Source: an uncultured delta proteobacterium
Lineage (GTDB): Bacteria > Desulfobacterota > Desulfobacteria > Desulfobacterales > JAHEIW01
Assembly (NCBI GenBank): GCA_963706575.1
Contig: CAVPNL010000006.1
Span: 608,001 to 672,000 of the forward strand
Direction: 5' to 3'
DNA length: 64,000 bases
The notes beneath the pieces were generated by a model, which was not told where the DNA came from, made no database searches, and saw only the letters and a list, made by a program, of their open reading frames with translations. The translations under genes and the position numbers were made by a program. Below, one piece after another: positions 1 to 64,000 of this stretch; positions within the stretch are counted from its first letter, which is position 1; the number at the start of each line of letters is the position of its first letter.

Positions 1-760
1 CACCGGGGCCACCTCCCGACGGGTGGGTTACGTTATCGGCCTGTTTTTTATTTTGCTGGTGTTCTTGCCAAAATTTTCGGTCGTCCTGACATTGATGCCG
101 CTGCCGGTCATGGGCGCCGGTCTGCTGTATGTGGCCAGTTTTTTGATTGCTTCCGGGATCCAGCTGATCATGACCCGCATGATGGACTCGCGCCGAACCT
201 TTATCGTGGGGCTTTCCTTTCTGGCCGGAATCAGCATCGAGGTTCTGCCGGGGCTGTATCAGAACCTGTCCTCCTGGGCCAGCCCCTTATTCAGCAGCTC
301 TTTGACGATGGCCACCATCACGGCCTTCACGTTGAACCTGATCTTCAGGATCGGCGTATCGCAAAAAGCGTCCAGGGAATTGACGCGCGAAATGGATGTG
401 GGCGCCGAAATATACCGCTTTTTGGAAAACCAGGGCGCCAGATGGGGCGCGCGGCCCCAGGTTATTCATGAAGCCAAACACATTATGCGTGAGTTGGTCG
501 AAGCCCTTTTTATGCACGACAAAACCAAGGGCCCGGTTCAGATCGAGGCCCTGTTCGACGAATACAACCTCAACCTGCATGCCACCTACAACGGCAAGCC
601 CATGGAGTTTCCCCAAAGCCCCCCCACCGAAGACGAGCTGATGCTCGATCCCAATTCTTTGGCCATAATGTCGGGCTTTATGATTCAATTCATGGCCGAA
701 AAAGTCACCGCATCCGTCAACGCCAATATCTGCAAAGTCAGCATCCACATCACACATTAA
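1..760 (+). CDS. Xanthine/uracil (NCS2) family permease, 5'-truncated by the window edge, with a soluble C-terminal domain
   Basis: Hydrophobic helices with NCS2-like segments (PKFSVVLTLMPLPVMGA, SGIQLI, TLNLIFRIG), then a ~125 aa hydrophilic tail; stop TAA 758-760. Confidence 0.75.
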   Translation, partial: TGATSRRVGYVIGLFFILLVFLPKFSVVLTLMPLPVMGAGLLYVASFLIASGIQLIMTRMMDSRRTFIVGLSFLAGISIEVLPGLYQNLSSWASPLFSSSLTMATITAFTLNLIFRIGVSQKASRELTREMDVGAEIYRFLENQGARWGARPQVIHEAKHIMRELVEALFMHDKTKGPVQIEALFDEYNLNLHATYNGKPMEFPQSPPTEDELMLDPNSLAIMSGFMIQFMAEKVTASVNANICKVSIHITH

Positions 761-883
761 AAATTGTTTGGAGTATCCCCTGACTTCTGGATGAATATTC
801 AGCTGAAATGGGATCTTTATTTTGCAAAGCGGTCTGAAGCCGACAATCTAAAGGTCATCAAACCCTTATCTGTTCAATCTTGA
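761..883 (+). pseudogene. C-terminal remnant of a HigA-family antitoxin
   Basis: Manual translation KLFGVSPDFWMNIQLKWDLYFAKRSEADNLKVIKPLSVQS* matches the HigA C-terminal FGxSPxFWxNxQxxWDL pattern; no HTH or start upstream. Confidence 0.7.
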
Positions 884-946
884 CCCATTTGTCTGATCCT
901 TTGCCCTTTTTCCCTTGCTGTTGTTATTTCAATAAAATTAGATAAA

Positions 947-988
947 CCTCTGAAAAAGTCTTGACATTTTCAGAGGATACTGTAAATT
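947..988 (+). promoter_or_regulatory. Sigma70-like promoter overlapped by an inverted repeat
   Basis: TTGACA 961-966 and TAAATT 983-988 (16 bp spacer); arms CCTCTGAAAA 947-956 / TTTTCAGAGG 967-976 centred on the -35 box. Confidence 0.55.
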
Positions 989-994
989 TGTCAC

Positions 995-2212
995 ATGAAC
1001 CGCAGGTTGTTAACGAGGCTTCTGAAGCATCATTCACCGGAGAAAATGATATTATTACCGGGCCCCAGACAGGTGGGCAAAACCACTTTAGCCCAGATGG
1101 CGCTGGAGTCTTGGCCCGATAGGGGTGTGTATTTCAACTGGGATGTCGCAAACCACCGAGCGCGGATTTTGAGCAAAGAAGATCTGCTGGCAGATTATCG
1201 CAGGCCTTCGAAAAGGCCAATGATTGTATTTGATGAGCTGCATAAAATGCGCCGTTTCAAATCCTGGCTGAAGGGATTTTATGACGAGTTCAGAAATGAA
1301 GCAGCCATCTGGGTTACCGGAAGCGGACGACTAGATTTGTATCAAAAGGGCGGTGACAGCCTTTTGGGCCGGTATTTTCTCTATCGTATGCATCCGTTTT
1401 CCATAGGTGAACTGCACGGTCTAGAAAATGAGGATTTGTTACCCGATCCGGAGGAAAGCTGGAAAATTTTTATAAATGGTGATCTGGGGAGCGTCGATAT
1501 TGGACCCTTGCTCAACTTCGGAGGATTTCCGGAGCCTTATTTAAAGCAGGATAAAAGGTTTCACACAAGATGGATTCGATCCAGGCGTGAGTTGATCACC
1601 CATGAAGATGTCCGGGATTTAACGCGAATCGAAGACGTTGATCGCCTGGAGCACCTTGTCCGATTGTTAAACCCGCGGATTGCATCACCTTTGTCCATCA
1701 ATTCTTTTAGAGAAGATCTGGGTGTTGCTTTTGAAACGGTTCGAGGTTGGATTCATACACTCGAGCGCCTCTACTACATATATGGTGTTCCGCCTTACAG
1801 CCACCGCCTGCAGCGCGCCATCAAACGCGAACAGAAATATTATTTTTGGGATTGGTCTGAGGTCAATGAGGCGTCGGCGCGGTTTGAAAATTTTATTATG
1901 TCTCATCTCCTGAAGGCCTGCCATACTTGGTCTGATTTTGGTTTAGGAGAATTTAAACTCTGGTATGTCAGAGATAGAGAAAAACGCGAGGTCGATGCCC
2001 TAATTACGCGTGACAACAAACCGTGGCTGATAGTTGAGGTGAAACTGAATGAATTAAGTGTGTCAAAATCCTTGCAGCGCTTCGCAGAGCTTCTCAACTG
2101 CAACAAAATCGTTCAGGTTGTCAGCACTGATAATGTTTACCGCCAGGTAAAAATCGGGCCGCAAACCTGTCATCTTGTGTCTGCCGGCATCTTTCTCAGA
2201 TGGCTGGCGTAG
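995..2212 (+). CDS. ATP-binding protein, AAA_14 + DUF4143 family
   Basis: Walker A GPRQVGKT, Walker B FDELH, VTGSG, GGFPE and C-terminal REVDAL/EVK nuclease-like motif. Confidence 0.9.
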   Translation: MNRRLLTRLLKHHSPEKMILLPGPRQVGKTTLAQMALESWPDRGVYFNWDVANHRARILSKEDLLADYRRPSKRPMIVFDELHKMRRFKSWLKGFYDEFRNEAAIWVTGSGRLDLYQKGGDSLLGRYFLYRMHPFSIGELHGLENEDLLPDPEESWKIFINGDLGSVDIGPLLNFGGFPEPYLKQDKRFHTRWIRSRRELITHEDVRDLTRIEDVDRLEHLVRLLNPRIASPLSINSFREDLGVAFETVRGWIHTLERLYYIYGVPPYSHRLQRAIKREQKYYFWDWSEVNEASARFENFIMSHLLKACHTWSDFGLGEFKLWYVRDREKREVDALITRDNKPWLIVEVKLNELSVSKSLQRFAELLNCNKIVQVVSTDNVYRQVKIGPQTCHLVSAGIFLRWLA

Positions 2213-2269
2213 ATATTTGTTTTTCAAAATACGTCCACTTATTTCCTCATGACCTGTCTGTCTCCGCCA

Positions 2270-2477
2270 TGAATCGCTTGTCGCGCCGCAGCTTAAGCGA
2301 AGGAGGATCCTTCTGGGACCATGACGTGCCTGTCCTGCGTAGCTTTTAGCTTTATTAGCGAAACAGGATCGCTTTCCGTCATGAGCTGGCAAAGCAGGCG
2401 GATCAACCCACCGATTCTTTTTTCCTTATACCTTTTACCTTGAACCTTGTACCTGTATTTTATTTATATATTTATGT
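2270..2477. repeat. Intergenic repeat, copy 1 (REP-like hairpin block plus CCTTRTA-type tail ending TATATATTTATG)
   Basis: Aligns by eye with 4060-4275 (gcgccgYagcttWagcgaaggRggatcc, catgaSctggcaaagcag, ccttgtacctgtattt...tatatatttatg); tail also at 3960-4006. Confidence 0.75.
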
Positions 2478-2583
2478 CCCCCTTTTTGTTTTCAATTTTG
2501 GAAGTTGAAAATTTCATTTGGCATGTGATAGTAGATGATGGGTCTGGTATGTCGAACTCAACGGTCGATGAAAGGAGGCCCAT

Positions 2584-3911
2584 ATGGCATCCACAGGCGA
2601 CATCTCTTCTATCTATCAGCGTCCGGCGGAACTGTTGCAACGGCTGATTCGATTTGATACCACCAATCCGCCCGGCAACGAAGCCGACTGTATCGCCTTT
2701 ATCGATGAACTGCTGACAGGGGCGGGGATTAAAACCACCATTCTGGCCGCGCACCCGAACGCCCCAATCTGATCGCGCGATTATCCGGCCAGGGGAACGC
2801 ACCGCCGCTTTTGCTATACGGCCACGTGGATGTCGTCACGACCAAAAATCAAAAGTGGCAGCATCCGCCTTTTGAGGGCAAGATTTCAGATGGTTTCATC
2901 TGGGGCCGTGGCGCCCTGGATATGAAAGGCGGAATCGCGATGATGCTGTCCGCTTTTATTCGGGCAAAGGAAGAAGGTTTGGGCTTGCCCGGAGATGTCG
3001 TCCTGGCCATCGTTAGTGACGAGGAAGCGCTTGGAGGTTTTGGCGCCAGATTCCTGGTCGAAAACCATCCGGATTTGTTTGAAGGCATCCGATACGCCAT
3101 CGGAGAATTCGGGGGGTTTTCGATATATGTTGGAAAAAAGAAATTTTATCCGATTTCGATCGCCGAAAAGCAGGTTTGCTGGATAAAGGCTACGCTTCGG
3201 GGGCCGGCCGGCCACGGTTCTTTGCCTGCCCGCGGCGGCGCTATGGCAAAACTGTCCCGGCTTCTTCAAAAATTGGATAAGAAACGGCTGCCGGTGCATA
3301 TCACTTCAACTGCTCGGCTGATGTTCAAAACCATGGCCTCGGCCCTGGGTGGGCTGAACGGGATTATCCTCGGTCAATTGCTAAATCCATCCCTGACAAA
3401 CATCGTACTGAATGTGTTTGGTGAACGCGGTCATGTTTTCGATCCCTTGTTGCACAACACGGTAAATGCCACAGTGCTGCACGGAAGCGAAAAAATCAAT
3501 GTGGTCCCCGGCGAGGTTTCTGTGGAACTGGATGGCCGCTTGCTTCCGGGTTTTGAGCCAGACGATATGATTGCTGAGCTGCGCCGGATAATCGGCCAGG
3601 ATGTGGAACTCGAGGTGCTTCATTTCGATCCGGGGCCGGCCGAGCCGGATATGGGACTGTTTGACAAACTTGCCGATATATTGTGTGAGTTTGATCCTGA
3701 AGGCAAGCCGTTACCGCTATTATTAAGTGGAACTTCCGATGCACGGTTTTTCACGCGCCTGGGAATACAAACATACGGTTATTTACCGACGCCACTGCCA
3801 AAAGATTTTAATTTCTCAAAAACCATCCATGCCGCCGACGAACGCATTCCCATCGAGGCGGTTGATTTTGGCGCTAACGCTGTCTATGAAGTTCTCAAAC
3901 GTTTTGAATAG
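2584..3911 (+). CDS. M20/M25/M40 metallo-amidohydrolase split by one frameshift near 2757
   Basis: LIRFDTTNPPGNE (2584 ORF) continues in another frame as RPNLIARL...LLYGHVDVV; GRGALDMKG, DEE, GHGS, TIHAADE motifs. One added base restores a ~443 aa ORF. Confidence 0.85.
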
Positions 3912-3959
3912 AAAATCTGAAAACCGGTGATAATCATTTCTTCCTTACTTTTTCCATGT

Positions 3960-4275
3960 GCCTTATACCTTGAGCCTTGTACCGGATTTTAATTTATATA
4001 TTTATGAACGTCCCTCTCTATGAAGCGCCTGCCGGGGCGGAGCTCGTACGAGCGAAGACTGGCTTATCGCGCCGTAGCTTTAGCGAAGGGGGATCCTCCT
4101 GGAGACCATGAAATGTCGTTCTGCGCCATGACCTGGCAAAGCAGCTGAATCAGCTTACCAATTCTTTTTTCCCTTATATCTTCTACCGCGCCTGCCCAGT
4201 TAAATAATTCCTATAATTGGAGCGTAGCGGATTTAAACGGGGCGCCTTGTACCTGTATTTTTTTATATATTTATG
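3960..4275. repeat. Intergenic repeat: tail-only copy (3960-4006) and full copy 2 (4060-4275)
   Basis: Direct-repeat similarity to 2270-2477. Confidence 0.7.
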
Positions 4276-4423
4276 GGATTTCTCGCTTTACTCATATTGC
4301 CTTTATTTTTCCAATGTTTTTTCTATGATTTTTTATGAACTTTTAGTATTGTTCAGTTGTATTTATTTGGTAAAACTGTAACCTAATTATATTTCTTGTA
4401 AAATAATCAGCGAGAGAGCCTTA

Positions 4424-5884
4424 ATGAAGAAAACCGTTTTCATGATAGTATCAGCAGTATTACTTCTGGTATTTTTCATGGTTACAAAAACAGTTTCTTT
4501 CAAGCCAAAGCAGGTGGATGCTGAGCAGGCAGAGGCCACCAGAGTAGATGTGCAGAAGGCTGTTCAAAACTTATCACGCGCTGTGAAGTTCAGGACCATT
4601 TCAGATTCCAATCAAGCTAAGATTAATCCTCTTGAGTTTGAATCTTTTCATCAGTTTCTTGAAGAGGCATTTCCCCGACTTCACGACGCCTTGATTAAAG
4701 AGGTTATCGATGATTACGGGCTGCTTTACACATGGAAAGGAAAAGATTCCAATGTTAAGCCCATCTTGTTAATGGCTCATATGGATGTGGTGCCTATTGC
4801 ACAGGACACGCTGAATGATTGGCATTACCCTCCATTTGAAGGCCGTGTAGCGGAAGGCTTTGTATGGGGGAGGGGTACCCTAGACGATAAACTAAGCCTC
4901 CTGGGAATCATGGAAGCAGTTGAAGCACTTTTGACCGAAAATTATACTCCACGACGCACTATTTATTTGGCTTTTGGCCATGATGAAGAAGTTGGGGGTC
5001 AAAGGGGCGCACTTCAGATTGCACGAATTCTCATATCGAGAGGGGGGAAATGCGAGTATATACTTGATGAATCCGGTGCTGTTGCCACAGGGATTTTACC
5101 CTGGATTTCTTCACCAGTGGCTTTGATTGGAATAGCTGAGAAGGGTTATTTAACGCTGAAGCTTTCAGTAGAACACGAGGGAGGTCATTCTTCCATGCCT
5201 TCTCTTAATAATGCAATCGGTATTTTAGCCACCGCGATTCATAATCTTGATAAGAATCCGTTTCCGTCGCGACTCGATGGTACGATGGGGCAGTTTTTTG
5301 AATACGTGGGACCAGAATTGCCACCCACGATGAAATTTTTTATCGCAAATAAATGGCTTTTCGGGGGACTGATAAAAAGCCAGCTCAAAGGAGCCCCTTC
5401 CAGTTATGCATTGATACATACCACAACCGCTACTACGGTTGTGCGTGCCGGTCAATTAGAAAACATGTTGCCGCAAAGAGCGGAAGCCGTTGTCAACCTC
5501 AGGCTTTTGCCAGGTGATACCATAGATTATGCGATCGAGTATGTTAAGAGAGCTGTCGGAGATCAGCGTGTCAAGGTCAGCATTGCCGGTAATAGCGCAT
5601 GTGAAGCATCTAAAATTTCAGATGTCAGATCTGAAGGTTTTAAGATTCTTGAGCGTACGATTCGTCAGGTTTTTCCAGATTCCTTAGTGGCACCATTTCT
5701 GGTTCCGGCATCCACAGACGCCCGTCATTATAGCGGAATCAGTGACAGTATTTTACGTTTCCTTCCAATCAGAATGGATAAAGATGATTTCAAAAGAATC
5801 CACGGTACAAATGAAAGGATAGGTGTGGATAACTATAAGAGTGCCGTCGAATTCTATATCCAGCTAATTCGGAATTCAAATTGA
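4424..5884 (+). CDS. M20 family peptidase, carboxypeptidase S / PM20D1-like, with N-terminal anchor
   Basis: Hydrophobic N-terminus; LMAHMDVVP, WGRGTLDDK, HDEEVGG, GGHSSMP, IHGTNERI motifs. Confidence 0.88.
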   Translation: MKKTVFMIVSAVLLLVFFMVTKTVSFKPKQVDAEQAEATRVDVQKAVQNLSRAVKFRTISDSNQAKINPLEFESFHQFLEEAFPRLHDALIKEVIDDYGLLYTWKGKDSNVKPILLMAHMDVVPIAQDTLNDWHYPPFEGRVAEGFVWGRGTLDDKLSLLGIMEAVEALLTENYTPRRTIYLAFGHDEEVGGQRGALQIARILISRGGKCEYILDESGAVATGILPWISSPVALIGIAEKGYLTLKLSVEHEGGHSSMPSLNNAIGILATAIHNLDKNPFPSRLDGTMGQFFEYVGPELPPTMKFFIANKWLFGGLIKSQLKGAPSSYALIHTTTATTVVRAGQLENMLPQRAEAVVNLRLLPGDTIDYAIEYVKRAVGDQRVKVSIAGNSACEASKISDVRSEGFKILERTIRQVFPDSLVAPFLVPASTDARHYSGISDSILRFLPIRMDKDDFKRIHGTNERIGVDNYKSAVEFYIQLIRNSN

Positions 5885-6044
5885 TATCTGAAAATGAGCG
5901 GATTGAAGCCATTGGAATGGAAATGATCCTTGTTGTTAATCATCATTTTTTTGGTTCAAAATGCATTGTATTATTTAGATAGGCCAAATCATCTCCGCAT
6001 TGATTATTGCTGCTGATAAAGCTTTCAGCTATCATTAAAATACG

Positions 6045-7418
6045 ATGAGATTGTTATTAATTAATCCTTTTGATAAAGATACATGCGCATTTGCCGGGCA
6101 ATTTCCACCGCTGGGGCTCGGTTATATTGCTGCTGCAACCCCTCCTGAATGCCAAATCGAATTTATAGATGAGAATGTCGAGGAATTTGTTCCTCAAAAA
6201 GCAGACCTTGTCGCCTTATCTGTTATGACGATACAGGCGAATCGGAGTTATGAAATCTGCAACATTTATAAAAAAATGGGCATACCGGTCGTTGTCGGCG
6301 GTATACATGCATCCATGTTGCCGGAAGAAGCCCTGAACTATGCTTCATCTGTTGTGATCGGTGAAGCCGAAAGATTGTGGCCTACCGTAATTAATGATTT
6401 CATGAATGGCCGATTAAAACCAATATATAAAAATGATTCCTTCCCATCCCTCAAGAATATGGTAATTCCTAAAAGGGATATTTACAGCAAAAAATACAAA
6501 TACGACACGATCCAGACCTCCAGAGGTTGTCCTTTCAATTGTGAATTTTGTTCCGTCTCTGTTTTTAACGGCAGAAAATTTAGATTGAGACCGGTCGATG
6601 AGGTGGTTGAAGAACTCAAGTCAATCAAAAAGAAACTCATTTTTTTTGTCGATGATAACATTATTGGTGTTGGCAGGCAAAACGAAGAAAGGGCTATGGA
6701 ATTATTTGAAGCCATCATCAGGAGCGGGGTCAAAAAATACTGGATTTCTCAAGCCTCGGTCAATGTTGCCAAAAATGAAGAGTTGTTGAAACTGATGAAA
6801 AAAAGCGGATGCCAGGGGCTTCTGATGGGCTTTGAATCCCTTGAAACGGCAAAATTAAAGGAATACGGTAAGTCACAGAATGTAGTACAAAACATGAGTC
6901 CTGAAAAGCTTTATAGAGATGTCATCGATAAGCTTCATCAGCATGGATTGTCAGTCAATGGCTATTTTTGTTATGGTTATGAAGATACAAAAGAATCGAT
7001 ACTTGATTCCCTTGAGTTCATCTTGAAGGCCAAGCTGGATGTGGTCAACACCCCTATAATCGTTCCCACCCCTGGAACGCCCTTGTATGAGAAATTATAT
7101 GACCAGATTGAATATAAAGATTTTCCCAAAGACTGGAAAAAGTATCTGGGGTTGCTGGTTTATCAACCAAAAGCGAAGTCTAGAAAAGATTTTTATAAAG
7201 CCTATATTGCTTCAGCGGAAAAGCTTGCTTCTGTAAAAGAGATTCTCAGGAGATGCCTTACCACTTTTTTGCACTCCAAAAGCCCGTTTCATGCCTTTAT
7301 TTTTCTTTTAATTAATTGGAATTATCGAAAATTGAGAAAAGATCATCTATCATTCATGTTGAAAGAGGACAAGGATTTTAAATTAGCGCATGAGGAATTG
7401 CGAGCTGGATTTCATTGA
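6045..7418 (+). CDS. B12-binding domain radical SAM protein
   Basis: PPLGL...VVVGGIHAS...GEAE cobalamin domain; SRGCPFNCEFC CxxxCxxC motif; PTPGTPLY. Confidence 0.9.
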   Translation: MRLLLINPFDKDTCAFAGQFPPLGLGYIAAATPPECQIEFIDENVEEFVPQKADLVALSVMTIQANRSYEICNIYKKMGIPVVVGGIHASMLPEEALNYASSVVIGEAERLWPTVINDFMNGRLKPIYKNDSFPSLKNMVIPKRDIYSKKYKYDTIQTSRGCPFNCEFCSVSVFNGRKFRLRPVDEVVEELKSIKKKLIFFVDDNIIGVGRQNEERAMELFEAIIRSGVKKYWISQASVNVAKNEELLKLMKKSGCQGLLMGFESLETAKLKEYGKSQNVVQNMSPEKLYRDVIDKLHQHGLSVNGYFCYGYEDTKESILDSLEFILKAKLDVVNTPIIVPTPGTPLYEKLYDQIEYKDFPKDWKKYLGLLVYQPKAKSRKDFYKAYIASAEKLASVKEILRRCLTTFLHSKSPFHAFIFLLINWNYRKLRKDHLSFMLKEDKDFKLAHEELRAGFH

Positions 7419-7563
7419 TGGTTTAGTGACGAATTTATACTTGCGTTCAACGAATTGTTCACCGCTACGAGCTGCCAATATTTGTGAATAATGATGCATC
7501 AATCGAATTGCCGCAAACCAAAAACGAATAGACATTTCGCCATTTAGACGGGGTATCGATACA

Positions 7564-8937
7564 ATGAAGGTGCTTTTAATTCTTCCCGACACCAAGGGAA
7601 GCTTTGATGTCTACCAACAATCTTTTTTTACCAAAACCCTGAAATTTTTATACGCAGGCTTTAACGCCGGCAATAATGTTTACATACCACCACTCGGTCC
7701 TCTTACGATTGCAGCTTGGACGCCGGAGCACTTTGACATTCAAATCACCGATGAGAAAGTGGATGGTGAGGTCGATTTCGAGACCGATACGGATCTCGTT
7801 GGTATCAGTATCTCCGCTCACTCAGCCTGCCGGGGCTATCAGTTGGCCGATCAATTCCGCAAAAGGGGCAGAAAAGTCGTTCTCGGCGGTTTTCATGTTT
7901 CATCTGAACCGCAGGAGGCTCTCGAGCATGCCGATGCGGTTGTCGTCGGAGAGGCCGAATCTGTATGGAACGAGGTTTTAGAAGATGCAAGATCAAATGG
8001 TCTAAAAAAGATATATAGGGGAGATGATTTTCTATCGCTTAACAGTGCACCTTTCCCGAGGTGGGATCTAATCGACACGGATCGTTATATGCTCAGGCAT
8101 ACCATCCAGGCCACCAGGGGATGTCCTTTCACCTGTGAATTCTGCAGCGTTGCGTCTTTTTTTAGAGGGTCGTTCAGGGCTAAGCCCGTCGAGCAGGTTC
8201 TCCAGGAGCTAGGACCTCTTAAAAAGGGAGATTTTATATGTTTTGTGGACGATAATATCGTGGGTTCACCTCGTTATGCTGCCGATCTCTTCAGGGCGCT
8301 TCGACCGCTAAAAATAAAATGGATCAGCCAGTCTTCGATCACCATAGCGAATGACGAGGAGCTACTAAAACTGGCGGCGGAGAGCGGGTGTGTCTGCCTG
8401 CTGATCGGCATCGAAACTGTGGAACCTTCAAACGGGGTTTACATGCAAGACAAGTTCATACCCCACAAGATCGAAAAGCAAATCGGACGGATTCACGAGG
8501 CAGGCATAGGGATCAATGGGACTTTCATGCTCGGCCTGGATGGGGATACGCCCGGGACATTTGACAGGACCGCCGATTTTTGTATCAAAAACGCGATTGA
8601 ACTGCCAACCTTCAATGTCTACAGCCCGATACCCGGGACACCGATGTTTAAGCGCATGAAAGCTGAGGGCAGATTAGCGCATGACGGTTACCGCGAGTAT
8701 GAAGATCTGCTTTTTCGGCGAAAGTTATTTCATGTCCTCAAAGGGATGTCGCAAAAAGAGTTCTACGAGGGATTCGACAGGATGTGCCGTAAGGTGTTTT
8801 CCTACAGGAATATCCTGAGCCGCAATCTAAGGTACCGGAACAGCTTTAAAGAATATCTTTATGCCAATTTTGTCTGGCGCCAGTGCGATTTCCAGCTCGG
8901 GCGCCGCAGTATAGCTGATATGCACCTTCAAAATTAA
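7564..8937 (+). CDS. B12-binding domain radical SAM protein (paralogue of the preceding gene)
   Basis: PPLGPL...VVLGGFHVS...GEAE; TRGCPFTCEFC; PIPGTPMF. Confidence 0.9.
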   Translation: MKVLLILPDTKGSFDVYQQSFFTKTLKFLYAGFNAGNNVYIPPLGPLTIAAWTPEHFDIQITDEKVDGEVDFETDTDLVGISISAHSACRGYQLADQFRKRGRKVVLGGFHVSSEPQEALEHADAVVVGEAESVWNEVLEDARSNGLKKIYRGDDFLSLNSAPFPRWDLIDTDRYMLRHTIQATRGCPFTCEFCSVASFFRGSFRAKPVEQVLQELGPLKKGDFICFVDDNIVGSPRYAADLFRALRPLKIKWISQSSITIANDEELLKLAAESGCVCLLIGIETVEPSNGVYMQDKFIPHKIEKQIGRIHEAGIGINGTFMLGLDGDTPGTFDRTADFCIKNAIELPTFNVYSPIPGTPMFKRMKAEGRLAHDGYREYEDLLFRRKLFHVLKGMSQKEFYEGFDRMCRKVFSYRNILSRNLRYRNSFKEYLYANFVWRQCDFQLGRRSIADMHLQN

Positions 8938-9005
8938 GGCCTCCGGTAAAAGATATGGTTCCTGGTCTGGCATGCTATATTTTTTATTACGGGGTATGGT
9001 TTTAC

Positions 9006-10610
9006 TTAACAGGTTCTGAAATTTCCTACCGCGGTTTTCCGCAATAATGCGATCAGCAGAAAGATCAGAGAGACTCCGATGCTCAACCATACCAGCCAAT
9101 CTCCATGTCGTGTGTAAATTGTATTAGAATTCAAGGGGATGACTTCTCCTGTTAGCATGCCCCGAACGAAGATGTCCTGACCTTCCTCAGACCTGACGCG
9201 ATCAACGACCCGGCCATAGGGGTCAATGAAGCAGGAGATCCCGGTGTTGTTGCATCGCACCATAAAAACCCGGTTTTCAATCGCGCGAAATATATTTATA
9301 GAGAGAAACTGGTTAGGGCCGGCGGATTTTCCGAACCAGGCCTCGTTGCCGATATTGACCATAAATTGGGCACCCTCTTTAATATATTGCCGGAACAGGT
9401 CGGGGAAGATGGTTTCCCAGCAGATCAAAACTCCGAAGGAGGCATTATTTATGTTAAATAAGGTGAACTCCTTGCCGGCAACATGGGAACTCTTTTTGTC
9501 CGGCACAATAAATTGAGGCCAGGGGATAATCCCCTCATAGGGGACGTACTCCGAAAAAGGGAAAAGATAAATTTTTAAATACTGGCCGAGTATTTTGCCA
9601 TCCGGCGAAAAGAAAAGCGCCGTGTTTCCGGTTTTTTGCGCCTTTAAAAGATCTTTATCGAATTTCGGAAATTCAGAACTGCCAATGATAAAATAGGTTT
9701 TTAGCTCTTTCACCAGAGAGATTGTCTGGTTCATAAGATCGAGTTTCTTCAAGATAAACCCCGGTGTGGCCGCCTCCGGCCAGATGATTAGATCCGGGTT
9801 GTCCCTGGCGGCTTTTCTGCTCAGGTCGCCATATGTTTGCATAATGACCCCGGCATATTTGGGGTCCCACTTTTTGCTCTGCTCGATATTTCCTTGCAGC
9901 ACCGATACCTTGATACTTTTTTGGGTGTTGCGCTCAGAAGATAGGGTATTTCCATACAACAGTGCCAGGGTCATCAAGACGGCAGCGCCTAATGTGATTA
10001 CGTATATGCCCCGCCTCGATGGGAAATTACCATCTGTAATTTGTTGCCATCCCAGCCGATTAAGAATTCCCAAAATTAATAAAGCCACCGCTGAATTCAC
10101 CAGGACGACCAAAAAGCTGACTCCATATGCTCCGGTTATTGCGGAAATTTGAATCAGAGAGATATTCTGATACTGGGTGTGCCCCAAAAAGGCCCAGGGC
10201 AGTGCCAGAAAAAATAATTTCCCTCTTATATACTCTAAAGCAATCCACAGAAAAGGCGCTGCCAAAAATGCAACGGTCATTTGAGCTCGGCGAATAAGAA
10301 AGGTCAACGCTAAACCAAAAATCCCAAAATACAGCGCCAAACCAAAAACCAGGATAGAATGGTGGAGAATCTCATATCCGTCCGTTTCAAGCATCCAATC
10401 GAAGACCCCGGCGAAAAAAACGAGCCCACAGATGAATGATAGAAGAAAACCCTGCATAGAACCTCTGCCTGATATAACCACGAGCAGAGGTGCCAGTCCT
10501 ATCCATGCGAACCACCATGCATTATAGTTTGGGAAGGCCAAAAAAAGTAAAACCCCGGACAGTACCGGGGCAAGAATTAAGTATAACAAGCTAAAGATCT
10601 TTGTCTTCAA
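9006..10610 (-). CDS. lnt: Apolipoprotein N-acyltransferase
   Basis: Multi-TM N-terminus, LPWAFLGHTQ, QGNI, nitrilase-fold triad WPE / YLK / ICWE, RAIEN, NTGIS. Confidence 0.9.
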   Translation of the reverse strand: MKTKIFSLLYLILAPVLSGVLLFLAFPNYNAWWFAWIGLAPLLVVISGRGSMQGFLLSFICGLVFFAGVFDWMLETDGYEILHHSILVFGLALYFGIFGLALTFLIRRAQMTVAFLAAPFLWIALEYIRGKLFFLALPWAFLGHTQYQNISLIQISAITGAYGVSFLVVLVNSAVALLILGILNRLGWQQITDGNFPSRRGIYVITLGAAVLMTLALLYGNTLSSERNTQKSIKVSVLQGNIEQSKKWDPKYAGVIMQTYGDLSRKAARDNPDLIIWPEAATPGFILKKLDLMNQTISLVKELKTYFIIGSSEFPKFDKDLLKAQKTGNTALFFSPDGKILGQYLKIYLFPFSEYVPYEGIIPWPQFIVPDKKSSHVAGKEFTLFNINNASFGVLICWETIFPDLFRQYIKEGAQFMVNIGNEAWFGKSAGPNQFLSINIFRAIENRVFMVRCNNTGISCFIDPYGRVVDRVRSEEGQDIFVRGMLTGEVIPLNSNTIYTRHGDWLVWLSIGVSLIFLLIALLRKTAVGNFRTC

Positions 10611-10678
10611 TACCGTTTTCGCTCCAATGTCTATTTTGGGGATTCAGAAGGTGGCCCGCGTGTCGGTGGTTAACGATG

Positions 10679-13189
10679 TTACTCAACGCCAACCACGATT
10701 AAAGTTAAGTCGTCATGCTGCGGCGCCCCGCCGACGAATTCATTCACCTTTTCTAAAATTTCCTTCAAGAGCGCATCCGCATCCATGGATTTCGATTTTT
10801 GAACCACCTCCTGGAGCCGCTCGAATCCATACATTTCCTCCTTTTCGTTCATGGCCTCTACGATGCCGTCCGTGTAGAATAGCACTCTGTCACCGGATGA
10901 TAGCTGAATTTTGGTTTCCTCATAGTTGGCTTCGTCTAGAATACCAAGGGGAAACGTATCTCCTTCAGTCTCGACCAGGTTGGCCTCACCGGTTTTTGCG
11001 GAAAGGTGGATGGGTTGTGTCTGTCCGGCGCTGCACAGTGTCACCGTTCGATCCCTGGAATCCAAAACCGCAAAAAGCAGCGCCACGAACATCCCGCTTT
11101 TGACATCTTTTTTAAGTCTGCGGTTGGCGCGCATCATGCTCTCGCTGACGCCAATTCTTCTTCCGACAGCATGCGGAACACACTGCGGGATGCGGACATG
11201 ACCAGGGCGCCGGAAACGCTCTTTGCCGGTCACGTCACCGATGACAAATCCCGCTTTCTCTTCACCCATGTCAATAAAATCGTAGAAATCACCACCGACC
11301 TCTCTGGCGGAAACAGAATAAGAAGCGATATTAAAACCCTGGATTTCGGGAGACTCAGCCGGAAGCATGCTCATCTGCAGGTCCCGGGCAATGTTCAGCT
11401 CCTCTTCCATGCGCTGCTTTTCCAGGTTTTCCTCGAAAAGTCTTGCATTTTCGATGGCTACGGCGCCCTGGTGTGCCAGGGTGCGCAGAAGTTCGATGTC
11501 TTCGCGGTTGAAGGGCTTGCCGGACTTCTTTTCACCGAGGTTCAAGGAGCCGATCACTTTATCCTGATAAACCAACGGAACCATCAGGCTGGCATGCAGG
11601 GCTTCAAAATTGGCGGCACATGGCTCGGAAACCTCCTTGAACTTGGGGTCTTCGATTACATCGTACTTGGTCAGCTCCTTTTTCTCCGCTTCTATAATTT
11701 CAATCAGAGGGTCATCACGCTTGAAGACCTTTTTTTCTACTTCTTCTTTTCTCTCTCCGTCTGCTAATGAGATCTGATACTCAGCTCCGGTCGAACTCAA
11801 TAACATGACCGAGCTGGTGCTGATAAACATGTCTTCAATGAAAGTTTGACTAAGGTGTTTTAGGATTTGGGGTAATTCCAAAAGAGAGGTCATGGCCCCA
11901 CCGACCCTCTCAACGATGGCGCCATAGTCGTATTCTTTTCTGAAAAAGATTCGATCCACAAGCGCTTGAATACGGTCCCGCAAAGGATTAAACACCAGAA
12001 TGACGCCTATGGTAAAAAGGATCGGAAATGCTTTGGACTGGGCCACCTGGTATTGCCCCAGAAAGAAGTTCAGGCCCACGCTAACCAAAGCATACATGCC
12101 GACAACGATGCCCGTGACGACGATATAGCCGACGGTCCGTTTTATGATCTCATCGGCATCAAAGAGGTTGTGCCGCACAATAGAATAGGCAATGGACGCC
12201 GGAAAGAAGATAACGAAGACTGCCAAAAAGTTCCACGGGAGATTATACTTTAAGAAAAAACCAAGGGTCATAACAAAAACCGGCGGCCCGAAGGCAACTG
12301 TCACCCCCCAAAAAATCACCCGTGCTCGCTGGCGGGCCTGCAGTGAAGCCGCTTTAAATCGGGTGTGAAAGATAAGGATGATCATAAAAAGCACGCATAA
12401 GAGCGTGAAAATGCGATTGATGGAGCCAAGCGTTCGATAGGTGGGGAACCACGCGTATAAATCTGAGCTCAACATCTTCTGAAAGATGGACCAATAGATT
12501 TCGTTCGCAACGATTAAAAGAAAAAATGGCACGTAAAGCAGATATTCAATGGCAGGTAGCCGATCTAAAAAACGTTTTCTTTCCGGAAATATCAGAAACA
12601 GGTGCAGCCAGGTTGCCGGATAAAGAATATTTACCACGTCGAATAGCCGGGTAGAAAAATAGGAAGATTGCTGCTCAAAGCCGGATATCATCATGGAACC
12701 CAGGCTGAAGCACAGCATCAGAAAAACCCAACTGCTGGGTGTGTTTGGTTTCAGCACATAGACGACGAAACCCAGTATGTAAAGCATGAAGCCAATCAAA
12801 AATGAAACCAGAAAGACGATAATAAAATCACCGATTCCAAATTTATCCACCTTGATTTCGACTTCACGTTTTTGGCCGTCTGTATCGATCGAATAGCGAA
12901 CGGGTGTGCCGGGTTGTTTTTCTTTAATGATATTTACGAACTGATTGCCTTCTTGAACCTGCTGACCGTCTATAGCAACGATTCGATCGCGAAATTTAAG
13001 CCCGGCTTCGGGACCCGGCCAGTCGGTTTGTCCGGAAACCGAAACATATAAATCCTTATAGACAAGAAATCCCGCAAAAGGTCTGTTTAACCAGGATATG
13101 GCACCGGCAAGAGAGATTACAATGATAACGATCATGAGGGCGAGCAAAGCAAAAAAGACTATATTATGAATTTGAATTCGGCGCTTCAT
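10679..13189 (-). CDS. PDZ + multi-TM + GAF + SpoIIE (PP2C/RsbU-like) phosphatase
   Basis: AGLKFRDRIVAIDG PDZ motif, several TM helices, GAF ending AIENARLF, VGGDFYD/GDVTGK/YTDG/HDDLT PP2C motifs; contains a short out-of-frame segment (see findings). Confidence 0.88.
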   Translation of the reverse strand: MKRRIQIHNIVFFALLALMIVIIVISLAGAISWLNRPFAGFLVYKDLYVSVSGQTDWPGPEAGLKFRDRIVAIDGQQVQEGNQFVNIIKEKQPGTPVRYSIDTDGQKREVEIKVDKFGIGDFIIVFLVSFLIGFMLYILGFVVYVLKPNTPSSWVFLMLCFSLGSMMISGFEQQSSYFSTRLFDVVNILYPATWLHLFLIFPERKRFLDRLPAIEYLLYVPFFLLIVANEIYWSIFQKMLSSDLYAWFPTYRTLGSINRIFTLLCVLFMIILIFHTRFKAASLQARQRARVIFWGVTVAFGPPVFVMTLGFFLKYNLPWNFLAVFVIFFPASIAYSIVRHNLFDADEIIKRTVGYIVVTGIVVGMYALVSVGLNFFLGQYQVAQSKAFPILFTIGVILVFNPLRDRIQALVDRIFFRKEYDYGAIVERVGGAMTSLLELPQILKHLSQTFIEDMFISTSSVMLLSSTGAEYQISLADGERKEEVEKKVFKRDDPLIEIIEAEKKELTKYDVIEDPKFKEVSEPCAANFEALHASLMVPLVYQDKVIGSLNLGEKKSGKPFNREDIELLRTLAHQGAVAIENARLFEENLEKQRMEEELNIARDLQMSMLPAESPEIQGFNIASYSVSAREVGGDFYDFIDMGEEKAGFVIGDVTGKERFRRPGHVRIPQCVPHAVGRRIGVSESMMRANRRLKKDVKSGMFVALLFAVLDSRDRTVTLCSAGQTQPIHLSAKTGEANLVETEGDTFPLGILDEANYEETKIQLSSGDRVLFYTDGIVEAMNEKEEMYGFERLQEVVQKSKSMDADALLKEILEKVNEFVGGAPQHDDLTLIVVGVE

Positions 13190-13759
13190 AATTTCTTCTT
13201 TCGGTTTAATTGGCTGCCGTTATCATGTTTGATAAGTTTTTTGATAACAACCATAACACACTCTGTAAACTAAAAACAACACATCGAAATATCACCTGCT
13301 TGACTTACCTGCAGCCCATAATGAAACCTGCTGTTTTACATGACCAGGAAAAATGGTGGACGTGCTAATAAAGGACGCCTGATCCTATAAAACGCTTTTG
13401 ATAAAAGCTTTAAAAGCGAATCAATGACGGCCCCTTGAAATAAGGATATGGTTTGCAAATTTGATGGGGATTGGATTAAAGGATATGAATAAAGTTTCAT
13501 TCGTGTCGCCATATTTCTTATCGGTAATACTAACTAGAGAAACGGGCAAGAGAAGGGCACAATTCGATTCCAGTATAAAATCTCCTTTAACCAATTATTA
13601 GAAGTTTTGATTAAGACGCGATTACCATGGGTTTCCCACAGGGCAGTTCATTACTAAAAACGCGCAATGCATCACCACGCTTACAAAATTTAATTAGCCT
13701 GTGCTATAAAAACGTCTGACGAGTTATGATCTGAAATTTTTACAATGCTCTGTTCAGAA

Positions 13760-14240
13760 TCAACCTGCCCCAACTCTTATGGCGTTTTTACTAATGGGTA
13801 CATGCATTATCGGAATCAGTCTCCGGTACTGACGAAATTGAATCTTGCAATCGAAAGAGACGGTATCGCCGTCGTTCTTAAACTTCAAATTTTTTACCTT
13901 GGTGATAATTGATTCGCAGGGCAGAATCAAAGACGGCCCCCGGGTTGGAGGCATGGATGATATCTTCCTCGCTTCTTGGGCAAGCGCGGTATACCAAGTG
14001 TCCATCTGATCCTGCTAACGGATCAGTATCGACATCGCAGCCATCGATTTTTTTAACCCTCAAGGTTGCGTATGTTGTAGCACCTACAATCAACCACCCC
14101 CACTGCCCACATCTCAGGTCCAATGATCTTTTCGCTCACCAGGAGGCGCTGGTTCCCTCGCAAAAACCTGAGCAGCCGGAGTTAATCAAAATTATAGCTG
14201 CCATTAAACCTGCTACAAGAAGTACTTTTTTGAAACTCAT
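13760..14240 (-). CDS. Small secreted hypothetical protein, multiply frameshifted; 3' end approximate
   Basis: ATG at 14240 with AAGGAG RBS; signal peptide MSFKKVLLVAGLMAAIILI; coding-like segments continue across ORFs 13878-14123 and 13760-14005. Confidence 0.5.
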
Positions 14241-14309
14241 CGCTATTCTCCTTTCTTTGCTACTTTCAGTATAATTTGATAACAATATTTTTTTCAATTT
14301 TCTGTCTAT

Positions 14310-16095
14310 CTAAAAAGCTCCATTGAAATTAACGATGCTCTTTTGCCCAACACTGACATCTCTTGCAATAAAGCTTCCCTCCAGGAAACAGCCTTCTTCG
14401 ATCAGGAGGGTGCCGTTTTTGGCGAAGATATTGGCTTTGACGGTATTGCCCTCCCCGATATGTGCCGCCTTGGGTTTGTCGTTCAAACCACCTTTCTTTC
14501 CATTTTCGCCATTGACGAAAACCTTTATCTGATCGGCACTTACACCCGAACCAGCGGTCGGTCCGATAGATGCTTTCGTGCCAGGATACAGGCGATCCTC
14601 AATTCGGATTATTGTAGCACATTGCAAACTACAGCGGGAGTCGGAACCCATGGTCAGATTCCAGAAATCGTATTCACCACCCGTCAGTCGCAGAGTTGCG
14701 TTGACCCGAGGATAACGTCGTCGTATGCTCCAGAAACCAAATTCACTTCTTGAGAGGTATCCACGGATACCTCTGTCATTCTTATCGGCTTTGAACTCAT
14801 TGTCTTTGGCAACAAACCTTCGACCTGCTCCATACAGGAGTCGGGAGGAGCGTAATGTGACATCTCCGTCTTCCAAACGAATCGTTCCATCAGATTGTTT
14901 CCGGTCAGGGTTGCAAAATACCTCGTATACTGAGCAGTGGATCGAATCTTTACACTATCTCCCTTTACTGCGTTGCCGTAGCCATCCACGTGTTTACATC
15001 TACCGACACCTCAAATTCCGGATCAAGCCAGGGGCCGTCGCAGGCGGTATTTGCACCGACGTCTCCGCTTTGAATCCGCACTTTGTTGCGCAACCAGACA
15101 CTGCAGAGGCCGAAGATCGAAAACTGGTGGGGCGGTTCGCCGAACAGGATGTATCTAGTCAACAGGCCGCCGCATTCCGTCTGCCAGCCCTCTGCGGCAT
15201 TTTCAATGTAGGCTTCTTTGTACTCATCCTTGTAATTGGCAATGGCAACATATGCATCACCCGCGGCGGGTTCGGGCAAACAGGCTCCACCGGCAGGCAA
15301 GCGTCACCCAACCTCCCAGACCTGTGTTACCACTCGTTATGGGGCTCAGGCTCGTCCACGCATCTGCCAGACTTTCTTTCTCAAGAACCTCGGATTTTCT
15401 GAATACTTTGATCTCAACATTACTCCGGGCGGTCAATTCAGGAGTGCTGAGGTCCTCCACCCTGATCTTCATCCGGCCGCCGCGAGCCGGCGCCACAAAG
15501 ATTCTCAGTTTCTTGGACTTGAGGGTTCCGTGCGAAGCCTTGTTGTCCATGATACCCAGCAGGCGGCCCGATCCGGCCTCTTCCACAGTCCAGCCATAAC
15601 GAGAAAACGGGAGTTCGGCTTCGATCGTGTACCAGCCGGACAATCTTTTCATCACGGGGAAAAGCTCCCGGAGGTCGGGACTGTCACCGATCGCTGCCAG
15701 CCGGGGGGCAGGACTTCGGCGGGAACGGTTTCCCACTGGCCCCACCTGGAAGGCGGCGGCATGTCGGAAGCCTGTATTTCCTGAAACGGCGGTGTGTGCC
15801 TGACACCCTGAGGATCCCTGGCGATAAGATATCTTTCGATCTCCAATTGACTGAATCCGGAATCCATATTCAACGGCCATTTTTTTTCGTTTTTAACAAC
15901 CCCGATGATGGGAATCGGCTGGCTCGCTGAGAACTTGTGGCTTTCCTCAAGGGTGTACAGGTTCAGACTGAGGCCTGAATCGCCCCAACCGGCGTCGGAC
16001 CAGAGGAGGCTCATCCCCAGGCTACGACGGCAACGAACCACAAGACCTCCCGCCCTTTTCTTCTGCAGACTTGGTTTCATCGATATGCTCCCCAT
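14310..16095 (-). CDS. Secreted hypothetical protein (~590 aa) fragmented by frameshifts; C-terminal beta-solenoid-like region
   Basis: Five overlapping minus-strand ORFs (15652-16095, 15257-15880, 14965-15300, 14684-14989, 14310-14876) tile continuously; ends ANIFAKNGTLLIEEGCFLEGSFIARDVSVG. Confidence 0.55.
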
Positions 16096-19000
16096 CTACC
16101 TTACGATATTGTGGATTCTCAACAGAGACTTATAATAATCACTCAAGTGATCCTGCCTGCTCCAGTTGTTGGAGTACCGGTACATCAGAGCGTCTAGGAT
16201 AGTTCGTATGGGATGGCCCGGCAAGTGCGTGGGCCATCTCATGGGTTATGGTGTGCATCAATACATGGCTTAGATCATACTCATAATTGATCCCAAGTCA
16301 GATCAGTTGCCAGCGGCAGTTCAACCAGCCCATCACCATCAATGTCAAAGGGGCTCAGATCGCCATCGAAAGTTGTAATGCGTTTATCGCCGTCCCATTC
16401 TCCGTCCGGACCGTCGCCCATCACACCATCTATGGGATCCAATTGGTCCGTCTGGTCTTCCACCACGCTGAGGGGGTTTAAATATCCATCTGGCAGATCC
16501 CAGCTGTTTCCCCAGGTTGTCCCATCAATGTAAGGATTGTCGTTAAAATAATTGTAAAGGGGTTTCTCGCAGCGTAACGGCAAGGCCGTACATGCTGGCC
16601 TGGTTGGCTGTGGTCTGGCACCAGGCATAACCCTTGGTGGCCCATCGCCAGTACCGGGTTCCCAACGGATTCTGCTGGCTTGGCGGGCTCGCAGAGACAA
16701 AGCGGATGTGGCCGTCCGGCGATCCGAATACACCCGTGGGATCATGACGTATTATCAGTACGTTGATGTGAGGCACGGGTTTGCGGATCCTGTAACTGTA
16801 TGTGCCCGGAGATACTTGACCATATTCAAAATCCAAACCGAGCTCTTCGCCGTTAGCGCTCCAGTAGCTGATGGGCATCCACACCCCATCGCCATTCAAC
16901 TCAAACTCCCACTCGTGCCTCGGCCAGGCGGTTGACCAATTGGTGCCCGCACCATTGACCACATTTCCGCTGATGCTGGTGATATTTCCCTGCCGGTAGT
17001 AGACAAAGAATGATCCGTCCTCGGTGGCATCATGTCCCCAGGCGGTAGTATCGTGCACAGTCAATGCCGGCGTTTTCAAAGGCCAGCCCGTAGGTGAAAT
17101 TGTAATCACCGTCGAAACCCACACCACGGACGAAGAGATCCTTGCGGAAGGGGTGCAACCTCATATGCGGCGTTTCGCCTGCCAGTATTCGGGTGATCCC
17201 CCGGTACTCCTCAAAATGCGTGAAGCCATCGCCCAGGGGCGCCGAGTAGCCCGCTCCTTCGAAAGTGATCGCGTCGGTGTCGGCATTGGGATCCAGGCCG
17301 GTCAGATCACCATGTACATTCCAGGCGCTGCTGATGCCGTTTTTGTCCGAATTCACAGGGACCCACAGCTGACCCAGGTAGTTTCCGGAGACCGGGTCTG
17401 TTACCAGCACCTTGGTTCTGCCGCCGTAATCCCAGGAGTGGAGGTAAACTTCATAGTTGCCTCCGCCGGAATCTGCTACAATGATGCTGCCCTGGTTGAA
17501 GCAATCTATTGTATTACAGTCGGGCGAGCTCATAGTCGTGAGTCCGAAGTCGGGTCCATGATAATCGTACCAGGCCGGGTAATCACCCCCGCCGACCATA
17601 TCGGCCGGATCGGGATCGTTCTCGGCCCTGCCCGGATAGTTGGACGTCATCCGCAAGCTGAAAACCGCCTGTGCCGGCGCCGGACTCGAGTCGGTCCACG
17701 TCGCCTGTACCCTGAATGTCTTCCCAAATTCGGGCAATCCGTCTCCGGATCCGGTATCGGTCGCGATTAACGAAAACGCTATGGTTTGGGCCACGGTTGG
17801 ATTCGTGCCACCCTGATACTCCTGTAGATTATTCAGTCCATCATCGTCATCATCGTTCTCGGCAACAGCGTCTGTTGGCGATCCGGCAAAGTACTCCTCC
17901 TCCCACCAGTTGGGCAGACCGTCACCATCGATGTCAGGATTCAGGCAGTCGGGCCAGAGATAACCTTCATTCTCATGGCCAGTGGGATAGTTTGTGTTGG
18001 CATAGTTCGGAGGTGTTGCCGGCAGATTGCTGTCGCATGGTTCTTCTGCGCACAGGGGATCACTGCCACAGGCGATTTCATCGTCGTTGAGGTAGACCGT
18101 CGCCGTCCACATCCAGTGGGTCGTCAGCGCAGTTCGCTTCCCTGGTCTGAGAGGTCTTCATCCACGTTGTTGGCGCCGGGCACCCGCGTAATTACAATGT
18201 CTTCACTGCCCGTTTTGGCGTATATGTCGGTGGCTGTGATGCGCACCGTAATCGATACCGGATCTACCGTCACCTCCGGCATTTGAATCGGGCCGGCCGT
18301 CCAGTTGATAGTTCCGCTTGCCGCACCATTTTGAGGGTCTCCCACAACGGCCCACGCGACGGATGCAACTTCGGTATCGTCGTTGGCAAGGCCGCTCAAA
18401 ATAATCGATTGCAGCGTGGTGGTATAGGTGCCCTCGGTTGTCGGGCCAATGATCGAAACTGTTGGAGTCTGCACTGTCTTTGACGACCGTAATGGTGTCG
18501 GTAGCAGTGTAAGTGCTACTAGTCGTAATCGGGCGGTAGATCAACTGTTCCTTCGGCTGTCACCAGGATCACGTTTCCGCCATCTGTCAAGGCTGACATT
18601 TGCACTCCAGGAACCTCCTAGGCCGGATAGTTGATCCTCCATTGGTAACGGTTATGCTATCTGCATTAATTGATGTTCCGCTTATCGTGATGGAACCGTC
18701 GTTGGTGAAATGCGGACTGGTTGCCGGACTGGTGATTCTGACATACACCGGGTTATCAGGATTGGCGCCTTCCAGGTATTCCTGCAGGTTGCTCACCCCG
18801 TCGCCATCGTAGTCGTCGTCGGCGCCGCAGGTTGCGCAATCCGTCGATCCACCGAAGTAAAACTCCTCCCACGGATCCGGCAGGCCGTCATCGTCGGCAT
18901 CTCTGAAGCTCGATGTTTCAATTGCGCCCATATCCCAGGAGTCTCCCTTTGGCCGGCTGGAGCCGGTGAGATCTATCCCCGGTTCGGTGACGGTGGTACC

Positions 19001-22000
19001 GTCGATGCACAAAGAAGTGCGCTGTAAGGAGTAATCTTCAAAGGGGGCATCACACCCGGAAGGATTAGCCACGCAGAACAATGGATCCACGGAAAGGTTC
19101 GTGGGCGGCAGGTCGATCTGATTTACGGTTCCGATATCATTTTCGATCAGATTGGTGGGTTCGAAATCTCCCTCCAGCGACACATCTGTAGACGGATCGA
19201 CACCCGTGCCATTTCCGTAGAGGATATTGTATTTGACCATCGGCAGGGCACCATCTTCGATCACGATGCCGGCATCAGCATTGGCAGTAATCGTGTTGCT
19301 TGCGATGGTAACGTCCGAAACCAATGCCACCCGAATCCCTTCGGGATTGCCGTAGATGAGGTTACCGCTGATGTTCGCCACGGCAGAGTCATCCAGGTAC
19401 ACACCGGTGCAGCCGTTGCTGTAAATGCGGCTGGTTTTAACAGCACCTGAACCGTTCATTATGTTCACGCCGCCATAGCCGCCCGTCGTTTGACCAGAGT
19501 TATTTCCTGTGATCGTGCAGCCGATTACCTCATTGCCGAATCCGGCAAAGAGGGCGATGCCGTTGCGGCCGTTATTCTGCACCGTTGTTCCGATAATCTG
19601 GTTGTCATCCGGTGTCTCGGCGCAGCCGTCCACGAGGATTCCGTCTCCAGAGTTGAGCTCTACTGTGCCATTGCGGACGATATTATTTGAGCTGCCGGCG
19701 GCAATTTCGATGCCGGTATCACAAGAACTGATCACTGTGTCGCCCAGATCGATATCCAGCATGTAGTTTCCACGTATATCGATGCCGGTACGGCAGTCCT
19801 GGATGAATGTTTGACCGGTGAAGCGAATGCAGGCCGCATCGGTAGCAAAACCTACTCCGACATCATATCTTCGAATTATAACGTTCTGAAGAATGATTTC
19901 TTCGGAACCTTCATCCAGCCACAGGCCGTAAGCTTCAGTTTTTGTCCATCGAGTGGAATGATATCAACTATAAGCTCGTTTTCTTTACCGGATATCTGGC
20001 CGAAATTCTGAAGCGTCCATCGGGCCTTCAATTGTATTGTTACTTCCATCCAGATTGAAGTTCACGTTATTACCGGAGACGCTTCCGCCCTGCAGGACAT
20101 TGTATGAACTGTCAGAGCCCATATAGACACCGGTATCAGATCCGGAAACCTGACACCATTCAGCTGGTTGCCCGACCCCGCTACAATGGCAATGCCATTA
20201 TTGGTATTATTGCTGACTAACCGTTCCGATGATTTGATTGTCGTCCGGCGCTTCAGGGTTCGGGATCATCGGCGCATCATTCAAATCGGATGCCGTCAGT
20301 ATTTTCCTGAACAGTTCCGTTCAAAACGGTATTGCTGGAACTGCCGGCCGTAAACAGAATACCGGCATCGCAGCCACTGATATGTTGATCCCGTTAGGTC
20401 GACATTGACCATGTAGTTTTCAAGAAATTCAATGCCGGCGCGGCAATTCTGGATGGCGGCACCTGAAACGGTTATACTGGCGCCATCCGTGGCAAAGCCG
20501 ATGCCCACATCAGTATCCTGAATCGAACCCCCACTGACCGTAAAGTCTTCCACGCCCATTTCGATTTTCAGGCCGTAAGCACCGGGACCGCTGATTGCAG
20601 GATTTACCAGTTGGTTGCCGGTTCCGCCGGAAACTTTCACGGCTTCCAGGGCAATATTCTGAATTGATTCCATTGCTGATAGTGTTATCAGAGCTTTCTG
20701 CTGCAAACTCCACGCCAGTCTGGCAATCCGAAATCATCGAATTCGCCAAATCGACTTTAAGCTGGTAAGCTTCCACCAATTGAAGGCCTGTCTGGCATGC
20801 GGAAATATTAACGCTATTGAAGGTGGCACAGCCGCCGTCCGAGTTAAACACCACGGCTTCATTGAAATTAACGATATTCAAGCCGTTGATGGTCACATCG
20901 GAGGATAGAGGTGAAAAAACGAATCCCTGCGTCCAGGACGATGCACCGACACCGTCCATGGTGACACCGGCGGCTTCAATGACCACATTCTGGCTGGTTA
21001 CCAGCGGCGTATCCGGCTCGGGATCTCCGATGCTGTATGCTCCTGCCGTAGATACGAATTGTGTAAGCCCCTTGTTCGAGCATATTGAGTCTGTCGAACG
21101 CTGCATGGATTGACTTTAACGGATAAGCCTCTGTTCCGAGATTCAAGTCACTGCCATCATTTTTATCTACATAAATTCCAGCAGCAAAAATCGGCATGCG
21201 GTCTGGGTAGTTTGAATCATCAACCGAGTCTGGAAGTCTCCGGCCTGCTACCTCCATCAGGTCGGACCAGATATCACCGTCATTGTCTGTATCAGGTCAT
21301 GGATTGGGTCCGTCATTCTCCTCCTGCGGTATGTCCCGCCAAACCCACCCTGGTTATCCAAATCCTCTTCCCGTCTGGGGTGCCATCGTCATCTGTATCG
21401 GGACCTTGGGGCTCAGGTAGTCGACCCCAAAGACGTGATTTCCCACCAATCGTGAGCGTATCTTGTCGTCGTCCTGATCACAGGCATCACCTCTATCCAT
21501 CGCCGTGTCAAAATCTTCTTGATCTATGCTACAAAAGCCATTCGTCGCTCCGCAAGAATCATTAGAGATCATCGTCTGCAGCCGAACAGGTCATATTGAT
21601 CTTGTCAACGGGGGTGCATGTACCAGCGCGAGGGACCGTTTGGTACTGTCAGGGCAGTTGTCACATTGATCAGCGATGCCGTCTGCGTCGGTGTCAAATC
21701 CTGCAATCACAGCAATGAAGGCATCTAAATCACTTCGTTTCTTCGTCCGCAAATCCGTAAGTAGAGCCTGCAATATAAATATTACTGTTTAAATCTAAAG
21801 AAATGCCGTAGCTTGCGTCGTCGTTTGTTCCGCCGAAGTATGTTGAATAAGCGACCTCATAACTTCCATTGTCCGGCACGAGTTTCGTTACAAAAGCATC
21901 ATATGCGCCGGCATAACTGGAATCTTCGATTAAAGGAAGATCCGGAGAGCCAGTTTCTCCCGTAATCAGAATATTGCCAACAGGATCAACAGCGATACCG

Positions 22001-23852
22001 TAAGCCTCATCATCTCCACTGCCTCCCAGATATGTTGAGTAATTTAGTAATGACCCGTCCGCATTGAGTTTGCTAACAAAGGTATCCCATCCACCGTTGT
22101 TAGAATTCTGGAATGCTAGTAATGATGTCGGAAAATCGCCTGATAAAGTTTGTCCAGCAATGTAAGCATTTCCATAACTGTCAGTGGCAATAGCATTACC
22201 AATATCTTCTCCGCTCCCGCCAAGGTAAGTGGAGTACTCGAGGTCTGAGGCGTGGGGTTTAGTTTTGCCACAAAGGCGTCTAAAGGCCCGCCGAGGACGG
22301 TATCAAGGGCACCCGTGGTGACACTGAAATTGGTAGAAGCGGTTTGCCCGGTCACGTAGGCGCATCCGTCTTGATCGATAGCGATGCCGCGGATTAAATC
22401 TTCACCGCTGCCCCCGAGAAATGTCGAATAATCTAGGTCGGTTCCAGTCGTATTAAACTTGGTCACGAAAGCATCGACATTGCCCGCGGAATTCGAGTAG
22501 GCGCCAGGGGTAACCGGAAAATTTGATGACTGCGTTTCTCCGGCCACATATGCATACCCATTAGCATCGACGGCGATGGCATGACCTATTTCAGGGCCGC
22601 CTCCTCCCAGATAGGTGGAATAGATCAAGCCTGTTCCTTCTGAATCGATCTTGGCGACAAATAGATCGGAGTTTCCTCCGATTTTTGCGTCATAAGGTTT
22701 TGCCGGCGCTGTGGGAAATTTCTTCGAGCCGGTTTCCCCGGTCACGTAAGCATTTCCTTGGCTGTCAACCGCTATCGCATAAATGGCGTCGTCCAATTCA
22801 CCGCCTAAATAGGTTGACCATGCAATTTCGCCATCGGAATTTAACTTTGTAATGAACCCGTCGTAGTTACCCGCATTTGATTCATAAACACCTTCCGGTG
22901 TTGGGAGAAAGTTGGTCGACAATGTAAATCCCCCAACATATGCATTGCCTGATCCATCAACGGCCACCGCAAAAGCGCTATCTTCGTCTTCACCGCCCAG
23001 ATATGTCGAAAAGCTGAGACAAGGGTCGATGATGAGCGGCAGGGCGGGGTCATGACCGGCCACGTTAAAACCGTACGTCTCTTCTTCGAGCTTGTAGGCC
23101 ACCCGGACGAATTGTTTCTTGCCGTTTTTTTCCTGATAGGCGCGCGGTTCGCTGAAGCGAATCGCGCCGCGCGGCAATTCAATTTCGAGCTCACCGTTGC
23201 CATTAATTCGCAGGGTATCGGCGCCTTCGATTTTGAGCCTTATCATGCTGATATCGGCGCCCGGCTGAAGGGTAAAGATCTTTTCGACATTGTCCCCGTA
23301 GGCCTTGAGGGACAAATCGATTCCCGTATAAATTTCTCCCAGGCTGACCGTATTGTAGGTCGAGATTCCCGTTTTCCAATTGTTTCGATCATTACCGGTA
23401 AAGTAATTGATTTTTGCCCGGGCCCGGTCGGCTCCCTGGAGGTCTACTTTAGATACGCCAATGAGCTGCTCCCGAATGGACAGGATCTGCATGCGTTTCT
23501 TGACCATTGAATGCCGCCCGACCTTTTCTTTGGAATCCGGGATAGAAAAGGTGTAGACCAAATCGCCGCCCGCCGTGACGTAGAATTTCCCACTAAAGGT
23601 CTGGGCATAGAAGCGAACCTGTTTGCCTATTTGCCCCTCATTGGAAATGAATGGTATCTGCAGCTTAAGCGCTTCTTGAGCAATCGATGCTTTGTCAACG
23701 GGGCTTGCTTTATCACATGTAGTTGATTGAAGGGCTGCGAACGAATTTGTGGCTAAAATTAGGGATAGGCATAGGAAAGAAATAAACAGAGTTTTTGGCA
23801 GGTGGGTATTAAGTGATTTAAATAAAGAAAAGGAATGGTTTGCCGAGCTCAT
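16096..23852 (-). CDS. Giant secreted protein (~2580 aa if intact): SBBP beta-propeller repeats, TSP3-like Ca-binding repeats, DUF1565/right-handed beta-helix, Ig-like domain, C-terminal zinc metalloprotease; many frameshifts
   Basis: ATG 23852 with AGGAG RBS and signal peptide; repeated YSTYLGG...AIAVD..GNAYV.G; DADGIADQCDNCP; IYVDKNDGSD..GT..YPLKSI; beta-helix repeats; DGDGLPNWWE / LQEYxxGxNP; HEMAHALAGPSH; stop TAG 16096-16098. Confidence 0.75.
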
Positions 23853-24754
23853 TTGCCCCCCTCTCCTGAAATGATCTCTTCTCAATTAGCCCATTCAATG
23901 AAGGCGTGAACGCGTTCTGAATGGATCAAAAAATTTAAAAACCGAATCAGCTGTGTCGTTTTAATATTTCAAGGACGCTAATAAAAATCGAAGTGTAATT
24001 TAATCCTTATTGCTAAGCCCGTCTTCAATCGATCGACGGGATGTTGTTTTCCGGCACATCTAAATAATGAGGGCAAATAAATTAATGAATAAAATTAATA
24101 AGGATGCAACGGTATAAAGGATGATGCGGTATATATAATACCGAACTAGGAAAATGAGCTATTAAAATCGCCTCTTTTTGTTTAGCAATTTCCCCTCATC
24201 CTGTTATTGCCGATTAAGGATGAGGCAGATTCATCCAAAGGTTTGCTTAAATCGGGAACCTACAATAGTTCCCTTCAGGGGTTCTTCTTTGCCTTATAAA
24301 AAAGGATGCTTTTGAATCGCTGATTCTGATTCAGCATTAAAGCAAAAAAATATAGTGTCGGCGGGCACTTTCTATCGGCTGGACAAGTGTTGATTATTAT
24401 TATCAGAAACAGGATTCAATACAAGCCCAGAATTTTACGGGCAAAATACCTGGTAAAAACCCGTATTCTTTCAATGCGCTAATTAATACTAAAACCGATG
24501 TATCTAATTGTTATTTATAAAATTAATTTTAATTCGTTTAACGTTGAAAGCGCGACAATAGCGCATCAGGAATAGGGTGGAGTTAGCTTTATACAACTTC
24601 CGAGCTTTTAGTTAAAACCAACTTCGATTCAGCGGGGATCGTATATTACGAAAGATTCGATTTCTGCCTTTCGAACACAGGCATTGGTGCTATTCAAGTT
24701 AAATTTTCTAAAGTACATTATGCTGACCATGTGGTAAAAAAGGATACGGCAGAA

Positions 24755-25105
24755 TCAGGACATCACCTCCAGGGCATTTTCCACGGTTTCATGGATATCG
24801 GCAAACCGGGTGATCCCCACCATGCCAAATATTTTTTTAAAGTGACTCGAAACACCGGTAATCGCGATGTGCTGGTTGTTGCGTTTGCTCTGCGCCAGAA
24901 TCTGAATCAGGGCTGCAATTCCGCCGCTGTTGATGTAGGCCTCTTCGTCGATTTTCAGCAGGATCTTGTCCACGCCTTGAGTGCTGGCGTTCTGGTAGGC
25001 TTCGCTCAGGAACGGCTCGGAAAAAGACGTCAGGTCACCATGAATGTTAAACAGGGTGATCTCCCCGTGCTGTTCAAGATTGATTTCGTTGCTGTGCTGC
25101 TGCAT
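24755..25105 (-). CDS. STAS anti-sigma factor antagonist (RsbV/SpoIIAA-like), copy A
   Basis: 116 aa STAS; YINSGGIA with phosphorylatable Ser; HFKKIFGMVGI. Confidence 0.9.
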   Translation of the reverse strand: MQQHSNEINLEQHGEITLFNIHGDLTSFSEPFLSEAYQNASTQGVDKILLKIDEEAYINSGGIAALIQILAQSKRNNQHIAITGVSSHFKKIFGMVGITRFADIHETVENALEVMS

Positions 25106-25125
25106 GCGGTCCCCTTAAGGGGTAA

Positions 25126-25587
25126 TTACGAATTCATCTTGATGGCCATCTTGACCACGTGGCCGCCGTTGGCCCCTTCATTGAATTCGACCTGATCGGC
25201 AAGCTGTTTGATCAAAAACAAACCAAATCCAATCGGTGATTCCAAATCCTCGATGATCTTTTCGATGTCGGGTTTGGGCGGGTGCTCCTTGATGCCGTTG
25301 CCCTCGTCCGTCACTATGACATTGAGGGTATCGTCCTGGCAATTCAGCGAAACGGTCACCCGCGCATCCGGGCGCCCCTTGTTGCCGTGCTCCATGGCAT
25401 TGATGGCCGCCTCGGACACCATCGTCTTTAAGTCTTCGATGCGCTCGGCCGACAGACCCATCATCTTGGCATAAGAGGCCGAACACGCCATGGCTACCCG
25501 CTCGTAGCCCAATTGATTTAACAGGCTGACTTCTATGTTTCTATCGCTCAAATCCTTAACTTTCTCCTCTAAATCCGGTCTAGGCAA
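25126..25587 (-). CDS. Anti-sigma factor / Ser kinase (RsbW-like), copy A; true start probably TTG at 25551
   Basis: N-box SEAAINAMEHGN, G1 TDEGNG, G2 GFGLFLIKQLAD. Confidence 0.9.
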   Translation of the reverse strand: MPRPDLEEKVKDLSDRNIEVSLLNQLGYERVAMACSASYAKMMGLSAERIEDLKTMVSEAAINAMEHGNKGRPDARVTVSLNCQDDTLNVIVTDEGNGIKEHPPKPDIEKIIEDLESPIGFGLFLIKQLADQVEFNEGANGGHVVKMAIKMNS

Positions 25588-25637
25588 TTCGTTTCGGGTA
25601 TTCAGCGTGTCGTCTAAAATCGATCGACAGCAAAGAT

Positions 25638-25666
25638 ATAATAAAGAAGTGCATGAAGCGTGTCAA
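25638..25666 (-). promoter_or_regulatory. Sigma70-like promoter for RsbW/STAS copy A
   Basis: Minus strand TTGACA-17 bp-TATTAT. Confidence 0.65.
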
Positions 25667-25934
25667 TAAAATTGTTGCCCTAACCTTTTTCTTGTATTCC
25701 GGCAAGATGCTGTTCTCACTATTTATATTGAAATATAGGTCCAGGGCTCCCGGCGCATAAAAAAGGGGAACGGGGTTGATTTGTTGCGTTCCGGGGACAG
25801 GCTATGCGCGGTAATGACATGCGCGCGGACCGGCCTCTGCTTGCCGCGCCGCAGTCAAGCTTTAAGCGTGACGAAAGGGGCTGCCGGCCAGGAGAAGGCG
25901 GCTATAGTGGAACGCTTGTAATACCGATCGCGGC

Positions 25935-26035
25935 AAGATGCCGCTCCCACCTGACACCTGCCTGTCCGCCGAAGCCTTACGGGCGAAGGCGGAACACCTG
26001 CTTGTCCTCCGTAGCCTATTAGGCGAAGGAGGGAA
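25935..26035. repeat. REP-like GC-rich hairpin repeats
   Basis: ccgccgaagccttacgggcgaaggcgg and cctccgtagcctattaggcgaaggagg; related units near 2285, 4070 and 54405. Confidence 0.6.
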
Positions 26036-26053
26036 ACCTTTAATGAGCGCGCT

Positions 26054-27364
26054 CTATTCTTTAAGCGCGAATATTTCTACTTCTTCCGTCAAATTCTTAA
26101 GGGCGAATTGGCCCAGCTTCTCGAAGGAAAACTGATCTTTGACGCGCTCCATTGTTGATTTTGAAGCCAGCACCGCCCCGCCAGTGGCCTTGCCGCAGAT
26201 CCGGGCGGCAATATTGATGGTGTTGCCGTGAGAAGTGTAGGCCCAGCGCGAGCCGGTGTAGCTTTCGAATTTGGCCGCGCCCACAAATGCCTGCCCCGAG
26301 CAAATCCCGATGTTAATTAAGAGGGGAACCTGGGGCGCGGAGTCGAGGCCGCAATCATCGTTAATCAGGCAGGCCTTTTCCCGGATGGTCTGGGCGGCCC
26401 GCATCGCTTCAAGGGCGTGGACGGTATCGTCTTCGGTCAAAAAAAGAACCATCAGGCCATCGCCCGCGGTTTCAACCACATCTCCGTTGTTTTCAAAAAT
26501 GGCATCCATAAAGACCGAAAAATATTTTTCGACCAGGGCGTTGACTTCAGTGGCGCCGACGTTTTCCGTGATTTTGGTATATCCTTCGATGTCCAGAAAC
26601 AGAACCGTGACATCGCGCTCTTTGGCCTCCTGGATGTCGGCGCTGGGAGATGTTTCGATCATGCGGGTAACCGTATTGGGCACAAATTTACACAGATCAG
26701 CCTTGATGCCTTCTAAAATTTCAACCTTGCGCATGGCGGCCTTGAGCTCTTTGAGCGCTTTTTTAAGCTCAACGTTTTTGGCCTCAAGGTTACGGTTGAG
26801 TTTTTTAATCTCTTCAAACGAGCGCGCGTTTTTAAGCGCCACGATCAGGTTGTTCACCAGGGTGTCGAGCAGTTCCGCATCGTTTTCATTATACGGTTCA
26901 CCGATCAGCTTGGCCCCCAGCCCGAAGATTCCCGGCGAATCCGCCCCGACCGAAAAGCCCTGGATAAAATCCAGTGACGGCGGTAAAAAATCCTGCAGCA
27001 GCGGCTTTGCGGATTTATCAATTGATTCCGCAAAGGCATTATTTTTCAGGAGCTGCTCGATGCCGCTTTTTAAGACGGCCACCTCGTCGTCTTCAAGGCC
27101 GACCTCGACAAAGTGCCGGATGCCTCTGTCGGGCGAGTTGATGCCCAGAATGAATCCCTGGGTGACCCCGAAGTTGCCCATGGCCATGAGCAGAAAGCTT
27201 CTTAGAATTTTTTCGGATTCAACACTGCTGAAAATATCTTTGCTGACGTCATAAAGGGTCTTTAAGTAAAAGACGCGCCGGTCCAATTCGGTTTGAACGT
27301 GCTCTGCCTGCTGTAAAGCATCCTGGAGCCGTTTTACCTCTGCCTGATGATCGATTTTATCCAT
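26054..27364 (-). CDS. GAF-like domain + coiled coil + class III nucleotidyl (adenylate/guanylate) cyclase
   Basis: VTVLFLDIEG, VETAGDGLM, IGICSG, GNTINIAARI catalytic motifs. Confidence 0.9.
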   Translation of the reverse strand: MDKIDHQAEVKRLQDALQQAEHVQTELDRRVFYLKTLYDVSKDIFSSVESEKILRSFLLMAMGNFGVTQGFILGINSPDRGIRHFVEVGLEDDEVAVLKSGIEQLLKNNAFAESIDKSAKPLLQDFLPPSLDFIQGFSVGADSPGIFGLGAKLIGEPYNENDAELLDTLVNNLIVALKNARSFEEIKKLNRNLEAKNVELKKALKELKAAMRKVEILEGIKADLCKFVPNTVTRMIETSPSADIQEAKERDVTVLFLDIEGYTKITENVGATEVNALVEKYFSVFMDAIFENNGDVVETAGDGLMVLFLTEDDTVHALEAMRAAQTIREKACLINDDCGLDSAPQVPLLINIGICSGQAFVGAAKFESYTGSRWAYTSHGNTINIAARICGKATGGAVLASKSTMERVKDQFSFEKLGQFALKNLTEEVEIFALKE

Positions 27365-27369
27365 AAGCC

Positions 27370-27834
27370 TTAAAAAGTTACCGAGCGGACGAGGTTCATG
27401 AAGTGAAGTTTGATTTCCTTGCGGGATTCCTTAAGACGTTCAAGCAGTTTCTGGGCAAGGTTGTTCATCATGACGCAGACCAGGCCGGGGTCTTCCTGCT
27501 TTAGTTTTTCTAAATCTTCGCGTTTGAAGACCAGCAAATTGCTGTCCCGGGCCGCGCGGGCGGAGAGGCTGTAACGAAAAGGGGAGACCAGGGCGCTGAT
27601 GCCAAAGCAACCGTTTTTGGCTCTGACCATGGCGATGGGAATTTCGATTTTCTCGTCCACAAGGGTCAGAAGCTCGATGGCACCCTCCTTGATGAGGTAG
27701 AAATGCCGGGCTTCCTCATCCTCGCGAAAAAGCCACTTCCCTTCTTGAATCTTTTGCTCCCGGGAAATTGCAAGAACGCGTTGAAGCTGAGTTTCGGAAA
27801 GGCGATCAAATAGGTAACACGAAGAAAGCGGCAT
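27370..27834 (-). CDS. Stand-alone cyclic nucleotide-binding domain protein (no HTH)
   Basis: LFREDEEARHFYLIKEGAIEL...CFGISALV..RYSLSARA cNMP fold; start at 27834 has a GGGAG RBS. Confidence 0.85.
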   Translation of the reverse strand: MPLSSCYLFDRLSETQLQRVLAISREQKIQEGKWLFREDEEARHFYLIKEGAIELLTLVDEKIEIPIAMVRAKNGCFGISALVSPFRYSLSARAARDSNLLVFKREDLEKLKQEDPGLVCVMMNNLAQKLLERLKESRKEIKLHFMNLVRSVTF

Positions 27835-27965
27835 TGTTATTCTCCCAAGTAAGCTTCTGCCGGGCTTGGCGCAATGATCTCCCTGACTAGCAGCCACGGC
27901 GATCTGGAATCTAGCGGTTCAACCCCGGTCCCCGGAATGGCCGCCAAGATGCTACCGATTGCGGC

Positions 27966-28313
27966 TTAAGCCATCTGTTGCAGCGCATCTTCTAAAGAAT
28001 CGTAAATCTGGGCAAACTTGGTGATGCCCACCATATGGAAGATCTTCTTAAAATGTTCAGAGATGCCGGTGATTCCAATCACCTGATCGTTTTTGCGGGT
28101 CTGGGCCAGAACCTGGATGAGTACGGCAATACCGCCGCTGTTAATATACGCATTGCTGTCGAATTTCAGCAGGATTTTGCCGGCTCCCTGGCTGCTCGCA
28201 TTCCGGTAGGCATCATTAAGGAAGGGTTCAGAAAAGGCGGTAACATCGCCCTGGATGTCCATAATCGTGACCGCATCGCGGGTTTCAAGCTTTATTTCGT
28301 TAACTTCCTGCAT
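27966..28313 (-). CDS. STAS anti-sigma factor antagonist, copy B
   Basis: YINSGGIA motif; near-colinear with copy A. Confidence 0.9.
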   Translation of the reverse strand: MQEVNEIKLETRDAVTIMDIQGDVTAFSEPFLNDAYRNASSQGAGKILLKFDSNAYINSGGIAVLIQVLAQTRKNDQVIGITGISEHFKKIFHMVGITKFAQIYDSLEDALQQMA

Positions 28314-28327
28314 CTTCCGACCTTATG

Positions 28328-28759
28328 TTAAAGTTTGATGGTCATTCGTACAAAATTAGCGCCATCGGCGGTTTTATCGATTTCGACTTGATCGGCCAGC
28401 TGCCGGATTAAAAACGTGCCGAATCCGACCGGCGGGTCCTCTTCGTTGACGATGCGCTCAATATTCGGATCGGGAAGAAACCCCTTAAATCCTTCTCCCT
28501 GGTCCATCACGGTAACCTGGATGGCGTTATCCTTAACCATCATCGAAACCTTGACCCGGGCATCCGGCCGTTCTTTGTTGCCGTGTTGCATGGCATTGAT
28601 GGCCGCCTCGGCGACAATGGTTTTTAAGTCCTCGATGCGCTCAGGGGCAAGGCCAAGCATTTTGGCATAGCTCTCCGCAGACGCCATGGCAATGCGTTCG
28701 TAACCCACCTGACTGGGCAAATTGATTTCAATGTGTTGCTTGTTTGATGGGGGGGGCAT
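28328..28759 (-). CDS. Anti-sigma factor / Ser kinase (RsbW-like), copy B
   Basis: AEAAINAMQHGN, MDQGEG, GFGTFLIRQLAD. Confidence 0.9.
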   Translation of the reverse strand: MPPPSNKQHIEINLPSQVGYERIAMASAESYAKMLGLAPERIEDLKTIVAEAAINAMQHGNKERPDARVKVSMMVKDNAIQVTVMDQGEGFKGFLPDPNIERIVNEEDPPVGFGTFLIRQLADQVEIDKTADGANFVRMTIKL

Positions 28760-28842
28760 TATTCTGAGATTCTCTTATCCAATCTGTTGTCGTGAACAAA
28801 AGGGACCAAGAATTACTTCATAAGGTTCATCAAGGCGATGTC

Positions 28843-28871
28843 ATCTTAAGAGAGCGATCAAGATCTGTCAA
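28843..28871 (-). promoter_or_regulatory. Sigma70-like promoter for the RsbW-B/STAS-B/cNMP/cyclase genes
   Basis: Minus strand TTGACA-17 bp-TAAGAT. Confidence 0.65.
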
Positions 28872-28885
28872 TATAAAAATCGGGT

Positions 28886-29992
28886 TCAATTGAATTGCGA
28901 AATCCTTTCTATCCAGCGCTTAAATAAAACATCCTGAATCGAATAAAGTTTGTTTTTTGAAACCAGCTCTTTCTTGAAAAGCAATTCTAATGCTTTTGAC
29001 ATCTGCGAAGCAGATCTGAACCCCAACCTGGCCAGATTATCCGCAGAGTAAATATTCTTCCCGCCGGCTGCCGCAATTAATTTCAACGCTTTTCTCTGGT
29101 TCAGTGTCAGAGATTCCCATATATTGATGAATTCCGCTTCCCTGTTTTTCAGAATCTTTGATTCTACCCGATCAATATCTTCAATCGAAATATCCGGGGC
29201 ATCCCATAAATTAAAAAAGAACTCCTGGATGTACATGGGGTGGTTTTCACAGCGGGATACCACATTTTCGATATATCTTTTGTTAATGTTGCGCTTGTCC
29301 TTTTTATAAAGCCTTTTGATCCATTTGACATAGTCTTCCGTATTGATTTTTTTTAAGGAATAACTGGTTGCCAATTTATAAAAAGCCCGTTTCGAATCTG
29401 CGAACATTTCGGCCAGCAGATGTTTCTGACTCCCGGCAAAAATGTATGAAATATGGTTGTGCCGCTGGATAGATTTCCGCAGATGTTTTTCAAAGGCCGC
29501 CTCACCGTATTTTGAAATTTCCTGAAACTCGTCAAAAGCAACGGCAAGCTTTTTCTTTTGCGAAAGAGATTGGAGTAAGGCAAAAATCTCGTCTATCGCC
29601 GGTCTTTTATCAACGGGTGCAAAGACCGGAATCGCCACAGGAGCGCCGGTGTAAATATCGATGCTAAAATTCATTGTTAAACTGCTGATTCCTTCTTTAA
29701 TTATTTTCATCAGCTTATCCATTTTAGATTCTATCTGGCTTATCCCTTTGAGCAGTGCTGTAATAAAATCTTCGATGCTGGTGGTTCCGTACAAATCGAT
29801 ATAAATGGTTACCATACCGTTGATATCCTTAAAGACCCGATTAATGAGGGATGTCTTCCCGAAACGGCGATGAGAATAAAGCAAGACGTTTTGAGAATTT
29901 TCAATAAATTTGATTAAATCAGTTTGCTCTTTCTCCCGGTTACAAAATGCAGGATCTTCCACGATGCCGGAAAAGGAAAATGGATTTTTCAT
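28886..29992 (-). CDS. AAA/archaeal-type ATPase domain protein with C-terminal wHTH-like region
   Basis: FCNREKE, Walker A SHRRFGKTS, Walker B AFDEFQ, AGSQ, HPMYIQ. Confidence 0.8.
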   Translation of the reverse strand: MKNPFSFSGIVEDPAFCNREKEQTDLIKFIENSQNVLLYSHRRFGKTSLINRVFKDINGMVTIYIDLYGTTSIEDFITALLKGISQIESKMDKLMKIIKEGISSLTMNFSIDIYTGAPVAIPVFAPVDKRPAIDEIFALLQSLSQKKKLAVAFDEFQEISKYGEAAFEKHLRKSIQRHNHISYIFAGSQKHLLAEMFADSKRAFYKLATSYSLKKINTEDYVKWIKRLYKKDKRNINKRYIENVVSRCENHPMYIQEFFFNLWDAPDISIEDIDRVESKILKNREAEFINIWESLTLNQRKALKLIAAAGGKNIYSADNLARLGFRSASQMSKALELLFKKELVSKNKLYSIQDVLFKRWIERISQFN

Positions 29993-30182
29993 TGAACCCC
30001 TTTATAAAAATATATTATTGGCGACTCACTTTTAATGTAAAATTATTTCATAATTTGTGAAAAATCAAGACATATATTTATTTTTCTGAATTCAAAGTAA
30101 ACTTGAATATCCGGGAAATATATTTTATCTATCAAAATTAATAGAAGCAATTAACCTTTTTGCTGAAACAGATGCGGGATTT

Positions 30183-31124
30183 ATGGACTCGCCGCCGACC
30201 TCACAAGACATATACAGCCTGCTTGCCATCGGTTCTGCCGAAGAGGTTCTGAGCGAAGTGCTGGAGATTCTAAAGCGGATATCTTCCGATTTCAGCACCG
30301 GGCCGATCCGTGATATTTTTGAAGCGGTGGGGCGCCTCTACAGCGGGAATTTTGCGGGCTACCGAGCCTGCAACACCGGATACCACGATCTGCGTCACGC
30401 CATCGAAGCCTTCCTTGCCATGAGCCGGTTGATCCACGGTGCCGTGCTGGACAACCAATCCTTTAGCGAAAGGCAAATTATCACCGCCTTGATCGCCGCC
30501 ATCCTGCATGATGTCGGCTATATTCAGGAAGAATCCGACACCCGGGGCACCGGCGCCAAACATAAGGCCGATCATGAGCAGCGCAGTATGGACTTTTTAA
30601 GCCGCCACGGTTTCCAATTCGGACTGTCCGAAGAAGAGATCGCTGCCGGCCGTATGATCATTCTGTGCACCGATATGGATTCCGATATCACCACGATCGC
30701 CTTTCCTTCCCCACAGGTAGAACTGCTGGGGAAGCTGCTGGGCACCGCCGATCTCATGGCGCAGCTGGCCGAGCAAACCTATTTGGAAAAGCTGCTGTAT
30801 CTGTATTATGAGTGCAGGGAAGCCGGGGTGGGTGATTATGAGAGCGAGGTGGATATTCTGAGAAAAGCCGTCGATTTTTACGACGTTTTCGAAGCGCGCC
30901 TGAGAACAACACTTGACGGTGTTGATCGATTCATGCAGCTGCATTTTGCATCCAGGTGGGGCATTCATCAGGATCTGTACCATGAGACCATCAACGAGCA
31001 GAAGGATTTTCTTTTAAAGATATTAAAAAAACCGAATAGCGATCCACGCGATTACCTGAAACATGGCGACATAGTCAAAAAAATCCACGAAACCTACCAC
31101 AAAAACACACCCAAACAGCGTTAA
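30183..31124 (+). CDS. HD-domain metal-dependent phosphohydrolase
   Basis: GYHDLRH, AILHDVGY, HEQRS, GTADL motifs. Confidence 0.85.
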   Translation: MDSPPTSQDIYSLLAIGSAEEVLSEVLEILKRISSDFSTGPIRDIFEAVGRLYSGNFAGYRACNTGYHDLRHAIEAFLAMSRLIHGAVLDNQSFSERQIITALIAAILHDVGYIQEESDTRGTGAKHKADHEQRSMDFLSRHGFQFGLSEEEIAAGRMIILCTDMDSDITTIAFPSPQVELLGKLLGTADLMAQLAEQTYLEKLLYLYYECREAGVGDYESEVDILRKAVDFYDVFEARLRTTLDGVDRFMQLHFASRWGIHQDLYHETINEQKDFLLKILKKPNSDPRDYLKHGDIVKKIHETYHKNTPKQR

Positions 31125-31168
31125 TCCTCATCCTTAAACCCTTGCTTATATTATAATGCAGGGCCTTC

Positions 31169-31197
31169 TTGACAACTCGAATCTGTTTTTCTATATT
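31169..31197 (+). promoter_or_regulatory. Sigma70-like promoter upstream of the GAF-histidine kinase
   Basis: TTGACA-17 bp-TATATT. Confidence 0.6.
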
Positions 31198-31323
31198 GGG
31201 CGCTTCAAAGATCTGATTCTCCTCTTCTTACTTCACCGGCGTCAGTCAAGGGCGTTATTTTCGTTGCATTGTTAGTGCGTCAAATCGAATTTTGCTGTTA
31301 AAAGGGTTTAGGAGCGGGATTGA

Positions 31324-32827
31324 ATGGATCCCTTTAAAGACGCAAAGACCGACAGCCAGATCTCCTCTTCGCCTGAAGCGGCCGAGGCCGAAAATGAACG
31401 GCGTCTGTTTCACCTCAAAACGCTCTACGATGTCAGTCGCGAACTATTGGGCGTTGTCGAAATCAAAACCATTTTAAAAAACTTTTTGCTCATGACCCTG
31501 GGGAATTTCGGGGTTGTCGAGGGCATCCTTTTAACGCATGACCCCCATTCAAGGGAAAAAAGCCAGCTGGTCACCATCGGAATTCAGGATGATGATAATG
31601 CGTCCATATCAAAGGGCGCTATAGACTTTCTGGCAAATCACAACCCGGGAAACGCTATCCTTGCAGAAGAAGAGCGCCGGCGACTTAAATTTTTGCCCCG
31701 GGCGGTTGAATGTGTCGCCTGCTTTTCGGTTGACCGAGGATTATGTCGGCCTCCTGGGGCTCGGTTCAAAAATTGTCGGTGATCCCTATAACAATGAGGA
31801 CAGGGATCTTCTGGAAACCCTGGTAAACAACCTGATCGTTTCTCTCAAAAATGCCAGATCGACCGAAGCCCTGAAAAATGCCTATGAAGAACTTGCCGTT
31901 TTAAACCGCGCCAAAGATAAATTGATCGACCACCTCTCCCATGAATTGCAAACGCCCCTCGCCGTTTTAAAAACATCGATGACCCTGCTGCGAAGAAAAC
32001 TGGCCTCCGTGCCTGAGGAGCAATGGCAACGGATCGTAGAACGGGCAAGTCGAAACCTCCAGCGACTGGTGGACATGCAAATTGAAGTCGAGGATATTTT
32101 GGGAAACCCGGTGGCCCGGAATTACCATGCTGTTTCGGGCTTAATCGATCAGTGCGCCGACGAACTGGAAGTGCTCGTTGCCGAGCAGACCGGAGATACA
32201 GCGGTGATCGCGCGGGTCCGGCAGCGGATCGAAGAGATATTCGGGCCGCGGGAGGCAGTTGCCGAAGACATTGTTCTGGAGGAATTCGTCAGAGAAAAAA
32301 TAAAGAAGATCGAACCCCATTTTTCGCACCGCCAACTGGAGTTGATCATTGATACAGATCGGACAGAGGTGGTGCACATTCCCCCGGAGCCGCTTGAAAA
32401 GCTGGTCATCGGTTTGATTAAAAATGCGATCGAAAATACGCCGGATGAGGGCAAGATTGAGGTGAAGGTCAAAAATCGGGATAGTGCCGTGGCGTTTGCC
32501 GTCCATGATTACGGCGTCGGCATTATCGAAGAACATCGCCAGCGCATATTCGAAGGCTTTTTCCCGACACAGGATACGATGGACTACTCGTCAAAGAGTG
32601 CTTATGATTTCAATGCCGGGGGCAAGGGGGCCGATCTGCTGCGGCTAAAGATATTTTCCGAGCGATTTGATTTTAAGCTGGATATGTCCTCTTCAAGGTG
32701 CCGCTATATCCCGCTTGCCACCGACATGTGCCCGGGCCAAATCAGCCGGTGCCAATTTTGTAAAACCATCGAAGATTGCCACCTCTCCGGAGAAACCCGA
32801 TTCACAGCCGTTTTTAAAGCCCATTGA
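31324..32827 (+). CDS. GAF-like domain sensor histidine kinase; one frameshift near 31735
   Basis: ORFs 31324-31782 and 31661-32827 join if one C is removed (gtt gac c gag gat tat); H-box LSHELQTPL, N-box LIKNAIEN, DYGVGI. Confidence 0.85.
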
Positions 32828-32880
32828 GCAATGCGTCAAAACCATACGCCATCCTTTTTCAATTTGTTCTCCAATATTAT

Positions 32881-33036
32881 TAGAAGCTATCTTAAAAATA
32901 GTAGATTACGTCCAAGGGTGCGACGTAAACCGATTCAAAACTCGTGTGTCCGAGCATACACGATAGTATTCGAGTATTTTGAATCGGTTTACAACAAAGC
33001 CCTTGGGCGTTAGATGCATTTTTGAGATAGCTACTA
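32881..33036. mobile_element. MITE-like element with terminal inverted repeats
   Basis: TAGAAGCTATCTTAAAAAT ... ATTTTTGAGATAGCTACTA; internal palindrome ccgattcaaaa...ttttgaatcgg. Confidence 0.65.
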
Positions 33037-34479
33037 GATTTTGCGCTGGACCGTCAGCATGGTAATATCGTCTTCTTGCGGGGCTTTGCCGATGTGAGAA
33101 AAAAGATGGGTACCAATTCGTTCCATGAGTTCAAATGCGCTCGATACGGGTTGGGACAACAAGGTGCTCAATCGCCTTCGGCTAAAACGCTCTTCTTCCG
33201 GCGAGCGCGCATCAATGACGCCGTCCGTGTAAGAAAACAGAATATCGCCGGGGTTGAGCTGAATCTGTTTATATTTGAATTGCGCCTGAGGGTACAATCC
33301 GACAGCCGGTCCGGTTGACAGGAGCTCTTCTTTAATACCGTTTTGATCAATGACAAATACCGCTTCATGCCCGCCGCTGACATAAATCAGCCTGCCGTTT
33401 TTTGGATCCAAAACACCAAAGAAAAGCGTTGCAAACATACACATCTCACCGTGTTCCTGGGCGATGTAATCATTGGTCAGCGCAACCGCACGGATGGCTT
33501 CAACCTGACTGTATTTTCGAACCGAAGCGGAGTCGAGTGTGCCGCCGACGGTTTGCGATTTTTTGTCGATAAGCGATCTGCTCAATTGCGCCTGACCGGC
33601 AAATATGCGGATTAAGCTTCGAATCAGCGCCATGAAAAGCGCCGACCCCACCCCTTTATCACAGACATCACCGATGACCAATCCGGTGTAACCGCCCGGC
33701 AATACAAATGCATCGTAAAAGTCACCGGAAACCCGACTCGCCGGGAAAAAAAATTCCTCAAGATACCAATTGTCCAATTGCGGCAATTTCTGCGGTAAGA
33801 AGTCTTTTTGAATTTGGCGGCATTTTTCCAGCTCCCGGTCGAGTTCCTGCGAATAGGCTTCGATCTGTTTGTTGGCTTTTCCCAGTGACTGAAGCGAATC
33901 ATTGAGGCTGTTAAAAAAGTATACATTTTCCAGAACCAGAGCCATCTGGTTTGCCGTGATATTGATGAGCGCTACGATTTTGTCGGTGAAATGATTGGGC
34001 CTGGAATGCATCAGCGTCAGAACTCCCAACAGCATGTCATTGCTGATGATCGGCAGGGCCAGAGCCGAGCGAGCCATGTATGGCTGATCGGGAAGCATCA
34101 ACCAGCGCTCATCCTTTTCGGTGTCATGGACCAGACCGATTTTGCGATGATGCATGACCCATCCGGCCAGGCCTTCTTTAAATACCGATTTGATAAGCGT
34201 GGAACTGAGATCAGGAGAGATTTCTCCGCGGGATAAGATACTGTCGACTACCAGGCCATCGCTGTCGATCAGGATGAGACTGCCAAGTTCTGCTCCGGTC
34301 AGCTCGGTTGCGATGCAAATTGTTTCGCGCAGCATGGCTGTAGTGACTTCGGGTTCATCCGGAGACCTTGCCATGGAAATGAACTTTTCAAACAGCACGG
34401 ACTGGGCCTGAAACGCGGCCACCACTTCCTCCGTGCTGAGAATGCTGCTGACTTTAGGGTTGATATCCTCATGAGTCAT
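33034..34479 (-). CDS. GAF + SpoIIE (RsbU-like PP2C) phosphatase
   Basis: GAF (GLAGWV...LGVLTLMH), VSGDFYD, GDVCDKGVGSALFM, YTDG, EDDIT. Confidence 0.9.
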   Translation of the reverse strand: MTHEDINPKVSSILSTEEVVAAFQAQSVLFEKFISMARSPDEPEVTTAMLRETICIATELTGAELGSLILIDSDGLVVDSILSRGEISPDLSSTLIKSVFKEGLAGWVMHHRKIGLVHDTEKDERWLMLPDQPYMARSALALPIISNDMLLGVLTLMHSRPNHFTDKIVALINITANQMALVLENVYFFNSLNDSLQSLGKANKQIEAYSQELDRELEKCRQIQKDFLPQKLPQLDNWYLEEFFFPASRVSGDFYDAFVLPGGYTGLVIGDVCDKGVGSALFMALIRSLIRIFAGQAQLSRSLIDKKSQTVGGTLDSASVRKYSQVEAIRAVALTNDYIAQEHGEMCMFATLFFGVLDPKNGRLIYVSGGHEAVFVIDQNGIKEELLSTGPAVGLYPQAQFKYKQIQLNPGDILFSYTDGVIDARSPEEERFSRRRLSTLLSQPVSSAFELMERIGTHLFSHIGKAPQEDDITMLTVQRKI

Positions 34480-34836
34480 CGGGATCGCCTCCTCCGAAAC
34501 ATTTGGGAAAAGTGAAATTATCAGAAAGTTACCGCAAGCAATTCAGGAAGGCAGGATACGAGTCGCAGGACTTTTTGATTCAGCAACGGGAAATTGGGCA
34601 TCTGGTCAGGTAGAGATTTCAGATAATTCTTCATTTATATATAATACCAAGTGTTGAGGAGGGTCAATTTATTTTGTAGTTTTTATTCATCCAACAACCG
34701 CCCTGCATGATAGAAGAATTACCTTAGAAGCTGCATTGACAACCCCGGATAAGTACCTACTTTTTTCCAATAAAACGGGCTGATTCTTGATTTAAAAATA
34801 GAGAATTCCGGGAACCCTTCTTAAGATCAAATCATC

Positions 34837-36213
34837 ATGAACCTATATTTACTGAGTCTCGGGTGCGCCAGGAATCTGGTGGACAGTGAAATTATGATGG
34901 GCCGTATCAAACGGGCCGGCTGGACCCTTGTGGACGAGCCGGAGGAGGCCGATGCTATCGTTGTCAACACCTGCAGTTTCATCGAGGATGCGGCCGATGA
35001 AAGCATCGAGATGATTCTCGAGCTTGCCCATTATAAACAGGAGGGAAGGTGTAAACGGCTGGTTGTCGCCGGCTGCCTGCCGGAACGCTATCGCGAGAAA
35101 ATCGCCGATGAGCTGCCGGAAGTCGACGCTTTTATCGGGACCGGAGCCTATGACCATATTGTTGAAGCCGTAGAAGGGTCTAAATATTCCGGTGGATGCT
35201 TGCTGCCGGATCCGGATAGCCTTTCACCCCGGGAAAAAGATATCCCGCGAGCCCTGAGCACATCCCATATGGCCTATCTTAAGGTTGCCGAAGGCTGCAG
35301 CCGGCATTGCACCTATTGCATTATTCCGAAACTACGGGGCAAAAAACGAAGCCGGCTGCCGCAAGAGGTGATTGCCGAAGCGCAGGGTTTGCTTGAAGGC
35401 GGCGTAAAAGAACTGGTGCTGGTGGCCCAGGATACGACCTCATACGGCACCGATCTCAAACCGCAGGCATCACTGAGCCAGCTGGTCGAAAGCCTGGCCG
35501 GCCTGCCCGCCGATCCGAGCCGGCAGCCCGGTGCCCGTGTTGACGGCAGCGCCGCGGACCATGCCTGGATCAGAGTCCTCTACGGGCATCCTGAAAGCAT
35601 CGATGATGCCTTTATCAAAACAGTTGCATCCCACCCCAATGTATGTTCATATTTCGACATTCCGATTCAGCATGTCAGCAGCTCGATTCTGAAGAAAATG
35701 GGTCGCATGTACAGAAGCGATGACCTGCAGCGCCTTTTTGATAAAATCCGGTCACGGGTTCCGGGAGCGTCTCTGAGGACGACTATTATTGTTGGGTTTC
35801 CCGGGGAAAATGAAAAGGATTTTGCAGCGCTGCTGCGTTTTGTCGAAGACACCCGCTTTGATCATCTGGGCGTTTTTCTCTATTCTGACTCCGGAGATCT
35901 GCCGTCCCACGCGTTGTCCGACCATGTGCCGGCTCAAGTTGCTCAGGAGCGTTATGATCAGCTCATGTCCAGCCAGCTGGACATATCGGCCCTGAATTAT
36001 CAAAAATATATCGGTCAAACGTTAGAGGTCTTGGTGGAAGAAGCGGTGGAGAAAGGGTTATTCGCCGGGCGCGCCGCATTTCAGGCCCCTGAAGTTGATG
36101 GCATGGCCTATATAAAGTCCGGGCCTGAACTGCCCGGCCTGCGGATCGGATCATTTTCACGGATCAAGGTAACCGATGCAATGGAATATGACCTCATAGG
36201 AGACGCTGTATGA
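34837..36213 (+). CDS. rimO: Ribosomal protein S12 methylthiotransferase
   Basis: SLGCARNLVDSE, VNTCSFI, AGCL, KVAEGCSRHCTYC, QAPEVDG, TRAM end. Confidence 0.95.
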   Translation: MNLYLLSLGCARNLVDSEIMMGRIKRAGWTLVDEPEEADAIVVNTCSFIEDAADESIEMILELAHYKQEGRCKRLVVAGCLPERYREKIADELPEVDAFIGTGAYDHIVEAVEGSKYSGGCLLPDPDSLSPREKDIPRALSTSHMAYLKVAEGCSRHCTYCIIPKLRGKKRSRLPQEVIAEAQGLLEGGVKELVLVAQDTTSYGTDLKPQASLSQLVESLAGLPADPSRQPGARVDGSAADHAWIRVLYGHPESIDDAFIKTVASHPNVCSYFDIPIQHVSSSILKKMGRMYRSDDLQRLFDKIRSRVPGASLRTTIIVGFPGENEKDFAALLRFVEDTRFDHLGVFLYSDSGDLPSHALSDHVPAQVAQERYDQLMSSQLDISALNYQKYIGQTLEVLVEEAVEKGLFAGRAAFQAPEVDGMAYIKSGPELPGLRIGSFSRIKVTDAMEYDLIGDAV

Positions 36214-37190
36214 ATGAACTCAAGCAAAGGATTCTGGCGGAAAACAAAGAAGATCTGAGTGAAATCGAAAATCAGCTGTCAGAGAATTTAAAACCCTACC
36301 TGGACCTGGTGTCTGAGGTCGCCCACCACATTTTATTTGCCGGTGGCAAGCGGCTGCGGCCGTTGCTGCTGGTGCTTGCCGCCAAACTCTGTGATTATAA
36401 AGACAAATACGCCAAAACCATTGCTGCAGCGATGGAATACCTGCATGCCGCCACCCTTTTACATGATGATATCATCGATGATGCCATCCTGAGACGCGGC
36501 CAAAAGGTGGCCCACTCCTTATACGGCAATGCCGTAACGGTTCTGGTGGGAGATTTTCTTCTGGCCCGTGCCCTATCGATCTGTGCCGACTCCGGAAAAA
36601 TTAAAGTCATTCATATCATTTCCAATTTGACCGAGAACATGTCCACCGGTGAAGTCCACCAACTGATGCGCAAAGGCGATGTCACCCTCACCGAAGATGA
36701 GTACCTGGAGGTGATTCGGCGAAAAACAGCCGTTCTTTTCCAGGCCGCCTGCACCGTCAGTGCGATCATCGCGGAGGCACCTCCCGAAAAAGAGAAGGCA
36801 CTGTCCGATTACGGCTATAATCTTGGGATTGCCTTCCAAATGATCGATGATTTATTTGACTATACCATGGACACTGCTGAGTTGGGCAAGGAAGTGGGGG
36901 CAGACCTTAGAGAGGGGAAACTCACGATACCGGTTATTCATGCGCTCAAGCAGGCGGATTCAACTGATCGAGACCAGATGGTCAAAATAATACAGAATGA
37001 AGATTTTAGCGGGGATGAGTTCAAAACGCTTGTGGCGCTGATGGAAAAAAATGACGGTATCGACTATACTTTAAAACAAGCTGCGGCCTGCGTCGAAAAG
37101 GCCAAGGAGGCCCTTTCGGTTTTTGAAGCCTCGAAAAACAGAGATAGCTTGTATGATATTGCCGACTATGCCCTGGCTCGCCGCCTCTAA
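36210..37190 (+). CDS. ispB: Polyprenyl (octaprenyl-type) diphosphate synthase
   Basis: GGKRLRP, LLHDDIID, RRKTA, FQMIDD, DLREGKLT. Confidence 0.88.
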   Translation: MNELKQRILAENKEDLSEIENQLSENLKPYLDLVSEVAHHILFAGGKRLRPLLLVLAAKLCDYKDKYAKTIAAAMEYLHAATLLHDDIIDDAILRRGQKVAHSLYGNAVTVLVGDFLLARALSICADSGKIKVIHIISNLTENMSTGEVHQLMRKGDVTLTEDEYLEVIRRKTAVLFQAACTVSAIIAEAPPEKEKALSDYGYNLGIAFQMIDDLFDYTMDTAELGKEVGADLREGKLTIPVIHALKQADSTDRDQMVKIIQNEDFSGDEFKTLVALMEKNDGIDYTLKQAAACVEKAKEALSVFEASKNRDSLYDIADYALARRL

Positions 37191-37603
37191 AAACTGTTTT
37201 TAGAGGCCCATCTTTTGCTCCAGGGCGGTGTTGCTCGTCGTCGAATTTCGCTTACGTACCATATGTACGCTGCGCTCGTTCTCCTCCTCGCGCCTAACCC
37301 TGAAACAAAACCTGCACCTCTAAAAACAGTTCTACTTTTTTTAAAAGCCCCTATTTTGCCCGATGGCTGCGTTATTATTCGATTCAAAATACTCACGTAC
37401 TACGTGTACGCTCCGTTTTTGAATCGAATAAAGCCTTGCCCTCAGACAAAATCTAAATGTTTGAAACCAGTTTTACATTTTTTAAAATACCTTGCTACCC
37501 AATATCACGCCTTTTGAACTCCTTCGTTTTTATTCAAATAGAAGTGAAATCCCGCATTATGCGGGAGCTCTCAGACAAAATCTGGGCCATTGAAGCCAGT
37601 TTT
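37188..37603. mobile_element. Three tandem MITE-like palindromic elements
   Basis: aactgtttttagagg/cctctaaaaacagttcta inverted ends; attcaaaatactcacgtactacgtgtacgc...ttttgaat; repeated gaaRccagtttta ends. Confidence 0.55.
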
Positions 37604-37699
37604 AATTTTTTATATCTATTAGAAAGAAATGCACTCCTTCTCCTCCTCGCCATTTTATTCCCTGTTTAAATAAGGGTCTTTTCCGCCAATTTTTTAACG

Positions 37700-37808
37700 C
37701 TCTGCCCTATGCGCTCTGCACTTTGCGATTAAGTGCGCCATGCGCTTAGCCCTCTGCGATTAAGTGCCCTATGCGCTATGCACTTTGCGATTATGTGCGC
37801 CATGCGAA
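37700..37808. repeat. Imperfect tandem repeat built from short TGCGC-type units
   Basis: tgccctatgcgctMtgcactttgcgattaWgtgcgccatgcg occurs twice. Confidence 0.7.
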
Positions 37809-37893
37809 ATGCTTATCTTAAATCTTGATTTTTTTAAAAAAATTCGTTTAAGTGATATTCGTTATATAATTTTTAGAAACGGGAGCGTAAAAG

Positions 37894-39102
37894 ATGCCTG
37901 GAATTTCATCGAAATGGAAGCGAATCGGGGTCGTGGTGGGTGTTTTGGTGTTGACCCTTTCACTATCCGTTGCGGTTTATGCCCAGCAGCGGGTGCAAGA
38001 TAAAACCTTTGTGGTCATCGGATCGAGCAAGTTGCAGGGCGCAAATATTCAGGCTGCCCGGGATCGTGCCATATCCGAAAGTTTGGTGACGGCCGTCGCT
38101 TTGATGACCGAAGAAGTTCTCAAAATAGATTCATTGGTGGAGAATTTCCCGCAGGTAAACAGCGTTATTTTCGGAAATACCGATGCTTTCGTCCAGGAAT
38201 ACAAGGTTTTGACCGAAGCAGAGTCCGACAAGTTTTACCGGGTCATCGTTAAGGCCACCGTTGCCGGTAAGAAAATAGCGAAACAGCTCTCAAAGGCAGG
38301 TATATTGAGGGCGAAAGTAGACCTGCCCTCTGTACTATTTTTTATCTCAGAAAAGAATCTTCAAGATGATTCCCCGCGCTACTGGTGGGGAAAGCAAATG
38401 GGCGGTTTCGAATCGATTTCTGAAACGACCATGGCAGATATTTTAAAGGCCAGGGGGTTTCCCATCGTTAATCACGGGGGGATCGGAATCGGTAAATTGG
38501 CGGATTTGGGCTCAGATATAAAGCCCGAATTAAGCGACGAAGAAGCCATTAATCTCGGTGCCCGTCTGCAGGCGGATGTGGTAATTTTAGGCACTGCCGT
38601 TGCCAGCCCGACAACCAGTATTATGGGCGATGATTTAAAATCCTTTAAAGTCATTTTGAATGCCCGGGTGCTTGGGACCGAAGCAGGTGATGAACTGGCC
38701 AACATTTCGCGCACATCGGTTACCGCCAATGTGGATGAGATAGCGGGTGGCAGGGAGGCCCTTATAATGGCCGGAACCCTGGCCGGAGATGATCTGGCGA
38801 CCCAATTGGATGCCGAGTGGCGAAAACTGGCTGAAAAACCGTCGCGGATGGAAATTTTGGTGGAAGGGACCGGCAACCTTGCCAATTTCGTAAAATTTCG
38901 CAGAGCCCTGACCGGCATTCCCGGAGTGGAGGGTATCCGGGTTAAAGAAATCAAACCCAGCGAGACGACTTTGATCATCGATTATAAGGGCAAAGCCGAG
39001 CAGTTGGCTTCAGCCCTGATGCTGCAAAATTTTGAAAATTTCGGCATCAACATATATGAAATTAGCAAACAAAATTTGAAGGTTGCGCTGGTTTCAAACT
39101 AA
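37894..39102 (+). CDS. Exported protein, FlgT N-terminal domain-like
   Basis: Signal peptide ending AVYA; AARDRAI...FVQEYKVLTE...YRVIVKATV resembles FlgT_N. Confidence 0.5.
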   Translation: MPGISSKWKRIGVVVGVLVLTLSLSVAVYAQQRVQDKTFVVIGSSKLQGANIQAARDRAISESLVTAVALMTEEVLKIDSLVENFPQVNSVIFGNTDAFVQEYKVLTEAESDKFYRVIVKATVAGKKIAKQLSKAGILRAKVDLPSVLFFISEKNLQDDSPRYWWGKQMGGFESISETTMADILKARGFPIVNHGGIGIGKLADLGSDIKPELSDEEAINLGARLQADVVILGTAVASPTTSIMGDDLKSFKVILNARVLGTEAGDELANISRTSVTANVDEIAGGREALIMAGTLAGDDLATQLDAEWRKLAEKPSRMEILVEGTGNLANFVKFRRALTGIPGVEGIRVKEIKPSETTLIIDYKGKAEQLASALMLQNFENFGINIYEISKQNLKVALVSN

Positions 39103-39156
39103 CTGATTTACACTTGACACGATACCAAGCCGGTGTTAGGTGAGATGGGTCATTAT

Positions 39157-39231
39157 AGGCACGTAGCTCAGGGGGAGAGCGCTACCCTGACACGGTAGAA
39201 GTCGGGAGTTCAAATCTCCCCGTGCCTACCA
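39157..39231 (+). tRNA. tRNA-Val (GAC)
   Basis: AGGCACG/CGTGCCT acceptor stem, TAGCTCAG D arm, CTACC-CT GAC AC-GGTAG anticodon arm, GTTCAAATC T loop, encoded CCA. Confidence 0.97.
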
Positions 39232-39239
39232 TTGATTTC

Positions 39240-39270
39240 AAGGGGTTATGGTTATAGCCATAATCCCTTT
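39240..39270 (+). terminator. Hairpin downstream of tRNA-Val
   Basis: aaggggttatggtta/tagccataatccctt followed by an AT-rich tract. Confidence 0.55.
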
Positions 39271-39773
39271 ATTATTATTTGCTACCATTTTGCTACTAAA
39301 AATTTGGCTTTATCAATAGTAATATTTAGTAAAGCGAATATAGTTTACAATGAGATCGCAGCCATTTGTAAACCTAATTGAGTTTACCATACACAACGAT
39401 GATAATATTTAGTAAACTGAATGTGACAAAATATATTAATCGCTTTTTAGCGCTTAGTTTGATCAACCAAGCGGGGAAAAAGGGCCGAAATGTTTACTAC
39501 GAAATAGCCTCGAATTTATCTATTTTGTCTTACGACCTGAATCATAAAGTTTTGTGCAATAATACGATATATTGAAAATTTTCTTGGCAATAAATAGTTA
39601 GATAGAATTAAATACCTTAAAGTTTATATTTGCCATGGTTAATCTGCAATATTCTCTCTAGTTTTCCGCTACGGTATGTTTTGTATCTTCTAATTTGACA
39701 TAGAACGATATTTTCGATATTTCAATTTTACTTTCCTACGTATTTCAGCTTCAATCAAACTGCATAGACCTTA

Positions 39774-42700
39774 TTGGAAGGCACCAATATGAAATGCTCA
39801 AAGTGCCAGTTTGAGAACCGTGTAGGGGTCAAGTTTTGTATTGAGTGTGGAAATGGATTAGAAGTCCGGTGTTCAAATTGTCATCATGCCAATCGTCCAG
39901 AAAGCAAGTTTTGCGAAGAATGCGGTTTTACCCTGAGCCAGACATCTGCTAAAGCTCCTGAAGTCCTCTCGTTTGATGAAAAATTGGAAAAAATGAAAAA
40001 GTACATACCTACAGGCCTCGCTGAGAAAATTTTATCCCAAAGAGATAAAATCGAAGGCGAACGCAAGCAGGTTACGGTAATGTTTTGCGACCTGGAAGGC
40101 TTTACCGGGCTTTCCGAAAAATTGGGCCCTGAGGAATCCTACACCATTATGGATCAGGTGTACGAAATCCTTATTCACCAGGTTCACGATTATGAGGGCA
40201 CTGTCAATGAGATGACTGGCGACGGAATTCTGGCCCTTTTTGGCGCCCCTATTGCCCTTGAAGATGCGCCCCAACGGGCGCTTCGTTCAGCCCTTTCGAT
40301 TCACCGCGAGATTTCCAAATTCAATGACCGAAATAAACAGAAGATTCCCATAAAAATGCGGATCGGCCTTCATACCGGCCCTGTTGTTGTGGGCACGCTG
40401 GGCAATGACCTCAGGGTCGAATTCAAGGCGGTAGGCGATACCGTCAACCTGGCCTCCCGAATGGAAAGCATCGCAGAGCCCGGGACAACCTATGTCACCC
40501 AGAATACCTTTCAACTGGCTGAGGGCCTTTTTGAGTTTGAGGCCATCGGCAAAAAGAAGGTAAAGGGCAAAACGGAATTAATTCAAGTATATAAGCTATT
40601 AGGCGATAAAGGCGATTTATACCGACCCCGTCTGGGCTCCGAGCGCATGATCTTCTCCAGGATGGTCGGAAGAGACGAATTACTTGACCGGCTGGAGCTA
40701 CAGGTGATGAAGGCCGTCAATGGCATGGGTTCGATTGTGAATATAATCGGGGAAGCCGGAATTGGTAAATCCAGACTCGTTGCTGAGTTGAAAAAGCGCG
40801 ATGTCATGAATCGGGTCGCAATTTTGGAAGGAAGAGCCATTTCCATCGGAAGAAACTTAAGCTTTTATCCCATTATTGATCTTTTGAAGCAATGGGCGCG
40901 GATAAGAGAAGATGATGACAAAAATGTGGCTTACAGCAAATTAGAGGCAGCCGTCAGGGATCTGTATCCGGAAAAAGCGGGTGAAATATTCCCGTTTGTG
41001 GCGACCCTCATGGGGATGAAACTCGCGGGTGCTTATGCGGAAAGGATTAAGGGTATCGAGGGCGAAGCCCTCGAAAAATTGATTTTCAATAATATGCGGT
41101 CATTAATAATTAAAGCAACCGAGCTGTCGCCTATGGTTATAGTTTCAGAAGATATGCACTGGGCTGACACGAGTACGATTGAAATCATGGAATTTTTGTT
41201 TCAATTGGTGGAGACGCATCGGGTCATATTTATCAATGTATTTCGACCTGACCACCCTGAAACGGGAGATCGCATAACGGCAAGCATTAAAAAAAGTATT
41301 TCGCGATATTATGTCGAATTAAAAATCGAGCCGCTTGACGGCAAAATGAGCCAGGAGCTCATCCGAAATATGCTCAACATCGGAGAGCTAAAGCACGCCG
41401 TTATTGGACAAATCGTTCAGCGGGCCGGCGGCAATCCGTTCTTCATTGAAGAGGTTGTGCGATCCTTCATTGATGAAAATGTGGTGGTATTGAAAAACGG
41501 AAAATTTGAGGTGACGGAAAAGATTGAAAAGACGGTTATCCCACATAGAATTATTGATGTGCTTATGGCCAGGATCGACCGTCTTGAGGAAGAAACGCGC
41601 AGCTTGATTAAAATCGCCGCCGTCATCGGCAGAAACTTTTTTTATCGAATTATAAAGGCGGTTGCAAATTCGGTTGAGGATATAGACAGCAAATTAGTGA
41701 ATCTGAAAGATTTGCAACTGGTCATAGAGCGCAAAAGAATGGAGGAGATAGAGTATTTCTTCAAACATGCGCTTGTCCAGGAGGTTGTATATGACTCCAT
41801 TCTTCACAAGAGTCGAAAAGAGCTGCACCTGAAGGTTGCGCACTCTTTTGAGAAAACTTTCAATAAAAGGTTGCATGAGTTTTATGGCATTCTTGCCTAT
41901 CACTACAGTCGAGCTGAGGATCCGGATAAAACCGAAGAGTACCTCATAAAAGCCGGCGAGGAAGCCCTGCGCTCCTCGGCATCGAGTGAAGCCTTAACCT
42001 ATTATCAGCAGGGATTGACACTCTATCGCCGCAAATATGGAGATGCGGCTGAGCCGGAAAAGCTGGCGACATTTGAAAAAAATATTGCCCTGGCATTATT
42101 TAACAAAGGCCAGATGGAAAGCGCGGCGGAGTACTTTGATAAGGTTCTGGAGCGCTGGGGAGCGGGATCGCCGAAAAATAAAGTAATTGTTGCGCTCAAA
42201 GCCATGTATGACCTGCTGGGAGTCATCCTAAACCTCTACTTTCCGTCAAAAAAGACCAGGAAGGTACCGACAACACGGGAAAATGAGATTTTTGATTTAA
42301 GATTTAAAAAGGCTGTTTCACTCGTGAATCTGGATCCGGTGAATTGCTTTATTGAATTTATCGGCACGCTGAATAAGGTCATTAAATTTGATACGACCAA
42401 AGTAAAAAACGGCATCGCCATCTGGATGAGCGGGAGCGGTCTTTTTTCCTGGAGCGGAGTGTCATTTAGCCTCAGCAGAAAAATACTGAATTATAATAAA
42501 GGCATATATGATAAACTGGGTGATAAAGAGGTTCTTTATTATGATCTGTATGAGCTTCTCCACCAGTCCTATGTCGGCGATTGGCTGAGTGTAAAGAAAT
42601 ATGACTCAGATTTAGTCGAAAAGAATTTAAAAATCGGAGAGTTCTGGCATGTATCAACCTACCTGGTGTTTCACGGACATATTTCCATCGGGCAGGGAGA

Positions 42701-43463
42701 ATTTGAAAAAACCAAAATGCTCATCACTAAATTAGGTGAAATTTCAAAGGATTATGCAAACGAAAACGGAACCGAATACGGATATACTCTGAAAATAAAA
42801 TTATTAATGCAATTTGGAAAGCTCCAGGATGCTCTTAGGGAAGTGGAGGAGGGCATTGCATTTCTGACGCAATCCGGGCGGGAAACCGGAATCATGCTTT
42901 ATCTTGGTTTTAAAGCCGTGATTCAGGTTCGATTGAAGGATTTTGACGGCGCCGAAAGGACACTGGCGCAAACAAGTGAGATTGCAGCAAAATCTATTCG
43001 CATCTTCCCAAATTACATGAGCAGCCCTCTTCTGGGACAGTTTTTATTGGATCTTCACTTTTTAGAACAGGCCATTTCAGAAGATAATGATTCAAATATT
43101 TCTCAATACAGCAAAATAGCTTACCAGAGCGGCCGGCGCGCCATCAAAAACTCAAAAAAATATGCTTTTGGCCGGGCTGAGCTGTTGCAGTTGATGGGCC
43201 TTTATTACTGGTTGATCGGTAAGCAAAAAAAGGCGATCGGCTTTTGGAAAAATGGCATCAAAGAGGCCGAGTTCCTCGGCGCAAGGGTCGAATGTGCAAG
43301 GATCTATATGGAAATCGGCAGACGTTGCCGAGAAATGAAGGCCATGGATTTGATATTAAATGATATCGATCCGGATGAATACCTGAAAAAGGCCAGAATT
43401 CTATTTGAAGAAATTGGCTTCCAGCAGGACCTGGATCAGCTGGACAAAATCATTGATGGTTGA
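39774..43463 (+). CDS. Double zinc ribbon + class III cyclase + AAA ATPase + TPR-like (STAND-type) protein; start probably ATG 39789
   Basis: Four CxxC; VTVMFCDLEG, TGDG, IGLHTG, GDTVNLASR; Walker A GEAGIGKS, EDMHWAD, GGNPFF, FKHAL. Confidence 0.92.
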   Translation: MEGTNMKCSKCQFENRVGVKFCIECGNGLEVRCSNCHHANRPESKFCEECGFTLSQTSAKAPEVLSFDEKLEKMKKYIPTGLAEKILSQRDKIEGERKQVTVMFCDLEGFTGLSEKLGPEESYTIMDQVYEILIHQVHDYEGTVNEMTGDGILALFGAPIALEDAPQRALRSALSIHREISKFNDRNKQKIPIKMRIGLHTGPVVVGTLGNDLRVEFKAVGDTVNLASRMESIAEPGTTYVTQNTFQLAEGLFEFEAIGKKKVKGKTELIQVYKLLGDKGDLYRPRLGSERMIFSRMVGRDELLDRLELQVMKAVNGMGSIVNIIGEAGIGKSRLVAELKKRDVMNRVAILEGRAISIGRNLSFYPIIDLLKQWARIREDDDKNVAYSKLEAAVRDLYPEKAGEIFPFVATLMGMKLAGAYAERIKGIEGEALEKLIFNNMRSLIIKATELSPMVIVSEDMHWADTSTIEIMEFLFQLVETHRVIFINVFRPDHPETGDRITASIKKSISRYYVELKIEPLDGKMSQELIRNMLNIGELKHAVIGQIVQRAGGNPFFIEEVVRSFIDENVVVLKNGKFEVTEKIEKTVIPHRIIDVLMARIDRLEEETRSLIKIAAVIGRNFFYRIIKAVANSVEDIDSKLVNLKDLQLVIERKRMEEIEYFFKHALVQEVVYDSILHKSRKELHLKVAHSFEKTFNKRLHEFYGILAYHYSRAEDPDKTEEYLIKAGEEALRSSASSEALTYYQQGLTLYRRKYGDAAEPEKLATFEKNIALALFNKGQMESAAEYFDKVLERWGAGSPKNKVIVALKAMYDLLGVILNLYFPSKKTRKVPTTRENEIFDLRFKKAVSLVNLDPVNCFIEFIGTLNKVIKFDTTKVKNGIAIWMSGSGLFSWSGVSFSLSRKILNYNKGIYDKLGDKEVLYYDLYELLHQSYVGDWLSVKKYDSDLVEKNLKIGEFWHVSTYLVFHGHISIGQGEFEKTKMLITKLGEISKDYANENGTEYGYTLKIKLLMQFGKLQDALREVEEGIAFLTQSGRETGIMLYLGFKAVIQVRLKDFDGAERTLAQTSEIAAKSIRIFPNYMSSPLLGQFLLDLHFLEQAISEDNDSNISQYSKIAYQSGRRAIKNSKKYAFGRAELLQLMGLYYWLIGKQKKAIGFWKNGIKEAEFLGARVECARIYMEIGRRCREMKAMDLILNDIDPDEYLKKARILFEEIGFQQDLDQLDKIIDG

Positions 43464-43602
43464 TAGACGCATTTCAAAATTGAATCAATTCATTAACTTC
43501 ATAGAGGACCCATAGGCATTTCAGATTCACCGCCCAACCCTTCATGCTCAGCATTTTGAATTTCAACAAATCCATGTTTTCTCAGCCGACAGGAAACATA
43601 CA

Positions 43603-44379
43603 GTGAGAAAAAGACTGCACAAATATTGGCCCCGGGTTTTGTACTGGTATGTCAGCTGTGTCGACAGGCGCGCCAATATTACTTTCCTGAACTACGGATA
43701 TTCCGATAACGGTCGGAAGATTAATCTACCGGCAGACCAGGAACCGGATCGTTACTCGATACAATTATACCACCATATAGCCAAAAATGTTGATTTCCGG
43801 AATAAGGCCCTGGTTGAGATCGGTTGCGGGCGGGGAGGGGGACTGTTCTACCTGGTAAAAAAATGGGCTCCCGAATCAGCCATCGGAATCGATATCAGCA
43901 AGGCAGCCATCAGATTCTGCAATCGTCATTTCAAAGAGGAACGGCTGTCCTTTTTACACGGTAACGCACAAAAGCTGCCTCTGGCGGATAATTCATGTGA
44001 TCTTGCAGTGAACGTTGAATCCTCGCATCGATATGAAAATTTTGGGAAATTTTTATCCGAAGTTCACCGGGTTCTGCGCAAAGATGGCGTGTTGCTGCTG
44101 GCAGATTATCGCAGCAGAAATAAAATGGATGGGCTTCGCAAGGATATAGAAGAAGCTTCATTTAAAATTGTCAAAGAAGAGTTTCTTAACAGGCAGATCG
44201 TGTCCGCGTTGAAAGAGGCTGGCGATAGGAAGCGGCAATTTGTAAAGATCGTGGCGCCATGGTTTTTATACACTTTTGGAGTGGACTTCGCCGATAAAAT
44301 TGAAGCGAAGTTGATTCAAAGATTTACCCATAAGCAAAAGCTTTATTTTAACTATACCCTGCAAAAGCAATCAGCTTGA
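43603..44379 (+). CDS. Class I SAM-dependent methyltransferase (fatty-acid/phthiotriol O-methyltransferase-like)
   Basis: FLNYGY, RYSIQLYH, EIGCGRGGG, NVESSHRY. Confidence 0.8.
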   Translation: MRKRLHKYWPRVLYWYVSCVDRRANITFLNYGYSDNGRKINLPADQEPDRYSIQLYHHIAKNVDFRNKALVEIGCGRGGGLFYLVKKWAPESAIGIDISKAAIRFCNRHFKEERLSFLHGNAQKLPLADNSCDLAVNVESSHRYENFGKFLSEVHRVLRKDGVLLLADYRSRNKMDGLRKDIEEASFKIVKEEFLNRQIVSALKEAGDRKRQFVKIVAPWFLYTFGVDFADKIEAKLIQRFTHKQKLYFNYTLQKQSA

Positions 44380-44401
44380 TCGCTAATTTGCCGCTATGAG
44401 A

Positions 44402-45541
44402 TTAAGTCGACGGGGCTGTTAACTTCTTTTTAAAGATTCTCGAACGGCGCTTATTGATAACCGCGTACTTTACCCAGATTCGGGTTATGGTGGTATTGGT
44501 TTCAAGCTCCCGATTGGTTTCCAGATACTTAACCCCGTGTTTTTCCAGCGCCCGATGCATAGCCAGCGCCAGCATCGGGAAAATCTTGCGGGCATTGCCC
44601 TCCGGATGGACACCCGCAAAATAGAAATCCACTGTGTCATACTTCTTGAACCCCCGCAAAATATACCAGAATCCAAAGGGAAAAAGCCTTCCTCTGGTCT
44701 TTTTAAACGCCCGGCTTAGAGATGGAAGCCCCAGAAACAGACCCTGAAGGCGATCATGGCGATCGACGACCATCAAGAGAAAATCCGGATTCACAAAGCC
44801 GAAATATTTTTGGGTGTAATATTTTTTCTGCGCATCCGTCAGCGGGGTCACGCCGAATAGATGCGCGAAAGAAGCCTCCAGCACATCCCACCATTGATCG
44901 ACATATCTTAGAATGTCTTTCTTCTTTGTTAATTTTAGCAGCCTGTACCCTTCACTTTCGGCTGCAGCAACCCTTCTGTCCATCTTCTTGAAAAGCGGGC
45001 TGTCTTTGGGGAATTCCACCCGGTGTTCAAGGTAATCGACTTCTTTCTCAAGCCCAAAATCTTCAAGAAGCCTGCGATAATACGGGAGATTATAGCTACC
45101 GGCAATCGTCGGCACGGCATCAAATCCATCGATTAAAAGCCCTTCCGGGTCAAGATCCGAAAAACCGTGCGGGCCCGTGATTTCCCGGCATCCTTCCCGG
45201 ATAAACCACTTCTCGAGGTATCCAAGCAGGGCCCGCGCTGCATGCGGGTCATCAATGCATTCAAACCAGCCGAAACGGCCACGCTTGTAACCGAGCTTTT
45301 TTTCCTCGAGTTTGTGTATAATCCCGCAAACCCGTCCGACCGATTTTTCGTTTTGGCGTACCAGCAATAGTTTTGTATCGGCAACCTGAAAACAGGGATT
45401 GCGGTCTGCCGAAAAAAAATCCAACTCTTCGCGCCTGATCTGCGGTACGTAATTTTTATCGTTGCGATAAAAGCGGAACGGAAAATCAACCCATTCCTGC
45501 AACTCGGATTTCGTCTGGACTTCAACAATCGATAGTGTCAT
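44402..45541 (-). CDS. GNAT-fold N-acyltransferase, YghO-like
   Basis: GRVCG, GRFGWFEC, EGLLIDGFD, YNLPYY, GRLFPFG, ELETN; start taken at MTLSIVEV. Confidence 0.75.
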   Translation of the reverse strand: MTLSIVEVQTKSELQEWVDFPFRFYRNDKNYVPQIRREELDFFSADRNPCFQVADTKLLLVRQNEKSVGRVCGIIHKLEEKKLGYKRGRFGWFECIDDPHAARALLGYLEKWFIREGCREITGPHGFSDLDPEGLLIDGFDAVPTIAGSYNLPYYRRLLEDFGLEKEVDYLEHRVEFPKDSPLFKKMDRRVAAAESEGYRLLKLTKKKDILRYVDQWWDVLEASFAHLFGVTPLTDAQKKYYTQKYFGFVNPDFLLMVVDRHDRLQGLFLGLPSLSRAFKKTRGRLFPFGFWYILRGFKKYDTVDFYFAGVHPEGNARKIFPMLALAMHRALEKHGVKYLETNRELETNTTITRIWVKYAVINKRRSRIFKKKLTAPST

Positions 45542-45563
45542 TTTGCAAATTCGCTTGAAAATT

Positions 45564-46703
45564 CTAAGTTCTATCCCAACCATCCATGAGGACGCGCAGC
45601 GCATTTGTTTTAAATATTTTTTCGATTTCCGGATCCGAGAAGCCTGAATTATTTAGTTCGGACTGAAGATCCGGGAACATGGCCGGATCATTGATGTCAT
45701 CCGGAGGGTCTGTAAATCCATCGAAATCAGTACCAATGGCCACGTGATCGATGCCGGCGATATTTACCATGTTTTTGATATGGTCGGCAGTATTGGCAAT
45801 GAGATCCAGGCCGTCTTTGGGTGGATTGGGAGACTTCAACCAGTAGGTATAGAAAATGATGCCCACAACGCCGCCACTATCGGCGATTTTTTTGATTTCA
45901 TCGTTAGTGGGATTCATCGGGTGCGAATTCATGTCATGAACACCGACGTGGGACATAATCAGGGGGCGTTGATTGTTATTCAGGTTAAAAATTTCAGTGC
46001 GGGCCGCCGGCGTACAATGGGTCATATCGATGATCATACCCAGCTGGAGCATCTTATTAATAACGTCTACGCCAAAGGGAAACAGGCCACCCTCCTGAAT
46101 TCGCTGATTTTGGAAGCAACCGAATGATTGGAAATCCGGAGGTATGCCCCCCACGCATTGGGTGGCTTCATTTTCATAAACATGCGCGGGCGTCAGCATG
46201 CACACCCCCTTGTTAAATAATTTTTCGAGATTTTCAATTTTACCTTCTAACGTATGGGCGCCCTCTACAGCATGCAAAAAGACGATTTTATCAGAGGCAA
46301 GCGCCGCCTGTAATTCGGTTTTGGTATTCGCAATCGTCACCTGGCAGCCATTTTGCTGCGCTTTTTCTACAGCCTCATTGAATAGATTGATCATCTTTTT
46401 GGTAACCTTGTAACGCTTTCTTTTGAGCATCTTTTTCCAGCGGCCGATAAACAGGCCTCCCACCGACAAACCTGACTTTATCAACCAACAATCATCGATC
46501 ATCTCTTTTTCCAGCACGTAATGGCTGCATATGAGAGTTTGCACGCCGCCGGCTTTCATTTTTGGCAGGCTGGCCCTCAGAGTCAGAGGATTCCAGGCAC
46601 CTCCGGCCGGATAATTTTTATATAGCTTTTTTTTAAAGAGATAGACCTTGAGTGATGGATGGGCGTGCAGGTCGAACACAGGTTGGGTAATTGAGTTGGG
46701 CAT
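45564..46703 (-). CDS. Membrane dipeptidase (M19) family amidohydrolase
   Basis: DLHAH, VEGAH, IDMTH, MSH, AIGTDFDG, NALRV. Confidence 0.85.
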   Translation of the reverse strand: MPNSITQPVFDLHAHPSLKVYLFKKKLYKNYPAGGAWNPLTLRASLPKMKAGGVQTLICSHYVLEKEMIDDCWLIKSGLSVGGLFIGRWKKMLKRKRYKVTKKMINLFNEAVEKAQQNGCQVTIANTKTELQAALASDKIVFLHAVEGAHTLEGKIENLEKLFNKGVCMLTPAHVYENEATQCVGGIPPDFQSFGCFQNQRIQEGGLFPFGVDVINKMLQLGMIIDMTHCTPAARTEIFNLNNNQRPLIMSHVGVHDMNSHPMNPTNDEIKKIADSGGVVGIIFYTYWLKSPNPPKDGLDLIANTADHIKNMVNIAGIDHVAIGTDFDGFTDPPDDINDPAMFPDLQSELNNSGFSDPEIEKIFKTNALRVLMDGWDRT

Positions 46704-46934
46704 TTTTACCTCCTTTTGTTTATTGCCCTGGTGCCGAATTCACGAATCCGGGTCGTCCAGAGGGTAGCTATCATTTTAGTTTAGCTGTAACTTTTGGAAG
46801 TAAAAAACAGGATTTGGGGTATGATCCTTTCATGTGTTTATAAGCCTGGTTTTAGGGATAAATCAAGACCAAAAGCCCAACTCGTTCTTTGGCCTCATAT
46901 ATAAATAAAGCCAGCTAGCCTGTCTTTAGTTCTG

Positions 46935-46997
46935 TCGTTAAAAAATCAAGCTGACGTGAAGCTATTTGCCGACGCGCTGCGCAAGGCCGGGCTCCCT
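46935..46997 (+). pseudogene. C-terminal fragment of a TolB-like/TPR adenylate cyclase gene
   Basis: Translation KNQADVKLFADALRKAGLP matches the typical ALRKAGL terminus of that family. Confidence 0.5.
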
Positions 46998-47162
46998 ACC
47001 TTAAGCAAAATTATGCCGGCTGCCATGACCTGCCCAAATTAAGTGATTTGCAGCCCGTCAAACTTTAAAAAGGTGTTGACCCACAGGCATCGTTTTGACA
47101 TAGTTTTTTTTCTGAAAAATGATAGTTCCTATCTCTAACAAATATAAAAATAGGAAACTATT

Positions 47163-49046
47163 TTGGAAAATAAACTAGACAAAGCACCTTTCTCTTTCCT
47201 GCCGGAAAAGGCAAAAGAAGATCTTTTGAGTCATTTTTCCTCTGAAACAATAAAAAAAAACTCCATACTTCTGGTCCAGGAAATAACGTCGATTGAAAAA
47301 TTCTTGGTTCTTTCCCGGGGATCTGCTCAATATTATTTTGAACAGAATAATGAAAAAACCCTTCAGGGCCGATTAAATGAAGGCGACAATTTCGGGGGCA
47401 TCTCGATCCTGCTAAATGATGCTGTGACCATAAGGACATTGAAGGTGCTTGAAGATTCAGTTTTTTTAAGTTTGGATGCTAATATTTTTTTAAAGGTCTG
47501 CACAGAGTTTGAAGAATTTAAAGCCTATTTTACCAATGCCTTTGGAAAGTTGATGCTGAATAAGTCCTACGCCGGTATTATTGCACGACAGATAAAGGAT
47601 AAGGAATTTAATTTACCTTTTTTTAACCAGCCCATTTCAGCAATTTTCAGGCCCAATATTGTCACCTGTCCACATGATGCAACCGTTAGCGAAGTTGCTC
47701 AAAAAATGGCAAAAAACAATTCAGGGTCATTATTCATAAAGGATGAAAAAGGAAAAGTTGATACCATAATAACAGATGCCGATCTAATAAAGAGTACCTT
47801 AGCCGAAGGGCTGGGCGATGGAGATCCTGCCTCAGCCATTGTATCATACCCCGTTGTTTCAGTTCCTGCCGATTCCCAGGTTTTTGAAGCCTTTATCACC
47901 ATGACTGTAGAAGACAAGAAGCATCTGGCAGTTTCCAGCAAAGCCAATGATATTATCGGCACGATCTCCGATAAAGATTTGATCGCTGCCCAGGCGAATT
48001 CCACATATCTTCTCATCAAAACCATAAAATCAGCTAAAAATGTCGATCAACTTGAAAACATGCACTCGAAAATGGCTTTAATGCTTCTTGACCCCATTCG
48101 AAACGGCGCAAATCCCGAATATGTCACACGGCTGATCACCTCATTTTCCGATGCTATTCTGGATAAAGTCATTGAATTCAGCATTGCAAAGCTGGGCAGC
48201 CCTCCCTGTAAATTTGCCTTCATGATCATGGGCTCAGAAGGTCGTGAAGAGCAAACCCTTGTTTCTGACCAGGACAACGGCATTGTTTACGAAGACCTTG
48301 AAAATGATAAAGACAAGGCATATGCATCAGAGTATTTCGGCAAACTTGCCGGGCTTGTGTGTAACCAGCTCAATACTGCCGGATACAAGTTTTGTGCTGG
48401 CGATTGCATGGCTAAAAATCCCAAATGGTGTCAGCCGCTGTTAAATTGGAAAAAGTATTTTCACAACTGGATCTATCAAGGATCGAATGAAGATCTTCTT
48501 CATTCAAGTATTTTTTTCGATTTCAGAGGGGTTTGGGGAGATCTGGAACTAACAGATCAACTGAAATCATTTCTTCTTGATTCTGTGCAAAAAAGGTCTG
48601 GATTTTTAAGGCATTTAACAGAAAATGCATTACATTTTAAACCACCCATAGGTCTGTTCGGCAAACTGCTTGTCGAATCCAATGGGGAACACAAAGATTC
48701 TTTAAATATTAAATGGGCCATGCAGCCGATTGTTGACCTTGCACGGGTCTATTCCTTGAAACACGGCATTGTTCAAACCAACACCCTCACCAGACTTTTC
48801 AGACTGTATACAAAAAACGTATTTAGCAATAAACAGTATATTGATCTGGTACAGTCCTACAACTATGTGATGCATTTGAGATTCTTGAGACAGATTACCA
48901 CGATCATCGATGAAGAAAAACAGCCTGACAATTATATCAATCCGAATAATCTTTCTTATCTTGATACGGCCATGTTAAAAGAAGTATTTAAAAAAATCGA
49001 ACAATTTCAAAAGAGTTTGCAAGCCGAATTTGTTGGAACGACGTAA
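47163..49046 (+). CDS. cNMP-binding + CBS pair + DUF294 nucleotidyltransferase-like protein
   Basis: GDNFGG cNMP domain, CBS repeats, MGSEGREEQTLVSDQDN, CMAKNPKWC, IFFDFR. Confidence 0.9.
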   Translation: MENKLDKAPFSFLPEKAKEDLLSHFSSETIKKNSILLVQEITSIEKFLVLSRGSAQYYFEQNNEKTLQGRLNEGDNFGGISILLNDAVTIRTLKVLEDSVFLSLDANIFLKVCTEFEEFKAYFTNAFGKLMLNKSYAGIIARQIKDKEFNLPFFNQPISAIFRPNIVTCPHDATVSEVAQKMAKNNSGSLFIKDEKGKVDTIITDADLIKSTLAEGLGDGDPASAIVSYPVVSVPADSQVFEAFITMTVEDKKHLAVSSKANDIIGTISDKDLIAAQANSTYLLIKTIKSAKNVDQLENMHSKMALMLLDPIRNGANPEYVTRLITSFSDAILDKVIEFSIAKLGSPPCKFAFMIMGSEGREEQTLVSDQDNGIVYEDLENDKDKAYASEYFGKLAGLVCNQLNTAGYKFCAGDCMAKNPKWCQPLLNWKKYFHNWIYQGSNEDLLHSSIFFDFRGVWGDLELTDQLKSFLLDSVQKRSGFLRHLTENALHFKPPIGLFGKLLVESNGEHKDSLNIKWAMQPIVDLARVYSLKHGIVQTNTLTRLFRLYTKNVFSNKQYIDLVQSYNYVMHLRFLRQITTIIDEEKQPDNYINPNNLSYLDTAMLKEVFKKIEQFQKSLQAEFVGTT

Positions 49047-49058
49047 TAAAAGGGACCC

Positions 49059-49562
49059 ATGGAAAATACACAACCGCTAAATGATAAAAAGATACTTATT
49101 GTTGATGATGAACCCGATATAATCGAATCGCTGGAAGAGCTTTTGGAGGACATGTTTATGGTTGACTCAGCATCCTCATTTGAGGAGGCTGTCTCCTGCC
49201 TTAAAAACAACACCTATGACGCAGCCATATTAGATATCATGGGAGTTAGGGGATATGATCTTCTTGAAGCCACACACACTCTGGGAATTCCAACCTTAAT
49301 GCTGACGGCACACGCACTCAGCCCGGATAATCTGAAAAAATCAATTGAGCTAGGCGCCGATGCTTATATACCCAAATCTAAAATGGTGGATATTTCCATG
49401 TATGTAGAAGATGTTTTAATCTCTAGACAAGACAAGAGAAAAAATAATTTCAAATGGTATGCCAGGTTTATGCCTCTTTTTGACAAATTCTTCGGGGAAG
49501 GATGGAAGGACCCGGAAAAGGAATTCTGGGAAGAGTTTGATAAAAAACACGTCGAACAGTGA
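49059..49562 (+). CDS. Single-domain response regulator
   Basis: ILIVDDE, LDIMG (phospho-Asp), LTAH, IPK. Confidence 0.9.
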   Translation: MENTQPLNDKKILIVDDEPDIIESLEELLEDMFMVDSASSFEEAVSCLKNNTYDAAILDIMGVRGYDLLEATHTLGIPTLMLTAHALSPDNLKKSIELGADAYIPKSKMVDISMYVEDVLISRQDKRKNNFKWYARFMPLFDKFFGEGWKDPEKEFWEEFDKKHVEQ

Positions 49563-49596
49563 AACATTATTTCGGATGAGCAATTCCATTTTTTAT

Positions 49597-49690
49597 TAGA
49601 ATCCATCTCAAAAATAGGATTTTCGTTCAAGATTGCGGCGAGGCACCAACAAAGATATTGGGCCAAAAGACATTTTTGAGATGCGTTCTA
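49597..49690. mobile_element. Short MITE-like element
   Basis: TAGAATCCATCTCAAAAAT ... ATTTTTGAGATGCGTTCTA inverted ends, related to 32881-33036. Confidence 0.6.
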
Positions 49691-49772
49691 ATATTCTGGT
49701 AGTAAATTGAAGTCGAGGAAATATGGGTTGGCAAAGGCGTAAAATGAAAAACAGATTACAAGAGGAAAACCT

Positions 49773-50285
49773 ATGACTGAGACATTGAAGGGGAAAAAGA
49801 TTTTAATCGTTGATGATGAACCCGATGTTTTGGAAACTCTTTGTGAACTATTGGATATGTGCGTGATTGATTATGCCCGCAATTTTGAGACGGCCGAAAG
49901 GTTGCTTAAAGAAAATTCTTACGACGCAGCCATTTTCGATATTATGGGGGTAAAAGGGTATGATCTCCTTCAGCTGGCCAGAGGTAGAGAATTGCCTGCT
50001 CTAATGCTGACCGCTCATGCGCTTAGTCCGGATCATTTGGTGAAATCCCTGAAAGGGGGAGCCTTCTCATATATTCCAAAAGATGAAATGGTCGATATAG
50101 CCTTTTATCTAGATGACGCAATCCAGGGGAAATTAAAAGGTGATCGAAAATCCCAAAATTGGTTTGCAAAAATAAGCTCAGTCTTTGATAAAAAGTTTGG
50201 TTCTGATTGGCGAATCAAACATAAAAAGGCCCTAAAGGATTTCGATCTGACACATACCAGGGAAGAATTGGAAAAAATATTATAA
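49773..50285 (+). CDS. Single-domain response regulator (paralogue of 49059-49562)
   Basis: ILIVDDE, FDIMG, LTAHALSPD, IPK. Confidence 0.9.
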   Translation: MTETLKGKKILIVDDEPDVLETLCELLDMCVIDYARNFETAERLLKENSYDAAIFDIMGVKGYDLLQLARGRELPALMLTAHALSPDHLVKSLKGGAFSYIPKDEMVDIAFYLDDAIQGKLKGDRKSQNWFAKISSVFDKKFGSDWRIKHKKALKDFDLTHTREELEKIL

Positions 50286-50364
50286 GGAATTGCACCTCAG
50301 GCAATGAAATTGCTCGAGAGAGCTTGAATTTTGCACGCAGCCTGATCTAATTGAGTCCGGAATT

Positions 50365-50397
50365 AGGGGTTACAGCATTTGTCGTAACCCCTTTTTT
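50365..50397 (+). terminator. Intrinsic terminator
   Basis: AGGGGTTAC/GTAACCCCT stem followed by a T run, between convergent genes. Confidence 0.75.
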
Positions 50398-50411
50398 GTC
50401 AGGCGATAGCC

Positions 50412-52838
50412 TTATTGCGGCTTTAAGGTCAGGGTGTGGCGGGTGTGTTCTTTAATTGCTTTGTCGCTGAACCACCAGTAAACTTTTTCACCATTCATGT
50501 AAGGCTCAATCTGATCGGTGGTGTGGGGGTCGAACTGGCGCCCGGACACCCCGCCGGGCAGCACCGCCAGGATTTTGTGGGGATCAGCCAGATCCACCAC
50601 CATCCTCAGGGAGGCGGAGACTTTGACTTTAAAAGGCCGGTTGAATTCATATATCCCACGGTAAAGGGTTTCTCCGGAGCCTGCTGCCGGATGGCTGCCG
50701 CCGCCCAGCCATTCCTTGCCGGCGCCTGATCGTCTGATAGGGCTCAAGAATTCATGGCGGTGCACTTTTCCCCATTGCCATTTTGTTGGATTGTCTCCCA
50801 AACTCGTGCGCATATATTTAATCGCATTCAATCCGGCCTGATGAAAGAGGTCATCCCGGGTTTCCTCGCGGCCACTGGTTTTGATATTGTCAAACCAGGA
50901 AGATTTGTCTTCGAGCACCATTTTCTGAAGCCGCTCCTGCCAGAAATACCAGTTGTTGAGCATTGTAATTGCCAGCTCTTCACCCAGGTCATCAGCGTAA
51001 ACCAGCAGCGCGAACTCGCGGTATACAGATTGGAACACCACCGGGGCAGTTTTGTCGGGATGGTCGCTGAAATCCCATTCAGCGAGGATTTGGCCCATGG
51101 TTTTTGTGTCTTCATGCGCCAGGAGCGCCCGGGCTATGATCGGTGAAATTTGCCTGGCCATGAGGTTGACCGTATCACGCTGGAAGCCCCAATGGTCCGC
51201 CACTGGTTTTTTGCCGGGAGCATCCATCAGCTCGCTGAGCCGTCGATAACGATAGGAAGGCGAAGCATGGGTGGTATAGTGATAGGGGTAATCCCGCTTG
51301 ACAGTCAGGTGGTTGCAGGTGCCGATCCAGCCGCGGGCCGGATTGACGGTGTGAGGCATGTCCTCCCACGGTATCCAGCCGGTCCAGTTATCTTTGGCGT
51401 CTTTGACGACATAGGGTACGAGGCTTTCACCCTGGGTGCGAACAGGGAGTTTGCCCGTGGGCTGCCAGCCGATGTTTCCCCGGGAATCGGCGAAAACAAA
51501 ATTCAAGGCGATTTGATTGACATCTTTAAGGGCGCGGCGGATTCCCGAAACTGTGCGGCACTCGATTAATCGTTCAAACCCGACCGAGGGCGCCATGGCT
51601 TCAAAACTCGACCAGCGCATGGATATCACTTTGTCTGTTTTCAATCCGGGCATAATACCGGAGATCACCGGTCCCCTGCGGGTCAGCCGGATTTGTATTT
51701 TCTCTTTGCGAAACCCGCCGGTAGCTGTTTTGTCTTTGATTTTCAAGTTTTCTTCGATGATCTCGAATGGTATGGATTTATCGCCTTCGAGGTAGTTGCC
51801 GGGTTCGTTCGGATCTACCGTTTCGATATAAAGGTCCTGGGTGTCGCCGTAGGAATTGGTCACGCCCACCGCAATATGTTCGGTCCGACCGACCGCCATT
51901 CCGCCGATGCCGGGAACCGTGACGCCGACCGCACGGATATGCGGCGTGATTAAACCGCAGGGGTACCAAATGCCCGGCACTAATGTCGTCTCCAGGTGGA
52001 CATCATTTGCCACAATAGGTTTGCCGGCCGGCGAAAGACGCGAGCCTCCGACCCAGTTATTGCTTCCAATTTTCAAAGGGCCGGTTTCTAAATACGAAAG
52101 AAGGTTTTCATCAAGTGCAGTGCCCAACCGGATAGCTTGAATAGATGGGTTGCTTGAATCCGTTGTTTGTGAGGGCTCATCGTCCGGGTTGATGTTTAGC
52201 GGAAAAATTTCGGCCGCCTTAGCCGGTCCCAGTTTTTCGACCAGCATCTGGGCAATGATTTCAGAGCTGATGTTACCCGCGCTGTTCCACCCCATGTAAT
52301 ATAAAATCATCAGGGAATCTGCGCTGTTCCAGGATGAAGGTCTTATCCCGGCCAGCTTGAACTCCAGATGGACGTTTTGCGGTCGGGTCTCGATAAAGGT
52401 ATTGATGCCGTCCACGTATTTCTGCATTAAAGCTCGCGTTTTATCATCGAGCAATTCGACATGCTTTCTGGCGTTGCGGTGGAAGCCCAGGGTTCTCATT
52501 TTGATGTCCAGGTCCCTGGCTTTTTCCCCGGCCAGCTCGGCAATACGGCCGGATGCAAAAAGCTTGGTCAGTTCCATTTGAAAAAGCCGGTCCTGAGCGG
52601 TCACAAATCCCTGGGCCAGCCACAGGTCCTCCATATTTTGGGCATAAATGAAGGCCATGCCTTTTTCATCACGATGGACGGTGACGGGTGCCTTAAGACC
52701 CGTTAGGGCTAAATTTCCTTTTTTGGTGTATGTGTTTAACGGCGAAGCACCGAAGGGATTGATGATGACGGCAACGGCAATAATGGCTGCAATAATTAGA
52801 ATTAAAACCAATCCGATAAATCTTTTTAACCACTTCAT
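50412..52838 (-). CDS. Penicillin acylase (S45 Ntn-hydrolase) family protein
   Basis: AQDRLFQM, catalytic GSNNW, ANDVHL, NFVFAD, WQWGKVH, PGGVSG. Confidence 0.92.
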   Translation of the reverse strand: MKWLKRFIGLVLILIIAAIIAVAVIINPFGASPLNTYTKKGNLALTGLKAPVTVHRDEKGMAFIYAQNMEDLWLAQGFVTAQDRLFQMELTKLFASGRIAELAGEKARDLDIKMRTLGFHRNARKHVELLDDKTRALMQKYVDGINTFIETRPQNVHLEFKLAGIRPSSWNSADSLMILYYMGWNSAGNISSEIIAQMLVEKLGPAKAAEIFPLNINPDDEPSQTTDSSNPSIQAIRLGTALDENLLSYLETGPLKIGSNNWVGGSRLSPAGKPIVANDVHLETTLVPGIWYPCGLITPHIRAVGVTVPGIGGMAVGRTEHIAVGVTNSYGDTQDLYIETVDPNEPGNYLEGDKSIPFEIIEENLKIKDKTATGGFRKEKIQIRLTRRGPVISGIMPGLKTDKVISMRWSSFEAMAPSVGFERLIECRTVSGIRRALKDVNQIALNFVFADSRGNIGWQPTGKLPVRTQGESLVPYVVKDAKDNWTGWIPWEDMPHTVNPARGWIGTCNHLTVKRDYPYHYTTHASPSYRYRRLSELMDAPGKKPVADHWGFQRDTVNLMARQISPIIARALLAHEDTKTMGQILAEWDFSDHPDKTAPVVFQSVYREFALLVYADDLGEELAITMLNNWYFWQERLQKMVLEDKSSWFDNIKTSGREETRDDLFHQAGLNAIKYMRTSLGDNPTKWQWGKVHRHEFLSPIRRSGAGKEWLGGGSHPAAGSGETLYRGIYEFNRPFKVKVSASLRMVVDLADPHKILAVLPGGVSGRQFDPHTTDQIEPYMNGEKVYWWFSDKAIKEHTRHTLTLKPQ

Positions 52839-53039
52839 ACCCGGCCTCCGCTGGTGACAATTCGGTGTCTGTACATCAATGGCAAATGGAAAGTGTTAGA
52901 TTTAATAAATCTTCATATTGAACATTGTCAAATAATTTTCTAACCTTATATTAATTAATATTTTTTTTCACGTTAATCTAAAGTTTAATCGCTTCGGAAA
53001 ATTTCTTTTTCTAAAAAGCATCGAACGAATAAGGGTTTT

Positions 53040-54296
53040 GTGATGGCGCCTGAAAAGGGCATGATCGTCTTGATGGGCTCCGGTGAGCTGACCGCCACCA
53101 TGGTCGAGGTTCACAAAGAATTGCTGCGGCAGTTCGGGGCGGCGGCCAAAGCTGTTTTTTTAGATACGCCGGCCGGTTTTCAGCTCAACGTCGACCAGAT
53201 TTCCCAGAAAGCCCGGGAGTATTTTCAGACCCATATCGGGCAAAGCCTTGCGATTGCGTCTTTTAAGTCCAATGATACCATTTCCCCTTTTGAAGCCGAG
53301 CAGGCCCTTCAAACGCTGCGGAATGCCGATTTTGTCTTAATCGGTCCCGGCAGCCCAACTTATGCGGTGCAGCAGTGGCAGCAATCCGCCATACCGCAAA
53401 TCCTTACCGGCCGCATCAGGGAAGGCGGGTGCCTGGTGGCCGCCAGCGCCGCCGCTTTGACCGTCGGCCGCTTTACCCTTCCGGTCTATGAGATTTACAA
53501 GGTCGGTCAGGATTTACACTGGGTCGATGGAATGGATATCCTCAAGGATTTCGGTTTCAACCTTGTCGTGATACCGCATTGGAATAACGCCGAGGGCGGC
53601 ACGCATGATACCCGCTTTTGTTTTATGGGTGAACCGCGCTTCGGGCAACTGGTCTCCTTGCTGCCGGAAGATGTTACCGTTTTGGGCTTGGATGAGCACA
53701 CCGCCTGCATATTAGATTTTGAAAACGACGAAGCCGTCATCAAAGGCATCGGCCAGGTCACCCTGCAACACGCAGGACACCAGATCGTTTTTAAAACCGG
53801 CGACCGGTTTTCACTTGATGTGCTTCGCGGCAAAGATCGGGGTGGGAATTGGCAGCCGACATCCCTGGTGCCGGAAGTTTCAGAAACGGATTCAGCGGTG
53901 GAGGCAGACGCATTCTGGGATCAAATCCACCGGCTTGAGACTGTTTTTTATGAAGGGCTTGAGACCCACGCAGCCCGCAAAACCACCAATGCCTTGCTGG
54001 AACTGGATCGGATGATCTGGAAGGCGCAGCAGGATTTGGAAAACGAGGAATTTATCATCCAGGCGCGCGACACCCTGCGGGAGCTGATTGCGGTATTGGG
54101 CACCCGGCTGGCTGCCGCGCCGCTCAGTGAAACCGATTGTCTGGCGCCGCTCGTCCAGCAGTTGCTGGGTGTGAGAGAAAACTTTAGGCAGCAAAAACAA
54201 TTCGAAGAAGCCGATGCCATCCGGGACAGCCTGCAGCGCGCAAACATTATCATAGAGGACACCGAAACAGGATCCCGCTGGCGACTGGGGTCTTAA
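53040..54296 (+). CDS. Peptidase S51/cyanophycinase-like domain fused to a CysRS C-terminal anticodon-binding-like domain
   Basis: LMGSGE, GPGSP, AASAAA (Ser), IPHW (His), GLDE (Glu); C-terminus R..FRQQKQFEEADAIRDSL...IEDT..GSRW. Confidence 0.75.
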   Translation: MMAPEKGMIVLMGSGELTATMVEVHKELLRQFGAAAKAVFLDTPAGFQLNVDQISQKAREYFQTHIGQSLAIASFKSNDTISPFEAEQALQTLRNADFVLIGPGSPTYAVQQWQQSAIPQILTGRIREGGCLVAASAAALTVGRFTLPVYEIYKVGQDLHWVDGMDILKDFGFNLVVIPHWNNAEGGTHDTRFCFMGEPRFGQLVSLLPEDVTVLGLDEHTACILDFENDEAVIKGIGQVTLQHAGHQIVFKTGDRFSLDVLRGKDRGGNWQPTSLVPEVSETDSAVEADAFWDQIHRLETVFYEGLETHAARKTTNALLELDRMIWKAQQDLENEEFIIQARDTLRELIAVLGTRLAAAPLSETDCLAPLVQQLLGVRENFRQQKQFEEADAIRDSLQRANIIIEDTETGSRWRLGS

Positions 54297-54299
54297 ATA

Positions 54300-54542
54300 A
54301 GGGTTCAGAGGTTCAGGGTTCAAGGGTTCAGAGGTTGGTTAATAGAAAACAGAGGTCAGAGGACAGATGACAGATGGAAACCGGAGAGAAGGGCGGCCCT
54401 GTGCCCGGCGCGGCGAAGTCTCAGGCGAAGACCGGTGGCCGCCGGTTAGGTCGGCACAGAGGCCGACCCTACTTTTTGTCATTATCTAACCTCTGAACCC
54501 AGAACCCGGAACCCGGGAACTGACACCTGAACACTGAAACCG
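54300..54542. repeat. Inverted heptamer-repeat arms flanking GC hairpins
   Basis: (GGTTCAG)n left arm and (GAACC/CTGAAC)n right arm; gtcggcacagaggccgac hairpin inside. Confidence 0.65.
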
Positions 54543-54565
54543 CATTCACAAAGTCCGGAGAATTA

Positions 54566-56224
54566 ATGACGATGTTTACCCATCCCCCTTTATCGATTCT
54601 GGCCATTGCAGCGGAACACCATCCGGAGCTGCTTTCTTTGTTTTCTTATCTTCGATCCATTTCTCACCTCGAACTCAGTGTCAACTGCGAAATTCCAGCG
54701 GACTTAAGGCCCTATGATGTCATTATTACCGCCGACACCGCCGGTTTTGACGAAGGCGGCGATCATCTTAGCCGGTTTGTTGACAACGGCGGCGGCTGGC
54801 TGGGACTGGTTCAAGTATCCGATAAACCATTGCCCGAAATTTTCGGGGCTCAAACCGGCCAGATTGGACCGGCGGCTGAATTGCGCGTGATGTTTGTTGA
54901 TCCAAATCATGGCATGGCCAAACGTTTGCCCGGCGCCCTGTATCTTAACAGCATTTACCAACCCCTGGCGCAGCAGGCGGATGGCGCCGAGCCGATCTTG
55001 TATGCCGACTGGCATTATAACCATAGCCCGATGTTGCTTGCGCGCACGGTCGGAGAAGGAAAAGTCGCCTGCACAACGCTTCAAGCTTATAATGAACCCG
55101 CTTTTCAGCAAGTTCTCTATCGCCTCCTGCGCTACCTGGCGGGCTACAATGATGGCCATCATTCGCTGGGTGTCGGACTATTAGGTTATGCGCCGTCAGT
55201 CGGCAAAATACATGGTTTAGGCGTCCAGGTGACCCCCGGATTGGAATTAAAGGCCGCCTGTGACCTGAACTCTGAACGCCTGCAGCAGGCCGGGCAGGAT
55301 TTTCCGGATCTGAAAACTTACCAGTCGGTGGATGCATTCGCTGACGACCCCGGCATCGACCTGGTGATCATTGCCACCCCGCCGAATTCCCATGCCAGGC
55401 TTGGCATTCAAATGATGGCCGCCGGCAAGCACGTGGTCTGTGAGAAACCACTGGCGATATCCCAACAAGAAACCGCTACCATGATCGAGATGGCCGAAAA
55501 GCAGAGGGTCCATTTGAGCTGTCATCAAAACCGGCGCTGGGATGTCGACTACCTGGCCATTAAGCAGGCTCTGGCTGAAGGGTCCATCGGGGATCTGTTT
55601 TATATGGAAACCTTTGTGGGCGGCTTCAGCCATCCCTGCGGATACTGGCATTCCCACGACGAAATTTCGGGCGGCCTGGCTTATGACTGGGGAGGACATT
55701 ACCTGGATTGGATCGTGGGGCTGATTCCCGAGCGTATCCAAACGGTCATCTGCACCCGTCATAAGCGAGTCTGGCATGATGTCACCAATGCGGACCAGGA
55801 ACGGATCCAGATCCGATTTACCGGCGGTCAGGAAGCTGAATTTATTCATTCCGATATCGCGGCAGTGCGCAAACCCAAATGGTATTTACTCGGAACCGAC
55901 GGGGCAATCATCGGTTACTGGAAAGATGTGGTCGAATACGAGATGGATCCGGTGGTCTATTTTGAGCAACACGATATTCCCGCAACCGAGATGCCGGCTG
56001 ATTTAACATTGCAGCGGCGGCACCCTTCGGGTCAAATCGTGGCCCAAAAACTTGCTGTTCCCGAAAGAAAGCATTATCTTTTCCATCAAAACATCGCCGA
56101 CCATCTGCTGACCGGAGAGCCGATTGTCGCGCCGCTGGAACATTCAGTTCGTGTGGTGGCAATTTTAGAAACAGCCGCCAAATCAGCTGCCAACGGCGGG
56201 ACGATGGAGGTGCTGGATGACTGA
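54566..56224 (+). CDS. ThuA-like domain + Gfo/Idh/MocA oxidoreductase
   Basis: N-terminal FVDNGGGWLGL...VGEGKV; C-terminal DLVIIATPPNSH, VCEKP, HQNRRWD, GGLAYDWGGH. Confidence 0.8.
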   Translation: MTMFTHPPLSILAIAAEHHPELLSLFSYLRSISHLELSVNCEIPADLRPYDVIITADTAGFDEGGDHLSRFVDNGGGWLGLVQVSDKPLPEIFGAQTGQIGPAAELRVMFVDPNHGMAKRLPGALYLNSIYQPLAQQADGAEPILYADWHYNHSPMLLARTVGEGKVACTTLQAYNEPAFQQVLYRLLRYLAGYNDGHHSLGVGLLGYAPSVGKIHGLGVQVTPGLELKAACDLNSERLQQAGQDFPDLKTYQSVDAFADDPGIDLVIIATPPNSHARLGIQMMAAGKHVVCEKPLAISQQETATMIEMAEKQRVHLSCHQNRRWDVDYLAIKQALAEGSIGDLFYMETFVGGFSHPCGYWHSHDEISGGLAYDWGGHYLDWIVGLIPERIQTVICTRHKRVWHDVTNADQERIQIRFTGGQEAEFIHSDIAAVRKPKWYLLGTDGAIIGYWKDVVEYEMDPVVYFEQHDIPATEMPADLTLQRRHPSGQIVAQKLAVPERKHYLFHQNIADHLLTGEPIVAPLEHSVRVVAILETAAKSAANGGTMEVLDD

Positions 56225-57228
56225 GGCGATCAGATGGGGCGTGATGGGAAATGCAACTATTGCCCGGGTGTGTGTGATTCCCGCGATCCAGAAATCGTGT
56301 AACGGAAGCGTTCACGCGCTGGCAACACGCTCCCCCGTGCGGGCGCAAGCGGTAGCGGCTGAGCATCAGATTGATCAGGTTTATAACAGCTACGATGCCC
56401 TGCTGGGTGATCCGGCAATAGATGTGATTTATATTGCGCTACCCAACCATCTTCACAGCCCCTGGACCGTAAAAGCGCTGAAGGCGGGTAAACACGTGTT
56501 GTGTGAAAAGCCTCTGGCGTGCACTGCAAAAGAGGCAATGGAAATGGCTTCGGTGGCTGAGGACTCCGGGCGGTACTTAATGGAGGCCTTTATGTATCGC
56601 TTTCATCCCCGCAGCCGGCGAATTAAACAGCTGATCGCTGAAGGCCACATCGGTGCCCCTTCTCTGGTCAGATCGGCTTTTTGTTTCCGAATGGGCGAAA
56701 AGGATCGGGCCAGTGAAAAAAACGCCCGTTTAAAACCGGAAATGGGCGGGGGCGCTTTGCTGGATGTCGGATGTTACAGTGTCAGTGTGGCGCGCTGGTT
56801 TCTGGGGGCTGAACCAACTCAGGTTCAGGCCCAGGCGCTTTTCCATCCGGGCGGAGTCGATATCCACATGGTCGGCACACTGGGGTTTGGTGACATTGCT
56901 CTGGCGACATTTGAGGCCAGCTTTATTTCCGCTTTGCAGCAAACATACAGCATCGCGGGCGCTGACGGTGTGATTGAACTGCCCCACAATGCATTTGTAC
57001 CCTGGGAAAATGATGCCGCCTTTTTACTCAGGGGGCAGAGATGAGGAAGAGGGGCAACAACACGTTATACCGGGGGCAGATGAATATCAGCTTATGGTGG
57101 AGCATTTTGCGGATGTGGTGCTGGGAAATGCGGATTTAATGTATCCGCTGTCCGACAGTATCGGAAATATGCGGGTGCTCGATGCCCTGGCGCAGGCAGC
57201 TCGGACGGGGGAAACAGTCAGATTATAA
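56217..57228 (+). CDS. Gfo/Idh/MocA oxidoreductase; one frameshift in a G run near 57032
   Basis: RWGVMG, YIALPNHLH, LCEKP, EAFMYRFHP, GGGALLDVGCY; C-terminus continues in ORF 56974-57228. Confidence 0.85.
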
Positions 57229-57239
57229 AAGGTTTCAAG

Positions 57240-57420
57240 TGTCGTGTGTCAGTCAACTGGTTAATAGGTTCAACATTCAATCTATACGGACTTGTTAGAT
57301 TTGTTTTATTTGTCTTATTGGTTGAATTGGTTGGTTAAAACCGAACGAATTGAACAAATTAAACCAATAAAACCAATTAAACAGATGGAACGTCTGCCAG
57401 CTGACTGACAGCTGAAACCT
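57240..57420. repeat. Low-complexity inverted short-unit repeats
   Basis: ttggtt/aaccaa-type units in opposing orientation. Confidence 0.5.
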
Positions 57421-57424
57421 GGAC

Positions 57425-58435
57425 TTGGACGCCGAGATGTTAATGAAAGTGAACCCTGAATACACCGTAACGCTAGAGACCTTTGATTCGATCACTTCTT
57501 ACTGGCTGGACCCCCAGCACAACCTGGAGTGGGATTGCCTGTTTGTGGTGCCCGGCTGGTTAAAGGTATGGTGGGATAAATTCGCCGGTGATCAGCTTGC
57601 CCATCTGTGCGCGGTGCGGCACCAAGATGAGCTGATCGGAATTGCGCCGTTAATGGTTCAGGGAAAAACAGCCCGCCTTATGGGTGATCCGGATGTGTGT
57701 GATTTTTTGGATGTGATTACGGCTCCCGGAAGGGCAAGGGCGTTTTTTCAAAATCTGATCCCCTACATTCAAAAACAGGGGGTCACCCACCTGGATTTCG
57801 GGGCGGTGCGTGCAGATTCAATTGTGTTTAGAGACCTAGTTGCGGTTGCGAAAGATTTGAGTTATGAAACTATCTGCGATCCGGAAGATGTTACCATGGT
57901 ATTGGATCTGCCCGCCAGCTGGGATGATTTTTTGAATCAATTGACGGGAAAAGAGCGCCATGAGATAAGACGTAAGCTCCGGCGACTCAACGAAGCGGCG
58001 CAGGTCAATTTTCGGGTCGTCGAAAACCCGGATGGTGTCGCTAAGGAGATCGACACATTTTTAGCGCTTTTTAAGCTGAATCGATCGGACAAATCCGAAT
58101 TTATGCACGATCAACGCGCTGCATTTTTCCGCGCCCTGGCCGTGGAAATGGCTGCCGCTGGCATTTTAAAGCTCTTTTTTCTAGATCTAGATGATGTGCC
58201 GGCCGCTGCCGTCATGTGTTTCGATTACGGTTCGACCCTATATCTCTATAATAATGGCTATGACATTCGACATAAATCCCTAAGTGTCGGATTGCTCAGC
58301 AAGGTTTTTTCAATAAAAGAAAGCATTCAGAGAGGCAAAACCCGGTATGATTTTCTCAAAGGCCCCGAGCCCTATAAACGACGGCTCGGGGGCAAACCGG
58401 TTCAGCTATACAGATGCCGTATTCACCTCGGGTAA
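57425..58435 (+). CDS. GNAT family protein, CelD/BcsL (Acetyltransf_6) type
   Basis: LIGIAPL, LDLPASWDDFL, RRKLRRL, YNNGYD, SVGLL, YDFLKGPEPYK. Confidence 0.85.
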   Translation: MDAEMLMKVNPEYTVTLETFDSITSYWLDPQHNLEWDCLFVVPGWLKVWWDKFAGDQLAHLCAVRHQDELIGIAPLMVQGKTARLMGDPDVCDFLDVITAPGRARAFFQNLIPYIQKQGVTHLDFGAVRADSIVFRDLVAVAKDLSYETICDPEDVTMVLDLPASWDDFLNQLTGKERHEIRRKLRRLNEAAQVNFRVVENPDGVAKEIDTFLALFKLNRSDKSEFMHDQRAAFFRALAVEMAAAGILKLFFLDLDDVPAAAVMCFDYGSTLYLYNNGYDIRHKSLSVGLLSKVFSIKESIQRGKTRYDFLKGPEPYKRRLGGKPVQLYRCRIHLG

Positions 58436-58489
58436 GGCGCATCTTATACATTTGACTCCATCTGCGCGCGATAACGGGAGGATCAACAT

Positions 58490-59755
58490 TTGAAATCAGA
58501 TCAGTTACGAATTGCGATGTTCAGCATCCATTCGAGCCCGATTGGTGAACTGGGAACTAAAAATACAGGGGGTATGAGTGTCTATATCCGCGAACTCGCC
58601 CGTCATCTCGGTGAGTTCGGCCACCGGGTTGATATATACACCAGACTGAATGGAACCAAACATAATCAGATCATCGAGTTGTACGATAATGTGCGCCTAA
58701 TTCATTTGAGCGCCGGCAACAACGGCTATGTCCAAAAACTGGCGCTTTATTACTATCTCACTGATTTTTTCAGAGCACTCGAAGGATTTAAAAATCAGGA
58801 AGGCCTGGATTACGACCTGATTCACAGCCATTACTGGTTATCCGGGCGTCTGGGGAGCCGGGTTCAGGATCGCTGGAACATCCCCCATATCGTCATGTTT
58901 CACACCCTGGGAACCGTAAAAAACAGTGCCGGTCTGGCAGACCGCGAGCCGGATCTTCGCATCGCCACCGAAAAGAAATTGGCCCGAACCTGTCAGCGAA
59001 TCCTGGCCCCCACCGACAGGGAAAAAGAAAACCTGTTAAAATACTGCCATACACCTGCCGAAAAAATCGGTGTTGTGCCCTGCGGCGTTAATCTGGATCT
59101 ATTCCGGCCCATGGACAAGGTCGCCGCCAGGCAGCGTTTGGGATTTAAAGAAGATGAATCCATCGTGTTGTATGTCGGCAGATTCGACCCGATCAAGGGG
59201 ATCGACAGGCTGCTGGAAGCCATGGCCCATCTGAAACACCTCAAGCGGACGCGGCTGGTCATCGTCGGTGGTGATGACCCCGGTACACCCGAATATCAGA
59301 ACCTGCGACAGTTATCCGTTAAATTCGGTATTCAGAAATCCGTGCACTTTGTCGGCCGGGTAGAGCAGAACCAATTGCCGCCGTATTACAGCGCTGCGGA
59401 TGCCCTGGTTGTTCCCTCCTATTATGAAAGCTTTGGACTGGTGGGGCTTGAATCACTGGCCTGCGGGACTCCGGTTGTGTCAACCCGGGTGGGTGCCATG
59501 GAGGATGTTCTTGTGGATGGTAAAACCGGCTATGTGGTGGTCGATGCAACTCCCCGCGGGCTGGCCAACAGTATCGAAAAGATCATCTCAAACTCAGCGG
59601 GCTCATTGTTGTCCGCCCATGACATTCGTGGTTCGGTTCTTAAATACGGATGGTCGAATGTCTCGGCGGCGGTTTTTAACGAATATGAAACGATGCTAAG
59701 GGATTCGCTGTCTGAGCCTGCACGGAAGCTCTCCGCTTCCGGGTCTTCGCTCTAA
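58490..59755 (+). CDS. GT4 glycosyltransferase, MshA (D-inositol-3-phosphate glycosyltransferase)-like
   Basis: HSSP...GGMSVY, DIYTR, DLIHSHYWLSG, FHTLG, VGRFDPIKG, PSYYESFGLV. Confidence 0.85.
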   Translation: MKSDQLRIAMFSIHSSPIGELGTKNTGGMSVYIRELARHLGEFGHRVDIYTRLNGTKHNQIIELYDNVRLIHLSAGNNGYVQKLALYYYLTDFFRALEGFKNQEGLDYDLIHSHYWLSGRLGSRVQDRWNIPHIVMFHTLGTVKNSAGLADREPDLRIATEKKLARTCQRILAPTDREKENLLKYCHTPAEKIGVVPCGVNLDLFRPMDKVAARQRLGFKEDESIVLYVGRFDPIKGIDRLLEAMAHLKHLKRTRLVIVGGDDPGTPEYQNLRQLSVKFGIQKSVHFVGRVEQNQLPPYYSAADALVVPSYYESFGLVGLESLACGTPVVSTRVGAMEDVLVDGKTGYVVVDATPRGLANSIEKIISNSAGSLLSAHDIRGSVLKYGWSNVSAAVFNEYETMLRDSLSEPARKLSASGSSL

Positions 59756-59765
59756 AAAATTTGCC

Positions 59766-60677
59766 ATGTTAACCACTGAAACGGCCTCGAGTCCTGAGCC
59801 GACCGAACAATTTTTGGAGTTACCGGACGGACGGATCCACTACCTGGATTGGGGCGGCGACGGTGTCCCAACGCATTTTCTGCATGGTAACGGATTTTGT
59901 GCGGGGACCTATACACCGTTTATCCAATATCTTGTCGATGATCTTCATATCCTGGCCAGCGATGTGCGCGGTCACGGGGGCTCGGATCAGCCCATGGTCA
60001 AACGCGTCCGTCATTGGGACATTTTTGCAGAAGATTTGAAAATTCTCATCGAGCAAAAGATGTCTCCGCCGGTCATCGGCATCGGCCATTCGCTGGGCGC
60101 CGTCACAACATATATTGCGGCCGCCCAATACCCGCATTTTTTTTCCGGCATTGTTTTGATCGACCCGGTTATTTTGCCGCGCCGGCTGCTGTGGTTAATC
60201 GCAGCACTGAAACTGCTGGGGCTAAGGGGAAATTTACCATTAGCCAAAATGGCCAGGCGCCGACGGCGAATTTTTAAAGGCAAGCAAGAAGCTTTGAGGC
60301 TCTTTGCCGCCGGCCGGGGCATTTTTAAAAACTGGTCCAAAGAATTTGTGCAGGCGTATTTAGAATGCGGGCTTCTCGAAAAAGATGAAAAGACTGCGGT
60401 TTTAAAATGCGATCCGGAGCTCGAAGCCCAAATTTTTGAATCCATTCCGCTGAATGTCTGGCGATATGCGAAAAAAATAAAGTGTCCTGTACTGGCCATT
60501 CGCGGAGAATTATCCGATACCTTCTTTGCTGACGCGGCCCAGCGGCTGGGGGGCATCATTGCCGATTATGAGCTGCAGACCATTCCTGATACCGGACACT
60601 TCCCGCCGATGGAAAAACCGCAGGAAAGCGCCCGCCTTATTTTAGATTTTGTCCATCGAAAATTAAAATCAACCTGA
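59766..60677 (+). CDS. Alpha/beta hydrolase
   Basis: HGNG, DVRGHG, GHSLG nucleophile elbow, GHFPPME. Confidence 0.9.
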   Translation: MLTTETASSPEPTEQFLELPDGRIHYLDWGGDGVPTHFLHGNGFCAGTYTPFIQYLVDDLHILASDVRGHGGSDQPMVKRVRHWDIFAEDLKILIEQKMSPPVIGIGHSLGAVTTYIAAAQYPHFFSGIVLIDPVILPRRLLWLIAALKLLGLRGNLPLAKMARRRRRIFKGKQEALRLFAAGRGIFKNWSKEFVQAYLECGLLEKDEKTAVLKCDPELEAQIFESIPLNVWRYAKKIKCPVLAIRGELSDTFFADAAQRLGGIIADYELQTIPDTGHFPPMEKPQESARLILDFVHRKLKST

Positions 60678-61072
60678 ATTCTTGCAAGCGCCGGCAACTC
60701 CCGGGCCCACAATTTGCTAATCTTTTTAAAACCTGAATTGGCTTCATTTGATGAAATCCGGTTATTTTAATATTGACATATCAGGAGGTTCCTGCAATTG
60801 TTAGCTGACTTTTTGAGCTGGATTTAGACGGCTGTGAACCGCGGTCTGAAGGTTGGTTGGTGGATGAAGGGGTTAGTGCTTTGGGGAACCCGCCTTTTTC
60901 AAACCGGGGCTGCACCGGCGGTTTCGTAAAAAACCGTTTCCTTTCTTACACTGTGGGAAATCCGAATTTATATTGATTTTAGATGGTTAACGTTGAAACA
61001 GGTATCGTTCTCCGGCTGTATTCTCAATTTTGAGGCTCTCTATCTCAATCTGGCGATGAAGGTGGCCCTGCC

Positions 61073-62122
61073 ATGGATATGAAAAGGCACTATTACGAAG
61101 ATGTTCAGCTATTTACCTCCGGTGTGATTGTCTTCTGGTTTTGTGCTTTCATCCTTTTTCTGGCCCTGTTTCCTCTCCTTTTTAAAAATTATTATGTCTA
61201 TCTGGCCAATTACATGGCCATTAATGTGATTGTGGCCATCGGCCTCAATCTTCTGGTGGGCTATACCGGGCAGATATCCCTCGGGCACGCGGGATTTTTT
61301 GCAATCGGGGCTTACGGCACGATTGTTTTAATGAGCCAGGCCCATTTTCCGTTCATCGTGGCGCTGCCCGCCGCCGCCCTGGTGGCAGCGCTGTTCGGAT
61401 TTTTGCTGGGATTGCCGGCCCTGCGGCTTGAAGGGCCCTATCTGGCGATTGCCACCCTCGGTTTCGGGCTGACCATTACCCAGGTTATCGGCCGAATCGA
61501 GTTTTTCGGCGGACGGCAGGGCCTGCACGCCCCGGCTCTGACCATCGGTCCCTGGCATCTGGATACGGACATCGATTTTTACTATCTGCTGATAACCCTG
61601 ACGGTGTTGTTAACCATCGCCGCCCGGAATATCATTAAAACCCGTGTGGGGCGGGCCTTTATTGCCATCCGCGATGCGGATATCGCCGCTGAAACCATGG
61701 GGGTTAATCTGGTTCTTTACAAAACCCTGGCCTTTGCGGTCAGCGCTTTTTATGCGGGAATTGCCGGCGGGCTGTACGCCTTTGTCCTGCGGTTTATCGA
61801 GCCGGAGATCTTTACGCTTTTGATGTCGATTATGTTCCTGGCCATGGTGATCGTCGGCGGTCTGGGCTCCATTATGGGCGCCATTGCCGGTGCCTGCCTG
61901 CTTAGCTGGATGGATCTCCAGCTGCGCAATATCCTGAGTATTCCTTACGTGGGTGAATGGCTGGAGGCGCTGTCTCAAAGCTATTTTTCCATAACCGGGA
62001 TTTCGAATATCCAGTATATCGTATTCGGCTCTATTCTGGTGTTGATTATGCTGTTCGAGCCGCTGGGGATATTCGGGATCTGGATTCGGACCAAGAAGTA
62101 CTGGAAAACGTGGCCGTTCTGA
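61073..62122 (+). CDS. livM: Branched-chain amino acid ABC transporter permease
   Basis: GLNLLVGYTGQISLGHAGF, LRLEGPYLAIATL, GRAFIAIRD. Confidence 0.88.
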   Translation: MDMKRHYYEDVQLFTSGVIVFWFCAFILFLALFPLLFKNYYVYLANYMAINVIVAIGLNLLVGYTGQISLGHAGFFAIGAYGTIVLMSQAHFPFIVALPAAALVAALFGFLLGLPALRLEGPYLAIATLGFGLTITQVIGRIEFFGGRQGLHAPALTIGPWHLDTDIDFYYLLITLTVLLTIAARNIIKTRVGRAFIAIRDADIAAETMGVNLVLYKTLAFAVSAFYAGIAGGLYAFVLRFIEPEIFTLLMSIMFLAMVIVGGLGSIMGAIAGACLLSWMDLQLRNILSIPYVGEWLEALSQSYFSITGISNIQYIVFGSILVLIMLFEPLGIFGIWIRTKKYWKTWPF

Positions 62123-62304
62123 AATGGGTACTGGGTATTCGGTATTGGGTATTTGGTACTTGAGGTAAAGATATAGGCAACAGCATATTGTTAAAGAAAC
62201 CTCACGCAAAGACGCCAAAACGGCGCAAAGGGTAACTTAAATAAACAAAAATATTTTTTCTTTGCGGGCTTTGCGGCTTTTCGTGCGAACAATGCGAAGG
62301 TTCT

Positions 62305-63180
62305 ATGCTTGATTTTTTCCAGATGATCACCAGCGGGATTGCGGTTGGCAGCACCTATGCCCTGATGGGCATTGCCATGGTCATTATTTACAAGACCTCG
62401 GAGGTGCCCAACTTCGCTCAGGGTGAAATGGCGCTGATTTCATCCTTCTTCGCCTTTATGCTCCTGGACCAATACGGCCTGCCTTACCATCTGGCGTTTC
62501 CGGCGGCATTGGTGTTTGCCATTCTGCTGGGGTTTTTGCTGGAGTTTGCCGTCCTGCGTCGCGCCAAAGAACCCAATATTCTGGGTATGATCGTCATTAC
62601 CATCGGTATTGAAATGATATTGCTGGGGCTGGTTTCCTGGAAGTTTGGTGCGGATCCCAAAACCATGCCCTTTCCCATTTCGCCCTGGGACAGCGTTGCC
62701 ATCGGGGCGGTGTTCATCAGCGGGCTTGAAATGCTGACCCTGGTCCTGGCGCTGGTCATTATGGTGATTTTATTTGTCTTTCTGAGATACTCAAAGCTGG
62801 GCGTTGCCATGAAGGCCACCCAGCAGAACAACATGGCAGCCCGCATCATGGGCATTCGCACCAATCGAATTCTGATGATCACCTGGGGGATTTCAGCGTT
62901 TGTGGGTTGCGTAGCCGGCCTGCTGATTTCACCAACGACCATGCAGCCGTATATGATGTGGGATCCGTTGCTGAAAGGTTTTGCCGCTGCGGTGATGGGG
63001 GGTATGACCTCCCTGCCCGGTGCCGTTGTGGCAGCCTATCTGCTGGGTATTATCGAAAACTTATTCGGCGGCTATGTGTCGATCGAGTTTAAATCCTCGG
63101 TGGCCTTTGCCATCATCGTGCTGGTGCTGTGCATTAAGCCAAGCGGATTGTTTGCAAGACATTATGTCAAAAAGGTTTAG
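62305..63180 (+). CDS. livH: Branched-chain amino acid ABC transporter permease
   Basis: YALMG, NFAQGE, GVAMKAT, KGFAAAVMGG, KPSGLF. Confidence 0.88.
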   Translation: MLDFFQMITSGIAVGSTYALMGIAMVIIYKTSEVPNFAQGEMALISSFFAFMLLDQYGLPYHLAFPAALVFAILLGFLLEFAVLRRAKEPNILGMIVITIGIEMILLGLVSWKFGADPKTMPFPISPWDSVAIGAVFISGLEMLTLVLALVIMVILFVFLRYSKLGVAMKATQQNNMAARIMGIRTNRILMITWGISAFVGCVAGLLISPTTMQPYMMWDPLLKGFAAAVMGGMTSLPGAVVAAYLLGIIENLFGGYVSIEFKSSVAFAIIVLVLCIKPSGLFARHYVKKV

Positions 63181-63385
63181 AATTGGTTTCAAAACCCCAT
63201 CTAAGGCCCAATGGCTGCGTTGTCCCGCAAATTGAAATACTCACGGACTCACGTGTACGCTCGGACACACGCATTCCAATTCGCGGGACGCCTTGCTTTG
63301 ATGCACACCTTAATTTGCTCAAATCAAGACGTGCAATCCCGCGTTCAAGCGGGAAACCTGATCTGGGGCCTTGAAACCAATTCTA
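63178..63385. mobile_element. MITE-like element with perfect 15 bp terminal inverted repeats
   Basis: TAGAATTGGTTTCAA ... TTGAAACCAATTCTA; core cgtgtacgctcggacacacg shared (inverted) with 32881-33036. Confidence 0.7.
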
Positions 63386-63387
63386 AG

Positions 63388-63445
63388 CAACTAAACACCA
63401 AACACCAAACACTAAATACCAAACACGAATCACTAAACACCAACC
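63388..63445. repeat. Heptamer tandem repeat (YAAACAC)n
   Basis: ctaaacac caaacac caaacac taaatac caaacac gaatcac taaacac. Confidence 0.75.
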
Positions 63446-63461
63446 AAAAAGGAGTGAAGGC

Positions 63462-64000
63462 ATGAGAAGGACAGGCTTTTGGATTTTAGCGGCAATGGTG
63501 GCCATGGTATTCGGACTTACATTCAACGCCATGGCAGAAGAGGGTCTCACCGATACCGAAATTCATCTCGGGCAGTGGGGTCCGCAAACCGGCCCTGCGG
63601 CACCCTGGGGATCCGTGGCCCGGGGCACCGGTGACTATTTTAAAATGATCAACGCCGAAGGCGGCATCCACGGCCGCAAGATCGTCTATCACATGTTTGA
63701 CGATGCTTACAATCCGGCCAAAACAAAAGCGGGCGTCAAAGAGCTGCAGGAAGGTACCGGCATATTTGCCTGGTCCAGCGGCGTCGGCACGGCACCCGGT
63801 CTGGCGGTACGCGATTATATCCTGGAACGTAAAATCCCCTGGGTCGGGCCGGCCACGGGGTCTTCACATTGGATTACTCCGCCGAACAGATATCTGTTTG
63901 CGGTTTATCCCCTGTACTATATCGAAGCCAAGGCCCTGGTTCGGCTTGGGGTCGAAGAAATGGGTTTCAAGCGCGTGGCCATCGCCTACCAGAACGACGA
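63462..64000 (+). CDS. ABC transporter substrate-binding protein (LivJ/K-like), 3'-truncated; missing from the ORF track
   Basis: ATG 63462 with AGGAG RBS; signal peptide; GQWGPQTGPAAPWG, INAEGGIHGRKI, DDAYNPAKT. Confidence 0.9.
   Translation, partial: MRRTGFWILAAMVAMVFGLTFNAMAEEGLTDTEIHLGQWGPQTGPAAPWGSVARGTGDYFKMINAEGGIHGRKIVYHMFDDAYNPAKTKAGVKELQEGTGIFAWSSGVGTAPGLAVRDYILERKIPWVGPATGSSHWITPPNRYLFAVYPLYYIEAKALVRLGVEEMGFKRVAIAYQND

Follow-up and report, generated by a model that had tools for sequence, protein, structure and literature searches.

Partner switches built from RsbU, RsbV and RsbW normally gate a sigma factor, and in Pseudomonas the SiaABCD proteins use a similar switch to gate a diguanylate cyclase. 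RsbU/V/W sets lacking SigB are common in bacteria, and their outputs are mostly unknown. In the SiaABCD system, phosphorylation of SiaC at T68 is described as blocking its binding to SiaD (PMC8457831), and RsbV is described as contacting RsbW via D23, Y53, S56, R84/R87 and I91 (PMC7340262). The locus presented here, from an uncultured member of the Desulfobacterales, lies in a window of 64,000 nucleotides (the whole stretch of DNA that was analysed) and carries STAS and RsbW genes beside several GAF enzymes. One GAF subtype with an FLLxxxG motif, here called the docking-GAF, is common to the cyclase, the histidine kinase and a PP2C phosphatase just outside the window, and is also found on a sigma54-type AAA/Fe-S protein and on rhodanese-like proteins. 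The features discussed below are as follows.

9006..10610, minus strand: Lnt-like acyltransferase (Pfam), accompanying the membrane PP2C
10679..13189, minus strand: membrane PDZ-GAF-PP2C with a compensated double frameshift
24755..25105, minus strand: STAS-A (Pfam STAS), 116 aa, YINSGG motif, phospho-acceptor Ser kept
25126..25587, minus strand: RsbW-A, GHKL Ser kinase (HATPase_c_2) with intact N, G1 and G2 boxes
25638..25666, minus strand: sigma70-like promoter 5' of RsbW-A, TTGACA-17-TATTAT, a consensus match only (11/12)
26054..27364, minus strand: GAF-cyclase, with docking-GAF (residues ~15-204, FLLMAMGNFG motif), coiled coil and class III cyclase
27370..27834, minus strand: stand-alone CNBD-fold protein, 154 aa, phosphate-binding cassette degenerate, C-terminal helix conserved
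27966..28313, minus strand: STAS-B, 115 aa, predicted by modelling to dock on the GAF
28328..28759, minus strand: RsbW-B, GHKL Ser kinase with Met at the RsbW Arg23 position
28843..28871, minus strand: sigma70-like promoter 5' of RsbW-B, TTGACA-17-TAAGAT, a consensus match only
28886..29992, minus strand: AAA ATPase (ATPase_2-like, Pfam)
30183..31124, plus strand: HD protein with a class I cyclic-nucleotide phosphodiesterase-like fold
31324..32827, plus strand: GAF-histidine kinase with docking-GAF, HisKA, HATPase_c and a Cys-rich insert, frameshifted
33034..34479, minus strand: GAF-PP2C (SpoIIE) with intact catalytic motifs and an ordinary GAF without the docking motif

We propose, with a probability of about 0.62 and leaning on a structural model, that RsbW-type kinases and PP2C phosphatases determine whether STAS is phosphorylated at Ser59, and that unphosphorylated STAS would dock on the FLLxxxG helix-loop of the GAF in the cyclase, the histidine kinase and the neighbouring PP2C. 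The docked STAS would switch these enzymes directly, with no sigma factor involved; Ser59 phosphorylation would block docking, and RsbW and GAF would compete for a single STAS face. Docking probably shifts the register of the coiled coil between GAF and catalytic domain, and our guess, a slight lean by analogy with SiaC, is that it activates the enzymes.

An ORF list and Pfam scan recovered all the genes that an earlier note on this DNA had named at the locus, including a membrane PP2C placed at 10.7-13.2 kb, and its statement that the window lacks a sigma factor agrees with the absence of any sigma family from the Pfam scan of 42 window ORFs. STAS-A and STAS-B share 61% identity, and a 466-bp gap separates the GAF-cyclase from RsbW-A/STAS-A. 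Promoter-like sites number 19 overall against 15.0 +/- 3.2 in shuffles, not a clear excess. The AAA ATPase gene sits between the RsbW-B and HD genes, which are adjacent in three relatives (L030, L083 and L086); a homologue occurs at one of 33 loci (L045), two paralogues lie elsewhere on the contig, and the gene is probably a local insertion outside the module. Since a homologue of the membrane PP2C, whose double frameshift lies 3' of GDVTGK, falls inside the module locus in 8/31 relatives, this phosphatase belongs with the module; it stands with the Lnt-like acyltransferase beside RsbW-STAS at 7/31 loci. The histidine kinase gene is split in the source assembly by a +1 frameshift near 31737-31739. 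Its homologue in L030 is intact (501 aa), and the contig of a related strain is one base shorter than the source across this stretch.

Conservation of gene order in Desulfobacterota, which the earlier note had set as a check, was borne out: among 31 genome loci anchored on the cyclase, RsbW and STAS each flank it in 27, and the CNBD is present in 20. Three of the four loci without STAS are short or at contig ends, the other (L055) spanning 20.9 kb. Metagenome loci anchored on STAS contain RsbW in 71 of 74 cases and a docking-GAF in 37; at the 24 of at least 4 kb, the GAF is found at 20 and the cyclase at 19. These loci are kin with shared ancestry, a caveat on the linkage counts. Screening 301 genomes of the order gave 28 with both STAS and GAF, 4 with STAS only, 13 with GAF only and 256 with neither, and the GAF profile matched 1/200 phylum-wide genomes, the source genome aside. 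The module is rare across the phylum.

Signalling genes might simply be clustered and co-inherited here, without the switch being physically connected to the GAF enzymes. Genes of this sort are numerous in the source genome, with 24 SpoIIE and 20 class III cyclase matches besides 9 for STAS; relatives differ in gene order, and the genus has the module only in places, the cyclase query matching 8/21. However, those matches are spread over contigs, yet the STAS subfamily and GAF-cyclase occur together in relatives, so the clustering is not due to chance; the STAS-GAF pair also stays together through rearrangement, exchange of outputs and the loss of RsbW, and a complex model passes where controls score zero. 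We consider mere clustering the least probable of the alternatives.

The loss of RsbW is seen in a second operon family, in which a receiver-fused STAS of the same subfamily, its phospho-Ser replaced by Gly, adjoins a docking-GAF gene. This arrangement was present in all ten genomes fetched (9 of the 13 with GAF only, plus G200). RsbW was found in 0/20 stretches of this family, and none of the module's RsbW subfamily was found in its 19 genomes (best E 1.9e-8). The STAS domains of this family reach 70-131 bits, where other STAS domains of the same genome score 22-43, and its best GAFs reach 56-115 against at most 36 for other GAFs. Because the STAS subfamily is kept beside the GAF subtype without RsbW, we infer that STAS travels with the GAF. 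This bears on the possibility that RsbW is itself the effector, a released kinase binding or phosphorylating the GAF enzymes as RsbT acts on RsbU. The near-constant pairing of RsbW with STAS noted above would suit such a role, as would the conserved Thr of the GAF (T36, T168) and the Moorella RsbT homologue reported to phosphorylate a downstream diguanylate cyclase (PMC4976288). It is nonetheless very improbable given the persistence of STAS and GAF in genomes without that kinase, and in the complex model, which paired the GAF with STAS, docking of STAS is predicted.

The GAF of the second family is partnered by a membrane-anchored rhodanese-like domain, with redoxin and MauE/DoxX alongside. 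Its rhodanese-like domain has Gly where we take the catalytic Cys to be expected, so this GAF may only tether STAS. It is conceivable that the STAS-GAF signal is reversed or that the GAF is a sink, with GAF proteins sequestering or presenting STAS, or relaying a ligand or cNMP, and with freed RsbW, or STAS elsewhere, as the real output. Membrane-anchored and probably without catalytic activity, the rhodanese partner of the second family resembles a sensor or tether; one docking-GAF sits on a PP2C and thus upstream in the switch, and tandem GAF copies would fit titration. But a continuous helix (H160-225 in the cyclase) connects the GAF with catalytic domains that are intact, as in the common arrangement of input and output domains, the pocket region is the least conserved part of the docking-GAF, and an extra STAS without its own kinase directly precedes the cyclase in three relatives (L040, L048 and L054). 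This reading is the strongest of the alternatives, though still unlikely.

Direct docking is the preferred reading, and the parts of the switch are intact. STAS-B Ser59 aligns with RsbV Ser56, the phospho-acceptor Ser being kept in stand-alone STAS rows, and both the RsbW kinase motifs (E..N, DxGxG, GxG) and the PP2C catalytic motifs (GDFYD, IGDVCDKG, YTDG, EDDIT) are complete. A structure prediction of STAS with the cyclase, called for by the earlier note, supports docking: the model of a GAF dimer with STAS-B, the one complex covered, gave an ipSAE of 0.63, the best of 3 controls 0.00, with contact agreement of at least 94% and a partner pLDDT of 86. Its mark was reached by 116/157 solved and 2/215 mismatched pairs, counts that are only roughly valid here. 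The predicted interface comprises L58-T68, D28/R29, F32, K35/T36, G89 and K152 of the cyclase and T25, E29, N58-V64, Q67 and K90-F100 of STAS, so that the Ser59 phospho-site lies against the FLLxxxG motif. The predicted GAF-binding face of STAS is the one that RsbV presents to RsbW. Interface positions are more conserved than the remainder (0.65 vs 0.43 in the cyclase, 0.80 vs 0.52 in STAS), although this is no independent evidence, as the model was built on our own alignments; the kinase, PP2C and rhodanese GAFs share them, and the two other GAFs of the locus lack them.

Canonical partner switching would instead make RsbW an anti-sigma factor for a FliA, RpoH-like, ECF or RpoD protein encoded outside the locus, with the cyclase cluster feeding it or merely co-regulated. 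Sigma70-family matches in the source genome number 13, FliA and two RpoH-like proteins among them, and FliA is present in 13/15 STAS-positive genomes of a 41-genome set. In cyanobacteria, kinases of the RsbW kind are described as targeting sigma factors encoded elsewhere, Anabaena NfsS binding SigC and SigE (PMC13712970). Against this, BLAST with five sigma factors of the source genome (E 1e-6) found no sigma gene at 31 + 20 + 74 = 125 loci, no match to TIGR02980 (SigB/F/G type) exceeded the cut-off in three genomes (G000, G025 and G035), and two of these, G025 (91% complete) and G035 (95%), have the module but no FliA. A sigma target would also leave the retention of STAS with GAF after RsbW loss, and the complex model, unexplained, and we regard it as quite improbable. 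Gene order is conserved and no sigma gene was found close by; direct gating of the cyclase and kinase by the switch, which the earlier note had raised, is probable, and the predicted STAS-GAF pairing adds a candidate contact.

The cyclase output domain is PF00211, its fold matching CyaB with an rmsd of 2.6 A, and it is a class III homodimeric catalytic domain like those of the Synechocystis guanylyl cyclase Cya2 (PDB 2w01) and the adenylyl cyclases CyaB and CyaC (3r5g, 1wc0). Across 56 rows D258, N384 and R388 are invariant and D302 nearly so, corresponding to the metal Asp pair and the transition-state Asn/Arg. At the first purine-specificity site a guanylate-type Glu (E298) is found in 63/64 homologues (one not parsed), aligning with the Cya2 Glu at a position that is Lys in CyaB and CyaC; the second has T377, as in CyaB and CyaC but unlike the Gly of Cya2, and the residue after it is His or Arg, which is unusual. 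Natural guanylyl cyclases are described with Glu plus C/S/T/H/A/G at these sites, and an engineered Glu/Thr mutant of Ma1120 as retaining ATP preference (PMC4215837). The product is likely cGMP, by a modest lean.

The earlier note's complete module of writer, reader and eraser is not supported in that form, since the CNBD is degenerate, the HD gene occurs at just 6/31 cyclase-anchored loci and the kinase is frameshifted. The phosphate-binding Glu is found in 0/55 CNBD homologues, the Arg position being Tyr in 54 and His in 1, so that the protein lacks the cassette of a canonical cyclic-nucleotide-binding domain; the nearest structure, 3mdp, has a degenerate cassette too, and the CNBD is probably a protein partner. 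Canonical readers adjoin the cyclase in only some relatives, and the actual readers are likely a cNMP-Ser/Thr kinase and an MMPL-cNMP-GGDEF-like protein. The HD protein is by its fold a credible eraser that likely hydrolyses the cyclase product. H68, H72, H109, H131 and D190 occur in 76/76 rows and D110 in 75/76, and all Foldseek matches listed were class I phosphodiesterases (TM about 0.5). It shares the metal-binding His/Asp set (H..H, HD, HE and D) and helical fold of these enzymes (PDE1, 4, 5, 9 and 10), but is a stand-alone bacterial protein of 12-17% identity to them; F232, a candidate for the hydrophobic clamp, is invariant, and position 229, in the sequence register, is Ala/Ser, the purine-reading Gln apparently being replaced by Ala.

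More tentatively, and with less than even confidence, the GAF subtype may be a portable, ligand-free STAS receptor through which one switch gates a guanylate cyclase, a histidine kinase and its own phosphatase, within a cGMP circuit that includes a eukaryote-like class I phosphodiesterase and a cNMP-gated Ser/Thr kinase, and with a receiver-fused STAS in the RsbW-free variant. If STAS docks as proposed, the shared GAF would let one phospho-switch control several enzymes, GAF domains would gain a protein-docking role, and STAS gating would reach beyond diguanylate cyclases to class III cyclases and histidine kinases. The locus offers an output that can be named and tested, in the form of a small pair of domains for which an interface is predicted and point mutants can be chosen. 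It further contributes candidate parts of a rare bacterial cGMP system and a candidate class I-like phosphodiesterase from bacteria, and the FLLxxxG motif could be used to find more targets.

The Bacillus subtilis RsbU/RsbP-RsbV-RsbW-SigB switch, as described, has the same folds and phospho-Ser (PMC7340262), but includes the SigB for which no counterpart was found in the three genomes here. Its RsbW Arg23-RsbV Asp23 contact (PMC7340262) is replaced by Met-Thr, which suggests that the kinase-STAS pair is insulated. The Moorella thermoacetica stressosome-diguanylate cyclase system likewise has a STAS/kinase module serving second-messenger control, but there an RsbT-like kinase is reported to phosphorylate the cyclase (PMC4976288), whereas here STAS is the binder favoured by the evidence and, unlike in that stressosome, no RsbR-like protein is found in the window. 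In HsbR-HsbA-HsbD (P. aeruginosa) and BgrSTUWV-BgrR (Sinorhizobium meliloti), the phospho-state of a STAS controls a second-messenger cyclase, as proposed here; both control diguanylate cyclases, and the portions of PMC8457831 describing them make no mention of a shared docking GAF.

SiaABCD of Pseudomonas aeruginosa is described (PMC8457831) as a system in which phosphorylation of a STAS-fold protein depends on a PP2C and a small kinase, as proposed here, with no sigma factor in either. Unphosphorylated SiaC binds the N-terminal part of its cyclase via the phospho-site helix, as is predicted for STAS-B, and in both proteins the residue just before the phospho-site is Asn (SiaC N67-T68, STAS-B N58-S59). 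SiaC binds SiaD, a GGDEF diguanylate cyclase, on a stalk helix, where this locus has the GAF domain of a class III mononucleotide cyclase, and SiaC is a DUF1987 protein with Thr rather than a PF01740 STAS with Ser (PMC8457831). The docking-GAF here is also reused on kinase, PP2C, AAA/Fe-S and rhodanese-like proteins. By analogy, the locus would work like SiaC-SiaD, yet it is not a member of the SiaABCD group, having a PF00211 output behind a GAF and a Ser-bearing PF01740 STAS.

All genes listed in an earlier note on this window were found in it, with an AAA ATPase gene sitting between RsbW-B and the HD-hydrolase (HD) gene. Their neighborhood is conserved across Desulfobacterota, the check that the note had named, in named relatives comprising Desulfobacterales, Desulfobacteraceae and other Desulfobacterota MAGs. 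Among 31 loci anchored on the GAF-cyclase (33 less L060 and L061, which match in the cyclase domain only at 28–29% identity), STAS and RsbW are each present in 27, the stand-alone cNMP-binding-fold protein (CNBD) in 20, the membrane PP2C in 8, HD in 6 and the GAF-kinase in 5; loci L057 and L059 belong to the same genome, and some of the 31 duplicate members of a set of 41 close genomes. The GAF-cyclase occurs in 12 genomes of that set, truncated at a contig end in one of them, and all 12 carry this STAS; STAS without the cyclase occurs in three, all fragmented. The best 74 of 534 STAS-anchored metagenome relatives include RsbW in 71, CNBD in 38, GAF in 37, cyclase in 26 and HD in 10, rising to GAF in 20 and cyclase in 19 of the 24 loci of at least 4 kb. 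Across 301 genomes of the order, with subfamily membership set by profile scores, both STAS and GAF occur in 28, STAS without GAF in 4, GAF without STAS in 13 and neither in 256. Because the genomes examined are related, conservation counts of this kind do not represent independent events. In a sample spanning the phylum, 1 of 200 other genomes had a match to the GAF profile. A structure-atlas search with STAS-B returned generic STAS clusters. The module is a real, conserved system; that its genes merely cluster is the least probable of the readings considered. In relatives of the region at 6045–13189 of the window, the membrane PDZ-PP2C beside RsbW-STAS is accompanied by an Lnt-like acyltransferase, to which loci L040 and L053 add a radical SAM gene of the B12-dependent kind; this hints at envelope or lipoprotein input. 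An extra STAS variant with a YFNSEG motif and no kinase of its own lies directly before the cyclase in three loci (L040:9437–9808, L048:9604–9969 and L054:9636–10016).

The absence of a sigma factor near the switch extends to the relatives, with no sigma gene in any of the 31 cyclase-anchored or 74 STAS-anchored loci. The source genome (G000, with the window at C6:608001–672000; 5.67 Mb, 92% complete) has 24 SpoIIE, 20 class III cyclase, 9 STAS and 13 sigma70-region-2 matches; on our reading of their sequences the 13 sigmas would be RpoD, two RpoH-like factors, FliA (in the flagellar cluster, its identity confirmed separately) and ECFs, and none exceeded the family cut-off for a SigB/F/G type. 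Remote sigma targets of such switches are described in a passage of PMC13712970, and a remotely encoded sigma as the target of RsbW is improbable here. The RsbW Arg23 to Met replacement was considered as a mark of lost sigma binding and dropped, because Arg23 contacts RsbV Asp23, not SigB, according to a passage of PMC7340262; this Arg–Asp pair is Met–Thr in the module.

The N-terminal domain of the cyclase, the docking GAF, recurs on the histidine kinase of the window and on a PP2C to its left:

C6:602170-603549, 4.5 kb left of the window: docking-GAF PP2C, GAF 41-42% identical

No Pfam family was assigned to this domain or to HD at E 1e-4. Its identification as a GAF comes from weak matches to PDB profiles (DevS GAF, E 3e-4) and the topology of the predicted model, in which a continuous helix connects it to the cyclase catalytic domain. 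None of the PDB relatives matched by those profiles is described with STAS, and we know of no solved STAS–GAF complex. The genes at C6:602170–606734 (L001:12170–16734 in the source genome's own locus), just left of the window, encode the docking-GAF PP2C, a PAS-LuxR regulator and a GAF-PP2C that shares 68% identity with the one in the window, and are part of the same network. In locus L050 (5150–7048) the docking GAF is fused to a sigma54-activator-type AAA domain and a 4Fe-4S motif, in a gene oriented divergently to two RsbW-STAS pairs.

We modeled the GAF dimer (residues 15–204) with STAS-B as three chains with their own alignments supplied. The predicted complex scored ipSAE 0.63 (0.65, 0.61, 0.63) versus 0.00 for the best of three controls, with contact agreement of at least 94% and partner pLDDT 86; this score mark is attained by 116 of 157 solved pairs versus 2 of 215 mismatched ones, benchmark counts that apply only roughly because the alignments were self-supplied and three chains were used. 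STAS N58–V64, including Ser59, is predicted to lie against cyclase L58–G66. These positions are the conserved ones of both partners, are common to the kinase, PP2C and rhodanese GAFs and are absent from the two other GAFs of the locus, a pattern not independent of the model. RsbV meets RsbW through D23, Y53, S56, R84/R87 and I91 (a passage of PMC7340262), a face equivalent to the one that STAS is predicted to present to the GAF, so RsbW and GAF would compete.

We put a probability of roughly 0.6 on a switch in which STAS docking on the shared GAF controls cyclase, kinase and GAF-PP2C. The membrane and soluble PP2Cs would likely remove the STAS phosphate and RsbW would restore it. The predicted docking of STAS, in its free and unphosphorylated form, on the three GAF proteins would shift their coiled coils and, through the GAF-PP2C, would give feedback. 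We infer the phospho-dependence, sign and direction of this control; with the same predicted contact the signal might run in reverse, or the GAF might act as a STAS sink, which we think unlikely.

The remotest whole-domain GAF matches are single or tandem GAFs attached to a rhodanese-like domain, in a second operon family sampled as 20 stretches from 19 genomes picked for weak GAF or STAS matches. GAF and STAS are both present in 16 of the 20; a receiver-STAS fusion adjoins the GAF in 10/10 stretches picked by GAF alone, and a GAF is visible in 1/3 picked by STAS alone. The usual gene order is periplasmic binding protein, sCache kinase, receiver-STAS, redoxin, GAF-rhodanese and MauE/DoxX; possibly this is a thiol or redox module under two-component control. 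In these stretches (L062–L081, e.g., L063:4008–10182) the kinase is an sCache histidine kinase, the redoxin has CxxC, and the rhodanese-like protein is GAF(s)-membrane-rhodanese. Its STAS has Gly where the phospho-Ser is expected, none of the 20 stretches encodes RsbW, and a search of the 19 genomes did not find RsbW of the module's subfamily, 13 giving no match and 6 a weak one. Profiles built excluding second-family rows score those rows far above other STAS and GAF domains of the source genome. This linkage indicates that STAS and docking GAF stay paired while input, output and RsbW all change. RsbW lies with STAS in 71 of the 74 STAS-anchored loci; that it, and not STAS, is the effector is nonetheless very unlikely beside this pairing. 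The second-family rhodanese appears to lack what we take to be the catalytic Cys motif, so its GAF may serve as a tether. No STAS-GAF fusion occurs among longer STAS homologues in the 120 of 153 matches listed, which is weak evidence; 118 are receiver-STAS and 2 TIR-STAS. Proteins P0392 and P0393 join TIR to a STAS of the module's subfamily (60–68% identity).

The proposal that writer, reader and eraser are co-encoded held in part. Both metal Asp residues and the Asn/Arg pair of the cyclase are intact. Its specificity site is Glu in 63 of 64 homologues, aligning with Cya2, versus Lys in CyaB and CyaC, and we infer cGMP as the likely product from these residues, not a certain one because Thr predominates at the second site and an engineered cyclase with the Glu/Thr pair still prefers ATP (a passage of PMC4215837). 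The HD profile finds PDE5 as its best PDB matches (E 0.004), its model (pLDDT 92) retrieves only class I phosphodiesterases among the matches listed (TM about 0.5), and its metal ligands hardly vary across 76 rows; HD occurs in a minority of loci. The cassette Glu of CNBD is absent in 55/55 and Tyr or His replaces the Arg, so this degenerate protein is probably no conventional reader. Canonical cassettes are carried by a cNMP-Ser/Thr kinase directly downstream of the cyclase in 4 of 31 loci, possibly a bacterial cGMP-gated kinase, and by a protein of MMPL-cNMP-degenerate GGDEF architecture that lies upstream of the cyclase in 7 of them. Homologues of both are in the source genome, the MMPL one 5.9 kb left of the window:

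L001:8938-12126 (G000:C6:598938-602126): MMPL membrane protein, canonical cNMP cassette, degenerate GGDEF
L034:11265-12551, L035:11333-13093, L041:11323-12918, L051:11299-13068: cNMP-binding Ser/Thr kinase after Glu-type cyclase (PilZ in L051)
G000:C16:13307-14761: cNMP-binding Ser/Thr kinase in the source genome

The histidine kinase gene has a +1 frameshift near 31737–31739, where the orthologue in locus L030 is intact and the contig of a related strain has one base fewer, and the membrane PP2C gene has a compensated double frameshift. No contig aligned over the kinase spans its frameshift at high identity; the lesions of both genes are probably assembly errors. Further genes that look broken, among them one for a beta-propeller protein with its end out of register (22116–23885) and, in other regions (e.g., G000:C2:38997–40427), a GAF-PP2C in several pieces, suggest that this assembly has frequent indel errors. 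Close to where the ATPase domain of the kinase ends (32660–32800) is a conserved Cys-rich insert, C-x8-C-x6-C-x2-C-x5-C, a possible metal or Fe-S site, and no response regulator is adjacent to the kinase within the window. Promoter-like sites precede RsbW-B, RsbW-A and the kinase, their overall count being near chance. A second class III cyclase of STAND type (zinc ribbon, cyclase, AAA_16, TPR; 39774–43463) has no link to the module here.

In the literature searched, mostly open-access papers, we found neither STAS–GAF docking nor a STAS-gated class III cyclase, and the terms cyclase, GAF and cGMP never occur in a review of STAS-only proteins (PMC8256260). A secondary passage links RsbT to a cyclase in Moorella (PMC4976288), and PMC13555669 describes a glycosyltransferase under sigma-free STAS control. 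STAS-gated cyclase control is known, and the docking hypothesis put forward here for a variant of it is specific and testable. Judged against PMC8457831, the module would work like SiaC-SiaD and, as far as they are outlined there, like HsbA-HsbD and BgrV-BgrR, but a different output and partner type set it apart from the SiaC-SiaD family.
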